Shown: piece by piece, positions 1 through 64,000 of the stretch
Numbering within the stretch: the first letter of the stretch is position 1
Layout of the letters: each line of letters starts with the position of its first letter
Notes under the pieces: model-generated
The model's input: the letters and a program-made list of their open reading frames with translations, nothing else
Database searches by the model: none
What the model was told of the DNA's origin: nothing
Made by a program: the position numbers and the translations under genes
DNA from: Haplodiscus bocki
Lineage: Eukaryota
Direction: 5' to 3'
DNA length: 64,000 nucleotides
Assembly (NCBI GenBank): GCA_965655095.1
Contig: OZ296652.1
Coordinates: forward strand, 112,158,001-112,222,000

Positions 1-81
1 CCTTGACCGTTCTCGGTTGCCTTTCCACCACTGAAAACTCTAATGGACAAAAATGTTTTTAGATGATTTTGTTTCAGGAAA

Positions 82-2115
82 TCATAATGTTGTCACTAAG
101 GACTCAGATAAGTCTCCCAGACTAGGCGTTTCACCGAACAAATCTTGAAGAATCGAACGAGGCTGTTTAGCGCCTCCATGTCGCAACAGCAAGTGTTTGT
201 ACTTCTCACCTGCCTCACGACAAAACGGGTCAGTTTGGAAAAGGTGCTGCCAGATTTTAGTTGCTATTGCCCTGCAGTAAAGGTAAGAATAATATTTGGC
301 ACCATAACCTATCAGATGTCCAAAACGAAGATAAAAAGCGGCATTGAGATCGATGTCAACTTCAGGGTAAAACTCACCAGCAACTCTGTGGTAAGTGTTA
401 TGTATCTCAATAAGAGCATAATCTGAGTGAATTTGGTAATCAAACGAGGCCAACATCAACTGGTGCTGCATGTCAGCAGCACATCCAAACTTGCGGTGAA
501 ACTCCAGTTCGTACAGCAAATCATTTGGCATTTGTTCATCTGTAGAATAATGTTTTGCAATTCGTTTCAAAACGCGAGAGTCTCGAGTGAAAAACTCCAA
601 CAAGTTGGAAGGTACTTCTGAAAAATCTGTAACGCAACGAGTGCCTGTCACGTGCTGATATCGAGTTCTTGCAACCATTGAGTGCATCGCATGTCCCATT
701 TCATGAAATAAATTTTCCAGCTGACTTATTGACAGCAAAACCGGCTCCTTTTTACCTTCCGGGGCCTTGAAGTTGCAAAGCAGAGCTACAATAGGCATCT
801 GATAGCTCCCATCATTCAAAAGTTTTCCACCCTGAATTGTGAAATGACAATCGGTAGCAGGTTTGGAATCTCGGGCAAAAAAGTCGCAATAGATATACCC
901 CAAAAGTTGTTTGATAGAATCATCATAAACACCTAGTTTTCTCACTGAAGGGTGCCACAGTTCGCCATCTTTCACTTGCTCTGCTTGAATTGACAATCCA
1001 AATGTCTCGGTGAACACTTGATTGAGTCCTTGTAAGCAAGTTCCTAGTGAAAAGTAATCTTTATACGCTGCATCCACTGTTGGTCTTGCTTTGTCCATGT
1101 AGTACTGTACATCCCACGAACTGATCTGCTCAACTGATGTTTTCTCACATTCATTTTTCAACAACTGCAGCTTTCTAAATTCCTGTGCCGAAAAAGGAAG
1201 AAGATTTTCATTGAGCATATGTAGAAAATTGTGCACATTGCCGTGATCTCCAATAGCACTATGCTGAGACACTTTGGCACTGTAATGCTGGTAACCACAC
1301 AGATTGGCCAGTTCCAACCGTTTCAATACGATCGAGTTGAGAATTTGATATTGCGTGGCTTCTCGGTAGAAGAAGGAGCAGTAGCCAGCCTGCCTTATCA
1401 CAGGGTCCTCGTAGTCGCCATAAGGTTGTCTGATTTCAACCATTTCACGTGAATCCGCGCAATCATGAAACATCCATCGAAATTTTTCGTTGAGGTTACT
1501 TTTTGGTAAAGAAACAGGCATCAAAGTTCCATTCATGAAGTTGTGATTGAGCTCCAAAAGTTGTTCATTCAGTTGCACACATCGTTCTCTTTTCTGTCGT
1601 TCTAAATGAATACCGCTTTGCTCGAAATCGTGCATCAAAAGCCTTCCCACGTACGTTGTTTCAGGGTCCATTTCACTTCCCCTGGAAGACAAGGATTCAG
1701 CAAGCAAGTCATAAAGTCTGACATCTGTGTTTAGTGTTTCGACCAAAGAAGAGATTCTGACGACACAGTCGTGAGCTTCTTTTGAATGTGGAGGATGGAT
1801 GAATCGGACAAAATCTGCCATGTCGGCTAGTTTGCACAGAGTGTTCGACAGTTCATCTAACTTCTCCACAACTTTGGTTCGTCCACGCAGTTTAAAGGCC
1901 TGTTGTAGTAGATTTTCACTGTCTGTTAAGGCTTTATCCGTTAATTTTTGGTACGCTTTGGCCCCTTCTGCTAGTTCTGGCATTCCAAACAGCCCGCTTG
2001 GAGCCGCATGTTGGTCATGGTTGACTTGATATTCGGCAGCAGAAAATGAGCTGCGCAAGTCAGTCGCAGCACTTCGCCAAAAACGCAAACAACCTCGCAA
2101 GTCTGAAGTCCTCAT
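82..2115 (-). CDS. MIPEP: Mitochondrial intermediate peptidase (octapeptidyl aminopeptidase, peptidase M3A)
   Basis: Uninterrupted 677-aa ORF from the ATG at 2115. Has an HEXXH zinc motif (LFHEMGHAMHS), followed by TRYQHVTGTRCVTDFSEVPS and RFGHLIGYGAKYYSY, which are typical of MIP/Oct1. LDELSNTLCKLADMADFVR near the N-terminus; Arg/Ser-rich presequence-like start. Confidence 0.92.
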   Translation of the reverse strand: MRTSDLRGCLRFWRSAATDLRSSFSAAEYQVNHDQHAAPSGLFGMPELAEGAKAYQKLTDKALTDSENLLQQAFKLRGRTKVVEKLDELSNTLCKLADMADFVRFIHPPHSKEAHDCVVRISSLVETLNTDVRLYDLLAESLSSRGSEMDPETTYVGRLLMHDFEQSGIHLERQKRERCVQLNEQLLELNHNFMNGTLMPVSLPKSNLNEKFRWMFHDCADSREMVEIRQPYGDYEDPVIRQAGYCSFFYREATQYQILNSIVLKRLELANLCGYQHYSAKVSQHSAIGDHGNVHNFLHMLNENLLPFSAQEFRKLQLLKNECEKTSVEQISSWDVQYYMDKARPTVDAAYKDYFSLGTCLQGLNQVFTETFGLSIQAEQVKDGELWHPSVRKLGVYDDSIKQLLGYIYCDFFARDSKPATDCHFTIQGGKLLNDGSYQMPIVALLCNFKAPEGKKEPVLLSISQLENLFHEMGHAMHSMVARTRYQHVTGTRCVTDFSEVPSNLLEFFTRDSRVLKRIAKHYSTDEQMPNDLLYELEFHRKFGCAADMQHQLMLASFDYQIHSDYALIEIHNTYHRVAGEFYPEVDIDLNAAFYLRFGHLIGYGAKYYSYLYCRAIATKIWQHLFQTDPFCREAGEKYKHLLLRHGGAKQPRSILQDLFGETPSLGDLSESLVTTL

Positions 2116-2189
2116 CACAAATTAGCTTTCCTCACCAACATTTTCATCTCGACTCTGCAAAAGTCAAAGAAAGATGATCGCTAAATTAT

Positions 2190-2534
2190 TATTTTCCGCC
2201 CATATTCAAATATGGGAGCAAAATCATCCACCCAAAGCGAACGTTTTTTTTTCAAATACGTACGAAATTTGCGGTTTTTTTGAAAAAAAATGTTGGGTTA
2301 TTTAGAAAAAAATGATTTTTTTCAACATCGGCAAAGATAACAAATTTGCAGATCTCGTATAAAATGATATCATTTCCTAAGGTCTTTTTTCCACCTAAAT
2401 TGAATTTTTGCAAAAAATCGAAAAATTTTCAAATTCGGAAAAATTAGAAAATTTCCTGAAGAGTATATTGATCAGAAAAAAAAGCTTTCCACCTTCTAAA
2501 AAGCATGTTTGCAAAAGTTGGAGAGCGGAAAATA
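2190..2534. mobile_element. Possible MITE-like non-autonomous element
   Basis: 10-bp inverted repeat TATTTTCCGC (2190) / GCGGAAAATA (2525) flanks an A/T-run-rich non-coding interior. Hairpin CCCATATT-CA-AATATGGG at 2199-2216. Confidence 0.3.
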
Positions 2535-3852
2535 TGCTGGCCGTCTTGTTCACTTTAATTTCAAAACTTGGCTCACAAATGTTTTTCGGTGAACTAAAAT
2601 TTGCCAGCAATCTTGATGTTTTTCCAATCTTTTCACTAAATGGGCAACTAAGTTTGCTACCGAAATAATTCAACGTTTAAAATTCTCTCCAATTATTCTC
2701 CCATTGCTTCATCGATTCGAATCCAGTATTTAGTTTTGACACAACTTTTCTGTGGTCCCATTGACGTACACGAGGTAGTCTCGTTTTCGTAACTAAAATT
2801 TAGTGTATCATCACGATAGATAAAAAGAATATCACGATAGATTAAAAAAAGATTCAACATTTTAAATTTCAATTACAATCATAATTGAAGAATTTAGATT
2901 TTGAAAACCAATCAAACGTACACAAATGCGAGAAACTTTTTTGAAGGGTCACAATCAAAACAACGGATTTAAACATAACTGAATAAAAATAACTTGATTT
3001 ACATTCCACAAAATTATGGAATACAGTACTTTACTGTTGGACAATGGAGACGTGAAATAACACGCAAAACAGCAAAGAGTTCTTTTCCTTATACTTCAAG
3101 ATCGAAGGCCTCCTAATTGAAACAATTTCCCATATTTTTGATACTTCGAGTTTTACTGAAACTTTCAAAAAACGAATTGAAAAAGAAAAGAACCCGAAAA
3201 AGCTTCTTGTGAAGCTTTGGCAACTAAAACTTACTTTTGTTACTGCCAGCAAAGATGTATTGTGGATTCCTAGATTGCTGCTAGAGATTTGACTAATTAC
3301 TAAGGCAACAGAATGATGAACAAAATTTAGGCAGTTATAATGAAAACCACCGTTGCACAGCAACTTGATAGATTAAGGAATTTGAATGATCTTATGGATG
3401 ATGTAACTTTATATATGTATAAAATGATAGAAGATATGTCTCATGGCAGCGCTCGAGAAGCAGCTGTTTTCAAAACTATGCTCAAATTACACTTTTCCGA
3501 AGACTGCATATTCATTGTTAGACGAAAATGATTGCCACAAACTTTTGGGTCTATTTCGTTATACCCCATCAATTTTGAGAACAAAAAGCACGTTTCAGTA
3601 ATGAAAATGATATCAGAAGCAAAATTGGCAGATATGTCATAAGGGGAGAAGGGACAAAACTTCCATCTGTAGAGGTTGGGCCCATTTTTTAATGCGAAAG
3701 ATCCAAAATTTACAGTGAACTTGATTCATTTCAACATAATTTTTGAGCACAGCATACGTTCATTAACCTGCTTCAAAATTAATCGCTCTGCCTGTCTGCT
3801 AACGATGAAACACCCGGTAAAATACATTTTGTAAACTTGCTTACCAGCAATT

Positions 3853-3953
3853 TACCGTATTTCATCGATTACAAGCTGCAGCTTGTACTTAAAACTTCAA
3901 TAACTCGACGCTGCTTCCAATCAGGGGCAATTTTCAATCGATGAAATCCGACA
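3853..3953. mobile_element. Short MITE remnant (Tc1/pogo-like TA-CCGTA terminus)
   Basis: Perfect 12-bp inverted repeat ATTTCATCGATT (3859-3870) / AATCGATGAAAT (3936-3947). The left end begins TACCGTATTT; the right end is degenerate. Confidence 0.4.
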
Positions 3954-4263
3954 TTTAACTCATCGAATCGAAGAGAATCATCAACAGGAATCTTATGAAG
4001 GAGTAAATTATGAAAAAGGAAGCATCACTCGCAACGAATTCGTTTCCACTGCGGAAAGTTTTGACACAACCTGTAGAATGCCAATAATATTCCAAAACCA
4101 AAATCACAAATAAATCCACCACTCAATTCTGGCAACTGAAATGGTAGCCAGAACGATGCAAGTTGCGCTGGTTTTTACTAGTTTAGAAGGAATTACTAGG
4201 CAAATGTTCCAAGGAGACGAAATGACATGTAACTCATTCAAAATGCAGATCCTCACTCTGAAG

Positions 4264-5274
4264 CTATCGTCCATGAACTCGGAGGCGGTGAATTTGGTAC
4301 AGCAAATGCGTAGAAAAATTTGAAGTGCATAAAGTGCAAGTGAAAAAGTCATCAGAATGAGAATTTGGCACCTTTAGTATCGACAATTGAGTTGAATGAG
4401 CAACTTGTTTAGAACTCTTTGCAGAACTAGTTGGTATTTTACCTGCTTTTAAATTAGAACCTTCATTCAATTCATTTTCATTTCTGCCAGTATTTTCAAC
4501 ATACAACTTTTCGGGAGAACTGCGAGAGATTTGTGCAATACAGATTTGAGATTGAACACAAAGGAAGTTTTCTGACCGTTCAGTGGTGACAACATCCACT
4601 TCAGTTTCTGAGCCAGTGGTAGTTTCGTCATAAAACTCTGAATCTGAGGAGGTTTCATCATGCAGGCCACAACTGAACCTTGACAACAAGTCCGATAGTC
4701 GGTTGTCCACAATACTAGGCGACTGGTCGGTCGTCTGTTTGGATGAGATAAAAGCACTATCTATTCTGGCAAGTTTGACAATAGCTTTCATACTGCTCAA
4801 CTGAGGGTTGTAAGTGATGCTTTCATCGTGCACAAGCTTCAACGAACTTTCTTTTGCTTCTGTCCAAACTGCGGTGAAATGTGATAGCCCATCTTTTTTG
4901 AGTTGCATCTTTGGACATGAAGAAAGGTAGTTAGCGTTTTCATCGGGCGAGTGTGATCGGTAGAAAGGTAAAGCACTGTTACCCTCTGAAGAGCTGTTGC
5001 TGCTACTCAAATTCAACAATTCTTCACATCCGGAGCTGGAAACTTTTCTGTCCTTACAGTTTTTCCTAATATGCTGACGTAATTCAGAGAAAGTAGTAAA
5101 GTTGGAACAGCATTTGCGACACTTGAAATGATCCATGTCTTTCTCTCTTTGCCATGTCTCATGGTAATCCTTCACGTGCGGAGGGCTAGGACTTTCCACA
5201 AAGAAATTGCTGTCCAATAAGGCACTTAGATTAATTGTTTCTAGCATCACAGCTTCCTTCACACGCACTCCATT
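4264..5274 (-). CDS. Zinc-finger protein (C2HC + C2H2 fingers, Ser/acidic linker); probably a terminal exon
   Basis: 334-aa open frame with FKCRKCCSNFTTFSELRQHIRKNC and FTCTLCTSNFSTHLLYQIHRLRVH. A TTTCAG acceptor-like site lies at 5275-5280, just upstream of the frame. Confidence 0.6.
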   Translation of the reverse strand, partial: NGVRVKEAVMLETINLSALLDSNFFVESPSPPHVKDYHETWQREKDMDHFKCRKCCSNFTTFSELRQHIRKNCKDRKVSSSGCEELLNLSSSNSSSEGNSALPFYRSHSPDENANYLSSCPKMQLKKDGLSHFTAVWTEAKESSLKLVHDESITYNPQLSSMKAIVKLARIDSAFISSKQTTDQSPSIVDNRLSDLLSRFSCGLHDETSSDSEFYDETTTGSETEVDVVTTERSENFLCVQSQICIAQISRSSPEKLYVENTGRNENELNEGSNLKAGKIPTSSAKSSKQVAHSTQLSILKVPNSHSDDFFTCTLCTSNFSTHLLYQIHRLRVHGR

Positions 5275-5649
5275 CTGAAATTGCCGAACTCATTCATTAA
5301 TTAAACGACTGTACCGAAAATCAAGGGTGTCTCTTAACTGCCACTTGTCATCGAAAGTCATCGAGAGTCAGGTCACATTTAATTTGTCTACAGCACCATA
5401 CACAGAAGCGGCCAAACACGGCAACCCGATGACATAGTTCAGTAAACAATGTAGCTGTCGTAGCAAGTTTACAATTGCTTAGTTTGCAATTTTGAAGTTT
5501 TACAATTAACTAATAAGATGTCCGGAAAAAGGACCTGACATATCACTATAAAACCGAATGCCTTCGACTTGGATATAATTAAAAACTGAGCGTCAAATCG
5601 AAACAATTACGAAAAATGATAGAAGTAAAAATGGCAGTTTTGAGGGAAG

Positions 5650-5833
5650 CTAGTGAATACCATTATTTCACACGAGAGTAGTGTATCATCCTGCCGTATT
5701 TGCATACAGGGTAAGGACTAGATGAACTCTGTCAACAGGTAATCCTAAAATTCAAAAAATATTTACCTCACCCAGAGTCGAACCCCAAAAATGATGCACG
5801 GAAACTGCCCTACTAACCACTGCGTCATCTGCC
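5650..5833 (-). mobile_element. tRNA-derived SINE-like element
   Basis: The minus strand reads GGCAGATGACGCAGTGGTTAG (Pol III A box) ... GGGGTTCGACTC (B box) at tRNA-like spacing, but no intact cloverleaf is evident. The 3' boundary is approximate. Confidence 0.55.
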
Positions 5834-6200
5834 TTTGAGCTCATGTTGATGAAACTTTAAAATATAGAGAAAAAGGCTCTTGAGTAAAATTCAACTCATT
5901 CTAAAATTCAAAATTTTGACAGCAATTCAAAATTTCAACCGCGCCTAGATTCGATCAGTGAAATGATGCACGGAAAACTGACCATAAAATTCGACTTGTA
6001 CGTCATAAAATTCAGTTAGTCAGCTACAAGATTAGAAGCAGAGGCACACAGACCGCCCGCAATGAAAGATTTCAGCTAAAATTTTGATTGCTAAATTCTG
6101 TCATGAGGTGCAATTTTAGTCATTGCGATTATGGAGTGAAACTGTTTCACGTTTTGACGGCATCATTTATCCCAAGACAATCCTCCTTTCAATGCTATTA

Positions 6201-6635
6201 TGACATGCCCGTCAGATATTATTAATAATAACACCCCGTCCCCTTCTCAGCGCCGTTCTTTTGTTAAAACTTAACTATGATTCAAGTACTCTCGAGTGCC
6301 CTTGTCAAATAAAGCTTGCTTTCCCAAAACACATAATCCTGTTATCACTGCTGTTTAATATACAAAACATTCTTTCCACCCTTTCTTCCTACGTACAATA
6401 ATATCTCTCTATAACACTTTAGTGTGCATTTTACACACACTCAACATTTCTGGAACACTTTTGTCTACTGTATGCAACATTTATATGCAAACGTAATAGT
6501 TTCCCTGCTGTATTACTTAAAGTTTAATATTGTTACTGAAGTCAAAACTGGCCCGACCCTTGCCCTTACAGTCATTAGACCCTCGACAATTTCATAAAGA
6601 AGTTCTAGAAGAAATTCCAATCAGATCAACCCGAA
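6201..6635 (+). repeat. 5' LTR, left half (interrupted by LINE)
   Basis: Colinear with 22962-23395; starts TGACATGCCCGTCAGA; 4 mismatches to the 3' LTR in the first 60 bp. Confidence 0.93.
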
Positions 6636-6870
6636 TATATGTATAATTTCTTTAACCCCAATTTGCGGGAGGATAATTTATTTTTATTTTATTCATTTAT
6701 AAGTATGAACAGTTTGAAAACATTTGAACTATGTGGATACCACAGTTCACACAGCGCCGCATAAAGTTGGAAGCCTAATTGTTGTGATCAATTTATTAAA
6801 TAGATCTTTTCAGGGATTTGATGCGGGGGTGGCAGTTGACACTCCAGATCGTTGATTCCTATAATTACTT

Positions 6871-6924
6871 CTCGGTATTGCCATAGTACTATCGGTATTG
6901 CCGTAGTACTGTCGGTATTGGCGT
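6871..6924 (+). repeat. 20-bp tandem repeat (~2.7 copies) in the LINE 5' UTR
   Basis: TCGGTATTGCC(A/G)TAGTACT-type units start at 6872, 6892 and 6912. Confidence 0.85.
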
Positions 6925-7063
6925 AAAAACCTGGAGAAGTTTCCAATACACTACTACAATATTCTCAACCTTCAAGACACAAAGTACAACAACAGGCCAC
7001 CTGCTTAGGTTCCAAAAACGTTTTGTATTGATATAAATCGGTTGCAAACATTATTTCTACAAT

Positions 7064-7820
7064 ATGGTCAAAAAAGGCAAAAAAAAGTTCAACAAAAACC
7101 TGTCTATGCTCTACATACTCTGCTGAAATATCAGACAATTCCAATTCCATATGTTGCGATTCGTGTAATAACTGGCATCATGGGTCTTGCGTGAACTTAT
7201 CTGCTGAAAATATTTCTTTCCTTGGGAGTAGTAATAACCTTTTTTGGAAATGCAACAGTTATTTTTCCATTAAGGTTACGCCACTTAAAACACTGGAAGC
7301 GAAAATTGACTCCGTCCTATTCAAACTAGAAGAACCCAGAACTGAAATACAACCAGCTCAACCCTCAAAACCTATAGAAGTATTACAAAACAATAAGTAT
7401 GATCATCACTATAGAGTTCGTATTTCCGGAATTAGTGAAAGCAAAAAAAATCATTTATTGATAGACAATTTGCTGATAAAGAAAAAGTGGAAGAAGTATT
7501 CAAAAAACTAAATGTCAATTGTCCAATTGTCGAAACAAACAGACGTGGTAAATTCATTGAAGATCGCCGAAGAAAACTAATAGCTACTTTCTCATCACCA
7601 TGGGATGCGCGTTTAGTAATATCTAGTGCAATTCAGAAAAAAATTATTTGAAACCGATAAAATTCTTATTACAACGGATTTATCACCATCAGATCTTGCA
7701 ATAGAAAGAAAACTATTATCAAAGCGCCATGAACTGATATCCAATGGTGTGCCAAAAGGAACTCTGAAAATACGCTACTTGAAACTTTATCAAGGCAATA
7801 AAGAAGTAAACGTCGACTGA
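7064..7820 (+). pseudogene. LINE ORF1 (PHD finger + RRM-like region), frameshifted
   Basis: Translates to ...SICCDSCNNWHHGSCVNLSAENISFLGSSNNLFWKCNS (PHD), then VRISGISE and ILITTDLSPSDLAIERKL, as in CR1-type ORF1. Confidence 0.8.
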
Positions 7821-7928
7821 CTAAATAAAGAAGCAAAATGTCTTTCAATCAGTTGTCAGAGCCTTCTCTCACTTAATCGTCGCTTATCGTTACTATCAAA
7901 AGTAGTTTTAATATCCGCCGACATTCTT

Positions 7929-10543
7929 TTGTGCACCAAAACTTGGCTCGATGAAAATTTTACACAAGTTATTTTTACTGACGACAATTATTCAATTATA
8001 AATCGTTCGGACAGATATACTGGTTCACACGGCGGTGTATTGGTTCTGTCTAGGAAATGTTTAAAAGTGCGCAAAGTATATCTAAATGCCGATTTTATGT
8101 GCTCAGTTATTTATAACAATGTACCTATTTTTACCATATACAATCCACCCTTTACCAGTGATTTTCGCATCAAAGATATTATTCTGACAGAGAATATCGA
8201 TAAAACTATTTCCAAAGCCAAATGTGACAACGTTATTATTTGTGGTGATTTTAACATGCCAAAAATCGATTGGAACAGCATGACTGAAAGCACAACTTCA
8301 GAGTATCCTTATTCCTCGAAATGTTAAATAAAAACGGCTATGAACAACTTATTACTTCACCCACCCATCAATCTGGAAATATTCTCGGCTGTGTGTTTAT
8401 AAATTATGGGTCAACGCCCTTTACCATAGATGAAAATTCATTTTCCGATCACTATTTTGTTGAGTTCGACATTCCGAGAACACACTCTTCATGTGACTCT
8501 ACATCTCAGCCTATACTATCCCTTAAACCAGATTACCCAATAATAAATCAGTGTATCGGATCTAATTTATTCCCATTTTTTATATCTGATACGACTGCCT
8601 ATTATTTCCACTGGATTGGAGAATTAACCTCCATTAATCAACCCTTCTTCAAACGTAAGCGGCAAAGAAGAACCCAATTTCCTAGATTTTACAGTTCGCA
8701 CACTATTCAAATGCTCAACAAGCTGCATACTACACACAGAAGAATCAATCGACAACCAAAGTATATTCCCACACCATCAGTTCAAATATCAACCACCAAT
8801 GTACAAGAATCTATTGCTCTTGATACCCATATATTCATTGAAAAATTTGTAGACGCGAATCTCAACGTTAATGATTGCTATAAACTGATCAATTCTTTCC
8901 AACGTAGCAATAAATTACCAGCTTGTATGACTCTAAACGAGGAAATCCTAACTGATGATCTTAATAAAACGAATGGTTTCAACAAACATTTTTGCAGTGT
9001 TTTTAAGAGAGATAGTCTACCATTTTCTGATTTCTCTGAAAATACCCTAAACAATATTGAATTCACAATTCAAGACGTCGATAAGGCTCTACGACAAACA
9101 AAACGTGGTTCTAGTACAGATGCTATTAATGGTGATTTCATCTTACACACTTCTAATGCACTGGGTATCCATTACCATAATTTATTAAAGAACTTGTTAA
9201 AACACTCATATTGGCCAAATGAATGGAAGCAAGCTATAATAACACCCCTTCATAAATCTGGTAATATCGAATCGATATTTAATTATAGACCAATTTCTTG
9301 TTTATCAAAATTATCATTAGTATTTGAGCACTTACTGTTCAATAAGTTATATGACATCTTCTCCCCCCAACTATCCGGCTCCCAATTTGGTTTTATGAGA
9401 CGCAAATCCACGGTGCTACGACTAATAATTTATTTCCAGCCTATCTACAATAACGTTGACACAAATACAGATTGTTATGCACTTTATCTCGATTTCTCAA
9501 AAGCATTTGATAGCGTATCTCACGCGACGCTACTCGAAAAAATACGCCTTTTTGGTATTGGAGGATCTTTGCTAAGGTTGCTATCGAGCTACCTAACAAA
9601 TCGCGTTCAATGCGTTAAACTCAACAATATCATATCAGCGTCATTACCAGTCACCAGTGGTGTGCCTCAGGGATCAGTTTTGGGTCCACTCCTATTTTTG
9701 GTTTTTATCAACGACCTGCCAACCCGACTATCGCACTCAAAAACATTCCTGTATGCCGATGATCTTAAGCTTATTCATAACAACCTTCTAGAAATGCAAA
9801 ATGATATATTAGCACTTTCTCAGTGGTCACAGGTAAACAAATTATCATTCAATGCCAAAAAGACACAGCTCATTTCATTCGATTTTCGGTCTCAAGACTG
9901 CATCACAGATATTCCAGATCTTATCCTGGATGACCATGAAATATTTCTTCAAAAAAGCGTGGGTGATCTCGGTCTATCTTTTTCAAGCAACTTAGCTTGG
10001 TCTAAACACATATCTGATCGTCTAAAAGCATGTTACATTAGAATTATATTCTTAAGAAGATGTCTACCGCTGCATTTACATAGCCAAATCAAGACTAAAT
10101 TGTATAAGACCTATATTTCGCCAAAATTACTTTACGGGTCACAAGTTTGGTCCCCGAATCGGAAAGACATATCTAAATTAGAACAGTTCCAGAAAAACGT
10201 CTCAAAGTGGATATGCAAGGGTGCTACATACAAGAGTAGATTAATCTCGTCCGGTTTACTTCCTATGAATCTTCTCCTGAAAATAAACGATCTGCTAGTT
10301 CTCAACCGAATCCTAAATGGCACATATGATTTTGATTTTCATAACTTTTTATCGATCACTTACCCCTGTGACAGTTTTTACTACAACACTAGATCTACCC
10401 TGAAGCCCGTTCTCAAGGTTAAATCAACTCGTAAAAAACAGGCCGACAATCACTTTTTCCAGCGAATTGTTCCCCTGTCAAACTGGTTGATGAAGGAGCA
10501 CAATGTCGACTTTTTCGTTGAGCCTAACATCTTCAAACCTTGA
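7929..10543 (+). pseudogene. LINE ORF2: APE endonuclease + reverse transcriptase, frameshift near 8320
   Basis: IICGDFNMPKIDW, SDH, NYRPIS, YLDFSKAFDSV, GVPQGSVLGPLLFLVFINDL, LYADD. Confidence 0.93.
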
Positions 10544-10649
10544 GTGAAACAGTTGTTCAAACGCTTATTTGCATCAGATGAATAAGTTTTATATATTTTA
10601 GTTTGTCATATTGTTCAATTTTTAGTCCTTACGAATAGTAATAAAGTCT

Positions 10650-10673
10650 TACATACATACATACATACATACA
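10650..10673 (+). repeat. (TACA)6 microsatellite tail of the CR1/L2-like LINE
   Basis: Read directly; follows AATAAA at 10640-10645. Confidence 0.9.
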
Positions 10674-10682
10674 CAATTCTAT

Positions 10683-13600
10683 TCAGTCCAGTTTTTTGAG
10701 CTTAGTATGAGTGTAGTCAGTTTTATACAATCGTCTTGAATTTTTAACGTTCAGGTTTGCACAGTTATTTGGTCTGTTAGCAGATTGCAATTTGCAGTTT
10801 AAAAAGAAATGAAATGGTGTTTCTTCCGATTCACCACATTCACACATCGGTGAAGCACCGAGACTCAATTTCCACTTCATGTCAGCTAGTTTTAGGGAAT
10901 TGCCAATCAGGAACTCGCAGATTTTTTTTTAGCTCTGTATGAGTTGCCGCATATCATCGGAGAGATATCGTTAAATGCTGTGACACTTGCAGTGAGGTTC
11001 GCGAGAAAGAAGTTGTTAAACCCTCTTTTCCATCGTTTGCGCCATTGGTCAGTGATAAAACCCGCAATTTGGTCATTAGTATACTCGAGAATGGTTTCCT
11101 TGTTCATAAATCGACTGTATCTCTTCAAACTTGATTCTAGTGAGTTAGCTCGGCTGCGAGATTTACTAATGGATTTTAAGTGAGTATCCCGTACGAGATC
11201 ATCAATCTGCCTGATTTTGATGGCGAACTTGACAGTTATGCTTTCGCAGTAAATGTCAATCGGTGGTACTCCAGTCAATGCTTCACACGCTTCAATAGAG
11301 GGAGGTGGACCATGTTTGAAAATTTTTCTCATAACATTATTCTGAAGGCATCTGAGTTGGTGGGTATTTTTGTGGTACCAAAGCGGTGCACCATACAGGG
11401 CTTGCGGCACAATAACTGTTCGATAGAGATAAACTTGGGTCGTGAGAGATAGACACCATCTATTTGTGCATTTAATGGTAATGGCAGCCCAATTACGCTG
11501 GGCTTTCGCTACACTCAGCTCAGTATGCTCTTTAAAAATAGTTTTATTCTCAATGATTATCCCTAGAAACTTTGTGGATGTTTTAACTTTACAAATGTCA
11601 GAATTTAGCGCGATTTCGAATGGATCTCAGTTTTGGAACCATTATCAGCCATGCGCCATTTGTCGCACCACCGTTTAATATTATCCGCAGCGGCCTGCGT
11701 TCGGCTTGCAAGTTGTAGAATATCATCGGCAGTTAAAATCAGAGCTGTGTCATCCGCAAACTTGAATCGAATGGGGTATTCATCGATGAAATCAAAATTG
11801 AACAAAATGAACAATGTTGGCGAGAGTACACTGCCTTGCGGTAAGCCGATGTGAATCGGAAAATTATTTGAATGATAGTTTCCGATCTTTATGAAGGATA
11901 ATCTGTTGCTACGAAAAGCCTGGATAATACTGAGCAAGTTTCATGTTATTCTGATGTTCTGAAATTTGTACAAGAGGCCGTCTATCCAAACACTATCGAA
12001 AGCTTTCTCCAGTTCTCTATTCAGCAAAAACCGCTGGTTTTTTATTTATCTGAAAATCTTCCAACTCTAATTGCATTCTGTACAAAGACCGAACGGTGCT
12101 TCTCTTTTCTCTGAAACGTTCTTGTTCTTCTTCGAATATTTTACAAGACGTAAAGAAAGTGCGCAATCTTCGGTTTATCATTCTTTCGAATAATTTTCCA
12201 ACATGACTGGATAAAGTTATTCGTCTGTAGCTGGAACTGAATGCATAATTTGATTTGCCTGGTTTCTTTATGAAGATTACTCGAGATGAGTTCCAGGACT
12301 CGTGCCAACAACTATTGAAAAGTTTCAGTAGCCTCAGTTTCATTCTAAAACCGAAATGTTTCAGCATGGATGCATGAATCCCATCATTATCGAACGCGTC
12401 CGACTGAGGAAAATCTTTGATAGCACATTCTAGTTCATACATCGAGAAGTCCTCGTGGAAGAGTTGTTCATGCTCAGCGTTGATCTGCGGGTCCTGATTA
12501 CGAACCCTCCGTGTCACCTCAACGTAATGATCCTCATCGAATGATCTTCCCTTGAGATGCTGCCCTGGGAAAAATGTTTTTCTCAGTTCCTCAGAGATCT
12601 CTTCTTTCGAAGTAGCCAGTCCTCCATCTGAACTTTGCAATGGGCCTATTGCGAATTCTCTCATTTGGAATACATGCCGAAATTTTCGCCAAAAATCTTT
12701 GCCTTTCCTGTAACTCAATCCAGTTAAAGTTTCTCGCATCCACTCCGGAGATTTCTCAGATAAAAGGCTCTTAAACTCATTTTTCGCATTATTAAGTCTT
12801 TCTCCATTTGAGTTGCTGAAGCAGTACTTGAATTTTTTCGGAGAGCTCTGAGTTCCGCACTTTTTTGAGATGGATCTTCAAACCAGAAAGGTTTGCTATG
12901 CCTGGAGCTTCTTTTATAAGGAATGGCCAATCGTGTTGCTTCGGTAATGTCGACAAGTACACTTCCCCATTGATCTGTGGCGCTTGGGCATTGAACTGCC
13001 TCAAGTGATGCATGCGATGAATTTTCTAACACGTTCTGCCAGGCTTCCCAGTCTGCTTTTTGCAACCACGGTTTGGTATTTCCTTCTTCCGTCGTCCTAC
13101 TTATGTTGCATTTCACTATTAAAGGTATATGTCCACGTTGCGGCGCTCCTGTGAAGAGTTCAACATTTGGGTCAGTTGTTAGCTCGAATCCTACTTGCGT
13201 AGCGATTCGTCCACTTACAATGCATAGATCTATAACACTCGAACCATTGGATGACAAAAAAGTTTTTTCTCCATTATTAAGGATAATGTCTTCAGCAGAA
13301 AGACTTTCCACAAGGAGATAACCGTTAGGATTGCATATACTATCACCCCACAGGCAGTGTCTAGCATTGCAGTCTCCCAAGAACAACACTCCATCAAGGT
13401 TGTGCTGATGGTAGAAGTTTACCACTTTTTCTCTCTGTTTTATAAATTTTTCCATCGAAGCGGTTTCATTTGGTTTCAAGTATGCTGTACCGATTATGAT
13501 CTGGAGCCCCGCCGCCACCGTCAAGATCCAAATGCTGTCATGCTCTTTCAGTTCAAGTTCATTTAAACGAGTGTAACTCATGTCCTTATTTATTATGATA

Positions 13601-13761
13601 GCGACGCAATCACTTCTCACGCCACGACATGTTGATTCCGTGAAGTAATTTGCAGCGACGTCCTTATCTAGTTGTCTATTTGTTTCGTTGAGGCAACAGA
13701 TTGTCGGTTTATGTTTTTCAAGGTAGTTGTTAAAAGTCAGCTTGCTATGCTCGGCAAAACC
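10683..13761 (-). pseudogene. LINE ORF2 (APE endonuclease, RT, C-terminal CCHC), fragmented
   Basis: CCLNET, GDCNARH..WG, SVIDL (endonuclease); SYRRITLSSHVGKLFERM, GLPQGSVLSPTLF, FADD (RT); CECGESEETPFHFFLNC (CCHC). No RNase H seen. Confidence 0.9.
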
Positions 13762-14208
13762 ATCAACCCGAAAGCAACTCAACCAGAAGACCAGTTGCCG
13801 AAGAAAACAATCTCTCCTCTGCAACTCAACAAGAGACTCTTCAAACGTCCCCAGAAACAATTCTGAAGCTATGTAAGTTTTGTAAAACAAAAATCCAGTT
13901 TAAAAGTGTTTTGTCTTTTCCTTTCTCCGCTTTCTCAGTAATATAAATTCTTTCCTAAAAAACCAAATACAATTTTCATTCACTTGAGATATCCCGCTAG
14001 CAACCACCAAATCAAAAACACCTAAATGGTAATTTTAGAAATTACTGACCTCCTTTCTAAATAACAGTCGTCCTCCGCATCCAAAATTTTTTTCTAGCAA
14101 AGTGTTTTGAGAAGCATAAGACTGTTACACTATGTAACGATGCAAATCGTGCCTCCGAATCCAGGAGAATCAGAAAGAGTATGCGAACGAACATAAAAAC
14201 CTATGTCA
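13762..14208 (+). repeat. 5' LTR, right half
   Basis: Colinear with 23385-23824; ends CCTATGTCA. Confidence 0.93.
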
Positions 14209-14536
14209 AATCCCAATCGCTTTTCGGCCCGAGTCCTCTTTTTCACCACATGATTCCAGTATTCATTATGGGCTTGAAGGAATTTATTACCACCAACACA
14301 GTGAGTCGCACCCACTGGTTCAATTTTTTCCAAACACGAACTACCCAAACCACATTAAGTCTACAAGTACTTTCTTTTTCCGAACTCTAGCTCAAATCTG
14401 GAGAAATTTTATTGAATTCTTGTCGCACTATTTCACTGCAATCCTGTACGCAGGTAGTGGTCCCGCTCAACTTGACGATCTCAGACGCTAAAAATTCGAC
14501 GTAGTTTGATTTTTCTTTGAGTTTTTTTTGTATACA

Positions 14537-15760
14537 ATGTCGACAACCGCCGCTACGTCAACGACCACCACCGCCACCTTTACAAACGCAGGAGGAGCCA
14601 CTCCTAGCACACCTACCTCCTCCACTGCCACCACCAGTGCAACAAGTACACCAGTTTCGTCGAGCGCAACTAGCTCAACGCCTACTGCAAACCAAAGCAA
14701 TGGTGCTGTTGCACCTGCCTCGCCGTTTGCGACACCTTTTGGCCCCGGAGGTGCCCCTTTCCTAACTCCTTTGCCATCATGCCTTATGTCAGAAAATTTC
14801 ACTGGTTCTGGTGACTTTGAGGTATATCTACAGAACTTTAACACTGCCGCGTTTCTTTCTGGTTGGTTTTCCCCAGCCCATGACAACAGACCACATTATT
14901 TCGCTCTTCGGCTGCGCCGAAATGCCCTGCATTTCTACACAACGCTTTCGGCAGCCCAACAAACTGACTTCAATTTATTAGTTGATGCCTTCCGGCAGAA
15001 CTATTCAACGAATGTGGACATACTGAAAGCAAGACTGAAAACTGCGCGGCAGCAACCCAATCAAGTCATTTCTTCCTTCTTGTGCGACATTCGCACACCT
15101 GCGCGACTCGCCTATTGCGCCTTTCCTCACTTAGTGGAGCAAATTGTCCCGACTAGTTTCATCGAAGGCCTGAGCGATGATGCAACGCTTCCATGGGAAC
15201 TTAAAAAGTCCAAACCAGCTACAGTTGATGATGTTCTAGCCCTGGCCATGGAATTATATTCTTTCCTGGAAATTGAGCAAGGAGCCCCATCAACAAGCAA
15301 AATGCCCAAGACCAGCGTAAACGCGATCTCCTGTGAAACTCCTGCGCCACCCGCCAAAAAATGGATGGACGAATTTGTTCCAACGCTAACGGAGGGATTC
15401 AAGAACGCCATGCCTAAGCCGAGCCAAGAAGTCTCCTGACAGCAAAATAGTAGGCCAAATCGCAACCAACCTTCTCGGTTGAACTGCACTGACACCCAGG
15501 GAACCCGCACCGTTCGGTTCCAGAATAGTTCGAATGGAGGACGAAAAACTAACAACCCGGACAAAAACTGGTGCGGATCCAACCGCCAAAATACGAACTC
15601 TAACCCGCCGAATGACAACAAAAATAGCTCCGAAGGACCCTGGAAAATTTGTAAACATGACAATCATGCCTTGAACGATTGTAAAGCTTGTTTCAAGTGT
15701 GGAAAGAGTGGAGACTTCGGCAATGAATGCAGAAGCAAAACGTCCAACAATTTAAACTAA
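14537..15760 (+). pseudogene. gag: gag (Ser/Thr-rich N-terminus, capsid-like core, degenerate zinc knuckles)
   Basis: ENFTGSGDFEVYLQNF, LKARLKTARQQPNQ, SFIEGL. Stop at 15437-15439. Degenerate knuckles ICKHDNHALNDC and CFKCGKSGDFGNEC. Confidence 0.85.
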
Positions 15761-18700
15761 AAGCGTCTACGCCAGAGGGTCAACGCGCAGACAAAGACAC
15801 TTCACCAGGCCCACAAGTTCAAACATTGAATTCCGTTGTTGATCACCGGAGTGTGTTCATTCAAATAAAAAACTTTGATCGCATAATTGAAGCGATATGC
15901 GACAATGGAGCAAGTGTGCCATGCCTCAGTACTGAAATCTATGACTCCCTCAAAACGAAACACTCCTTGAAAATGGAGACCTCAAGAACGCAACTAAAAG
16001 CCGCAAATGAATTGCCCATAGAGAAGCGAGGCATCGTACGCCTCCCGGTAAAACTGTGTGGAATAAATGTTGAACATAAAATTCACGTTTTGGCTAAGTC
16101 AGAGGCCCACTGCCTGATAGGCCTTGATTTTTGGAAGATCACCAATATGATCCACTTTTTTCGAAGAAGAAATTGCGAGTGAATGATGACACTTTTGTCC
16201 CATTGTACCACAAACATTATACCATACAAACTGATCAGGTCTTCCGAGTTGTTTCCACTGACTATGTTTGAATCCCAACAGGTCATTCGATGATCATACC
16301 GGCCCACATCCCAGGATGGAAGCGCCCACTAATAAAGTTGGCCGCCGTATTCGAGCCGCAAGAACGGTTCAAGGTAGACAAAGAGGTCAGTGCTGACCAT
16401 GTCTTGTTCAATTTCGCCGAGCAAACATTAGTCGCAATGGATAAAATTCAGAACATTAGTACACTCAAAAGCCTCAAAAGTCCGAAACTAACCAACAAAA
16501 AGGATGCCAAATACGATTTGAAATTTGTCAAAAAATCTATCGATACTGGTTTTTCCCTGGAAGCAAAAGCAAAGTTCTCTGAACTAATCAGTGACTTCTC
16601 TGATGTGTTCTCGAAAAACGAAAGGGATATCGATCAATGCGATGTCACCGCCCACAAAATACAAACTCAACCAGGTTTGCGACCAGTAAAACTCCCTAAC
16701 AGAAGGATGCATCTCCACTACAAACAAGTCTTACAAGAAAAAGTTGATGCTTTCTTGGAAAAGAAACTTATCACGCCTTGTCATAGCCCGTACAGTGCAC
16801 CAGCCATGCTCGTCCCGAGGAAAAACCGCGAACTCCGCTTAGTAATTAACTACCGTCAATTGAATAAACAAACCATCAAATCCTGTTGGCCTATTTCTTA
16901 TATTGAAAAAATATTGATACTCCTGAGGGAAGTGAGTACTTTACCACGATCGATATGTCGTGGCGTTTCTATCAGCTGCCAACGGAAGAAGGGAGCCAAG
17001 ACATCACTGCGTTTAGTACGCCCTCGGGTACCTTCAAATGGCTCCGCATGCCCATGGAACTGACTGGTAGTCCGAACACCTTCCAGAGTCTTATGAAGCA
17101 AGTCCTTGTTGGCCTGACTTGGAAGACAACCGTCCCTTATTTAGATGATTGTATCATCTTCTCTTCTACAGCGGACGAACATATCTAGAGACTAAGAGAA
17201 GTCCTTGAAAGGTTTGGTCCTGCGAACCTGAAAAAAAAACCGACAAAGTGTGAGTTTTTCCGAACTCGCGTCCCCTTCCTTGGCCATATCATCAGCAAGA
17301 ATGTTCTAGAGGCGGACCCCGACAAGATTGTTGCCGTTAAAAAGTTTCCGATTCCAACAACCCCAACTGAAGTAAAATCATTCCATGGATTGTGCTCCTA
17401 TTATCGCCGATACGTAAAAAACTTTGCTGAAATAGCCCGACCTCTCCATAAGGCAGGTGAATTAACTACAACTTTCAATTGGACACCGGAAGCCCAAGGC
17501 GTTTTTGAAACTCTGAAGTCTCGACTAACAACTACGCCCATTTTGGCCTTTCCTATGATGAAGTAAACTTCCATCCTGCACACCAACGCCAGCCTAACGA
17601 CTATGGGTGCTGTCTTGCTGCAAGTACAAGATGGAGAGGAACATGTCCTCTGCTACGCCTCCAAAGCTTTCTCGAATGGCCAGACTAGATATTCCGCGAC
17701 GAAAAGAGAATTGTTAGCTGTCGTTAATTTTACACGACAGTTCAGACATTATCTGATTGGTCAAAAATTCACAAAAATCACTAATCACCGTGCCCTCCAA
17801 GGGCTCCACAACTTCAGAGACCCGGATGCACTAACCACCCGTTGGCTCGAGAAACTCGCTACTTTCAACTATGAGGTAGTGCATAGGCCCGGAAAATTGA
17901 TCAGCCCTACCAATGGTCTCTCCCGAACACCTCTTAGAGCATTTAATGCAACTGTAACTGAGGACCCAGCTGCACATGCGCCTGAAGTAGACCAGGAAAA
18001 CACCCAATCGTACCTAGGAAAGTCCACGAGACCCCAAACATTTCCATTAATCGGAAATCCAAGGCGACGTACTGCAATCAATTGACTCCATTACTCACTG
18101 TATTTCAGCTGATTTCAAGCTAGGAGCAGGAATCGCTCGAAGAATTAAGCGACGCTTTCCAATGCAGTACCCGGACAAAGAAGCCATTGCTAGCGAAGGC
18201 ATTTGGCCGCAACGGATCCCGAATCGCAACGTTTTGTGTACCACTTAGAAACAAAAGCGCGGTATTTCCACAAGCCTACTTATAAAGCCTTGAGGGCATC
18301 TTTAGAGGCAATGCAAAGGCATACCGAGAGCAACAATGTCCAGCGCATCAGCTTGCCCCAAATAGGCTGTGGCATCGACAAGTTGGACTGCAAAAAGTCC
18401 GGAAGTTGTTCCACGAAGTTTTCCAGCCTACGAGTATAGATCTTACTGTGTTTTTCAAACCCCATTCAGGAACGCTGACTTCAAGTCAAATCCCAATGGA
18501 TTCCCTTATTGATACCGATAAGGCCAAAGCCCTCGATCTTTCAGACAACATACCTTCACTGGCGTCTGCTCAGAGAAACGATCCAGCACTCAAGCACTTA
18601 CTTCCTTGGATCACACGTGGTAGGCCGCCGAGCTCACAAGAATTACAGGGACTATCCCAAACAACAAGGAAATTGGCACACGAATTCCGAAGTTTAAAGG

Positions 18701-18900
18701 TCGTTAATGAAAATCTTTGTCGAGAATTAATCCACAAAGGAGGTTCATTGCACCATCAACAACACATGCCTGCGTCGTTAGTACCCCAAATTCTGAAGTC
18801 GATCCACTCATCGCCCACAAGACTCAAGCCCAACCTCAACGCAACCTTCGCAACAGCACCACACAGCAACGTAATGCTCAATCGTTGTGAAATGCAATAA
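15761..18900 (+). pseudogene. pol: pol: aspartic protease, RT, RNase H, macrodomain, N-terminal integrase remnant
   Basis: AICDNGASV (protease); SPYSAP, INYRQLN, RMPMELTGSPNTFQ, PYLDD (RT); RYSATKRELLAVV (RNase H); ILKSIHSSPT (start of the integrase Zn region). Many frameshifts and stops. Confidence 0.92.
18033..18460 (+). pseudogene. TARG1/OARD1 (Poa1p-like) macrodomain inside pol
   Basis: Across two frameshifts it reads EIQGDVLQSIDSITHCISADFKLGAGIARRIKRRF...RFVYHLETKARYFHKPTYKALRASLEAMQRH...ISLPQIGCGIDKLD...FHEVFQPTSIDLTVF. This matches the OARD1 motifs HCIS.D..MGAGIA, LITK...KPTY..L..SLEAM and PRIGCGLD. Confidence 0.9.
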
Positions 18901-19019
18901 TTCCACCTGACCTAAGTCAATTCAATTCCCCCGCCAGCTCGAAGAAGAAAAAGAAAAGTTCGCCAAACTTATAAATTTTACTCTTTTCTGAACGCTAATT
19001 TAACAACTTTTACCCTTCA

Positions 19020-21350
19020 AATCCTTCTTTTAGGCTCCCCTTCCTACTTTCACTTGTCCTTCTCAATAGCCCGCCCTCTTGTTACTTTGTGATCTACTAC
19101 TCAACTCATCTAAATGATCAACCAGAAGTCCCAGTTTTCAAGAAAGGTGCTGCCTTTCTCTTTAAATACCAAGCAGTCTTTTCCGAAAGTGAGAGCAAAG
19201 TTCGAGGGTTCTCCCCGTACCCAAAAAGCCCAGATGCCAATCTTACTGGAGCTGAAGAGTTGTGGAACATAGCGACAATACGAAAAACCGGAATTGGTGG
19301 CATATATGTCCAAAAATTTTATGAATTCCCACAAATCAACGAAACATATGGCTTATTAACGACACAGTTGAAGGATCGCGTAGAATTGATCAAGCTGGAA
19401 GTGAAACAATCAAAGGATGAGCAAGACAAACTTGCAGACGTAATGAAGTCTTTTCTTCCGAAACAGTATCAGAAGGACGTGGCGACGCTTCCAATTTCGA
19501 AACGATTTATTGGCGCCATGGCTGCTCTTGGAGCAGGTGCCGGGTTGATCCTTGGCGACCCGTTCAAAGAAACTGCATGTACAGCTGTCTTCACTTTTAA
19601 CTAGTGCGATGACACAAGCAGTTTGTCCAGTTTGTCCCAGGTTGTGGACCAGATCCTGAAAACGCAGGAAGAAACATTAGCGACCTTGCAACGTGTCAAG
19701 TCGGCCAATGATTCAAACTTCTTCCCACTGGGAAACGAAGTCCGAGCAACGTTACAAAACGTTAAGAACCTTCGTGATGCTGTGAATGATTACCTACAGG
19801 CTCTGCAAGATCGAATAAAAGGAATCCAAGGAGATTTGATACAACATAAAGAAAGTCAACGAAGAAAAGCGCAACAATCCCACTTCCTCCAAGAGATTAG
19901 ATATGTCATCTCCCAATTGGGTACTCTTTACACTCACATAAAATCTTACCAAGCTGCGTTCTACGCTTACAAGATTAACTTGTTCTCAATAATCTCGTCC
20001 CTTGCTAGTGGCCAAAAACCCTCCCAGTTCCTTTTACCCCAGGAAATTGCCGACATTGTACGCACCCTGTCTGAAGAAGAGAGTTACCGTGGTACGAAAC
20101 TCACCCCTGCTGTACAGCCTGGTTTCGTAGCTGCTTTTTACGAAAATCAACTCGTGTTGGAGGTCACGTTAATTCTGCATGGTATTTCAGTTGTCCTTGG
20201 TGTTCCTATGAACTCTAAGTCCTCTACTTTTAACGTGTACCACGCTACCCCGCTTTATCCTTCTAATGGCGATAACAAAACAGCCTCCTTGTTTCAGCTC
20301 TCAAAACCGTTTTTGACTGTGGCTGAAGACGACTCCAGATACCCTGAGTTGGACAGCTTGGCGCTACAGCAATGCTTGGCGAACAACCGTATTCGCCTCT
20401 GTCGCAAAGGGTTCTCGACGACCACTGATGATACCCTCCTATGCCTGAGCTCTTTAATGTTCAATTACTCTATCCTGCTATTGCACAACTGCCCCGCCGT
20501 TTCTGTCCTCTTACCAGATGCCCCACAAGCCTTTTACTTAGCCGAAGGATTATACCACGTTATATAGCGAGAACCGCTTCTTCACCTAAAAAATGCTAGT
20601 GATTTACATGGTGTCAGTGTTCCAACCATTTCTCGTCAAGCCTGCATTTTGAGACCCAGCTGTCACAGAACCCTAACCCTGAATAAAGGAGACTTAGTCC
20701 TTAAACCGGACATGGACTACTGCTCGACCAGTCCAGAGCCCTTCTTTGCAACTATCAGGCTAGTCCCTTCCCTAGCGAAAATTTTCCAGCGTGTACCTCC
20801 TTCTAATCAAGTCTTCCACGTCTATTCGTTGGGTGAAGCCCGCCATTCAATCCTCAGTAGCGTCCGCATGGAGCTAGCAGAGCTTCCGGATGTACAGAGA
20901 ATGTCAGTTGAATCAATTGATTGACTAGAAGCACCTATCGCCCAGTATTATTTGTCAATTTTTCCGGCCTCATCACAAGCGCTTGAGTCATACCTCCCTT
21001 TTTGCACAGCTGTTTTGTTCTCGACTGTCTCAATTGCACTCTCATTGTTGACTTTCACCAAAAGTTTTACCCTGTTCCGGCGTCAATGGAAACGACTTTT
21101 CCTCCACCCGCACCAATACTTCAAGAGCTCCAAAGGAAGACTCTTGCACGTTATGGATGATGAAAACATGTTTGCAGCCTCTGACGGTACCACCGCCTTC
21201 CTTCAGCTTAGTCTGGAGGAATTTACTGCCATAAAGGCCCTTGCTAATGAAACCTTGAATCAACCACCCCATTCAACTAAAGTACACACTGCCTGTAATA
21301 ACCCTCAGGTCCCCAGTCGTGTCTATCCAGACATCACAGCCCCTCATTAA
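19020..21350 (+). pseudogene. env: env-like class I fusion glycoprotein, three in-frame premature stops
   Basis: ORFs 19089, 19623, 20649 and 20952 share one frame. Hydrophobic signal-like stretch (LPFLLSLVLL), basic cleavage site plus fusion peptide ISKR|FIGAMAALGAGAGLILG, heptad repeat, Cys-rich region, TM segment (AVLFSTVSIALSLLTF) followed by RRQWKR. Confidence 0.85.
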
Positions 21351-21788
21351 GCCGAGTCTACAACGTAATCTAACTAAACCCTTGAACATTTCTTTACTAT
21401 AACATGTCTTACATATCATATTTAAAATCTGAACACCTTGCACTTCTGTGCCCCTTTTGTACGTTTCCGTTTTCATCTGGCTTTGAGTCATATCCTGGCC
21501 ACCCTCTTGCACGTTTCAGTGCCCGTTTTCTTGTGCGTTTCTGTACCTGCCCAGCTTTTGTTGGCCCTGTCTGCACGCGTCTGTGCCCCTTTCTGTTCAG
21601 ATTTCGTTCTGACTCGTGGAATGAACAGAGAGACATGGTCTCCTCTGTCAGTTGAACTTAACGTTTCACAGTATACGTCTCCGTATACAGGCACCTTGCT
21701 TGATATGTGCAATAAAAAAAACAAACAATGAGAAAAACGACTCGATGCATTTTTCATTTTTTCCAGCCCTTCTCCCTTTTTTTCTCTT

Positions 21789-22880
21789 TTGTGTTTTAAT
21801 GTATTTAGCGTGCTTTGTTTCAGGTTTCCCTCCAAGCGTGCCTCGGGATCGCCTCTCTACACCTGCAGCGGAAAAGTTGCCCTCATATCTCCTGGAGATG
21901 TCATCCACATCTTAGACGAATGGGAGTACAAAGTGCTCCTACTGAACGCCCACTCATGTAGAGTGGTTCTAAAACGCGTGGATCAGGCTTCTAACGGATC
22001 TTATTCGTCGTCCTGTCACCAGCGCAGCTTCATCTGCCCCTCCACAGCCATAAGCTTGATGCCCCCAATCTTACACGATGCCTCGGTGACAGCAGACGAG
22101 TTGACTCAAAATTGCATGTGCGAACTAACCCCACCCCCCATACTACCAGAAGTCGATGACATTGCAACACAGTGCACTTTTACGGATACCTGCTCAGTCT
22201 CCACTCAATGCTACTTTGAGGCAGACGAATACACCGGTTTTAAATGCCAAAAATTCGACACTGTAGATCGTCTAATACAAGGTTTTGAAGAAGCAGAAAC
22301 ATATGCCAATGCCGCTTTCGCTGAGCACTGCTCCCAAGTCAACGAGGTTAATCAACAGAAAGAAAAGATCGCAAACTTACAACAGCGCATCACCGCCCTT
22401 ACAACAGAGAATGAAGCTCTACTTAAACGGACCCTCGAACTAACAGAGGATGTATCCTCCCTAGGATCGATAACAGCAAACAGCCGTCAAGTGCCCGTCA
22501 GGCAAAGAATGGTGTGGTTCAACTTCCTCAAACTGCCTCTTCTGCAAATGCCTTTAGACATATATCCTGAAGACGTGCCTCCCGAATACTTCTTCGATCT
22601 TCTGAATTGTTCCCCTTCTTAGACCCCTGAAGTAAAACAAGAAAACATCCGCTGTCTTTTAGAACTTTTACATCCAGATAAAAATCCTTCCGTCTCTCCT
22701 CTTGCTAGCCAATTCGTTCCAATCATATCCTATTTAAAAACAATTCTACCAGACCCTGCTCTTGTGCCCGTATACAAATGTTGCGACTTCTTTGCCGTTG
22801 TCCGACGCCAAAGAGGATCCAGATCCTGCAAAAAATGCGACCCGTTTTTACAATCACTTGATGATCTAATGGATCTTTAA
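21789..22880 (+). pseudogene. ORF4: coiled-coil protein with C-terminal DnaJ J-domain; one internal TAG at 22620
   Basis: Reading through the TAG gives YFFDLLNCSPS*TPEVKQENIRCLLELLHPDKNPSVSPLASQFVPIISYLKTILPDPALVPVY, which aligns to the J-domain pattern YY..LGV...A...EIK..YR.L....HPDKNP.....F..I..AY..LSDP..R..Y. Ends at TAA 22878-22880. Confidence 0.75.
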
Positions 22881-22961
22881 AATTGTTTTATATTTTTTTA
22901 TATCGTAACAATTGTTGTTTTTTTATTTGCGAGGCGCAAATCCTCTAAACGGCAAGTAATA

Positions 22962-23824
22962 TGACATGCCCGTCAGATTTTATTAACAACAACACCCCGT
23001 TCCCTTCTCAGCGCCGTTCTTTTGTTAAAATTTAATTATGATTCAAGTACCCTCGAGTGCCTTGTCAAATGAAACTTGCTTTCACAAAACACATAATCCT
23101 GTTATCATTGCTGTTTAATATACAAGGTATTCTTTCTACCCTTTCTTCTTACGTACAATAATCTCTCTCTAAAACACTTTAGTGTGCATTTTACACATAC
23201 TCAACTTTTGTGAAACACTTTTGTCTATTGTATGCAACATTTATATGCAGTCGTAAATTTTCCCCTGCTGTTTTACTCAAAGTTTAACATTGTTGCTGAG
23301 GTCAAAACTGACCCGACCCTTGCCCCTGCACTCATTAGACCCTCGACAATTTCATAAAGATTTTTTAAAAAAAATTCCAATCAGATCAACACGAAAGCAA
23401 CTCAGTAAGAAGACCAGTTGCCGAAGAAAACAATCTCTCCTCCGCAACTCAACAAGAGACCCTTCAACCGTCCCCAGAAGCAATTCTGAAGCTATGTAAG
23501 TTTTGTAAACCAAAATTTTAGTTTGAAAGTGTTTTCTTTTTTCTTTTCTCTTCTTTCTTAGTGATTTAAATTCTTTCCTAAAAAACCAAATACATTCACT
23601 TGAGATATTCCGCTTGCAACCGCCAAATCAAAAACACCTAAATGGTAATTTTAGAATTTATTGATTTCTTTTTTAAATAACAGTCGTCGTCCGCATCCAA
23701 AATTACTTTCTAGCGAAATGTTTTGAAAAGCATTTGACTGTTACACTATGTAACGATGCAAATCGTGCCTCCGAATCCAGAGGAATCAGAAAGAGTATGC
23801 GAACGAACATGAAAGCCTATGTCA
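22962..23824 (+). repeat. 3' LTR (863 bp, uninterrupted)
   Basis: TGACA...TGTCA inverted termini; colinear with both halves of the 5' LTR. Confidence 0.95.
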
Positions 23825-24267
23825 ATGGTGCTGTGAAATATGCTGATGTCAAGTTCGCTCGGACGACTCCAGGAAAGGTGAGAAAGTTTGCCTGGTTTTT
23901 ACATATTACGTGATTTTGTTTTATTAATCGAGAATCACCTCTGGTGAAGTGATCCCAGCGTTCTTGTACGAGTCTCTTGAGCCGACGGTGGAAGCTAAAC
24001 CAAATCGATCAACTTTCGGTAATAATATTTTGCCTCGCTTTGTTTGATCTGTCTGGCACTGCTTGTCACTCTATCCGAGCTTTGAAGCTCTCAACGGTCA
24101 AAACTAGTGGTAAATTTTACTTTCACGCTGCATATTGTGCTAGAAATGTTTTTAAAAAGTGAAGTAGCAGAATACAGTTACATCAAATCCTGCCTACGGG
24201 ACCTCATGGAGGAGGAACGAGAGATGTTGGCATTATTTCAGCAAACCCTGCCAACAATTATCGCCTG

Positions 24268-24625
24268 TTAAGTCGTTTTGGTTACCGATAAGCATCCATA
24301 TAAGGAAAGATTGATGGAAAACACTTAGCATAGGCACTTGTATAGTGATTTTTAGGTTGATTTGGTTGCCGACAGGCAAGTATATAGTGAAAAAGTGGAA
24401 AAACACTACCATAGGCTCACGTATATCCACTCTTAGGTTGTTTTGGTTGCCAATAGGCATTTTTAAACTGGAAGTTAGATGAAGAACCTTTAGAGTGGGC
24501 TCGTGTGCATTGACTTTCAGGTTATTTTGACCGACCATGGGCTCGTATAAAGCGATATATTCGGGGAAAATTCTTAGTATCGGCTCATGTATGTTGACTC
24601 TTAGGTTGCTGTTGTTTACAGAAGG
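24268..24625. repeat. Degenerate 81-84-bp tandem repeat, ~4.5 copies
   Basis: TTAGGTTGTTTTGGTTGCC-like core recurs near 24270, 24352, 24433, 24517 and 24601. It shows up as repeated PIGNQNNLRV in the minus-strand ORF. Confidence 0.7.
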
Positions 24626-25529
24626 CTTTCAAACACCGAAAAATTGACAAGATGTACTCAAAAAAAGTTTACGATTCCAAAATCGTCAGTTGTTAGTCTC
24701 ATTGACAATCTCCGAGCCAATGCTTATGCTCGATAGTTTCACAAAACATTTTTCAGCACGTAAAGCAAATCAATACATTTATCAACAAGCACTTGGAAGC
24801 TTTTCAAGTGTCTAAGCATTGAGTTGGTTTCAATAGAAAGAACTTGTTTATTGTCAGAGACGACCAATCTTTTTGTTTTCTTGGGTTTTTTCGTTTCCTT
24901 GTAACTGTTCAAGGCTTCGATGTCATTGTATTTTCCCATGTCGGATAAAACGTTTCACTCATCTTCTGTATACATGGCAATCACTTGAATGTCACTTGAC
25001 TCTTCGCTTCTTCGCAATCTTGGGCATGACTTCCAATGATTTCAATTCCAATTATTAGGCTCTTCAACTGTTGTTCTGAAGTCGTTAAAGTCTCCCGGGT
25101 TCAAGATCAAATATTGAAATTCGCCTTTGAGACTTGTGTATTAGGTTTTGACTCACATCGGAAAGACTGCTTTCCGTAGTTGGCTCTGCTGAGTCTTAAT
25201 CTTCTAAGAAAGGTTCCTTGTTGGCGACGGTTCAACAGCTGATTGATCAAAGTTCATTAGGTTATCCATCAAATCATCTTCAGAAAAAATCTCTTTAATG
25301 TATATCGGGACCAGGCGGAGTACAAATCAAGAGACGATCAAGTTTTGAATTGAGCACTGGGATTGAGGACATTTTCTCCAAAGAGCATCAGATGGGGAAC
25401 GTGGGCGATTTGAAGGCACCCAGTTTTGATTTTGAAACTCAGGACACGTAGGACTAGGTTGAGTCAGCTCTCCTTCAGTTTCCCATTCGTCGTCTTCCAA
25501 TATCTCTCTATCAACGCCGATGTCCCTGA

Positions 25530-28500
25530 TAAAGTAGTGCTCAAGTAGAAGGCAATTTACTCAATCTTCTTCAATGTATTCTTTTGTCATCGAAACAACT
25601 GAATCATGCTTTGTTTGTTATGATTGTACACAGCTGGCAATTTTCCAGAGCCAGTGAGTGTGCTAACAGTTTCAATTGACTCATCATTTTGCCAGAATTC
25701 TCTGTACAAATCATTTTTGAGTTGCTTTTGAGCCAAGTGTGTGACTTTTTTGCCTACAGTTGTTGTTTTTCCACCGTATAGAAATGAATACATTTTCTAT
25801 TCGATTCCAAACCAATGCACTCCCCTATTGGTTGCCCCGTAAGTTCGTTTTTGAAATTCAGTTCAACTACTTTTTGATCGGTATTGTGCCAATCATGAAA
25901 TGGGGATAGATGGACAAGTCGAAAAATTGTCTGAGTTCAACTTTTTTTTCAATGCCTCATAGAAGTTCTTCTTGACCTCAAACAAGAACGAATCAGTGTT
26001 TGAGTACAACAGCTTGCAATTGAAGTTAGTTTTCATCACATTGTAATTGAAGTCGTATATGTAAAAGTTAGCCACACCAAGCTTTGTGGCATCCACTAAC
26101 GTAGGTTCATTCCACAAAATGTTTCTTTTATTTGTTGCTATTGCTGACAAGTTGTCACTGAAACTTTTGGAACCGGTGAACAATCGAAGCACTCGGCCTT
26201 GTCAGCTATTTCGGCTCACATTTGTTTGGTTCGTCTTCCTCTACAACGTCTTTCCGTAACAGCTAATAGTCAAAAATTCATGGAAACATTATTCAACTAG
26301 TTTCTCGTTTCTTGGCGCTTGTGAGTGTTGAGCTTGATGTAAAGTTTCATCCACTTATCTTGGTTGAAATGTAATATTCGGTGGACCTTCTTCACAACCA
26401 ATGTCAAACTAACATTAATAGTGATTTGGATTTAGTGTTGTGTGTGGTTAGGTTTGTTAGAGAGGGTTTTAATCATTTTTTTACAAGTGCTTGTTCTGTC
26501 TGTTTAAGGTCGGCGATCCAACAACTTCAATTACCAATCACTCAGGTTTTTAGATATCAATTCCTTTATTGGGGCTATTGGCAAGTCAGTCTGCGCATCG
26601 CGCAAATATTCGGGATACTGTAGGTCGACTTCAAATATATAATCATCAGTGGAGTCATCAGGGTTGTTCAGAACGTCTTGCAAATTCAAATCACCGGCTA
26701 GCTTAAAATTGTTCAAAGGCAATGAAAATTTTTCCATGATACCTCCTTGAAAGTTATTTCCATCCACTAACACTCCGAAATTTTGAAGTTTATCTGGGAT
26801 AAATGTGTCAAGGCACGTATTGTTGGCTCTGAAATACCTTTTCTGGAAGACGGAAAAACCGCCACCACGAATCATGTTTTCCAGCATCTCTAAATGCTAT
26901 TGGTCTGTCAAAGAACCGAGGTTCACACTTGAGGTTCCAATGAAGGTATCACTTGAAAGTGGGAGCATGTGAAATTTTGAGTTTATTTGTTTCAGCCTAT
27001 TTGTTTCATGAGAGACCCGATGGAGTTCCTCCATTACACAAGCAAGTAAAGGTGAGTCAGTTTTCGAATGTAAATCGTGGTAGACACCGAGATTTTTGCA
27101 CCTGAATGTGTTGAAGTAATTGAGGGCCATGTTCCATTCTGCCTCTCTGATGGTTACTTCACCATCTCTCAAGGAACTCTTCCGATGTGTTTTTATTGAT
27201 AAATTCTTCTCCTTGATGTTGTTATTATCACCCTAATATGAATAAGGACAAAAACCTTTGCAGTGTAACAGTAGTGTTTGTTCGTTGCCATATTGCTGGA
27301 GTTGTTTGTCGAACAAATCAAGTCTATCTCGTGGAAGGTAGCTCACAAAATTCTCCTATGATTTTCCCTTGAAGTGAAACGAACTAACAAACCTAAAGTA
27401 CTTGTAAAACCGTTTGTTCGTTGTTGGCTTGTTACTTGTTCACTGGAAGTCACAAAGAGTGTCAAATTTTTTTTCGTCTGTGGAAAGTAAACACAATTCA
27501 AGTCTATTTTCTCGCAAAAACTTTTGCAATTGTTTGAAAAGTGGTGAAAATCACAAATAGATCGATTGAGGGCAACAATTGGAGCGAAATTCATGGCCTT
27601 TTTTCTGAGGTTGCACTTAGTATGAGCATCACCGACAAACCTTCACTCTAGTGACAATGGTTTAATACTTTGTCATCGTCTTCGTCAGCAAACAGTTCCT
27701 CACATATCCGGCAGGCAGTGACAGATTGTGGTCCAGGTGGCGCGATACCTCTATAGAACCTGCACGCTTGTTCCGTGTTATAGACGTTTTTGTTATCTGT
27801 TGTGTGTCTTTAACAAGTTTTGACATACATTTTCGCGACCGTTATAGCAGTACAAAGGGTGGACTAGGAATGCCATGCGCTACGTCGACTGAGCAGTAGC
27901 CGCTTAGTTTATGTAACTCGATAGTCTCCGTTGACTGCTGCGGATAAACGCAACTTGATACCGTTAAAATGGGCGATTCCAGGTCACAATAAACAACAAT
28001 TGGTGCGAGCCAGCCTGCTTTCAATTCCTGCTGGTGACCTCAATGCGATTCGTGGTAGGCAATTGAATTCTGGTGGGTTCGTTGTTGAAACAACTTCGCA
28101 TATGTCAGTCCAAAAATTCTGAGAGAAACCGATGTAATGACAGTTGCGACAAATGACATACCTTGCTCTTAATTTTCTACGAGTAACTTTGTTGATCACA
28201 TTTGTTAGAGTGGTTATGAGAACATGATGATACGTTGAGCCCTCATCCAATAGCAACAAGTCTATTTGCAAACCACTTCCTTGTTTCATTGAACTTGGAA
28301 TACGTACCAATATCTTCCCCTCAAAGACGTAAACAGTCTCTCATTAGCAATTGTATTTCAGATGAATGATATGTTGGGAAAATTGTTCAGGTGTTTTATT
28401 GTCTTTTGATAAACAAGATAAGAGTAAATGTATATGTTACTGGAAAATGTTAATTTTGCAGTTGTTGAGATATTCAAACTTGGGTAGTTAGTCAACACCC

Positions 28501-29450
28501 ATTAGCATTTGAGCTTCTCCAAGTGATTGATGTGCCAGCAGATTGGAGGGGGAGCGAGTGAATGCAATTGTTTTTCGCCGCTATGATCATTCCCGAAGCC
28601 TCGAAAGCGGGGGCCCATGCTCCAAGTGCCATGCCACGGTGCAGCAAAAGAGGAAGCAAGTGAAGTCAACACAACCCCGGATGTTTATTAGCTTTGGAGA
28701 ACTTGACTGTGGCTCCGTTGGAAGAGAACTTTAGGAAAAATTTCTAATTGGATTGAACATAGCAAGTCTGATGTCTAACTATGATTTTTCATCTAGCAAC
28801 CAGTCACTCGCTGAAGCTGTGATTGTGAAAAAAATTGCCTGCGTTGCATTCACCATGTCGAGAAACTTTTTGGAAGACAGACCGCTTTTAGAGACTGTTT
28901 GCAATCCTGGCCGAACGAATATAGTCATCCAAGCGCCGTGTTGAGTTGGGTTTTTCGGCTCTAGGGTGGCGCAGAAAATAAGTTTTTGCGATTTTTGGCT
29001 GCCGTTACTTTTTGTTACATTGCCTATGGCGATTTTCAATTCCAACATAAATTCGAGTACTTCATCCTCAGCAATCACCTGCATTGAAAGAACCTTCAGT
29101 GCTCCGTCGAAAGCTGACGCAACAGGCGACTTCTCATTCTGATTTCTTGATGGAGTTGATAGTTCATGAACTTGATCTAGATGTTCATGAAAAGGCTCTT
29201 TATAAATAAACACTCTTCAACAGTAGATGAATGTTTTGCGAACAAAATTGTCATAGGCCGTGCGGAAAAATTTCACCTTGGCGGCCGTAACCTCTGGCTT
29301 GAAGGGGCCTAAAGAGCATTTCTTCTCTATCCTGAGTTGGTCAAATTCGTGAATCCTACGGCGGTGCGGATTCAAATTTTGTCTGTTAGCAAAAATTTTG
29401 AGACATTGTTCGCAGGTAGCTGCCTTTTCCGATTTTTATTCTCTCTACTT
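25530..29450 (-). pseudogene. Polinton-type DNA polymerase B with N-terminal C2H2 finger and EndoVII-like Zn module
   Basis: In order: CEQCLKIFANRQNLNPHRRRIH; VVYCDLES (ExoI); CRIC...DKVLNHCH...AHTKCNL; NLGVYHDLHSKTD..LLA; IRGG..RYFRANN..VDGNNFQGGIM (motif A); ISCYGKT (motif B); LLYSNTDS (motif C); FKNELTG; SCFDDK. Confidence 0.88.
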
Positions 29451-30249
29451 TTTTCTTTCCAGTAACTTGAATGTTGGTTTGCTTTTTTAGCCACATCTCG
29501 CCACATAACTGGGCTAATTGCTTCACTACGTTGGCTTGTCTGGACCTAGTTCCGTCAATGAACGTTGAGGTTTGCTTTGTTTTTACAGAATAATTGTCCC
29601 GAGCGACTCAAGAATTTTCAATTTATTTGTTTCGTGCCCCTGCAGTTTTTTCCAGGAGTTTGCAATGCATCGTTTGCACATGGCTACCTAGCATACTCGA
29701 ATCGAAAGTAAGTGCCTATCTCTTTGACGTTTTTGTTATGAACAGTTTTTGCATCCATTGCTTTAATGTCCAGAATCGTCATGCAAATTTGCTAATCATC
29801 GTATGAGTCTTTCTAACCGTGAAAACCTCGCTCATGCAGAGCTAGACTCTGTATAGTGTGTTTTTCATCTCGTCTTCCACTGCTTTCATTTTCCACTTGT
29901 TTAAATGTAATTGATAACCCTCTAAGTTACGGCAAAAATATTTTACAATTGACATTGATTGCAGAGAGAAACAGATCTTGATATTGACGTATAAAAGATT
30001 TTGAAACTACTTCTTTGTGCTCAAAACGGCAACGGATGCAATTAAATGGCATCAATATTAAAATGTGAAAGATGTAAAGTCAAGATCAGTTTGTTAAAAA
30101 CCATTCGTCATTTAGAAGCTCATTCAAATTTTGGTTCTGGCAGTGAGATACTAGACTGAGATAGTTGTCCATGGGGACAATCGAGTAAAAAGAAAAACGA
30201 AAGGAATAAAGATTACAAAATCCATTGAAATGAGACAAGTGAAACATGC

Positions 30250-30740
30250 TACAAATCAATCAATGCGACGCTACAGAACTACTCGTATTTTTATCATCAA
30301 GAAAAGTGCTTCATTGAGCGAACTAGTTGATTTTCTGCAATAAACGGTATGGATGGACAGTAGGAACTTTGAATGTAAAAACAAAAATGCATACAAAAGA
30401 GTCCACAGTTTTAAGTGGTGGGTCCCTGCAGTGAGTGATCAATTACTTTTTTGACTTTGAAATAGGCATGAAATGGTCAATCGTGAATGTGATTACGTTG
30501 ACGAAAAGGGAGTCATAGAGGGTCTACGGGGAGATAATCTCCAACTTTGTTGCAGAAGAGAAACCAACGGGTTCCCAAAAGTTCTGCTTTGTCGGAATTC
30601 ACAATGAAAATGTATTCTCAACCAATAAGACAGAAAAATTGTCAGCAACATAAACACCGACGAGCTTGTAATTGAGGTGTTTACATATGCAAAACAGCTG
30701 TGACAAGCTAACTTCGTCAATCGTTTCCTGGCATCAATTT
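30250..30740 (-). pseudogene. Adenain-like cysteine protease remnant
   Basis: Hand translation across frameshifts gives CKHLNYKLVGVYVADNF...IVNSDKAELLGTRWFLF...VDPL and QGPTT*NCGLFCMHF. These correspond to the Polinton protease motifs IVN...G.HW, D.LG and Q....CG.FC. Confidence 0.65.
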
Positions 30741-30781
30741 TTGTGTTGATTAGAATATTTTTGAATAGTTGTCAACCAGAG

Positions 30782-31085
30782 TCAATATAAATTTATGCGG
30801 ATTTTTGACAAAAAAAGTTCAGTGTTGATTGCCAACCCAGTTGCGAATCGTAAATCCACCAAAAATGACGCAATAATCAGCACGGGGGAGAGATAAATAT
30901 GTGATGTCTGCTGTAGGTTGGTACGGCGAAAAGCCATAAAGTAAGGATTAGCGAAATCTGAGAACGGCATACCATGACCATGATGATTATTGAACGCTAA
31001 CGCTTCCAAAGAGTTCAAATAGATTTTTTTATCGTCATCAGTTACCAAGGGGATTCTTGTATCGGGTAGACCTTCCCGATAGGAT
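30782..31085 (-). pseudogene. Polinton major capsid protein, C-terminal fragment
   Basis: KKIYLNSLEALAF..HGHGMPFSDFANPYFMAF...VDLRFATGLAINTELFL resembles the MCP C-terminus (GI...DF..G....AFDLT....L.F...L). It lies directly upstream of the protease. Confidence 0.6.
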
Positions 31086-31649
31086 ATACCACTGAATCTA
31101 AGTCAAAGCACCATCACTGTCGGCTAGTGAAACGGATGATAAGCTGACTAAGCTTTTTAGCTTACATTAACCAGTCGAAAGACAATAATTTATCTCAAAC
31201 CAGCATCGAACGAGTGAATTAATCTAATAACAGCTTTTTTCCATTGATTTTGGTGGCAACATAACTAGCCTTTTGATTGATAGAGCATATGTGAACAAAT
31301 TAAAACCTGGTTATTTGATTTGTTTTCACTGTTTTGATCGAGAAAAATTCTGATATCGCATAATTTATGAAATTATAAAAACAACATTGCATGTAACTTT
31401 ATACGTGAGAACAAAAAATTTTTTTAATTTTTTTCGTTGATTTCAACAATATTTTTGTATAATTTTTTCCCGCGTACTCACCAAACCATATTTAGGTGTT
31501 GATTTATGTGTGGTAGGAATTTGTACAGGAAACTATTATGACGAACTGAAAAACTACTCCATTTTGTGAATAGCGAGCACTACGGCAATTGAATTTTTTC
31601 GTGATATCTGAAATAAAAAAATACTAGAAAGTGTTATTACAAATCTATG

Positions 31650-34600
31650 AGAGGAATATTTCATCTAATTAAAAACAGTGATAAAATTAAATGTGAAATT
31701 TGGAAAAAAGAGGTGTATGAAAAGAATCGCAATTGTCAATTGAAGCAACATTTTTCTGATCTTTAAAAACAAACAAATGGGAAGCTCATAAATTATCGAA
31801 ATTTAATTAATTTAACAAATATCCAAAGTGATTCTTTATGAAAACGTAATCTCATCAACAAGGAATCGGAATTACGAAATAATAATGCAAAACTCATAAG
31901 AAAAAAAAGGATGACCAGAAAGAAAAATTACAACAAAGTGAACCACAGCCAAAAAACATAATTCATACACATGTGGATATAGACGTTATTAAAAACGAAA
32001 GCAAAAACAATGGTCGCATTGAAATTGATACTGATGAAGCTAATAAAAAGTTAGATGAACTCAAACAAAAGAAAAGAAAGTTGAGAGCAAAAAAGAAAAA
32101 AAACCTAAAAGAGAGGATATTCAAATTTAACGTGTTTTTCGGTAAAGATACAAGTAGTAAAAACCTCGGAAATTTGAAAATTTTTGAAATCACTGAAAAG
32201 ATTAAACACACAAAAACAAAATTCCTTAAAATGGGAACAGTGATAAAATTTATTTGCCCATCCAAAACATTCAAGCTTACAATGCTTTCAAGGATCAAAC
32301 TCAATTAAAGTATGCTGGAGATGATGAGCCTTTTACTGGATATTTGATTGAACTTTAAAATCCTTTTTTCCAAAAAAAACGCAGTGAAACCGATGAATGT
32401 TTTTTTCCTATAAAATTGAAGAATTTGAAGGAAAAAATTGTTTGGTCCCGACAAGAAAGACTTTTTTGCAGAAAGTTTTAGTGTTTTAATCGGAAAACGT
32501 TTTTAAAAAGAAGATACTGAATTTATTAACGATTCTGATAGAAGAACGGTTATGACTGAATTTAGAAGTGAAGGATTTTGTGAAATTGTAGGCATAGTTG
32601 TTGGATATGTTAATGGGAGAGATATTACTTGGATTATGTGAAGAAAAAAAATCTTTATTTGTACGACGAATATTTCTGCGCTTTATGGACAAGCGGAGGT
32701 ATTTCTTCACCAACAGCTAGTGCGGAGGTGGAAGAAAATTCAAATTGCATGCAGCATGTCTTGATTAAGATATCGTTAGTGCATTTGAAAAAGATATGTA
32801 TTATCCAATAGAAGTAGAAAAGCAACTTAATCATGTAATAGTTTACGACTTAGAAACTTTTGATAGAGAGAGAGGAAAACCAAATGCAATTTTTTTTATG
32901 CTGTCTCGAAAAGAATGGGAAATTACGATAAGACTTGACATATGAAGAAATGGAAAAGTCAGAGTGTTACATTGGAATGAAAGACGAAGATTGTACGACC
33001 CAAACGTTTTATTACTTGAAAAAAGCGATCATAAACGGATCATGCTTGAGTCTATGCGAACGCTTGGTGATTATGAACTAAAACTTATTGCTCAAATTGG
33101 ATCGGGTTTTGATAGTTGGAATACTTTGAATAATGTACCTACTCGGTTTAGATTGATCAACCCAAACAAAACTGCCAACGCTTTGAAAACTGTAGTTTTA
33201 AATGGTCTCTGTGATGTTAACAAAAATTATGAAGGAAACTTGCAATATTTTTTTTCACCTTGCAGTATCAATCAATAAAAAGGATCTCCAACAAAACTAG
33301 GAAAAACATTTGGCTTACAACAAAAATTTCTAAAAATAAAAATGAATCATAAAGAATTTTTTTGAAGATGTTTGGAAAGAGGTGAATAGATACCGTATTC
33401 AGGAAATGTTTTATCAACTTTCTTTTTTTCATGCAAGATACACAATGGATAGGGCGAAAACGACTGGATTCGGAAAGAAAAAATGTTCATCTCTCCCTCC
33501 TTTTGGTTGGAAAGAATTTATTTCAATGAGATAAGAAGGCGATGAGCCCTTATCTACATACACTGATGAATATATGCGACATTTCATCGGTCAAAGTAAA
33601 AAAAATTAAAAATGTAGGAGCTTTCAACCAATGTAAGAAAAGCGAAAACTCGAATGATAGTTTTAATAATTGTTCAAAAACTAAACAATGACGGAAATAT
33701 TCCCAGCTTTAAAACATGGAAAAACATCCATCATAGTTGAATAATTGAAACAAATAGAGGAATATGAACTTATTTTTCAAATTATTCAAAGCAAAATTAG
33801 TGAATAAAGCAGAATCAAAGAAAGAAGAAGAAAAGTTTATCAACGGAACATTCAAACTTACCAATTTCGAAGGAATTACAATAAGTGAATCTTGATGAAT
33901 TGCTAATCCCCAGTGAAACAAATTCGTTATATCCTACAGCGATGTCACCTATGGAAACCAATTATCAAAAAACTGAAACAAGTTTTGTTTTCACTAAAGA
34001 TTTTAATAATGGAATTGTTAATAGATATAAAATAGAAGTAGTTGGAAAAAAAGAGACAGAAAAACTAACAGCTAAGTCAGGAATCCTTAAAAATTAATAC
34101 TACCACACAGAAAATATATGTGTGCAACAAGAACCCGTCAAGGTAAAAGTTGTAAAGGAAGACAAATTTTAAAAGGTCAAAAAATGGAATTATAATTAAA
34201 AACTTAGCATCAGTCGACATCAAAGAAACTGTAAGAATCGGTGATATGCTAATTGGGACTTGTGAAGCAGTGTTTTGAAAAAGAGAATTTCAAAATACCA
34301 ACATCGAGAAGATTTGTCAAAGAATTATTTCTTTTGAGAAAACAATGTAATTGAAGAGGAAATGTAAAATTAGAACGGTTGATGAAAATGAATATGAACT
34401 CTTCATTTGGCTACACCAATCGGAAAGATATAGATTACAAGCATGAATTCAAAACTGAAAGGTGAATGGAAACTCAGTATGATGACAAAGTTGAACAAAG
34501 TTGCCAAATCACAAATTGCAAACTGAAGGTTATTTTGTAAAAAATCAAAAAAATGACGAACCATTAGAGACTAATGAAACCTCAAAAATTATTAGGAGAC

Positions 34601-35170
34601 CACATTTAGAAGCTTCCATTTTTAGCCTTAGTAAGAGAGTAGTGGATTTTTCTATTACAATGAAAAACGTAAAAAAAACTAAAAGTGTTTATTACATAGA
34701 TACAGATTCATTACAAACTGAGAAAAAACAATTACATAAACTAAGTGAAGCAGGTTTTGTTGGCAAAGAGTTCCGAAAATGAAAAAATGATTTTGGTAAC
34801 GGTGGTCAAATTATTTTTTTTCGCACTTGAAAATATTATTGTCTACCAATTAAAGAAAATGGAGTCGTCGCAGAAAAGAATTAAAGATGTTAACAGATTA
34901 TTAATTGGAAAAAATTATTCTGATATGCAAAATGGAGTAACTGTTGAACAACAATTTCCTTCACGTTCGAAAAAGTCTTTTTCAAGCTGAGTCATTACAA
35001 CAACTAGAATAAAAAAATGTGGAAAAGGTCCCAAACCTGTTGAAAAAATTTGCCGCATATGCAGCACAACAACCGAACAAACTCCAACCTTTAAAGCTAA
35101 TTTTAATGAAGTGAAAACAAAACCACCAAAGGAACATGGACATATATTACCTTAAAATGTAACTAACTAA
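31650..35170 (+). pseudogene. DNA polymerase B of a second (AT-rich) Polinton-like element B
   Basis: HVIVYDLETF (ExoI, ~32830), LIAQIGSGFDSW (ExoII), NSLYPTAM (motif A), MKMNMNSSFG (motif B, 34382), VYYIDTDS (motif C), ending KPPKEHGHILP. The 5' limit is approximate. Confidence 0.85.
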
Positions 35171-38100
35171 GTACGAAATGGAATCTTTATGAATGAAACT
35201 TATGCTAATCCACGAAACGAAAATTACGCTACCAACAAAGTTGACGTATATCACATAGATGATACTTGGAGCACCAAATTTTTAGATCTGAACGATTTTG
35301 TTTCGAAGAATAAAAGCTATAGATGTTTTTTAGTCCTAATTGATCGTTCCTCAGAATTCGGTTGGACGATTCCTGAAAAATTAGTGAAAATGGTCAAATA
35401 CTCAAAGACATTTATGCAAACATCCTTAAAACCTCAAAAAGATTAGGAATATTATTTGGAACTGAAAAATGGAAACGAGTATGTAAGCAAAAGTTTTACT
35501 GATTTCTCAAGTAAAAACAAAAATAGAAGATATAGTCGCTGTTCGTCAAAAGTAGCAGTTTTTGCTGAAAGATATATTAGAACTATTTGACATCTCCTAA
35601 AAAAACCTGTTTTTGTGCAGGTATTGGTAAATGGATAGATGAAAAAAATGCCGTAACAAACCAATATAAAAAAAATTTCAACCAAATTCACACCAATTCA
35701 GGCATCTTCAAAAACGAGTGACGGATATGTTTGCTAAAACATACTATACGGAAGATGGAAAATACCACCGACAACTAACTTAAGAGATTTAGATAGAACT
35801 GCAGACAAGAAGAATCAATTTAGTAAAGGTGATAACAGAAATTTGTCTCATAAATTCTCAACAATTACAGAAGTTTTTAATGATAAAATACCAAATTAGC
35901 ATAAAATTAACTTACTTGAAAGATATAAGGAAGCATTGCTAAAGTAATCAGATATAACAAATGAAGAAACAATCATCACGTTCTGAAAAAGCTAAGTTTG
36001 GTTACCTAAATTTATACATTTTTAGAACTTTTTTCGTCCTTCAATATTGGAAAGCAAAGCTACAGGTGATATAGAAGTATAACAAGTGGTTCTTGACGAT
36101 TTGCTATTCTCCACTGATATAAGTTCATTATTTTCTACAGCGATGTCACTTGTGGAATCCATTCATTCAAAAAAGAGCCAGGTTTTGTTTTCACTAAAGA
36201 TATTAAAAATCAACTTGTTAATAGATATAACAGAAGATTAATTGGAGTCAAAACTACAGAAAAACTAACAGCTAATTCGGGAAATTTTGAAAAGAAATAC
36301 TCCTAACCAGAATCTGTATGTGTGCAACACGCATCCGCTTAGGAAAAATTTTCTAAGGAAAACAAAAATCAAAAAGGTTAGGAATTGAAAGTATAATTAT
36401 TACTTTAGCATCAGTCGATATCCAAGAAAAGTTAATAAATGGTGATATTTAAAACGGGGTTTATGAATAAGAAATTCAAAAAAGCAACTTTCAGAAAACA
36501 TGTCAGTGAAATTTTTCTCCTGAGAAAACAATACAATTTAATAGGACAGGTAAAAATAGAACAGATGATAAATTTGAAGATGAACTAATCATTCAGCGAC
36601 ACTATTAGGGAGGAAACAAATTAAAAGCATGAATTCAAAATTGAAAGATGGATGAAAACAAAGTATGATACTAGATTTGAAGAATATCACAAATTGCAAA
36701 GTGGAAGTTAAAGTGTAAAAAACCAAAATGAGAATAGAAAAAATGTTGATGAAACCTCAAAAACTTTGAGAAGAACCCCAAATTAAAAAGTTTTTGTTCT
36801 AGGCACTAGTGAAAGACTGATGAATCAATTTATAACGTTGAAAAACCAAAAAAAAACTAAAAGTGTTTATTACATAGATATAGATCCATTACAAACAGAA
36901 GCGGGTTCTGTTGGGGAAGATTTCGGACAAAGAAAAATGATTATGGCAATTGTGTTAGTTTGATGTTTCGATTTTGCAACTCAAAGATAATATTGTCTGG
37001 AGATTAAAGATAATGGAGTGATAGCAGAGAAGAAAACATTTTAAAGATTTGAAGATGTTACCACAGTCTTGGATGAGAAAAAACTTTCTGAGATGCAAAA
37101 TGGAATAACTGTCAAACAAGACCTTCCTTTAAGTTAGTCAAAGTCTTTTCCAACTGGAGTCAATATGGCAACTAAAAAAAATTTTGTGGAAAATGTCCCA
37201 AATCTGTTGAAAAAAACTTTGTCAAGTGCAACGCAAGAACCAGACAAACTAAAAAAAAACGAAGCTAAAAATGCTGAATTGAAAAAGAACACCCAAGGAA
37301 GATTTACCTATTTTAACCTAATATGTATCTAATTAAAGAAGAACAGGAACCTTTAAGTATGAAAATTATGCTAATCCACGAAACAAAAATTACGCTAACC
37401 TAAAACTGACGTATAACAAATAAATGATACTTGGAGCATGGACTCAATAGACCTGAACGATCTCGGTTCAAAAAAGTTTAGAGATGTATTCCAGTCTTAA
37501 TTGATCATTCCTAAAAGGTTGGGTGGAGTATCCCATGATAAAAAGTAAAAATGGTCAAATACTAAAAGATATTAATGCAAACATTCTTAAAACCTCAGAC
37601 GGATAATGAAATTTCTTTGGAACTGATGATTGAAAGCAGTTTGTAGGAAAAACTTTTACTGATTTCTAAAGTGAAAGCAATATTAGAAGATCTAGTCGCT
37701 GTACGTCAAAACGAGCAGTATTTGCTAAAAGATTTATTAGGGATAATGGAGATCTTCTGAAAAAACCCTGTTTTTGAGATTTATTGGTAAAAGGACAGAT
37801 GAAATAAATGCAGTAGGAAACCATTATAAAAACACGAAATTTTCTTCAACACAATCAACACTGATTCAAGTATGTTCAAAATGGGAATGAAGGACATGTT
37901 TGCTAGAACTTACTATAGGGAAAATGGAAAAAACAACCCAAAACTAACTTAGGAGATTCGGTTGGAACTGCAGACAAAAGGAATCAATATATTAAAGGTG
38001 ATAACACAAATTGGTCTGATAAATTCACAACAACTACAGAAGTTTTTGATGATAAAAAACCAAATTAGCATGAAAAGAATTTACTTGAAAGATTTAACGA

Positions 38101-41100
38101 AGCATTGCTAAAGCAATCAGAAGTAACAATTCAATACAAAAATATCAAGTTTTGGAAAATTTAAGTTTGATTACGTAAATGCATAGATTTCTTCGAATTG
38201 TTATCCACCTTCATTTTTGGAAAACATAGTTACAGGTGATGGAGAAATACAAAAAGCGAATCTTAATGATTTGCTATCCTCCACTGATATAAGTTCTTTA
38301 TTACCTACAGCGATGTCACCTATGGAATACTTTTATCCAAAGAAAAAAAGAAACAGGTTTTGTTTTCACTAAAGATAATAATAATGAAATTGTTAGTAGG
38401 TATAACTTTAGAATAATTGGAGTCAAAACTACAGAAAAACTAACAGTTATTACAGGAACTTTTAAAAAGAAAGAATCCTACCCAGAAAAATGTGTGCAAC
38501 ACGAACCCGTTAAGGAAAAAATTGTTTGAGCAAATCAAAACTTAAAAAAGCTAGGGAAAACGGAATATAAATAATACCTCAGCATCAGTCAAAATCCAAG
38601 AAAACGTAAGAATCGGTGATATATTGAATGGGATTTAAGGAGGAGTGTTTTAAAAAGAAAATTCCAGAAAAGCAACGTCCAGAAGACATGTCAGGGAAAC
38701 ATTTCTTCTAAGAAAAAAGTATAACTGAAGAAGAATGGTAAAAATAGGACAGATGATGATGTTGAATATGAAATTCTCATTCAGCGACGCTTTCAGGAAA
38801 AAAAAGATTACATGCTTGAATTCAAAAATTAAAGATGGATGGAAACGCAGTTTGATAGCGGAGTTCAGGGACATCACAAATTGCAAGTTGGAAGTTAAAT
38901 AGTTAAAAATCAAAATGATGAAGGAATAATTGAAAATGAAACCTCAAAAACTTTTAAAAGAACCCCACATTAAGGAACTTTTGTTCTAGGCATTAGTAAA
39001 AGATCGATGAATCGTTTTATAACGTTGACAAACATGAAAAAAACTAAATGTATTTATTACATAGATATAGATCCATTACAAACTGAGAAAAAACAATTTG
39101 ATAAACTAAGTAAAGCAAGTTTTGCTGGAAAAGAGTCCGGACAAAGGAAAAATGATTATGGCAGTTGTGGTGAATTGAAGTTTTGATTTTGGAACTGAAA
39201 GGTAATATTGTCTAGCAAACAAAGAAGATGGAGTTATAGCAGAGGAGAAAACATTTTAAATATTTGAAGGTGTTACCAGAGTATTAGATGAGAAAAATTG
39301 TTCTGATAAGCAAATTGGAACAACTGTTAAACAAGGCCTTCCTTTAAGTTAGTAAAAGTCTTTTCTCACTGCAGTCAATATGTCAACTAGAAAAAAAACT
39401 GTAGAAAATGTCCCAAATCTGTTGAAAGAAATTTCGTCAAGTGCAACGCAAGAACCAGACAAACTAAAAAAACCGCAGCGAATAATATTGAATTAAAAAA
39501 AACACCAAAGGAAGATGGACTTTTTTTAACCTAATATGTATCTAAATAAGTAAGAATTGGAATCCTTAAGTATGAAACTTATGCTAATCCTCGGAACAAA
39601 AATTACGCTACCCATAAAACTGACGTAAATCAAGTAAATGATACTTGGAGCATGGACTCAATAGACCTGAACGATCTCGGTTCAAAAATGTTTAGAGATG
39701 TATTCCAGTCTTAATTGATCATTCCTAAAAGGTTGGGTGGAGTATCCCATGATAAAAAGTAAAAATGGTCAAATACTAAAAGATATTAATGCAAACATTC
39801 TTAAAACCTCAGAAAGATTATGAAATTTCTTTGGAACTGATGATGGAAAGCAGTTTGTAAAAAAAAGTTTTACTGATTTCTAAAGTGAAAGCAAAATTAG
39901 AAGATTTAGTCCATGTACGTCAAAAGGAGCAGTAATTGCTAAAAGATTTAATAGATTCATTAGAGATTTTCCGAAAAAACCCTGTATTTGAAAAGTATTG
40001 GTAAATGGATAGATGAAATAAATGCTGTAAGGAACCAATATAAAAATACAAAACATTCTCCAACCAAAGTCACACCGATTCAAGCATCTTCAAAAAGGAA
40101 TAAAGGATAATTTTGCTGAAACGTACTATACGGAAGATGGTAAAAACAACCGAAAGCCTACTCAGGAGATTTAGCTAGAACCGCAGACAAAAGGAGTCAA
40201 TCTATTAAAGGTGATAACACAAGTTGGTCTCACAAGCTCTCAACAATCACAGAAGTTATTAATCAAAGAATACCAAATTTGCATGAAAAGAATTTACTTG
40301 ACAGATAAAACGAAGCATTGCTAAAGTAATCAGAAAAAACAAATGCAGACAAAAATATAAAGTTTTTAAAAAATAAGTTTCATTACGTAAGTTTATACAT
40401 TTTTAGAATTTTATCTACCTTCTCTTCCGGAAAACATAGTTACGAGTGATATAGAATTACAACAAGTAAAACCTAATGATTTGCTATTCTCCACTGATAT
40501 AAGTTCGTTATTACCAACAGCGATGTCACCTTTGAAATCCATTTTTTCAAAAAAAGAAACAGGTTTTGTTTTCACTAACGGTATTAAAGATGAACTTGTT
40601 AATAGATTTAACAGGAATGTAATTGCAGTAAAAACTACAGAAAAACTAACAGCTGATTCAGTAGATTTGAAATGAAATCTCCTATCGAGGAAACATATGT
40701 GTGGGACACGTACCCGTCAAGGAAAGTTGTTAAGGGAAACAAAAATTAAAAGGGTTAGGAAGTGGAAATTTATTTAATACCTTAGCATCAGTTTGACACT
40801 AAGAATTTGTAAGAATCGGTCAAGTTCTGATGGGGATGTACGGAAGAGTGTTTCAAAAAGAGAATTTCAAAAAAGCAACATCCAGAAGACATGTCAGGGA
40901 AACATTTCTTCTGAGAAAACAATATAACTGAAGAAGAAATGTAAAAATAGGACAGATGATGATGTTGAATATGAAATCCTCATTTAGCGATACTTTTAGG
41001 GAAAAAAAGATTACAAGCATGAATTCAAACCTGAAAGATGGATGGAAACACAGTATGATAACGGAGTTCAGGGACATCACAAATTGCAAGTTGAAATTTA

Positions 41101-44100
41101 AATTGTTAAAAATCAAAAAGATGAAGGAATAATTGGAGATGAAATCTCAAAAACTTTTAAAAGAACCCCACAATAAAGAGTTTTCGTTCTAGGCATTAGT
41201 GGAAGATTGATGAATCATTTTATATTGTTGACAAACATAAAAAAAACTAAAAGTGCTAATTACATAGATATAGATCTATTAAAAATTGAGAAAAAACAAT
41301 TTGATAAACTAAGTAAAGCAAGTTTTGCTGGAAAAGATTCCGGACAAAGAAAAAATGATTATGGTAGTTGTGGTGAATTGAAATTTTGATTTTGGAACTG
41401 AAAGGTAATATTGTCTAGCAATTAAAGAAGATGGAGTGATAGCAGAGGAGAAAACATTTTAAATATTTGAAGATGTTACCAGATTATTAGATGAGAAAAA
41501 TTGTTCTGATAAACAAAATGCAACAACTGTTTAACAAGGCCTTCCTTTAAGTTAGTAAAAGTCTTTTCCCACTGCAGTCAATATGTCAACTAGAAAAAAA
41601 ACTGTAGAAAAGGTCCCAAATCTATTGAAAAAATCTTCGTCAAGTGCAGCGCAAGAACCAGACAAACTGAAAAAATCGAAGCGAATATTATTGAATTAAA
41701 AAAAAACACCAAAGGAAGATGTACCTATTTTAACCTAATATGTATCTAAGTAAGTAAGAATTGGAACCTTTAAGCATGAAACCTATGCTAATCTCCGGAA
41801 CAAAAATTACGCTACCCACAAAACTGACGTAAATCAAGTAAATGATACTTGGAGCATGGACTCAATAGACATGAACGATCTCGGTTCAAAAAAGTTTAGA
41901 GATAAATTCCAGTCGTAATTGATCATTCCTAAAAGTTTGGGTGGAGTATTCCATGATAAAAAGTAAAAATGGTCAAATACTAAAAGATATTATTGCAAAC
42001 ATTCTTAAAACCTGAGAAAGATAATGAAAATTCCTTGGAACTGATGATGGAAAGCAGTTTGCAATCAAAAAGCTTACTGATTTCTAAAGTGAAAGCAAAA
42101 TTAGAAGGTTTAGTCACTGTACGTCAAAAGGATTAGTATTTGCAAAAGATTTAATAGATTTATCAAACATCTTTCGAAAAAACCCTGTATTTGAAAAGTA
42201 TTGGTAAATGGATAGATGAAAGAAATCCTGTATGGAACCAAAATAAAAATACAAGGCACTCTCCAACCAAATTCACACCAATTCAAGCATCTTCAAAAAG
42301 GAATTACGAATATGTTTGCTAAAACGTACCACATCGAAGATGGAATAACAACCGAAAACCTACTTAGGAGATTTAGCTAGAACCGCAGACAAAAGGAATG
42401 AATTTATTAAAGGTGATAACAGAAGTTGGTCTCACAAGTTCTCAACAATTATAGAAGTTATGATTCAAAAATACCAATTTTGCAAAAAAAAAATTTACCT
42501 GACAGATAAAACGAAGCATTGCTAAAGTAATCACAAAAAACAAATGAAGACAAAAATACAAAGTTTTTAAAAAAAAATAGGTTTCATTACGTAAGTTTAT
42601 ACATTTTTAGAATTTTATCTACCTTCTCTTCTGGAAAACATAGTTACGAGTGATATAAAATTACAACAAGTGAAACCTAATGATTTGCTATTCTCCACTG
42701 ATATAAGTTCGCTATTACCTACAGCGATGTCACCTATGAAATACATTTTTTCAGAAAAAGAAACAGGTTTTGTTTTCACTAAAGGTATTAAAGATGAACT
42801 TGTTAATAGATTTAACAGGAATGTAATAGCAGTAAAAACTACAGAAAAACTAACAGCTGATTCAGTAGATTTGAAATGAAATCTCCTATCGAGGAAACAT
42901 ATGTGTGGGACACGTACCCGTCAAGGAAAGTTGTTAAGGGAAACAAAAATTAAAAGGGTTAGGAAGTGGAAATTTATTTAATACCTTAGCATCAGTTTGA
43001 CACCAAGGATCTGTAAGAATCGGTCATATTCTGATGGGTATGTACGGAAGAGTGTTTCAAAAAGAAAATTTCAAAAAATCAACTTCCGGAAGACATGTCA
43101 GGGAAACATTTCTTCTAAGAAAACAAAATAACTGAAGAAGAATTGTAAAAATAGGACAGATGATGATGTTGAATATGAAATCCTTATTCAGCGACACTTT
43201 TAGGAAAAAAAGATTACAAGCATGATTTCAAAATTGAAAGGTGGATGGAAACGCAGTATGATAACGGAGTTCAGGGACAACACAAATTGCAGGTTGGAAG
43301 GTAAATTGTTAAAAATCAAAATGATGAAGGAATAATTGAAGATGACACCTCAAAAACTTTCAAAAGAACCCCACATTAAGGAGCTTTTGTTCTAGGCATT
43401 AGTAATAGATTGATGAATCATTTCATAACGTTGACAAAGCTGAAAAAAACTAAGAGTGCTTTTACACATATATAGATCCATTACAAACTGAAAAAAAAAC
43501 AATTTGATAAACTAAGTAAAGCAGGTTTTGCTGGAAAAGAGTCCGGACAAAAAAAATGATAAAGGCAGTTGTGGTGAATTGAAGTTTTGATTTTGGAACT
43601 CAAAGGTAATATTGTCTAGCAATTAAAGAAGATGGAGTGATAGCAGAGTAGAAAACATTATAAATTTTTGAAGATGTTACCAGAGTATTAGATGAGAAAA
43701 AGTATTCTGATAAGCAAAATGGAACAACTGTTAAACAAGGCCTTCCTTTAAGTTAGTAAAAGTCTTTTCCAACTGCAGTCAATATGTCAACTGGAAAAAA
43801 ACTGTAGAAAATGTCCCAAATCTGTTGAAAAAAACTTCGTCAAGTGCAACGCAAGAATCAAACAAACTAAAAAAATCGAAGCGAATACTGTTGAATTAAA
43901 AAAACACCGAAAGAAGATGAACCTTTTTTCAACCTAAAATGTATCTAAATAAGTAAGAATTGGAATCCTTAAGTATGAAACTTATGCTAATCCTCGGAAC
44001 AAAAATTACGCTACCCATAAAATTGACGTAAATCAAGTAAATGATACTTGGAGCATGGACTCAATAGACCTGAACGATCTCGGTTCAAAAAAGTTTAGAG

Positions 44101-47100
44101 ATGTATTCCAGTCCTAATTGATCATTCCTAAAAGGTTGAGTGGAGTATCCCGTGATAAAAAGTAAAAGTGGTTAAATATTAAAAACATTATTGCAAACAT
44201 TCTTAAAACCTCAGAAGGATAATGAAATTTCTTTGGAACTGATGATGGAAAGCAGTTTGTAAGCAAAAAGATTACTGACTTCTAAAGTGAAAGCAAAATT
44301 AGAAGATTTAGTCACTGTACATCAAAACGAGCAGTAATTGCTAAAAGATTTAATATATTTATCAGAGATCTTTCGAAAAAACCCTGTTTTTGAAAAGTAT
44401 TGGTAAATGGATAGATGAAAAAAATGCTGTAAGGAACCAATATAAAAATACAAAACATTCTCCAACCAAATTCACACCAATTCAAGCATCTTCGAAAAGG
44501 AATTAGGAATATGTTTGCTAAAACGTACCATATCGAAATTGGTAAAAACAACCGAAAACCTACATAGGAGATATAACTAGAACCGCAGACAAAAGGAGTG
44601 AATTTATTAAAGGTGATAACACAAGTTGATCTCACAAGTTCTCAACAATTACAGAAGTTATTATTCAAAAATACCAATTTTGCAAAAAAAAAAATTTACC
44701 TGACAGATAAAACGAAGCATTGCTAAAGTAATCACAAAAAACAAATGAAGACAAAAATACAAAGTTTTAAAAAAAAATAGGTTTCATTACGTAAGTTTAT
44801 ACATTTTTAGAATTTTATCTACCTTCTCTTCTGGAAAACATAGTTACGAGTGATATAAAATTACAACAAGTGAAACCTAATGATTTGCTATTCTCCACTG
44901 ATATAAGTTCGCTATTACCTACAGCGATGTCACCTATGAAATACATTTTTTCAGAAAAAGAAACAGGTTTTGTTTTCACTAACGGTATTAAAGATGAACT
45001 TGTTAATAGATTTAACAGGAATGTAATTGCAGTAAAAACTACAGAAAAACTAACAGCTGATTCAGTAAATTTGAAATGAAATCTCCTATCGAGGAAACAT
45101 ATGTGTGGGACACGTAGCCGTCAAGGAAAGTTGTTAAGGGAAACAAAAATTGAAAAGTTTAGGAAGTGGAAATTTATTTAATACCTTAGCATCAGTTTGA
45201 CACTAAGAATTTGTAAGAATCGGTCAAGTTCTGATGGGGATGTACGGAAGAGTGTTTCAAAAAGAGAATTTCAAAAAAGCAACTTCCGGAAGACATGTCA
45301 GGGAAACATTTCTTCTAAGAAACCAAAATAACTGAAGAAGAATTGTAAAAATAGGACAGTTGATGTTGAATATGAAATCCTTATTCAGCGACACGTTTAG
45401 GAAAAAAAGATTGCAAGCATGAATTCAAAAATGAAAGGTGGATGGAAACGCAGTATGGTAACGGAGTTCAGGGACATCACAAATTGCAGGTTGGAAGGTA
45501 AATTGTTAAAAATCAAAATGATGAAGGAATAATTGAAGATGACACCTCAAAAACTTTCAAAAGAACCCCACATTAAGGAGCTTTTGTTCTAGACATTAGT
45601 AATAGATTGATGAATCATTTCATAACGTTGACAAGGCTGAAAAAAACTAAGAGTGCTTTTACACAGATTTAGATCCATTACAAACTGAAAAAAAAACAAT
45701 TTGATAAACTAAGTAAAGCAGGTTTTGCTGGAAAAGAGTCCGGACAAAAAAAATGATAAAGGCAGTTGTGGTGAATTGAAGTTTTGATTTTGGAACTCAA
45801 AGGTAATATTGTCTAGCAATTAAAGAAGATGGAGTGATAGCAGATGAGAAAACATTTTAAATTTTTGAAGATGTTACGAGAGTATTAGATGAGAAAATGT
45901 CTTCTGATTAGCAAAATGGAACAACTGTTAAACAAGGCCTTCCTTTAAGTTAGTAAAAGTCTTTTCCATTTGCAGTCAATATGTCAACTGGAAAAAAACT
46001 GTAGAAAATGTCCCAAATCTGTTGAACAAAACTTCGTCAAGTGCAACGCAAGAACCAGACAAACTAAAAAAATCGCAGCGAATAATATTGAATTAAAAAA
46101 AACACCAAAGGAAGATGGACCTTTTTTAACCTAATATGTATCTAAATAAGTAAGAATTGGAATCTTTAAGTATGAAACTTTTGCTAATCCTCGGAACAAA
46201 AATTACGCTACCCATAAAACTGACGTAAATCAAGTAAATGATACTTGGAGTATGGACTCAATAGACCTGAACGATCTCGGTTCAAAAAAGATTAGAGATG
46301 TATTCCAGTCTTAATTGGTCATTCCTAAAAGGTTGGGTGGAGTATCTCATGATAAAAAGTAAAAATGGTCAAATACTAAAAGATATTAATGCAAACATTA
46401 TTAAAACCTCAGAAAGATAAAGAAATTTCTTTGGAACTGATGATGGAAAGCAGTTTGTAAGCAAAAGTTTTACTGATTTCTAAAGTGAAAGCAAAATTAG
46501 AAGGTTTAGTCCATGTACGTCAAAAGGAGCAGTAATTGCTAAAAGATTTAATAGATTCATTAGAGATCTTCTGAAAAAACCCTGCATTTGAAAAGTATTG
46601 GTAAATGGATAGATGAAATGAATGCTGTAAGGAACCAATATAAAAAAAACATTCTCCAAACAAATTCACACCAATTCAAGCATCTTCAAAAAGGAATTAG
46701 GAATATGTTTGCTAAAACGTACCATATCGAAATTGGTAAAAACAACCGAAAACCTACTTAGGAGATATAGCTAGAACCGCAGACAAAAGGAGTGAATTTA
46801 TTAAAGTTGATAACACAAGTTGGTCTCACATGTTCTCAACAATTACAGAAGTTATTATTCAAAAATACCAATTTTGCCAAAAAAAATTTACCTGACAGAT
46901 AAAACGAAGCATTGCTGAAGTAATCAGAAAAAACAAATGAAGACAAAAATATAAAGTTTTAAGAAAAGTAAGTTTCTTAACGGAGTTCAGGGACATCACA
47001 AATTGCAGGTTGGAAGGCAAATTGTTAAAAATCAAAATGATGAAGGAATAATTGAAGATGACACCTCAAAAACTTTCAAAAGAACCCCACATTAAGGAGC

Positions 47101-50100
47101 TTTTGTTCTAGGCATTAGTAATAGATTGATGAATCGTTTTATAACGTTGACAAAGCTGAAAAAAACTGAGAGTGTTTTTTACACAGATATAGATCCATTA
47201 CAAATTGAAAAAAAAACAATTTGATAAACTAAGTACAGCAGGTTTTGCTGGAAAAGGGTCCGGACAAAGAAAAAATGATTACGGCAGTTGTGTTGAATTG
47301 AAGTTTTGATTTTGGAACTCAAAGGTAATATTCTCTAGCAATTAAAGAAGATGAAGTGATAGCAGAGGAGAAAACATTTTAAATTTTTGAAGATGTTACG
47401 AGAGTATTAGATGAGAAAATGTATTCTGATTAGCAAAATGGAACAACTATTAAACAAGGCCTTCCTTTAAGTTAATAAAAGTCTTTTCCAACTGCAGTCA
47501 ATATGTCGACTGGAAAAAAACTGTAGAAAATGTCCCAAATCTGTTGAAAAAAACTTCGTCAAGTGCAACGCAAGAACCAGACAAACTAAAAAAAACGAAG
47601 CGAATAATATTGAATTAAAGAAAAAAACCAAAGGAAGATGGATCTTTTTTAACCTAATATGTATCTAAATAAGTAAAAATTGGAGTCTTTAAGTATGAAA
47701 CTTATGCTAATCCTCGGAACAAAAATTACGCTACCCATAAAACTGACGTAAATCAAGTAAATGATACTTGGAGCATGGACTCAATAGACCTGAACGATCT
47801 CGGTTCTAAAAAGTTTAGAGATGTATTCCAGTCTTAATTGATCATTCCTAAAAGGTTGGGTGGAGTATCCCATGATAAAAAGTAAAAATGGTCAAATACT
47901 AAAAGATATTAATGCAAACATTCTTAAAACCTCAGAAAGATAATGAAATTTCTTTGGAACTGATGATGGAAAGCAGTTTGTAAGCAAAAGTTTTACTGAG
48001 TTCTAAAGTGAAAGCAAAATTAGAAAATTTAGTCCATGTACGTCAAAAGGAGCAGTAATTGCTAAAAGACTTAATAGATTCAATAGAGATCTTCTGAAAA
48101 AACCCTGTATTTGAAAAGTATTGGTAAATGGATAGATGAAATAAATGCTGTAAGGAACCAATATAAAAATACAAAACATTCTCCAAACAAATTCACACCA
48201 ATTCAAGCATCTTCAAAAAGGAATTAAGAATATGTTTGCTAAAACGTACCATATCGAAATTGGTAAAAACAACCGAAAACCTACTTAGGAGATATAGCTA
48301 GAACCGCAGACAAAAGGAGTGAATTTATTAAAGGTGATAACACAAGTTGGTCTCACAAGTTCTCAACAATTACAGAAGTTATTATTCAAAAATACCAATT
48401 TTGCAAAAACATTATTTACCTGACAGATAGAACGAAGCATTGCTAAAGTAATCAGAAAAACAAATGAAGACAAAATATAAAGTTTTAATAAAAATAGGTT
48501 TCATTACGTAAGTTTATACATTTTTAGAATTTTATCTACCTTCTCTTCTGGAAAACATAGTTATGAGTGATATAGAATTACAACAAGTGAAACCTACTGA
48601 TTTGCTATTCTCCACTGATACAAGTTCGCTATTACCTACAGCGATTTCACCTATGAAATACATTATTTCAAAAAAAAACAGCTTTTGTTTTCACTAGAGG
48701 TATTAAAGATGAACTTGTTAAAAGATTTAACAGGAATGTAATTGCAGTAAAAACTACAGAAAAACTAACAGCTGATTCAGTAAATTTGAAATGAAATCTC
48801 CTATCGAGGAAACATATGTGTGGGACACGTACCCGTCAAGGAAACTTGTTAAGGGAAACAAAAATTAAAAAGGTTAGGAAGTGGAAATTTATTTAATACC
48901 TTAGCATCAGTTTGACACCAAGAATCTGTAAGAATCGGTCATATTCTGATGGGGATGTACGGAAGAGTGTTTCAAAAAGAGAATTTCAAAAAGCCAACTT
49001 CCGGAAGACATGTCAGGGAAACATCTCTTCTAAGAAACCAAAATAACTGAAGAAGAATTGTAAAAATAGGACAGTTGATGATGTTGAATATGAAATCCTT
49101 ATTCAGCGACACTTTTAGGAAAAAAAGATTACAAGCATGAATTCAAAATTGAAAGGTGGATGGAAACGCAGTATGATAACGGAGTTCAGGGACATCACAA
49201 ATTGCAGGTTGGAAGGTAATTTGTTAAAAATCAAAATGATGAAGAAATAATTGAAGATGACACCTCAAATCCTTTTAAAAGAACCCCACATTAAGGAGCT
49301 TTTGTTCTAGGCATTAGTAAAAGATTGATGAATCATTTTATAACGTTTACAAACGTGAAAAAAACTAAGAGTGTTTTTTACACAGATATAGATCCATTAC
49401 AAATTGAGAAAAAACAATTTGATAAACTAAGTAAAGCAGGTTTTGCTGGAAACGAGTCCTGACAAAGAAAAAATGATTACGGCAGTCGTGGTGAATTGAA
49501 GTTTTGATTTTGGAACTCAAAGGTATTATTGTCTAGCAATTAAAGAAGTTGGAGTGATAGCAGAGGAGAAAACATTTTAAGTTTTTGAAGATGTTACCAG
49601 AGTATTAGATGAGAAAAATTATTCTGATAAGCAAAATGGAACAACTGTTAAACAAGGCCTTCCTTTAAGTTAGTAAAAGTCTTTTCCAACTGCAGTCAAT
49701 ATGTCAACTGGAAAAAAAACTGTAGAAAATGTCCCAAATCTGTTGAAAAAAAACTTCGTCAAATGCAACGCAAGAACCAGACAAACTAAAAAAATCGAAG
49801 CGAATAATATTGAATTAAAGAAAAAACACCAAAGGAAAATGGACCTTTTTTAACCTAATATGTATCTAAATAAGTAAGAATTGGAATCTTTAAGTATGAA
49901 ACTTTTGCTAATCCTCGGAACAAAAATTACGCTACCCATAAAACTGACGTAAATCAAGTAAATGATACTTGGAGTATGGACTCAATAGACCTGAACGATC
50001 TCGGTTCAAAAAAGATTAGAGATGTATTCCAGTCTTAATCGATCATTCCTAAACGTTTGGGTGGAGTATCCCTTGATAAAAAGTAAAAATGGTTAAATAC

Positions 50101-53100
50101 TAAAAATATTATTGCAAACATTCTTAAAACCTCAGAAGGGTAATGAAAATTCTTTGGAACTGATGATGGAAAGCAGTTTGTAAGCAAAAAGATTACTGAC
50201 CTCTAAAGTGAAAGCAAAATTAGAAGATTTAGTCACTGTACATCAAAAGGAGCAGTAATTGCTAAAAGATTTAATATAATTATCAGAAATCTTTCGAAAC
50301 AACCCTGTATTTGAAAAGTATCCGTAACTGGATAGATGAAATAAATGCTGTAAGGAACCAATATAAAAGTACAAAGCATTCTCCAACCAAAGTCACACCA
50401 ATTCAAGCTTCTTCAAAAAGGAATAAAGGATAATTTTGCTGAAACGTACTATACGGAAGATGGTAAAAACAACCGAAAGCCTACTCAGGAGATTTAGCTA
50501 GAACCGCAGACAAAAGGAGTGAATTTATTAAAGGTGATAACACAAGTTGGTCTCACAAGTTCTCAATAATTACAGAAGTTATTATTCAAAAATACCAATT
50601 TTGCAAAAAAAATTTACCTGACATATAAAACGAAGCATTGCTAAAGTAATCAGAAAAAACAAATGAAGATAAAAATATAAAGTTTTGAGAAAAAAAGGTT
50701 TCATTACGTAAGTTTATACATTTTTGGAATTTTATCTACCTTCTCTTCTGGAAAACATAGTTACGAGTGATATAGAATTAAAACAAGTGAAACCCAATGA
50801 TTTGCCATTCTCCACTGATATAAGTTCGCTATTACCTACAGCGATGTCACCTATGAAATACATTTTTTCAAAAAAAGAAACAGGTTTTGTTTTCACTAGA
50901 GGTATTAAATATGAACTTGTTATTAGATTTAACAGGAATGTAAATGCAGTAAAAACTACAGAAAAACTAACAGCTGATTCAGTAAATTTGAAATGAAATC
51001 TCCTATCGAGGAAACATATGTGTGGGACACGTACCCGTCAAGGAAAGTTGTTAAGGGAAACAAAAATTAAAAAGGTTAGGAAGTGGAAGTTTATTTAATA
51101 CCTTAGCATCAGTTTGACACCAGGAATCTGTAAGAATCGGTCATATCCTGATGGGGATGTACGGAAGAGTGTTTCAAAAAGATAATTTCAGAAAGGCAAC
51201 TTCCGGAAGACATGTCAGGGAAACAATTCTTCTAAGAAAACAAAATAACTGAAGAAGAATTGTAAAAATAGGACAGATGATGATGTTGAATATGAAATCC
51301 TTATTCAGCGACACTTTCAGGAAAAAAAAGATTACAAGGATGAATTCAAAATTGAAAGGTGGATGGAAAGGCAGTATGATAACGAAGTTCAGGGACATCA
51401 CAAATTGCAGGTTGGAAGGCAAAATGTTAAAAATCAAAATGATGAAGGAATAATTGAAGATGACACCTCAAAAACTTTCAAAAGAACTCCACATTAAGGA
51501 GCTTTTGTTCTAGGCATTAGTAAAAGATTGATGAATCATTTTATAACGTTGACAAACGTGAAAAAAACTAAGAGTGTTTTTTACACAGATATAGATCCAT
51601 TACAAATTGAGAAAAAACAATTTGATAAACTAAGTAAAGCAGGTTTTGCTGGAAAAGAGTCCGGACAAAGAAAAAATGATTACGGCAGTTGTGGTGAATT
51701 GAAGTTTTGATTTTGGAACTCAAAGGTAATATTGTCTAGCAATTAAAGAAGATGGAGTGATAGCAGAGGAGAAAACATTTTAAATTTTTGAAGATGTTAC
51801 GAGAGTATTAGATGAGAAAATGTATTCTGATTAGCAAAATGGAACAACTATTAAACAAGGCCTTCCTTTAAGTTAGTAAAAGTCTTTTCCAACTGCAGTC
51901 AATATGTCGACTGGAAAAAAACTGTAGAAAATGTCCCAAATCTGTTGAAAAAAACTTCGTCAAGTGCAACGCAAGAACCAGACAAACTAAAAAAATCGAA
52001 GCGAATAATATTGAATTAAAGAAAAAACACCAGAGGAAGATGGATCTTTTTTAACCTAATATGTATCTAAATAAGTAAGAATTGGAAACTTTAGGTATGA
52101 AATTTATGCTAATCCTCGGAACAAAAATTACGCTACCCATAAAACTGACGTAAATCAAGTAAATGATACTTGGAGCATGGACTCAATAGACCTGAACGAT
52201 CTCGGTTCAAAAAAATTTAGAGATGTATTCCAGTCTTAATTGATCATTCCTAAAAGGTTGGGTGGAGTATCCCATGATAAAAAGTAAAAATGGTCAAATA
52301 CTAAAAGATATTAATGCAAACATTCTTAAAACCTCAGAAAGATAATGAAAGTTCTTTGGAACTGATGATGGAAAGCAGTTTGTAAGCAAAAGTTTTACTG
52401 ATTTCTAAAGTGAAAGCAAAATTAGAAGATTTAGTCCATGTACGTCAGAAGGAGCAGTAATTGCTAAAAGATTTATTAGATTCATTAGAGATCTTCTGAA
52501 AAAACCCTGTATTTGAAAAGTATTGGTAAATGGATAGATGAAATAAATGCTGTAAGGAACCAATATAAAAATACAAAACATTCTCCAACCAAATTCACAA
52601 CAATTCAAGCATCTTCAAAAAGGAATTAAGAATATGTTTGCTAAAACGTACCATATCGAAATTGGTAAAAACAACCGAAAACCTACTTAGGAGATATAGC
52701 TAGAACCGCAGACAAAAGGAGTGAATTTATTAAAGGTGATAATAAAGTTGGTCTCACAAGTTCTCAACAATTACACAAGTTATTATTCAAAAAGACCAAT
52801 TTTGCAAAAAAATATTTACCTGACAGATAAAACGAAGCATTGCTAAAGTAATCAGAAAAACAAAAGAAGACAAAATATAAAGTTTTAAGAAAAATAGGTT
52901 TCATTACGTAAGTTTATACATTTTTAGAATTTTATCTACCTTCTCTTCTGGAAAACATAGTTACGAGTGATATAGAATTACAACAAGTGAAACCTAATGA
53001 TTTGCTATTCTCCACTGATACAAGTTCGCTATTACCTACAGCGATTTCACCTATGAAATACATTATTTCAAAAAAACAGGTTTTGTTTTCACTAGAGGTA

Positions 53101-56100
53101 TTAAAGATGAACTTGTTAAAAGAATTAACAGGAATGTAATTGCAGTAAAAACTACAGAAAAACTAACAGCTGATTCAGTAAATTTGAAATGAAATCTCCT
53201 ATCGAGGAAACATATGTGTGGGACACGTACCCGTCAAGGAAACTTGTTAAGGGAAACAAAAATTAAAAAGGTTAGGAAGTGGAAACCTATTTAATACCTT
53301 AGCATCAGATTGACACCAAGAATCTGTAAGAATCGGTCATATTCTGATGGGGATGTACAGAAGAGTGTTTCAAAAAGAGAATTTCAAAAAGCCAACTTCC
53401 GGAAGACATGTCAGGGAAACATCTCTTCTAAGAAACCAAAATAACTGAAAAAGAATTGTAAAAAGAGGACAGTTGATGATGTTGAATATGAAATCCTTAT
53501 TCAGCGACACTTTTAGGAAAAAAAGATTACAAGCATGAATTCAAAATTGAAAGGTGGATGGAAACGCAGTATGATAACGAAGTTCAGGGACATCACAAAT
53601 TGCAGGTTGGAAGGCAAATTGTTAAAAATCAAAATGATGAAGGAATAATTGAAGATGACACCTCAAAAACTTTCAAGAGAACCCCACATTAAGGAGCTTT
53701 TGTTCTAGGCATTAGTAAAAGATTGATGAATCATTTTATAACGTTGACAAACGTGAAAAAAACTAAGAGTGTTTTTTACACAGATATAGATCCATTACAA
53801 ATTGAAAAAAAACAATTTGATAAACTAAGTAAAGCAGGTTTTGATGGAAAAGAGTCCGGGCAAAGAAAAAATGATTACGGCAGTTGTGGTGAATTGAAGT
53901 TTTGATTTTGGAACTCAAAGGTATTATTGTCTAGCAATTAAAGAAGATGGAGTGATAGCAGAGGAGAAAACATTTTAAGTTTTTGAAGATGTTACCAGAG
54001 TATTAGATGAGAAAAGGTATTCTGATAAGCAAAATGGAACAACTGTTAAACAAGGCCTTCCTTTAAGTTAGTAAAAGTCTTTTCCAACTGCAGTCAATAT
54101 GTCGACTGGAAAAAAACTGTAGAAAATGTCCCAAATCTGTTGAAAAAAAACTTCGTCAAATGCAACGCAAGAACCAGACAAACTAAAAAAATCGAAGCGA
54201 ATAATATTGAATTAAAGAAAAAACACCAAAGGAAGATGGACCTTTTTTAACCTAATATGTATCTAAATAAGTAAGACTTGGAATCTTTAAGTATGAAACT
54301 TTTGCTAATCCTCGGAACAAAAATTACGCTACCCATAAAACTGACGTAAATCAAGTAAATGATACTTGGAGCATGGACTCAATAGACCTGAACGAGCTCG
54401 GTTCAAAAAAGTTTAGAGATGTATTCCAGTCGTAATCGATCATTCCTAAACGTTTGGGTGGAGTATCCCATGATAAAAAGTAAAAATGGTTAAATACTAA
54501 AAAGATTATTGCAATCATTCTTAAAACCTCAGAAGGATAATGAAAATTCTTTGGAACTGATGATGGAAAGCAGTTTGTAAGCAAAAAGATTACTGACCTC
54601 TAAAGTGAAAGCAAAATTAGAAGATTTAGTCACTGTACATCAAAAGGAGCAGTAATTGCTAAAACATTTAATATATTTATCAGAAATCTTTCGAAACAAC
54701 CCTGTATTTGAAAAGTATTCGTAACTGGATAGATGAAATAAATGCTGTAAGGAACCAATATAAAAATACAAAGCATTCTCCAACCAAATTCACACCAATT
54801 CAAGCATCTTCAAAAAGGAATTAAGAATATGTTTGCTAAAACGTACCATATCGAAGATGGAATAACAACCGAAAACCTACTTAGGAGATTTAGCTAGAAC
54901 CGCAGACAAAAGGAATGAATTTATTAAAGGTGATAACAGAAGTTGGTGTCACAAGTTCTCATTAATTACAGAAGTTATGATTCAAAAATACCAATTTTGC
55001 AAAAAAAATTTACCTGACAGATAGAACGAAGCATTGCTAAAGTAATCACAAAAAACAAATGAAGACAAAAATACAAAGTTTTAAAAAAAATAGGTTTCAT
55101 TACGTAAAGCTATACATTTTTAGAATTTTATCTACCTTCTCTTCTGGAAAACATAGTTACGAGTGATATAGAATTACAACAAGTGAAACCTAATGATTTG
55201 CTATTCTCCACTGATATAAGTTCGCTATTACCTACAGCGATGTCACCTATGAAATACATTTTTTCAAAAAAAGAAACAGGTTTTGTTTTCACTAGAGGTA
55301 TTAAATATGAACTTGTTATTAGATTTAACAGGAATGTAATTGCAGTAAAAACTACAGAAAAACTAACAGCTGATTCAGTAAATTTGAAATGAAGTCTGCT
55401 ATCGCGGAAACATATGTGTGGGACACGTACCCGTCAAGGAAATTTGTTAAGGGAAACAAAAATTAAAAATGTTAGGAAGTGGAAACTTATTTAATACCTT
55501 AGCATCAGTTTGACACCAAGAATCTGTAAGAATCGGTCATATCCTGATGGGGATGTACGGAAGAGTGTTTCAAAAAGAGAATTTCAAAAAGGCAACTTCC
55601 GGAAGACATGCCAGGGAAACATTTCTTCTAGGAAACCAAAATAACTGAAGAAGAATTGTAAAAATAGGACAGATGCTGATGTTGAATATGAAATTCTTAT
55701 TCAGCGACACTTTCAGGAAAAAAAAAGATTACAAGGATGAATTCAAAATTGAAAGGTGGATGGAAACGCAGTATGATAACGGAGTTCAGGGACATCACAA
55801 ATTGCAGGTTGGAAGGCAAATTGTTAAAAATCAAAATGATGAAGGAATAATTGAAGATGACACATCAAAAACTTTCAAAAGAACCCTACATTAAGGAGCT
55901 TTTGTTCTAGGCATTAGTAAAAGATTGATGAATCATTTTATAACGTTGACAAACGTGAAAAAAACTAAGAGTGTTTTTTACACAGATATAGATCCATTAC
56001 AAATTGAGAAAAAACAATTTGATAAACTAAGTAAAGCAGGTTTTGCTGGAAAAGAGTCCGGACAAAGAAAAAATGATTACGGCAGTTGTGGTGAATTGAA

Positions 56101-59100
56101 GTTTTGATTTTGGAACTCAAAGGTAATATTGTCTAGCAATCAAAGAAGATGGAGTGATAGCAGAGGAGAAAACATTATAAATTTTTGAAGATGTTACCAG
56201 AGTATTAGATGAGAAAAAGTATTCTGATAAGCAAAATGGAACAACTGTTAAACAAGGCCTTCCTTTAAGTTAGTAAAAGTCTTTTCCAACTGCAGTCAAT
56301 ATGTCAACTGGAAAAAAACTGTAGAAAATGTCCCAAATCTTTTGAAAAAAACTTCGTCAAGTGCAACGCAAGAACCAAACAAACTAAAAAAATCGAAGCG
56401 AATAATGTTGAATTAAAAAAACACCGAAAGAAGATGAACCTTTTTTCAACCTAAAATGTATCTAAATAAGTAAGAATTGGAATCCTTAAGTATGAAACTT
56501 ATGCTAATCCTCGGAACAAAAATTACGCTACCCATAAAATTGACGTAAATCAAGTAAATGATACTTGGAGCATGGACTCAATAGACCTGAACGATCTCGG
56601 TTCAAAAAAGTTTAGAGATGTATTCCAGTCCTAATTGATCATTCCTAAAAGGTTGAGTGGAGTATCCCGTGATAAAAAGTAAAAGTGGTTAAATACTAAA
56701 AACATTATTGCAAACATTCTTAAAACCTCAGAAGGATAATGAAATTTCTTTGGAACTGATGATGGAAAGCAGTTTGTAAGCAAAAAGATTACTGACTTCT
56801 AAAGTGAAAGCAAAATTAGAAGATTTATTCACTGTACATCAAAAGGAGCAGTAATTCCTAAAAGATTTAATATATCTATCAGAGATCTTTCGAAAAAACC
56901 CTGTAATTGAAAAGTATTGGTAAATGGATAGATGAAATAAATGCTGTAAGGAACCAATATAAAAATACAAAACATTCTCCAACCATTTTCACACCAATTC
57001 AAGCGTCTTCAAAAAGGAATAAAGTATATGTTTGCTAAAACGTACCATATCGAAGATGGAATAACAACCGAAAACCTACTTAGGAGATTTAGCTAGAACC
57101 GCAGACAAAAGGAATGAATTTATTAAAGGTGATAACACAAGTTGGTCTCACAAGTTCTCAACAATTACAGAAGTTATTATTCAAAAATAGCAATTTTGCA
57201 AAAAAAAAATTACCTGACAGATAAAAGGAAGCATTGCTAAAGTAATCAGAAAAAACAAATGAAGACAAACATATAAAGTTTTTAAAAAAAATAGGTTTCA
57301 TTACGTAAGTTTATACATTTTTAGAATTTTATCTACCTTCTCTTCTGGAAAACATAGTTACGAGTGATATAGAATTACAACAAGTGAAACCTAATGATTT
57401 GCTATTCTCCACTGATATAAGTTCGCTATTACCTACAGCGATGTCACCTATGAAATACATTTTTTCAAAAAAAGAAACAGGTTTTGTTTTCACTAGAGGT
57501 ATTAAAGATGAACTTGTTAATAGACTTAACAGGAATGTAATTGCAGTAAAAACTACAGAAAAACTAACAGCTGATTCAGTAAATTTGAAATGAAATCTCC
57601 TATCGAGGAAACATATGTGTGGGACTCGTACCCGTCAAGGAAATTTGTTAGGGGAAACAAAAATAAAAAGGTTAGGAAGTGGAAATTTATTTAATACCTT
57701 AGCATCTGTTTGACACCAAGGTTCTGTAAGAATCGGACATATTCTGATGGGGATGTACGGAAGAGTGTTCCAAGAAGAGAATTTCAAAAAGGCAACTTCC
57801 GGAAGACTTGTCAGGAAAACAGTTCTTCTAAGAAATCAAAATAACTGAAGAAGAATTGTAAAAATAGGACAGATGATGATGTTGAATATGAAATCCTTAT
57901 TCAGCGACACTTTCAGGAAAAAAAAAGATTACAAGGATGAATTCAAAATTGAAAGGTGGATGGAAACGCAGTATGATAACGGAGTTCAGGGACATCACAA
58001 ATTGCAGGTTGAAAGGCAAATTGTTAAAAATCAAAATGATGAAGGAATAATTGAAGATGACACCTCAAAAACTTTCAAAAGAACCCCACATTAAGGAGCT
58101 TTTGTTCTAGGCATTAGTAAAAGATTGATTAATCATTTTATAACGTTGACAAACGTGAAAAAAACTAAGAGTGTTTTTTACGCAGATATAGATCCAGTAC
58201 AAATTGAGAAAAAACAATTTGTTAAACTAAGTAAAGCAGGTTTTGCTGGAAACGAGTCCTGACAAAGAAAAAATGATTACGGCAGTCGTGGTGAATTGAA
58301 GTTTTGATTTTGGAACTCAAAGGTAATATTGTCTAGCAATTAAAGAAGATGGAGTGATAGCAGAGGAGAAAACCTTTTAATTTTTTGAAGACGTTACCAG
58401 AGTATTAGATGAGAAAAAGTATTCTGATAAGCAAAATGGAACAACTGTTAAACAAAGCCTTACTTCAAGTGAGTAAAAGTCTTTTCCAACTGCAGTCAAT
58501 ATGTCAACTAGAAAAAAAACTGTAGAAAATGTCCCAAATCTGGTGAAAAAAACTTCGTCAAGTGCAACGCAAGAACCAGACAAACTAAAAAAATCGAAGC
58601 GAATAGTATTGAATTAAAAAAAACACCAAGGGAAGATGGACCTCTTTTAACCAAATATGTATCTAAATAAATAAGAATTGGAATCTTTAAGTATGAAACT
58701 TATGCTAATCCTCGGAACAAAAATTACGCTACCCATAAAACTGACGTAAATCAAGTAAATGATACTTGGAGCATGGACTCAATAGACCTGAACGATCTCG
58801 GTTCAAAAAAGTTTAGAGATGTATTCCAGTCGTAATTGATCATTCCTAAAAGTTTGGATGGAGTATCCCATGATAAAAAGTAAAAATTGTTAAATACTTA
58901 AAATATTATTGCAAACATTCTTAAAACCTCAGACGGATAATGAAATTTCTTTGGAACTGATGATGGAAAGCAGTTTGTAAGCAAAAAGATTACTGACTTC
59001 TAAAGTGAAAGCAAAATTAGAAGATTTATTCACTGTACATCAAAAGGAGCAGTAATTGCTAAAAGATTTATTATATCTATCAGAGATCTTTCGAAAAAAC

Positions 59101-62100
59101 CTTGTAATTGAAAAGTATTGGTAAATGGATAGATGAAATAAATGCTGTAAGGAACCAATATAAAAATACAAAACATTCTCCAACCAAATTCACACCAATT
59201 CAAGCGTCTTTAAAAAGGAATTAAGAATATGTTTGCTAAAACGTACCACATCGAAATTGGTAAAAACAACCGAAAACCTACTTAGGAGATATAGCTAGAA
59301 CCGCAGACAAAAGGAGTGAATTTATTAAAGGTGATAACTTAAGTTGGTCTCACAAGTTCTGAACAATTACAGAAGTTATTATTCAAAAATAGCAATTTTG
59401 CAAAAAAAATTTACCTGACAGATAAAAGGAAGCATTGCTAAAGTAATCAGAAAAAAAACGAATGAAGACAAACATATAAAGTTTTTAAAAAAAATGGGTT
59501 TCATTACGTGAGTTTATACATTTTTAGAATTTTATCTACCTTCTCTTCTGGAAAACATAGTTACGAGTGATATAGAATTACAACAAGTGAAACCTAATGA
59601 TTTGCTATTCTCCACTGATATAAGTTCGCTATTACCTACAGCGATGTCACCTATGAAATACATTTTTTCAAAAAAAGAAACAGGTTTTGTTTTCACTGGA
59701 GGCATTGAAGATGAACTTGTTAATAGATTTAACAGGAATGTAATTGCAGTAAAAACTACAGAAAAACTAACAGCTGATTCAGTAAATTTGAAATGAAATC
59801 TCCTATCGAGGAAACATATGTGTGGGACACGTACCCGTCAAGGAAAGTTGTTAAGGGAAACAAAAATAAAAAGGTTAGGAAGTGGAAATTTATTTAATAC
59901 CTTAGCATCAGTTTGACACCAAGAATCTGTAAGAATCGGTCTCATTCTGATGAGGATGTACGGAGGAGTGCTTCAGAAACGGAAATTTAAAAAAAGCAAC
60001 TTCCATACGACATGTCAGGGAAACATTTCTTCTAAGAGAACAATATAACTGAAGAAGAATTGTAAAATAGGACAGATGATGATGTTGAATCTGAAATATT
60101 CATTCAGCGACACTTTTAGGGAAAAAAATGATTACAAGCATGAATTCAAAATTGAAAGATGGATGGAAATGCAGTATGATAACGGAGTTCAGGGACATCA
60201 CAATTTGCAAATTGGAAGTTGAATTGTAAAAAATCAAAATGATGAAGGAATAATTGAAGATGAAACTTCAAAACCTTTTAAAAGAACCCCACATTAAGGA
60301 GCTTTTGTTCTAGCATTAGTAAAAGATTGATGAATCATTTTATAATGTTGACAAACCTGAAAAAATCTAAGAGTGTTTTTTACATAGATATAGATCCATT
60401 ACATATTGAGAAAAAACAATTTGATAAACTAAGTAAAGCAGGTTTTGCTGGAAAAGATTCCGGACAAAGAAAAAATGATTACGGCAGTTGAGGTGAATTG
60501 AAGTTTTGATTTTGGAACTGATAAAGAAGATGGAGTGATAGCAGAGGAGAAAACATTTTAATTTTTTGAAGACGTTACCAGAGTATTAGATGAGAAAAAG
60601 TATTCTGATAAGCAAAATGGAACAACTGTTAAACAAAGCCTTCCTTCAAGTGAGTAAGAGTTTTTTCCAACTGCAGTCAATATGTCAACTAGAAAAAAAA
60701 CTGTAGAAAATGTCCCAAATCTGTTGAAAAAAACTTCGTCAAGTGCAACGCAAGAACCAGAAAGACTAAAAAAATCGAAGCGAAAACTATTGAAGTAAAA
60801 AAAACACCAAAGGAAGATTGACCTTTTTTAACCTAATATGTATCCAAATAAGTAAAAATTGGAATCTTTAAGTATGAAAGTTTTGCTAATCCTCGGAACA
60901 AAAATTACGCTACCCACAAAACTGACGTAAATCAAGTAAATGATACTTGGAGCATGGACTCAATAGACCTGAACGATCTCGGTTCAAAAAAGTTTAGAGA
61001 TGTATTCCAGTCATAATTGATCATTCCTAAAAGTTTGAGTGGAGTATCCCATGATAAAAAGTGAAAATGGTTAAATACTAAAAAGATTATTGCAAACATT
61101 CTTAAAACCTCAGAAGGATAATGAAATTTCTTTGGAACTGATGATAGAAAGCAGTTTGTAAGCAAAAAGATTACTGACTTCCAAAGTGAAAGCAAAATTA
61201 GAAGATTTAGTCACTGTACATCCAAAGGAGCAGTAATTGCTAAAAGATTTAATATATTTATCAGAGATCTTTCGAAACAACCCTGTATTTGAAAAGTATT
61301 CGTAACTGGATAGATGAAATAAATGCTGTAAGGAACCAATATAAAAATACAAAACATTCTCCAAACAAATTCACACCAATTCAAGCATCTTCAAAAAGGA
61401 ATTAAGAATATGTTTGCTAAAACGTACCATATCGAAAATGGTAAAAACAACCGAAAACCTACTTAGGAGATATAGCTAAAACCGCAGACAAAAGGAGTGA
61501 ATTTTTTAAAGGTGATAACACAAATTGGTCTCACAAGTTCTGAACAATTACAAAAGTTATTATTCAAAAAATACTAAATTTGCATAAAAAGGTTTTACTT
61601 GACAGATAAAACGAAGCATTGCTAAAGTAATCAGAAAAAAAAATGAAGACAAAAATATAAAAATTTAAAAAAAATATGTTTCATTACGTAAGTTTATACA
61701 TTTTAGAATTTTATCTACCTTCTCTTTTGGAAACATAGTTACGAGTGATATAGAATTACAACAAGTGAAACCTAATGATTTGCTATTCTCCACTGATATA
61801 AGTTCGCTATTACCTACAGCGATGTCACCTATGAAATACATTTTTTCAAAAAAAGAAACAGGTTTTGTTTTCACTAGAGGTATTAAAGATGAACTTGTTA
61901 ATAGATTTAACAGGAATGTAATTGCAGTAAAAACTACAGAAAAACTAACAGCTGATTCAGTAAATTTAGGATGAAATCTCCTATCGAGAAAACATATGTG
62001 TGGGACACGTACCCGTCAAGGAAAGTTGTTAAGGGAAACAAAAATTAAAAATGTTAGGAAGTGGAAATTTATTTAATACCTTAGCATCAGTTTGACACCA

Positions 62101-64000
62101 AGAATCTGTAAGAATCGGTCAAATTCTGATGAGGATGTACGGAGTAGTGCTTCAAAAAGAAAATTTCAAAAAAGCAACTTCCATACGACATGTCAGGGAA
62201 ACATTTCTTCTAAGAGAACAATAAAACTGAAGAAGAATTGTAGAAATAGGACAGATGATGATGTTGAATCTGAAATCTTCATTCGGCGACACTTTTAGGG
62301 AAAAAAATGATTACGAGCATGATTTCAAAATTGAAAGATGGATGGAAATGCAGTATGATAACGGAGTTCAGGGACATCACAATTTGCAAGTTGGAAGTTG
62401 AATTGTAAAAAATCAAAATGATGAAGGATTAATTGAAGATGAAACCTCAAAACCTTTTAAAAGAACCCACATTAAGGAGCTTTTGTTCTAGGCATTAGTA
62501 AAAGATTGATGAATCATTTTATAACGCTGACAAACCTGAAAAAATCTAAGAGTGTTTTTTACATAGATATAGATCCATTACAAATTGAGAAAAAACAATT
62601 TGATAAACTAAGTAAAGTAGGTTTTGCTGGAAAAGACTCCGGACAAAGAAAAAATGATTAAGGCAGTTGAGGTGTATTGAAGTTTTGATTTTGGAACTGA
62701 AAGGTAATATTGTCTAGCAATTAAAGAAAAAGGAGTGATAGCAGAGGAGAAAACATTTTAATTTTTTGAGGATGTTACCAGAGTATTAGATGAGAAAAAG
62801 TATTCTGATAAGCAAAATGGAACAACTGTTAATTAAAGCCTTCCTTCAAGTGAGTAAAAGTCTTTTCCAACTGCAGTCAATATGTCAACTAGAAAAGAAA
62901 CTGTAGAAAATGTCCCATATCTGTTGAAAAAAACTTCGTCAAGTGCAACGCAAGAACCAGACAAACTAAAAAAAATCGAAGCGAATACTATTGAAGTAAA
63001 AAAAAACACCAAAGGAAGATGGACCTTTTTTAACCTAATATGTATCTAAATAAGTAAAAATTGGAATCTTTAAGTATGAAAGTTTTGCTAATCCTCGGAA
63101 CAAAAATTACGCTACCCACAAAACTGACGTAAATCAAGTAAATGATACTTGGAGCATGGACTCAATAGACCTGAACGATCTCGGTTCAAAAAAGTTTAGA
63201 GACGTATTCCAGTCGTAATTGATCATTCCTAAAAGTTTGAGTGGAGTATCCCATGATAAAAAGTGAAAATGGTTAAATACTAAAAAGATTATTGCAAACA
63301 TTCTTAAAACCTCAGAAGGATAATGAAATTTCTTTGGAACTGATGATGGAAAGCAGTTTGTAAGCAAAAAGATTACTGACTTCCAAAGTGAAAGCAAAAT
63401 TAGAAGATTTAGTCACTGTACATCAAAAGGAGCAGTAATTGCTAAAAGATTTAATATATTTATCAGAGATCTTTCGAAACAACCCTGTTTTTGAAAAGTA
63501 TTCGTAACTGGATAGATGAAATAAATGCTGTAAGGAACCAATATAAATATACAAAACATTCTCCAAACAAATTCACACCAAATCAAGCATCTTCAAAAAG
63601 GAATTAAGAATAAGTTTGCTAAAACGTACCATACGGAAGATGGTAAAAACAACCGAAAACCTACTTAGAAGATTTAGCTAGAACCGCAGACAAAAGGAGT
63701 CAAATTATTAAAGGAGATAACACAAGTTGGTCTCACAAGTTCTCAACAATCACAGAAGTTATTAATCAAAAAATACCAAATTTGCATAAAAAGAATTTAC
63801 TTGACAGATAAAACGAAGCATTGCTAAAGTAATCAGAAAAAACAAATGAAGACAAAAATATAAAGCTTTAAAAAAAATAGGTTTCATTACGTAAATTTAT
63901 ACTTTTTTAGAAATTTATCTAGCTTCTTTTTTCGAAAACATAATTACGAGTGATATAGAATTACAACAAGCGAAACTTAATGATTTGCTATTCTCCACTG
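33873..64000 (+). repeat. ~2.2-kb macrosatellite: at least 14 head-to-tail copies of Polinton PolB C-terminal half + integrase
   Basis: Unit starts at ~33873, 36074, 38244, 40454, 42658, 44858, (deleted unit ~46978), 48575, 50774, 52975, 55171, 57372, 59575, 61753 and 63958. The same short ORFs recur in the ORF track at ~2200-bp spacing. Confidence 0.97.
35178..36009 (+). pseudogene. Retroviral-like (rve) integrase of Polinton-like element B
   Basis: NYATNKVDVYHIDDTWS..LDL, YRCFLVLIDRSSEFGWTIP, LGTENGNEYVS (TDDGKQFV in later copies), VAVFAERYIRTI..LLKKPVF, RTADKKNQFSKGD. Confidence 0.85.

Follow-up and report, generated by a model that had tools for sequence, protein, structure and literature searches.

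An envelope-bearing Ty3/gypsy family of Haplodiscus bocki with a TARG1-type macrodomain in Pol and a putative J-domain gene

The 64,000-nucleotide stretch of Haplodiscus bocki DNA analyzed here (the window) contains an env-bearing element of the Ty3/gypsy type that belongs to a large, recently active group. Its members almost certainly share the plan LTR-PBS(tRNA-Leu-like)-gag-pol[PR-RT-RH-macro-IN]-env-ORF4-PPT-LTR, and the whole clade keeps two accessory-type modules, a macrodomain and ORF4, under selection next to the envelope. With env, macrodomain and ORF4, this accessory kit is closer to that of a complex virus than to an ordinary transposon. Complex vertebrate retroviruses are marked by accessory genes with which they fight or hijack the host, and such genes are seldom seen in Metaviridae.

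The window copy itself (region 14537..22880) is a dead copy, a fossil with stops and frameshifts throughout. As the original prediction from the DNA letters had it, gag, pol, macrodomain, env and ORF4 all lie where they had been placed, with the corrections included in the following list.

6195..6198, no strand: target-site duplication, left copy, 4 bp (same 4 bases at 14130-14133 and 23746-23749)
6199..6635, plus strand: 5' LTR, left part (89.7% identity with the 3' LTR across 437 bp)
6636..13761, no strand: nested LINE block within the 5' LTR, foreign to the element, 7.1 kb
7032-10543, plus strand: CR1-like LINE with PHD, endonuclease and RT (Pfam PHD, Exo_endo_phos, RVT_1)
about 10907-13761, minus strand: second LINE of the nested block
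13762..14129, plus strand: 5' LTR, right part (87.8% identity with the 3' LTR across 368 bp)
14130..14209, plus strand: duplicate of the 3' flank, replacing the PBS and most of the leader (95% identity with 23746-23825)
14537..15760, plus strand: gag, with one in-frame stop (15437-15439) and a C-terminal zinc knuckle (zf-CCHC_5, E=0.014, weak)
15745..18050, plus strand: pol, with protease, reverse transcriptase and RNase H; frameshifts and stops, several frames
18051..18466 (ends approximate), plus strand: macrodomain of TARG1/OARD1 type within pol, frameshifted here
18467..18971, plus strand: remains of integrase (N-terminal stub, C-terminal tail) around a core deletion at 18819/18822
19034..21350, plus strand: env, F-type class I fusion protein; predicted splice acceptor with last intron base 19033
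21824..22880, plus strand: ORF4; predicted acceptor with last intron base 21823; a single stop codon, 22620-22622
22590..22790 (ends approximate), plus strand: J-domain of ORF4, HPD at 22671-22679
22960..23745, plus strand: 3' LTR, 786 bp, with a decayed polypurine tract just before it
23746..23749, no strand: target-site duplication, right copy, 4 bp

The predicted LTR pair was recovered, but its 5' member is split by the LINE block, which is flanked by an 11-bp duplication (6625-6635 and 13762-13772). The LTR length, originally put at 863 bp, had to be reduced to 786 bp because the larger figure counted ~80 bp of flank. In the window, the 5' LTR ends on the same terminal base as the LTRs of relatives; directly after it, the 4 bp of the target duplication are repeated along with 80 bp of 3' flank, a rearrangement of this copy. 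No PBS motif was found at 14130..14209, and one is present in the 5' stretches of 12 of 14 relatives. Pfam recognized RVT_1 (E=3e-13) and RT_RNaseH (E=6e-27) in the window pol; the deletion at 18819/18822 has taken out the integrase core as part of about 500 lost Pol residues, and H2C2, rve and p58_C domains were detected in other copies. The window env carries three internal stops (at 19602, 20565 and 20922), the ORF4 stop precedes the HPD motif, and Rfam gave no match within the window.

The assignment to Gypsy was borne out by the relatives, which have the pol order PR-RT-RH-IN and in which LTRs, PBS, PPT and target-site duplication are all present. The macrodomain and the J module are kept across family copies and are not one-off captures. 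Macrodomain, env and ORF4 occur in the same order in 10 of 10 copies chosen by their LTR pair, so the arrangement in the window is not due to chance; the same plan was found in 10 further copies chosen by ORF4, and four distant lineages, with ORF4 identities of 27-39%, retain all modules. A quick tree, from which P0224, P0230 and P0235 were left out as short, united 29 rows in one clade (SH-aLRT 100); its neighbors, in a tree built without GyDB or ICTV references, were Pol proteins of Gypsy type, among them ones from sponge and fish. Among the copies chosen by ORF4, eight of ten have LTR pairs that are 98.3-100% identical, and 4-bp target duplications are present, demonstrating recent transposition of the family at the level of sequence. 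The proposed dN/dS comparison among copies, using pairs that share copies, gave values of 0.12-0.49 for macrodomain, env and ORF4 (0.15-0.22 for ORF4), well below 1 and indicative of purifying selection on all three. The reading that macrodomain and ORF4 ride along neutrally, or resemble the known domains by chance in a single decayed copy, would agree with the window Pfam scores for Macro (E=0.001, on a single fragment) and DnaJ (E=0.079), both under the cut-off, but this reading is refuted, and its probability negligible, given modules that are spread across the clade, open in young copies and under such constraint.

The macrodomain lies inside Pol, between RNase H and integrase. In an unbroken relative, it matched TARG1/OARD1 across the whole domain with E=4e-29, compared to 5e-5 for the next macro type. 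The positions aligned with K84 and D125 of human TARG1/OARD1/C6orf130 (PDB 2L8R, 4J5Q), which we take to be the catalytic positions of TARG1, are each kept in 20 of 21 clade proteins and in 24/24 and 22/24 loci, respectively. The human protein is a free host enzyme, whereas the version in the element is a Pol domain; it is probably catalytic and would remove ADP-ribose. The known RNA-virus macrodomains are MacroD-type. The original analogy with them is, therefore, loose, since the domain found here is TARG1-class and part of Pol. In other Gypsy Pol proteins (P0235, P0236 and P0240), a macrodomain of this type is C-terminal, the position that chromodomains occupy. This location would suit a domain that merely reads ADP-ribose and anchors integration at PARylated chromatin, like a chromodomain; coupled with a pseudo-J domain that serves as scaffold or decoy and has lost Hsp70 activation, such a reading appears quite improbable to us, and for the macrodomain it is opposed by the conservation of both catalytic positions. 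A TARG1 domain fixed in Pol here and placed differently in other Gypsy Pol proteins would point to ADP-ribosylation as a real barrier to invertebrate retrotransposition.

By its sequence features, env is an F-type class I fusion protein. Of 36 aligned relatives, 4 gave a match to Baculo_F (best E=3.4e-8) and one to Fusion_gly; the first member itself matched neither Pfam family. A strict furin regular expression matched only 5/36, and alignment columns were used in its place: R136 is invariant and R139 occurs in at least 90% of the 36 sequences, with the site decayed in the window copy. An AlphaFold model (pLDDT 46) contains a heptad helix at 182-303. A hydrophobic 19-mer forms the putative membrane anchor in 35/36 and is followed by a tail of 100-135 residues. 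Foldseek searches of PDB and BFVD with this poor model returned no fold match at E<=0.001.

Both env and ORF4 start at predicted phase-2 splice acceptors. The expected splice signals are present and their acceptors conserved, the env phase-2 acceptor in 17 of 21 rows and that of ORF4 at an unchanged base position in 18/20 loci. In lineage B, a matching leader donor ends in AT (3/3 copies), and the junction would create ATG; in lineage A, with the leader read in part, the matching donor would yield ACG rather than ATG (4/4). No GT-AG joint was found in four contig sets of unknown type, which covered the stretch evenly, a result that weighs neither for nor against expression. It is likely that env and ORF4 are made by splicing: one leader donor would serve two subgenomic mRNAs, for env and for ORF4, and the junction would supply the start codon. 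In Drosophila gypsy, the env start codon is created by splicing. This Errantivirus expresses Env, a relative of baculovirus F, from a spliced subgenomic mRNA, according to the available part of PMC4276936; it has three ORFs only and lacks both a macrodomain and a J-domain gene.

ORF4 has no signal peptide and no membrane anchor. A beta-rich N-terminus is followed by a Pro/Cys linker, a coiled coil, a four-helix HPD J-domain of ~63 residues and a Cys-rich tail, the HPD lying between helices II and III. With Pfam DnaJ, eight of nine relatives scored E=1e-6 to 1e-3 and only 2/9 passed the cut-off, and an ORF4 profile scored E=0.002-0.05 against PDB J-domains, aligning across the whole J-domain of DNAJB8, DNAJC5, DNAJC10 and DNAJC12. 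The HPD is present in the window and in 7/7 unbroken copies checked; among 150 relatives examined, 46 of the 67 that cover the motif, decayed ones included, have it, and its conservation is about 87% per residue versus a background of 60%. In the 15 helix II residues before the HPD, we counted 1-2 K/R in the window and five other copies (6/8) and 3-4 K/R in the remaining 2/8, which represent two distant lineages. The prediction of an ORF ending in an HPD J-domain was correct for the domain and its motif, but helix II is without the usual basic residues in most lineages. This weakly basic helix is what a pseudo-J scaffold would lead one to expect. HPD conservation far above background argues against it, as does the DNAJC12-like P0387, which also has 2 basic residues in the same helix II stretch; DNAJC12 activates Hsc70 when client-bound, as given in the accessible portion of PMC11926245. 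Even with a helix II that is weakly basic in most lineages, we consider it reasonably likely that ORF4 acts through Hsp70.

Among 129 profile hits, a DNAJC12 homologue was the sole cellular J-protein identified. DNAJC12 as donor of the J-domain is a lead only, as the presence of P0387 in the alignment makes one comparison circular; no clear host DNAJC12 was found in the genome, where the best match was 41% identical (introns may hide one). The AlphaFold models of env and ORF4 were poor (pLDDT 46-47). Foldseek gave no match at E<=0.001 in PDB and BFVD for ORF4 either, and VIA gave coiled coils only (Z<=7.2); the ESM Atlas gave no match of at least 0.9 for either ORF4 or its N-terminus.

Small nucleic-acid binders of SH3-like type, Cren7 for one, appeared as weak Foldseek rows for ORF4 (E about 0.3), which would fit a Rev/CERV-like regulator that is spliced early, binds its own unspliced RNA, oligomerizes by the coiled coil and has Hsc70 remodel the RNP for nuclear export. 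ORF4 occupies the fully spliced 3' position, and two strong acceptors would create a need for an export route for unspliced RNA; Caenorhabditis elegans Cer1 has such a factor in CERV, an accessory protein made by splicing that contains a leucine zipper and a Cys finger (PMC10309623, available sections). Like ORF4, CERV is an extra protein from a spliced LTR-retrotransposon mRNA with a coiled coil and a Cys-rich part but, in the same sections, it shares exons with gag and has a G-like domain and no J-domain. We saw no homology between the two, the Atlas result for the N-terminus lends no help and the allelic pattern described below is awkward for binding to a fixed RNA element, leaving this an unlikely, though serious, alternative.

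In lineage A, RT, IN and env are 96-98% identical between copies, whereas ORF4 falls to 66%. Three N-terminal and three C-terminal ORF4 alleles occur in mixed combinations, the halves having been exchanged among near-identical backbones. We counted this divergence and mixing in favor of a host target; plain template switching can explain the swapping without conflict. Deeper in the phylogeny, the ORF4 tree agrees with those of IN, macrodomain and env. This agreement, and the presence of ORF4 alongside gag-pol-env in every lineage sampled, would also be expected if ORF4 recruited Hsc70 for proteins that the element itself encodes, to assemble or uncoat Gag, activate reverse transcriptase or handle the long cytoplasmic tail of Env. 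Env-less lineages that keep ORF4, suggested by L043 and L044, were rejected: the absence of env marks individual deletions rather than whole lineages, which leaves room for a role linked to Env. Among the matches listed for these two loci, only 3/41 and 2/40 span the IN-ORF4 junction; where both pieces of a copy were listed, an additional 2.1-2.5 kb lies between IN and ORF4, and env makes up one of these stretches (48% identical). We nevertheless rate a client among the element's own proteins as improbable, as ORF4 is unfused to Gag or Pol, cannot fold the Env ectodomain in the ER because it lacks a signal peptide, and far outpaces the proposed clients in divergence and swapping.

Our best overall explanation, held with slightly less than even confidence, combines the shared plan, splicing, a Pol-borne eraser and ORF4 as an Hsc70-recruiting, client-specific J-protein. 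The macrodomain would be made with Pol, carried in the particle or pre-integration complex and strip ADP-ribose, placed by host PARPs, from element proteins or from cDNA or RNA ends. ORF4 would act as a class C J-protein whose N-terminus and coiled coil hold the client while the HPD loop brings Hsc70 to remodel it. By the logic of polyomavirus T antigen, the favored client would be a host restriction or silencing factor; that it belongs to host defense is possible, if somewhat doubtful. More tentative still is the fullest form of this scenario, in which complex invertebrate endogenous retroviruses, still transposing, would aim their own Hsp70 co-chaperone at a host defense factor as T antigen does, a Pol-borne TARG1 would erase PARP marks from the incoming cDNA complex and ORF4 allele swaps would record an arms race. 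Knowing the ORF4 client would tell which host factor or step in replication holds these elements back.

The original prediction took the combination of macrodomain, J-domain and envelope to be unfamiliar among described Metaviridae. We did not find it in print, but two of its parts are known. F-type env in invertebrate Gypsy elements has been published for the 'ancient errantiviruses' (Chary and Hayashi, PMC13524379), which, in the text available, share the gag-pol-env order, an env of F type that has a furin site, a fusion peptide and a membrane anchor, multiple copies, recent activity and the occurrence of a tRNA-Leu PBS. Their RNase H-integrase bridge is described there as mini or pseudo-RNase H domains, not a macrodomain; the main text available contains no macro domain, DnaJ, J-domain or ADP-ribose, seven supplements contain no macro domain or DnaJ, and the text describes no fourth ORF. 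Macro domain ORFs are carried by teleost epsilon-like ERVs (Basta et al. 2009, as cited in PMC4977317). These likewise are reverse-transcribing elements with a macrodomain but, compared by description in the part available, belong to Retroviridae, carry it occasionally and come with no mention of a J-domain gene. The published literature, with GyDB and Repbase outside the search, yielded no retroelement J-domain gene. If ORF4 is a true J-protein, retroelements would join the viruses that steer Hsp70 with a co-chaperone of their own, a first for a retroelement as far as the literature search reaches. The SV40 T J-domain is used to disrupt Rb-E2F, according to a title cited in PMC10410713. In polyomavirus T antigen and DNAJC12-type class C J-proteins, as in ORF4, the J-domain is linked to client-binding parts; T antigen belongs to a DNA virus, whereas ORF4 is a retroelement protein with its J-domain C-terminal.

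The original prediction placed gag, pol, a macrodomain, env and a fourth open reading frame (ORF4) in one Ty3/gypsy element, and this set is present on the + strand of the window, C5:112158001-112222000 of a 1.5-Gb assembly, in the order gag, protease, reverse transcriptase (RT), RNase H, macrodomain, env and ORF4. The window copy itself is dead. Its pol carries several frameshifts and stops and lacks ~500 residues, the integrase (IN) core among them; env is interrupted by three stops, and a single stop in ORF4 lies upstream of the HPD motif. Two LINEs, 7.1 kb in all and accompanied by an 11-bp duplication, split the 5′ LTR; compared with the 3′ LTR, its halves are 89.7% and 87.8% identical. 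The predicted LTR length of 863 bp was an overestimate because the 3′ flank is repeated after the 5′ LTR: 80 bp of flank, together with the target duplication of 4 bp, occur again at the expected position of the primer-binding site (PBS) and leader, which fits a local duplication followed by LTR–LTR recombination. Features of the window are as follows.

22960-23745, 3′ LTR
82-2121, − strand, uninterrupted 679-codon frame for a peptidase of family M3 (Pfam E=2e-106)
4264-5289, − strand, 341-codon frame with C2H2 zinc-finger matches (Pfam)

The LINE block nested in the 5′ LTR (6636-13761) comprises a PHD-bearing CR1-like element (+) and a 5′-truncated LINE (−).

In a search of the source genome with the family LTR, 40 of 359 candidates yielded at least 74 matches, and many of the matches listed form pairs spaced 10–12 kb. 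Ten copies picked by LTR pair (85–98% LTR identity) all contain the macrodomain, env and ORF4 with a J-like end, and all are decayed. As the choice was made by LTR, this set tests the architecture without bias and rules out one-off capture of the two modules. Ten further copies, picked by ORF4, likewise all carry macrodomain and env. LTR pairs were located in eight of these (98.3–100% identical), which also show 4-bp duplications, a polypurine tract and a tRNA-Leu-like PBS; in four of the ten, pol, env and ORF4 are unbroken in the stretch read, gag lying outside it. The architecture is real, selected and clade-wide. Three lineage B copies (L024, L026 and L038) have LTRs that start and end with TA...TA, not TG...CA, yet represent the youngest burst, and a family LTR at G000:C10:81324678-81326453 in the source assembly contains a short, tandemly amplified internal unit.

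A profile searched against 1.84 billion representatives returned 129 matches, with members as low as 20–30% identity. Own-genome searches with four ORF4 types gave at least 122, 129, 111 and 137 matches, not de-duplicated. Two of the types lack a close match there, the best reaching 42% and 58%; the clade is therefore probably present in at least one further genome. Four distant lineages (ORF4 27–39% identical), represented by one copy each, all contain macrodomain and ORF4, and two contain env; the other two, considered as env-less lineages, proved to be single env deletions. Copy L001, which bears a large env deletion, has an inverted env fragment at 5516-5770. In a quick RT–RNase H tree of 59 rows, from which three short rows had been dropped, all 29 clade rows (nine loci and 20 macrodomain-bearing proteins) formed one group with SH-aLRT 100. 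The IN, macrodomain, env and ORF4 trees agree on lineages A and B, and some of the deeper forks are tentative.

An unbroken macrodomain copy matched human TARG1/OARD1 with E=4e-29, the next macro type reaching 5e-5. By residue count along the alignment, a lysine and an aspartate align with K84 and D125, the catalytic pair of TARG1. Of 21 clade proteins with full coverage, 20 have the lysine and 20 the aspartate; the lysine is present at all 24 loci compared and the aspartate at 22, the two loci without it being decayed. The dN/dS estimates proposed originally for macrodomain and ORF4 could be obtained: by the Nei–Gojobori method, five within-lineage pairs that have copies in common gave 0.13–0.27 for the macrodomain versus 0.06–0.18 for RT, and two unsaturated within-lineage pairs gave 0.15 and 0.18 for ORF4 (J part 0.15 and 0.22). 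Being part of Pol, the macrodomain would sit where cDNA ends, integrase and host PARPs meet. TARG1-type macrodomains also occur at the Pol C-terminus of other Gypsy proteins, namely P0235 (JGI), P0236 (Nucella lapillus, with SCAN) and P0240. In the RT–RNase H tree, P0236 and P0240 are long-branched and lie outside the clade, suggesting repeated capture. Macro domains are described as occasional in fish ERVs (PMC4977317, citing Basta 2009); a retroelement macrodomain by itself is therefore not new.

We found 124 env relatives, with 40–97% identity among the 120 listed. Among 36 aligned members, Baculo_F was matched by four (best 3.4e-8) and torovirus spike by four, the first member matching no domain. 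The alignment keeps an R-x-x-R site followed by a Gly/Ala-rich fusion peptide, after which the predicted model has a 120-residue helix; 35 of 36 members carry a C-terminal hydrophobic stretch. Fold searches with this model returned nothing informative. The dN/dS of env is 0.12–0.49 (Nei–Gojobori, pairs having copies in common). Env is best read as a class I, F-type fusion protein. In one copy of a distant lineage (L054:2-2701), pol tail and env share one open frame; in copies L023 and L041 they are in the same frame with one stop between.

In Drosophila gypsy, the env start codon is created by the splice. Its env is described as made from spliced mRNA (PMC4276936). Here, ORF4 conservation starts at a pyrimidine tract and CAG, the exact position being shared by 18 of 20 loci of lineages A and B, by the window and by two distant lineages. 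For env, 24 loci were entered and three had no match; of the 21 rows obtained, 17 have a phase-2 acceptor directly ahead of a signal-like hydrophobic stretch. The base after the ORF4 and env acceptors is mostly G. Because the lineage B leader donor exon ends in AT (3/3 copies), splicing from it would make an ATG for either gene. The matching lineage A donor ends in AC (4/4), which would give ACG in the part of the leader read. Lineage A leaders L045 and L048-L050 have predicted near-cognate starts, ACG or, from a second donor, CTG, not ATG.

ORF4 (~340 residues) comprises a beta-rich N-terminus, Pro/Cys linker, long coiled coil, J-domain and a tail with conserved Y-x-x-C-G...C-x-x-C. Pfam DnaJ matched eight of nine relatives (E=1e-6 to 1e-3; above cut-off in two of nine), the family profile aligned across the whole of solved J-domains, and among weak Foldseek matches J-domains ranked first. 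HPD is intact in the window and 7/7 unbroken copies, and 46 of the 67 relatives covering the motif have it too (150 examined, many decayed); conservation is ~87% per residue versus 60% for the region. Counting against J function, six of the eight copies carry only one or two basic residues in helix II. The sole cellular J-protein identified among the 129 profile matches, a DNAJC12 homologue, is similarly poor in them, and DNAJC12 is described as activating Hsc70 only with client (PMC11926245); by this analogy, ORF4 is plausibly a client-gated J-protein.

The element reads as an env-bearing Ty3/gypsy variant in which the J-domain gene appears to be the new part, env and macrodomain having precedents; F-type env Ty3/gypsy elements are described as widespread among animals (PMC13524379). 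The text and seven supplements of that errantivirus survey, figures aside, lack the domain terms 'macro' and 'DnaJ'. The accessible parts of PMC6338049 and PMC2774666 name no macro domain, DnaJ having been sought in PMC6338049 alone, and the main text of a J-protein survey (~280,000 proteins) lacks 'retro' and 'transpos'. In the open literature covered, the papers listed for macrodomain with gypsy were unrelated, those listed for TARG1 with retrotransposons were reviews, and no report combining macrodomain, LTR retrotransposon and envelope was found. Among the papers listed for J-domains in LTR retrotransposons, none was found that describes such a gene in a retroelement, and one, on a mite genome, mentions a DnaJ domain. 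A GyDB or Repbase entry is possible.

Lineage A copies share 96–98% identity in RT, IN and env, whereas in ORF4 identity falls to 66%, with synonymous sites saturated; the N-terminal and C-terminal parts of ORF4 have three alleles each, found in mixed combinations. As a client-specific J-protein, ORF4 would direct Hsc70 at a restriction or silencing factor of the host, a role we favour because alleles differing by one third of residues share one backbone. Serious rivals for the same gene are a role in assembly and an RNA export function like that of Cer1 CERV (PMC10309623).

Beyond the element, an AT-rich unit of 2.2 kb is repeated in tandem across window positions 34400-64000, in 14 copies that are for the most part 85–99% alike, one of them cut to 1.5 kb; the array has no ORF of at least 150 aa and no Rfam match, and 24259-24634 is a degenerate direct repeat with ~165-bp spacing and 67% likeness.

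What the first reader, a model, noticed from the sequence alone, without database searches (positions are those of the whole stretch)
18033..18460. TARG1/OARD1-type macrodomain inserted between RNase H and integrase
The ORF track splits it. Joining the frames gives a complete ~140-aa domain colinear with OARD1, keeping the Lys of the L.TK motif and the Asp of GCG(L/I)D that form the TARG1 catalytic pair. It is intronless and embedded in the pol polyprotein, so it would be packaged with RT and IN. TARG1-class enzymes remove ADP-ribose from acidic residues and from thymidine in DNA. Inference: it could protect cDNA or integration intermediates from PARP-type marking.
Basis: partly seen in the sequence, partly recalled or inferred. 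Interest (0 to 1): 0.82.

Follow-up and report, generated by a model that had tools for sequence, protein, structure and literature searches.

The report
Jumping gene carries ADP-ribose eraser
A virus-like jumping gene in this animal has built a TARG1-type enzyme, one that strips ADP-ribose tags off proteins and nucleic acids, into its replication protein and keeps it under selection, which suggests such elements counter ADP-ribose-based host defence much as some RNA viruses do.

Summary
Confirmed. Window 18042-18459 is a decayed TARG1/OARD1-type macrodomain in the pol of an env-bearing Ty3/Gypsy element. This copy is dead: it has frame breaks and lacks the integrase core. Elsewhere in the genome the domain sits in frame between RNase H and integrase in single ~1,560-1,650-aa pol ORFs, in six subfamilies. 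Young copies have LTRs 98.6-100% identical. An unbroken database relative folds as TARG1 (Foldseek E 5e-15). Both catalytic residues (Lys84, Asp125 equivalents) are kept at 88 of 93 places. dN/dS is 0.03-0.20 in most within-subfamily pairs. The closest outgroup elements lack the domain. Four distant Gypsy lineages carry the same enzyme type elsewhere in pol, and an insect RNA virus also carries it. The host has an expanded set of RNA-helicase-PARP fusion genes. No activity was tested. Ten paper searches found no Gypsy macrodomain; macro ORFs are reported in fish endogenous retroviruses.

The parts
6201..6635 (+). 5' LTR, first part (split from the rest by ~7.1 kb of LINE-type insertions)
   Evidence: 394/440 identical to the 3' LTR
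13762..14206 (+). 5' LTR, second part
   Evidence: 399/448 identical to the 3' LTR
14537..15760 (+). gag with CCHC knuckle; in-frame stop at 15437-15439
   Evidence: 80% identical to a gag of an unbroken copy that hits Retrotrans_gag and zf-CCHC; ORFs
15886..16131 (+). aspartic protease (approximate bounds)
   Evidence: gag-asp_proteas E 1.9e-4; tblastn
16787..17293 (+). reverse transcriptase with YLDD motif, broken (approximate bounds)
   Evidence: RVT_1 E 2.9e-13
17567..17926 (+). RNase H
   Evidence: RT_RNaseH E 5.7e-27
18042..18459 (+). TARG1/OARD1-type macrodomain, 140 aa, in three frames with one stop
   Evidence: fold of natural relative P0009
18254..18256 (+). codon of the Lys84-equivalent catalytic lysine
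   Evidence: alignment to human TARG1
18377..18379 (+). codon of the Asp125-equivalent catalytic aspartate
   Evidence: alignment to human TARG1
18460..18818 (+). linker and start of the integrase N-terminal region; the integrase core is deleted after 18818
18999..21362 (+). env-like ORF (class I fusion-protein-like), with stops
   Evidence: 79% identical to a 786-aa ORF of an unbroken copy; Atlas look-alikes Baculo_F / Fusion_gly 0.94-0.95 with a low recognition value, so a lead only; no Pfam or PDB sequence hit
21732..22880 (+). fourth ORF: coiled coil plus J-domain with HPD motif; one stop
   Evidence: DnaJ E 1.3e-8, over cut-off, in the matching ORF of a subfamily-B copy; weak (E 0.22) in the window piece
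22962..23825 (+). 3' LTR

Best explanation
An ancestor of this Gypsy clade took up an intronless TARG1-type gene into the RNase H-integrase spacer of pol. It is made as part of Pol (shown by single ORFs) and so enters the particle (inferred from Ty3/Gypsy biology). It keeps TARG1's Lys/Asp pair and most of its basic nucleic-acid-binding patch (shown). It most likely works as an eraser: it removes mono-ADP-ribose that host PARPs put on the element's RNA or on Gag/Pol proteins, and perhaps on single-stranded cDNA, so that translation, packaging and reverse transcription go on (inferred). The host's expanded RNA-helicase-PARP fusions are the likeliest writers (inferred from co-occurrence only).
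For: Fold: AlphaFold2 on natural P0009 with an 86-row alignment gave mean pLDDT 85. Foldseek's top 8 rows are human TARG1 (best E 5.3e-15), with DarG next; VIA Z 20.4, rmsd 2.2 A over 138 residues. Catalytic Lys at 92 of 93 distinct places, Asp at 89 of 93, both at 88 of 93. Among 105 ORFs before de-duplication, the R86 site is R/K in 99 and the R126 site is K/R in 85. Macro dN/dS: subfamily A 0.14-0.20, D 0.03-0.12, F 0.13, the distant integrase-tail lineage 0.18 (Fisher p 6e-4 to 4e-14 in six of the seven pairs). The second linker runs near 1 in subfamily A. RT-RNase H tree: the carriers form one clade (97*), sister to a macro-less element (100*), then to macro-less elements of this genome. 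The same enzyme type recurs on four distant RT branches at other positions, and in an RNA virus polyprotein. Host: 26 PARP matches; 9 of 12 long-ORF loci fetched are SF1-helicase-PARP fusions, four showing the H-Y-E triad. TARG1 removes ADP-ribose from RNA uracil-N3 and guanine-N1; RNA-virus macrodomains counter PARPs (PMC7050484 passages).
Against: No activity, substrate or packaging was measured. Close relatives without the domain exist (L138, L139), so it is not essential. The domain changes faster than RT, RNase H or the integrase core between subfamilies (48-55% versus 73-93% identity to subfamily A). Two pairs gave weak selection: 0.64 against a decayed copy whose domain start reads out of register, and 0.54, not significant, with three changes in all. 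PARP1 has been reported to help retroviral integration as well as to hinder it. The link to the helicase-PARPs is co-occurrence in one genome. Many host genes here are intronless too, so lack of introns says little.
Confidence: 0.55

Rival explanations
1. DNA-side eraser: the enzyme clears ADP-ribose from single-stranded cDNA or from PARP1 and chromatin at the integration gaps, so that reverse transcription and gap repair finish.
For: DarG is the next-best fold. TARG1-class enzymes act on thymidine-linked ADP-ribose (PMC9411070 passages). Four other lineage groups place it on the integrase tail. PARP1 acts at retroviral integration gaps, and the host has PARP1.
Against: The Nucella element has it at the RNase H end, away from integrase. 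An RNA virus without a DNA stage carries it with both residues. The expanded host PARPs are fused to RNA-type helicases.
Confidence: 0.2
2. One reading: it binds ADP-ribose on chromatin and steers integration to damaged or PARP-marked sites, as chromodomains do on chromovirus integrases (that comparison is recalled).
For: Integrase-tail position in lineages G/H/I, P0078/P0198/P0199 and P0171; P0198 has two copies in tandem.
Against: A pure reader would not need both catalytic residues (88 of 93). In this clade it is separated from integrase by a fast-changing linker. Insertion-site bias was not tested.
Confidence: 0.12
3. Metabolic or structural helper: it clears O-acetyl-ADP-ribose or similar metabolites, or serves as an RNA-binding module in the particle, with no host defence involved.
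For: TARG1-class enzymes cleave O-acetyl-ADP-ribose (PMC8120803 passages) and bind RNA through the basic patch, which is largely kept.
Against: The host already has TARG1-type genes (L075 with two, L076 with one), so a diffusible housekeeping activity need not be carried. Repeated uptake by mobile elements and a virus fits conflict better.
Confidence: 0.1
4. Neutral passenger or a later retrocopy dropped into this one element.
For: The window copy itself is broken.
Against: In frame in six subfamilies whose synonymous sites are saturated; purifying selection; no polyA tail; does not group with the host's present TARG1 genes.
Confidence: 0.02

Closest known systems
Human TARG1/OARD1 (C6orf130; PDB 4j5r, 2l8r), ALC1-like macrodomain class
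   Same: Fold, ~40% identity, Lys84/Asp125 pair, most of the basic patch.
   Different: Here it is a domain of a retroelement polyprotein. The middle segment differs from the cellular pattern (alignment). Activity is untested.
DarG antitoxin macrodomain (PDB 5m31, 5m3i)
   Same: Second-best fold (Z 19.6); catalytic lysine.
   Different: 17-20% identity. DarG lacks the Lys/Asp pair, which this domain has.
Macrodomains of coronaviruses, alphaviruses and hepatitis E virus
   Same: ADP-ribose eraser carried inside a viral polyprotein, countering host PARPs.
   Different: Those are of another macrodomain class (Z about 12-14 here) and belong to RNA viruses; this one is TARG1-type in a reverse-transcribing element.
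Macro-domain ORFs of epsilon-like fish endogenous retroviruses (Basta et al. 2009, seen only through a passage of PMC4977317)
   Same: A macro domain captured by an LTR retroelement.
   Different: Described there as additional ORFs in Retroviridae; their class and position could not be checked (paper not held). Here it is fused inside a Gypsy pol.
Captured accessory enzymes of retrotransposons: DNA methyltransferases (PMC5890265); GDSL esterase, DEDDy nuclease and paramyxovirus-type env in rotifer LTR elements (PMC5408684)
   Same: Recurrent uptake of host or viral enzymes, in one case into the pol ORF; class I fusion-type env.
   Different: The word 'macro' does not occur in the main text of either paper.

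Membership tests
TARG1/OARD1-type macrodomain | Compact macro fold, closest to TARG1 | tested here: met
   on natural relative P0009; the alignment included cellular TARG1-like rows
TARG1/OARD1-type macrodomain | Catalytic Lys84 and Asp125 | tested here: met
   Present in the window; both at 88 of 93 places. The folded protein P0009 itself has Glu at the Asp site.
TARG1/OARD1-type macrodomain | Basic nucleic-acid patch (K50, R86, R126) | tested here: met
   R at the K50 site in 90, R/K at R86 in 99, K/R at R126 in 85 (Q in 17) of 105 ORFs
TARG1/OARD1-type macrodomain | Hydrolyses ADP-ribose from Glu/Asp, DNA or RNA | not testable with these tools
   Needs an enzyme assay
Ty3/Gypsy (Metaviridae) | gag, then pol in the order PR-RT-RNase H-IN | tested here: met
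Ty3/Gypsy (Metaviridae) | LTRs TG..CA, primer-binding site, short target-site duplication | tested here: met
   LTR pairs found in 7 of 8 copies with both flanks fetched; 4-bp duplications and a TGG-starting primer site in 4 of 4 examined
Ty3/Gypsy (Metaviridae) | Placement in a named clade against reference elements | not tested
   The tree held no named reference elements
Env-bearing (errantivirus-like) Gypsy element | Third ORF encoding a fusion glycoprotein | tested here: inconclusive
   ~790-830-aa ORF in subfamilies A-D; Atlas 0.94-0.95 with low recognition; no Pfam or PDB hit over cut-off
Kuafuorterviruses | IADD/VADD/LADD in place of YXDD | tested here: not met
   YLDD in the window versus PMC11673190 passage
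Processed retrocopy of host TARG1 | Own polyA tail and target-site duplication; out of frame with pol | tested here: not met

The most novel reading that the evidence does not exclude
Animal Gypsy retrotransposons have repeatedly armed Pol with an active TARG1-type eraser to undo an ADP-ribosylation defence against retroelements, written in this host by an expanded family of RNA-helicase-PARP fusion proteins that mark element RNA. That would be a matched writer/eraser arms race between host and retrotransposon, and the retroelement counterpart of the coronavirus macrodomain.
Probability: 0.3. Interest if true: 0.88.

Novelty: new variant of a known kind. Interest (0 to 1): 0.72.

Why it matters
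Whether ADP-ribosylation restricts reverse-transcribing elements is unsettled; the PARP1 and retrovirus literature is contradictory. A selected eraser carried inside Pol, in several Gypsy lineages, is evolutionary evidence that it does. It also gives a direct test: candidate eraser and candidate writers come from one genome, and macro-less sister elements serve as controls. It points to RNA ADP-ribosylation, only recently described, as a possible anti-transposon mark, and it warns that many predicted 'OARD1-like' genes in invertebrate assemblies may be transposon pieces.

Tried and rejected
Folding P0009 without an alignment failed (pLDDT 42). An AU test could not reject one common origin of all 29 transposon-borne macro rows (p 0.476), so 'independent captures from hosts' is not shown; transfer between elements is equally open. 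The macro tree has few columns and 43 of 90 branches are open. An Atlas search with an RNase H-macro-integrase protein gave only plain Gypsy clusters under 0.9. Viral contigs gave no relative. Sequencing runs: no RNA holder listed. No tRNA or Rfam match in the window. Kuafuortervirus membership was rejected. Scan look-ups gave only unrelated bacterial and phage macro notes. Literature searches found no paper on a Gypsy-borne macrodomain. Basta 2009 and a Kojima review were not held, Repbase could not be searched and no supplements were read, so prior annotation is not excluded. The donor of the domain was not identified. Insertion-site bias and protease cleavage sites around the domain were not tested.

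Full report
OBSERVATION. The region lies in a decayed LTR element on the + strand. Pfam finds protease, RT and RNase H pieces upstream and a weak Macro hit (E 1.1e-3) at 18194-18436. Searched separately against solved structures, the two main pieces hit only human OARD1/TARG1 (E 1.9e-14 and 9e-4). An unbroken pol of the family maps the 140-aa domain to 18042-18459, with a stop at 18048-18050 and frame switches near 18220 and 18395. The Lys84 and Asp125 equivalents are at 18254 and 18377. In this copy a ~1.5-kb deletion at 18818|18822 removes the integrase core. Its LTRs are 89-90% identical, and the 5' one is split by LINE insertions. This copy is old and dead.

THE FAMILY. The window's genome is 1.5 Gb; I did not identify the organism. 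Four macro queries each gave 5,300-6,100 first-look candidates, of which 108-150 were scored; these are not copy numbers. About 38 of the 150 matches lie in open frames of 1,575 aa or more (counted by eye). Of 15 loci fetched for their long ORFs, 12 hold PR-RT-RNase H-macro-zinc finger-integrase in one ORF of 1,590-1,617 aa, and the other three hold RNase H-macro-integrase in one ORF. Further subfamilies show the same order: six in all (A-F). Database proteins agree (P0007, P0013, P0026, P0027). LTR pairs were found in 7 of 8 copies with both flanks fetched, 98.6-100% identical. Four of four examined show 4-bp target-site duplications and a primer-binding site. The clade is therefore recently active. 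These elements also carry a ~790-830-aa env-like ORF and a fourth ORF with a J-domain.

WHAT THE DOMAIN IS. A natural relative (P0009) folded with an 86-row alignment gave pLDDT 85. Human TARG1 takes the top 8 Foldseek rows and DarG follows; VIA Z is 20.4 for TARG1, 19.6 for DarG, and 14 or less for viral macrodomains. Lys84 and Asp125 are TARG1's catalytic pair (PMC9411070 passages). Over 93 distinct genomic places with an unbroken C-terminal part, Lys is kept in 92, Asp in 89, both in 88 (12 twice-fetched loci, the host genes and the metagenome loci were dropped). The basic patch that TARG1 uses on RNA is largely kept. No polyA tail follows the domain in six copies checked.

SELECTION. Nei-Gojobori dN/dS for the macro is 0.14-0.20 in subfamily A, 0.03-0.12 in D, 0.13 in F and 0.18 in the distant lineage G. 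In most of these pairs RT and the integrase core are lower (mostly 0.01-0.13), and the second linker is about 1 in A. Against this: 0.64 versus one decayed copy, and 0.54 (three changes, not significant) in lineage H. Between subfamilies synonymous sites are saturated. Identity to A is 48-55% for the macro, 73-93% for RT, RNase H and the integrase core, and 13-37% for the linkers. So it is a maintained accessory domain, less constrained than the core enzymes.

HISTORY. On an RT-RNase H tree of 19 rows the carriers form one clade (97*). Its sister is a macro-less metagenome element with a 116-aa spacer, against 243-302 aa in carriers (100*); next come macro-less elements of this genome. The simplest reading is one gain at the base of the clade. 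The same enzyme type also occurs on four distant RT branches: on the integrase tail of a second lineage of this genome (RT 28% identical); on the integrase tails of P0078/P0198/P0199 (doubled in P0198) and of P0171; and at the RNase H end of a Nucella lapillus element whose integrase precedes RT. P0127 has it after a protease-like domain. It is also at the start of the Diabrotica undecimpunctata virus 1 polyprotein. The sequences of P0021, P0078, P0171, P0198 and P0110 show both catalytic residues. The macro tree separates this clade (97*) from the host's own TARG1-type genes at L075 and L076, two of which are split into exons. An AU test does not reject one origin for all transposon-borne copies (p 0.476). 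Repeated placement in different lineages and positions is shown; independent capture from hosts is not.

HOST SIDE. The genome has 26 PARP-domain matches. Of 12 fetched for long ORFs, nine are SF1 helicase-PARP fusions (four with a ZNFX1-domain hit); the others are PARP1, tankyrase and a WWE-PARP. Four of the fusion PARP domains show H-Y-E; five others have a non-glutamate third residue, as mono-ADP-ribosylating enzymes do (that reading is from established PARP knowledge). This is co-occurrence, not a demonstrated link.

MECHANISM. Shown: fold, catalytic residues, in-frame position, selection, recurrence. Inferred: co-packaging with Pol, hydrolase activity, and a role against host ADP-ribosylation (0.55). 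I lean to RNA or protein targets because the position in Pol is flexible, an RNA virus carries the same type, TARG1 is efficient on RNA-base ADP-ribose, and the expanded host writers are fused to RNA-type helicases. Rivals: DNA/integration-side eraser 0.2, chromatin reader 0.12, metabolic or RNA-binding helper 0.1, passenger 0.02.

PRIOR KNOWLEDGE. Ten searches found no paper on a Gypsy macrodomain. Seen as passages: PMC4977317 (fish endogenous retroviruses with extra macro ORFs, citing Basta 2009, which was not held), PMC4695847, PMC9411070, PMC8120803, PMC4245714, PMC7050484. Abstract and section 7: bioRxiv 10.64898/2026.03.31.715305. First third plus passages: PMC11673190. Term look-ups with no 'macro' in the main text: PMC6431247, PMC5890265, PMC3248453, PMC5718144, PMC5408684. 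Repbase, subscription papers and supplements were not seen and may already list such elements.

VERDICT. Real, and stronger than the single broken copy suggested. New variant of a known kind (a viral-style macrodomain eraser, here TARG1-type and inside a retrotransposon Pol). Interest 0.72.

Noticed in passing
window 21732-22880; L087, L088, L089, L092, L094, L104: A fourth ORF after env encodes a coiled coil and a DnaJ J-domain with an HPD motif (Pfam E 1.3e-8 in L092), present in subfamilies A, B and C. An Hsp70-recruiting accessory protein in a Gypsy element may merit its own study.
   Followed up: partly
L140-L148 (own genome): Expanded family of long, single-ORF ZNFX1/UPF1-like helicase-PARP fusion genes in two subgroups about 30% identical; some have two PARP domains.
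   Followed up: partly
L066, L067, L072, L073, L079: A second, distant Gypsy lineage in the same genome with a 1,900-2,000-aa pol, a weak dUTPase-like hit, and a TARG1-type domain after the integrase.
   Followed up: partly
P0110: Diabrotica undecimpunctata virus 1 polyprotein begins with a TARG1-type macrodomain with both catalytic residues.
   Followed up: partly
window 18999-21362; L033:6886-9243: env-like ORF resembling class I fusion proteins by language-model features only. At L077 pol and env read as one 2,378-aa frame.
   Followed up: partly
window ~33900-64000: Tandem array of about 14 copies of a 2.2-kb, 32% GC, strand-skewed unit with no long ORF (longest stop-free frame 101 aa) and no Rfam match; units 92-96% alike in the interior and decaying toward the left edge.
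   Followed up: partly
window 6636-13761: Two LINE-type elements in opposite orientation (RT ORF 8288-10543 on +; endonuclease and RT pieces 10907-13899 on -) sit inside the 5' LTR.
   Followed up: partly
window 82-2121 (-): Single-ORF M3 peptidase gene, 679 aa (Pfam E 2e-106).
   Followed up: no
P0074, P0138, P0150, P0164, P0173: TARG1-type domains fused to a DNA ligase 3-type BRCT domain in several database proteins; one host TARG1-type gene here (L075) groups weakly with them.
   Followed up: no

Follow-up and report, generated by a model that had tools for sequence, protein, structure and literature searches.

The 64,000-nucleotide stretch of DNA analyzed here (the window) raises the question of whether the open reading frame behind the env gene of an LTR element, ORF4, encodes a J-domain protein cut short by a single stop codon, and what such a protein would do for a mobile element. 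The window holds a decayed env-bearing Ty3/gypsy LTR element in the order LTR-gag-pol-env-ORF4-LTR (Table 1). Stops are present in its gag, pol, and env, and about 500 residues of pol, the integrase included, are missing. The insertion nested in its 5' LTR carries a reverse transcriptase (RT) on the plus strand and an endonuclease and RT on the minus strand, with a duplication of about 10 nt at its flanks. The LTR repeats are about 89% identical to each other, a value that we do not trust as a measure of the age of this copy because both repeats pass the LTR end of the sister elements by about 80 nt (positions 14130-14209 and 23746-23825); this overrun and the absence of a primer-binding site behind the 5' LTR copy suggest a rearrangement of the window element. 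Elsewhere in the window, at least 14 tandem copies of an AT-rich unit of about 2.2 kb, the inner ones 85-99% alike, occupy positions 34400-64000, and minus-strand fragments at 25893-28340 resemble by eye, and without Pfam support, a Polinton/Maverick-type DNA polymerase B.

Table 1. Features of the window element and of related loci (window positions unless a locus is named)
Feature	Position	Strand	Basis or remark
5' LTR, first part	6196..6635	+	89.5% identical to 22957-23395; split by nested insertion
Nested LINE-type insertion in 5' LTR, foreign to the element	6636..13761		Pfam RVT_1 and Exo_endo_phos matches; insertion edges
5' LTR, second part	13762..14209	+	89.1% identical to 23385-23825
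Candidate splice donor AT^GTAAG in 5' LTR	13871..13879	+	Motif position; intron would begin at 13873; AT of start codon inferred
gag	14537..15760	+	1 stop; 60% identical to uninterrupted sister gag; weak zinc-knuckle match
pol remnant (protease, RT, RNase H)	15727..18971	+	Stops, frame changes; integrase region gone
Putative env splice acceptor, phase 2	19020..19034	+	Intron would end at 19033; site and phase common to 21/21 stretches
env, F-type by kinship	19034..21365	+	4 stops; 80% identical to uninterrupted sister env
Putative phase-2 splice acceptor of ORF4 (TTTCAG^G behind a pyrimidine tract)	21799..21824	+	Intron would end at 21823
ORF4 coding exon, ~351 codons	21824..22880	+	One TAG in window copy
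Small beta-barrel (SH3/KOW/Tudor-like, weak structural likeness only)	21891..21980	+	Most conserved part of ORF4
Coiled coil, core of longer helix	22341..22466	+	Weak bZIP_1/TSC22 matches; long helix in model
J domain, helices I-IV, broken after helix I	22584..22775	+	Pfam and PDB matches; sister copies
TAG private to window copy	22620..22622	+	Sense codon in 29/29 sister loci
HPD motif	22671..22679	+	Kept in 22/29 sister loci, counting decayed ones
Cys-rich tail [C/H]C-x13-15-CxxC, possible zinc site	22779..22838	+	Pattern in most of 18 tails
3' LTR	22957..23825	+	Second donor-motif copy at 23494
Pol with Macro match	L071:1921-6714; L100:407-5290; L095:21-4958; L091; L042
Fifth ORF	L098:9181-9921; L099; L100:9108-9896; L101:9341-9955; L107; L108

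With respect to the identity of the element, uninterrupted pols of the clade have the order RT-RNase H-integrase in five of five cases, with a protease wherever the stretch includes it, and LTRs with a TGGTGAC-type primer site were found in 19 of 20 fetched pairs (the site being degenerate in one). One of five envs exceeds the Baculo_F cut-off (E=1.8e-7); the other four have no Baculo_F match of their own and are homologues within the clade at 47-62% identity, and a comparison of env with PDB sequences gave no match. By its pol order, its LTRs and primer site, and its F-type env, the element is an env-carrying Ty3/gypsy retrotransposon. As a separate observation, Pol contains a match to the Macro (ADP-ribose-binding) domain between RNase H and integrase, over the Pfam cut-off in three of five pols and weak in two; the word Macro is absent from the main text of PMC13524379.

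The interrupted frame has the layout that an earlier note on this DNA had claimed: in frame 21732-22880, a single TAG at 22620-22622 is followed by 85 open codons to the TAA at 22878-22880, and reading the stop as X leads to HPDKN at 22671 and then to the CC..CKKC tail described there. For the annotated 277-amino-acid ORF, the end at the TAG stands, but the start set by the ORF finder does not, since what it takes as the first codons is the polypyrimidine tract of a predicted splice acceptor (whose intron would end at 21823). The note had proposed to check the TAG codon in sister copies, and in the 29 other loci that we fetched from the same genome this column holds a sense codon in all 29 and a stop in none; the stops of these sister loci are scattered over 31 other columns. 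This makes the TAG a private stop in an element broken throughout, in agreement with the reading as a decay mutation that the note preferred. Its side option, a programmed readthrough site yielding a short and a J-bearing form, is suggested by the 85 open codons behind the stop, but with a stop shared by none of the 29 sisters (and hence not conserved among functional copies), sister stops in other columns, an A next to the TAG, which is not a leaky context, and an element broken elsewhere too, we reject it as having next to no likelihood.

The position of ORF4, noted earlier as that of a fourth ORF downstream of env, is not peculiar to the window, since in 39 of 40 ORF4-anchored stretches, too, ORF4 stands behind env and ahead of the 3' LTR. 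Env is directly upstream of close ORF4s in 20 of 20 fetched stretches (one of these without gag-pol) and upstream of distant ORF4s in 19 of 20, the exception being a tandem array. All 58 env matches have an ORF4 behind them (50 by coordinates and 8 by direct test) in an env-anchored search that reached close families only. Searching the 1.5-Gb genome, presumably that of an animal judging by the element type, with its own ORF4 gave at least 111 matches (108 scored of 1582 candidates), many of them without stops. Over all searches, ORF4 was found in about ten diverged families down to roughly 25-30% identity, several of which have LTR pairs that are 99-100% identical. ORF4 consists of four parts, namely, a small beta-barrel, a coiled coil, a J domain, and a Cys tail, and all four are carried by the full-length distant proteins among the 146 that a profile search of 1.84 billion representatives returned at E<=0.001. 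As such proteins occur outside this genome, ORF4 has relatives in other sources too; used as queries, four of them led to further families in the genome (best identities 57, 52, 41, and about 30%). ORF4 was confirmed in none of 76 pattern matches among viral_contigs, and three loci from metagenome_contigs are all ordinary J domains without the other ORF4 parts.

Of 19 delimited LTR pairs, 17 are 98.6-100% identical, by which measure many families have moved recently. Between families, pN is far below pS (0.04-0.34 versus 0.19-0.84; with the J domain included, values are, for example, 0.06 versus 0.28, 0.24 versus 0.90, and 0.33 versus 0.87), and selection on ORF4 at this level is purifying; among decayed copies within one family, pN/pS approaches 1, as would be expected of copies once they have inserted. 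The capture of host fragments by LTR elements is known (PMC5408684), and ORF4 might on this precedent be a neutral passenger derived by chance from a host DnaJ gene, but the purifying selection, the retention in about ten families at such divergence, and a putative splice acceptor of its own speak against this, and on pN/pS and retention we reject it as very improbable. Taken together, the sequence data make it almost certain that ORF4 is a dedicated accessory gene of an env-bearing Ty3/gypsy clade, that the window copy is dead, and that its TAG arose after integration.

Some loci have unusual arrangements. L043 (reverse strand, 4155-9875) holds only env and ORF4 between LTRs that are 98% identical, with no gag-pol match; L105 and G000:C10:69.55-69.58 Mb form a tandem array with a unit of about 2.7 kb, in which ORF4 has an intact J domain and env and pol give no match; and L050:6616-8157 contains the end of env and the beginning of ORF4 in near-perfect duplicate, offset by 778 nt.

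The earlier assignment of a J domain is weak for the window copy taken alone and was decided by the Pfam DnaJ matches of its sisters. The proposed PF00226 scan of the read-through translation did return DnaJ (E=0.079), but its 13.5 bits fall short of the curated cut-off of 27.8 bits; the best five PDB sequence matches of this copy are all DnaJ proteins, at E values of 0.048-0.51. Uninterrupted copies of the window's clade match DnaJ at E<=0.01 in 13 of 14 cases, two of the 14 exceeding the cut-off (34.8 and 30.6 bits), and ORF4s of distant families do so at E<=0.005 in 9 of 13, with six over the cut-off and a best score of 53 bits (E=3.7e-14). The best eight PDB matches of an ORF4 profile are DnaJ proteins, and element copies made up the bulk of the 150 scored matches in a blind PF00226 search of the genome. 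In a tree of J domains, those of the elements group together in a single clade that excludes 13 host J domains (support 0.90 on a short alignment, with an unreliable placement of P0046, which was cut at the wrong HPD). In ORF4, the J domain lies near the C terminus and neither a G/F region nor a DnaJ_C match was found, a layout other than that of class A/B Hsp40s, and the architecture of ORF4 is class-C-like. Most of 18 tails compared keep the pattern [C/H]C-x13-15-CxxC, with the second pair altered in three; at locus L050, the ORF4 tail is out of frame.

J domains are reported to need a basic residue at position 26 for function, and HPD is likewise reported as important (PMC1906734). HPD, the conservation of which the earlier note had wished to see examined in sister elements, is present in the helix II-III loop of the window copy, intact in 22 of 29 sisters, and present in 16 of 17 distant ORF4s; the basic residue at DnaJ position 26 (helix II) is found in the window and in 25 of 29 sisters and is absent from the L097/L098/L100/L102 branch and L095. 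The net charge of helix II is +1 to +5 in the 13 host J domains, +2 to +4 in L091, L092, L095, P0107, and P0132, and 0 in the window's branch, which does not have the overall positive helix II surface of J-domain proteins. The positive charge was lost along the tree and is mostly gone in the window's branch, where HPD-K and the basic residue at position 26 remain. This loss, like the lack of the basic residue in the L097/L098/L100/L102 branch, tells against a plain co-chaperone reading. Because of this net charge of 0, we do not file the window's branch as a functional J-domain protein, only as working like one. The loss of charge, along with Pfam scores below the cut-off in 12 of 14 close copies, would fit a J-like fold that in this branch no longer stimulates Hsp70 and now serves as a binding module or decoy. 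We regard this as improbable, since HPD-K/R and the basic residue at position 26 were kept while their neighbors drifted and synonymous sites saturated.

Structure models of ORF4 are of low confidence (mean pLDDT 50.7 and 45.5; 45.5 for the single-sequence fold of the J-plus-tail fragment) and show a three-stranded barrel, a long helix, and J-like helices. Their best-predicted part, a helix spanning residues 113-200 with pLDDT up to 88, bears out the upstream coiled coil that had been claimed from the letters alone; its bZIP-like matches cover the zipper only, and VIA-align with ORF4 gave coiled-coil rows only. The barrel, with strands at a pLDDT of about 60, has the lowest pN/pS within ORF4; its Foldseek rows, among them Spt5 KOW, are Tudor/KOW/Cren7 folds at a nonsignificant E of about 1-2, and no Pfam match below E 0.03 was found in 12 fragments. 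An origin of the barrel as a copy of the integrase SH3 domain found no support (hhalign probability 0.1; profile versus pol E>=0.25). In the J-domain region, the order of helices fits (pLDDT 37-58), and five of the eight top Foldseek rows are titled J domains, at E>=0.42; the ESM Atlas gave no ORF4 match at 0.9. As a whole, the anatomy of ORF4 is well supported.

ORF4 lacks a conserved Met. Conservation instead begins at TTTCAG^G in phase 2, behind a pyrimidine tract of variable length, and an in-phase YAG^G precedes ORF4 in 47 of 53 rows, among which four loci are represented twice. In distant families, a phase-2 acceptor stands at the ORF4 start in 15 of 17 cases, followed in two of these by an ATG of its own. 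Env likewise has a phase-2 YAG^G ahead of a signal-like segment: all 21 close stretches show it, as do 10 of the 16 distant ones, and in the families of the other six, env carries an ATG of its own. On the donor side, the motif ATGTRAG occurs in 11 of 15 LTRs versus 0.73 expected from shuffles (3 of 15 on antisense strands; the LTRs are not all independent), and it sits 140-260 nt before the end of LTRs that are mostly unalignable; two of the other four LTRs have ATGTRAG in the leader, and in two none was found. Given these phase-2 acceptors and an AT-ending donor in 11 of 15 LTRs, splicing probably creates both start codons. In this scenario, the AT-ending donor in the LTR or leader would be joined to the G of the acceptor before env or ORF4, forming an in-frame ATG, and alternative splicing would provide the start codon of either gene. 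We consider it very likely from these signals that ORF4 is translated from its own spliced RNA, with a splice-made ATG for env and ORF4 alike. Four sequence runs compared with the predicted sites consist of contigs at flat depth, a kind of data that does not bear on expression, and contain no joint there. The clade would in this respect resemble the springer subclade of Drosophila, in which env is reported to gain its start by splicing onto an AU-dinucleotide first exon (PMC12992720). In the youngest close family (L051:2433 and sisters), the leader contains an AT^GTAAGT about 296 nt downstream of the LTR, close to the position of AC^GTGAGT in other families, whose AT-ending donor is in the LTR.

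The ORF4 tree shares 7, 10, and 9 of 14 splits with the RT, integrase, and env trees, respectively; the deep splits agree, and no integrase split with support over 0.9 conflicts with the ORF4 tree. Between close relatives, ORF4 types are only 55-75% identical, or unalignable as DNA, on pol-env backbones that are 92-98% identical. In L091/L092, as well as in L042/L049 and L042/L048, both ORF4 and U3 fail to align on such backbones; in L042/L039, the N-terminal half of ORF4 is 68% identical and the J domain and LTR are 91-94% alike; and L098 and L101 are alike at the LTR start (92%) and not in ORF4. Judging from these comparisons, ORF4 behaves at shallow depth as an exchanged cassette, of which old types are kept under purifying selection and reshuffled. 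The pairs in which ORF4 and U3 change together would also suit an LTR-specific trans-activator, each type being paired with the U3 of its own LTR, with a J domain that remodels a repressor on the LTR; foamy virus Tas is such an LTR trans-activator. The bZIP-like coil and the nucleic acid binders among the barrel rows (Cren7 and Spt5 KOW, at nonsignificant E) point the same way. However, adjacency alone predicts the joint exchange of ORF4 and U3, the L042/L039 pair differs in the N-terminal half of ORF4 despite similar LTRs, the L098/L101 pair shares an LTR start without sharing ORF4, and the bZIP matches are to the zipper only, all of which leaves a trans-activator improbable.

We propose that the ORF4 product would act as a modular J-domain protein of the class C type, wherein client binding falls to the barrel and Cys tail and oligomerization to the coiled coil, and the J domain brings in Hsc70 to remodel the bound client. 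Recruitment of Hsc70 to a client by such a modular protein is likely. With respect to the client, one candidate is the element itself: ORF4 may be its own co-chaperone, through which Hsc70 folds or activates Pol, assembles or uncoats Gag particles, or matures Env. Hepadnaviruses provide a model, as their RT and capsid assembly depend on Hsp40/Hsp70, and it would be consistent with such a role that ORF4 was never found missing behind env and was inherited with pol and env at the deep splits. However, a fixed viral client gives no reason for the many old ORF4 types found on nearly identical pol-env, and folding of Env in the lumen is unlikely because ORF4, by its sequence, has no signal peptide. 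We therefore see a co-chaperone of the element itself as an unlikely alternative.

The client that we favor, albeit tentatively, is a host complex that restricts the element by silencing or transcription control, because one nearly constant set of Gag, Pol, and Env functions with widely differing ORF4 types, because old ORF4 types have been kept and reshuffled, and because transposon silencing involves Hsp70 and J proteins (PMC8616336 and PMC10627563). Overall, the best explanation, in which we have moderate confidence, is that of a spliced accessory gene whose product recruits the Hsc70 of the host and probably directs it at a host target. A bolder extension, which we offer as speculation, would make this clade a "complex" errantivirus: one AT-ending donor would serve two alternative acceptors, the J protein would turn Hsc70 on small-RNA or chromatin silencing, and ancient ORF4-U3 cassettes would be swapped on a gag-pol-env backbone as a counter-defense repertoire, with some members adding a fifth gene and a Pol Macro domain.

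The elements share with the errantiviruses of metazoans the gag-pol-env order, a protease-RT-RNase H-integrase pol, an F-type env, and a Leu-like tRNA primer site (PMC13524379 and PMC12992720), and the terms DnaJ, Hsp40, and ORF4 are absent from the text and supplements of PMC13524379 that were searched. Unlike errantiviruses, they hold further genes between env and the 3' LTR, namely, a fourth, which has a putative acceptor of its own with the phase of the env acceptor, and, in some families, a fifth. The fifth conserved ORF, present in one branch between ORF4 and the 3' LTR, has about 205 residues from its Met and a basic C terminus and gave no Pfam match and no usable ESM Atlas match. It carries GASSL and HD motifs, which we take to recall SGNH/GDSL blocks. 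In complex retroviruses, too, the accessory gene lies 3' of env. Like these viruses, the elements have a host-derived fold in an accessory gene that would be expressed from a spliced subgenomic RNA (PMC3185748), here read from the signals. They differ in having a pol of the Metaviridae rather than the Retroviridae type and a J domain instead of a cyclin fold or transactivator. Polyomavirus T antigens have their J domain at the N terminus, linked to origin-binding/helicase or PP2A-binding parts; that of ORF4 lies near the C terminus, behind barrel and coil. What we propose for ORF4 resembles these proteins of a DNA virus in that a viral J domain acts through HSC70 on host targets (PMC8567380 and PMC11720896). 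The element would operate in the manner of a complex retrovirus and, in its use of a J domain, in that of polyomavirus T antigen, but it belongs to neither group.

Bdelloid rotifer LTR elements have also captured non-envelope host-like genes, a GDSL esterase and a DEDDy exonuclease, as extra ORFs (PMC5408684); unlike ORF4, these are ORF3s in place of env, and that text mentions neither DnaJ nor ORF4. On the host side, the J protein SILENZIO acts with MBD5/6 and HSP70 in transposon control (PMC8616336), and Hsp70, Hsc70-4, and Droj2 act in the piRNA pathway (PMC10627563, citing Cappucci 2019). ORF4 would likewise place J-domain/Hsp70 machinery at the interface of host and transposon; unlike SILENZIO and Droj2, which are host genes, its J protein is encoded by the element. 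In the literature searched, we found no J-domain accessory gene for a retrovirus or LTR retrotransposon, and Repbase/Dfam and subscription papers could still hold one.

Accessory genes are what separates complex from simple retroviruses. The presence, in env-bearing Ty3/gypsy elements that moved recently, of a J-protein gene that is clade-wide, under selection, and probably spliced would mean that retrovirus-like regulatory complexity arose outside the Retroviridae, and ORF4 offers a small protein, amenable to assay, for asking whether mobile elements turn the Hsp70 system against host silencing.
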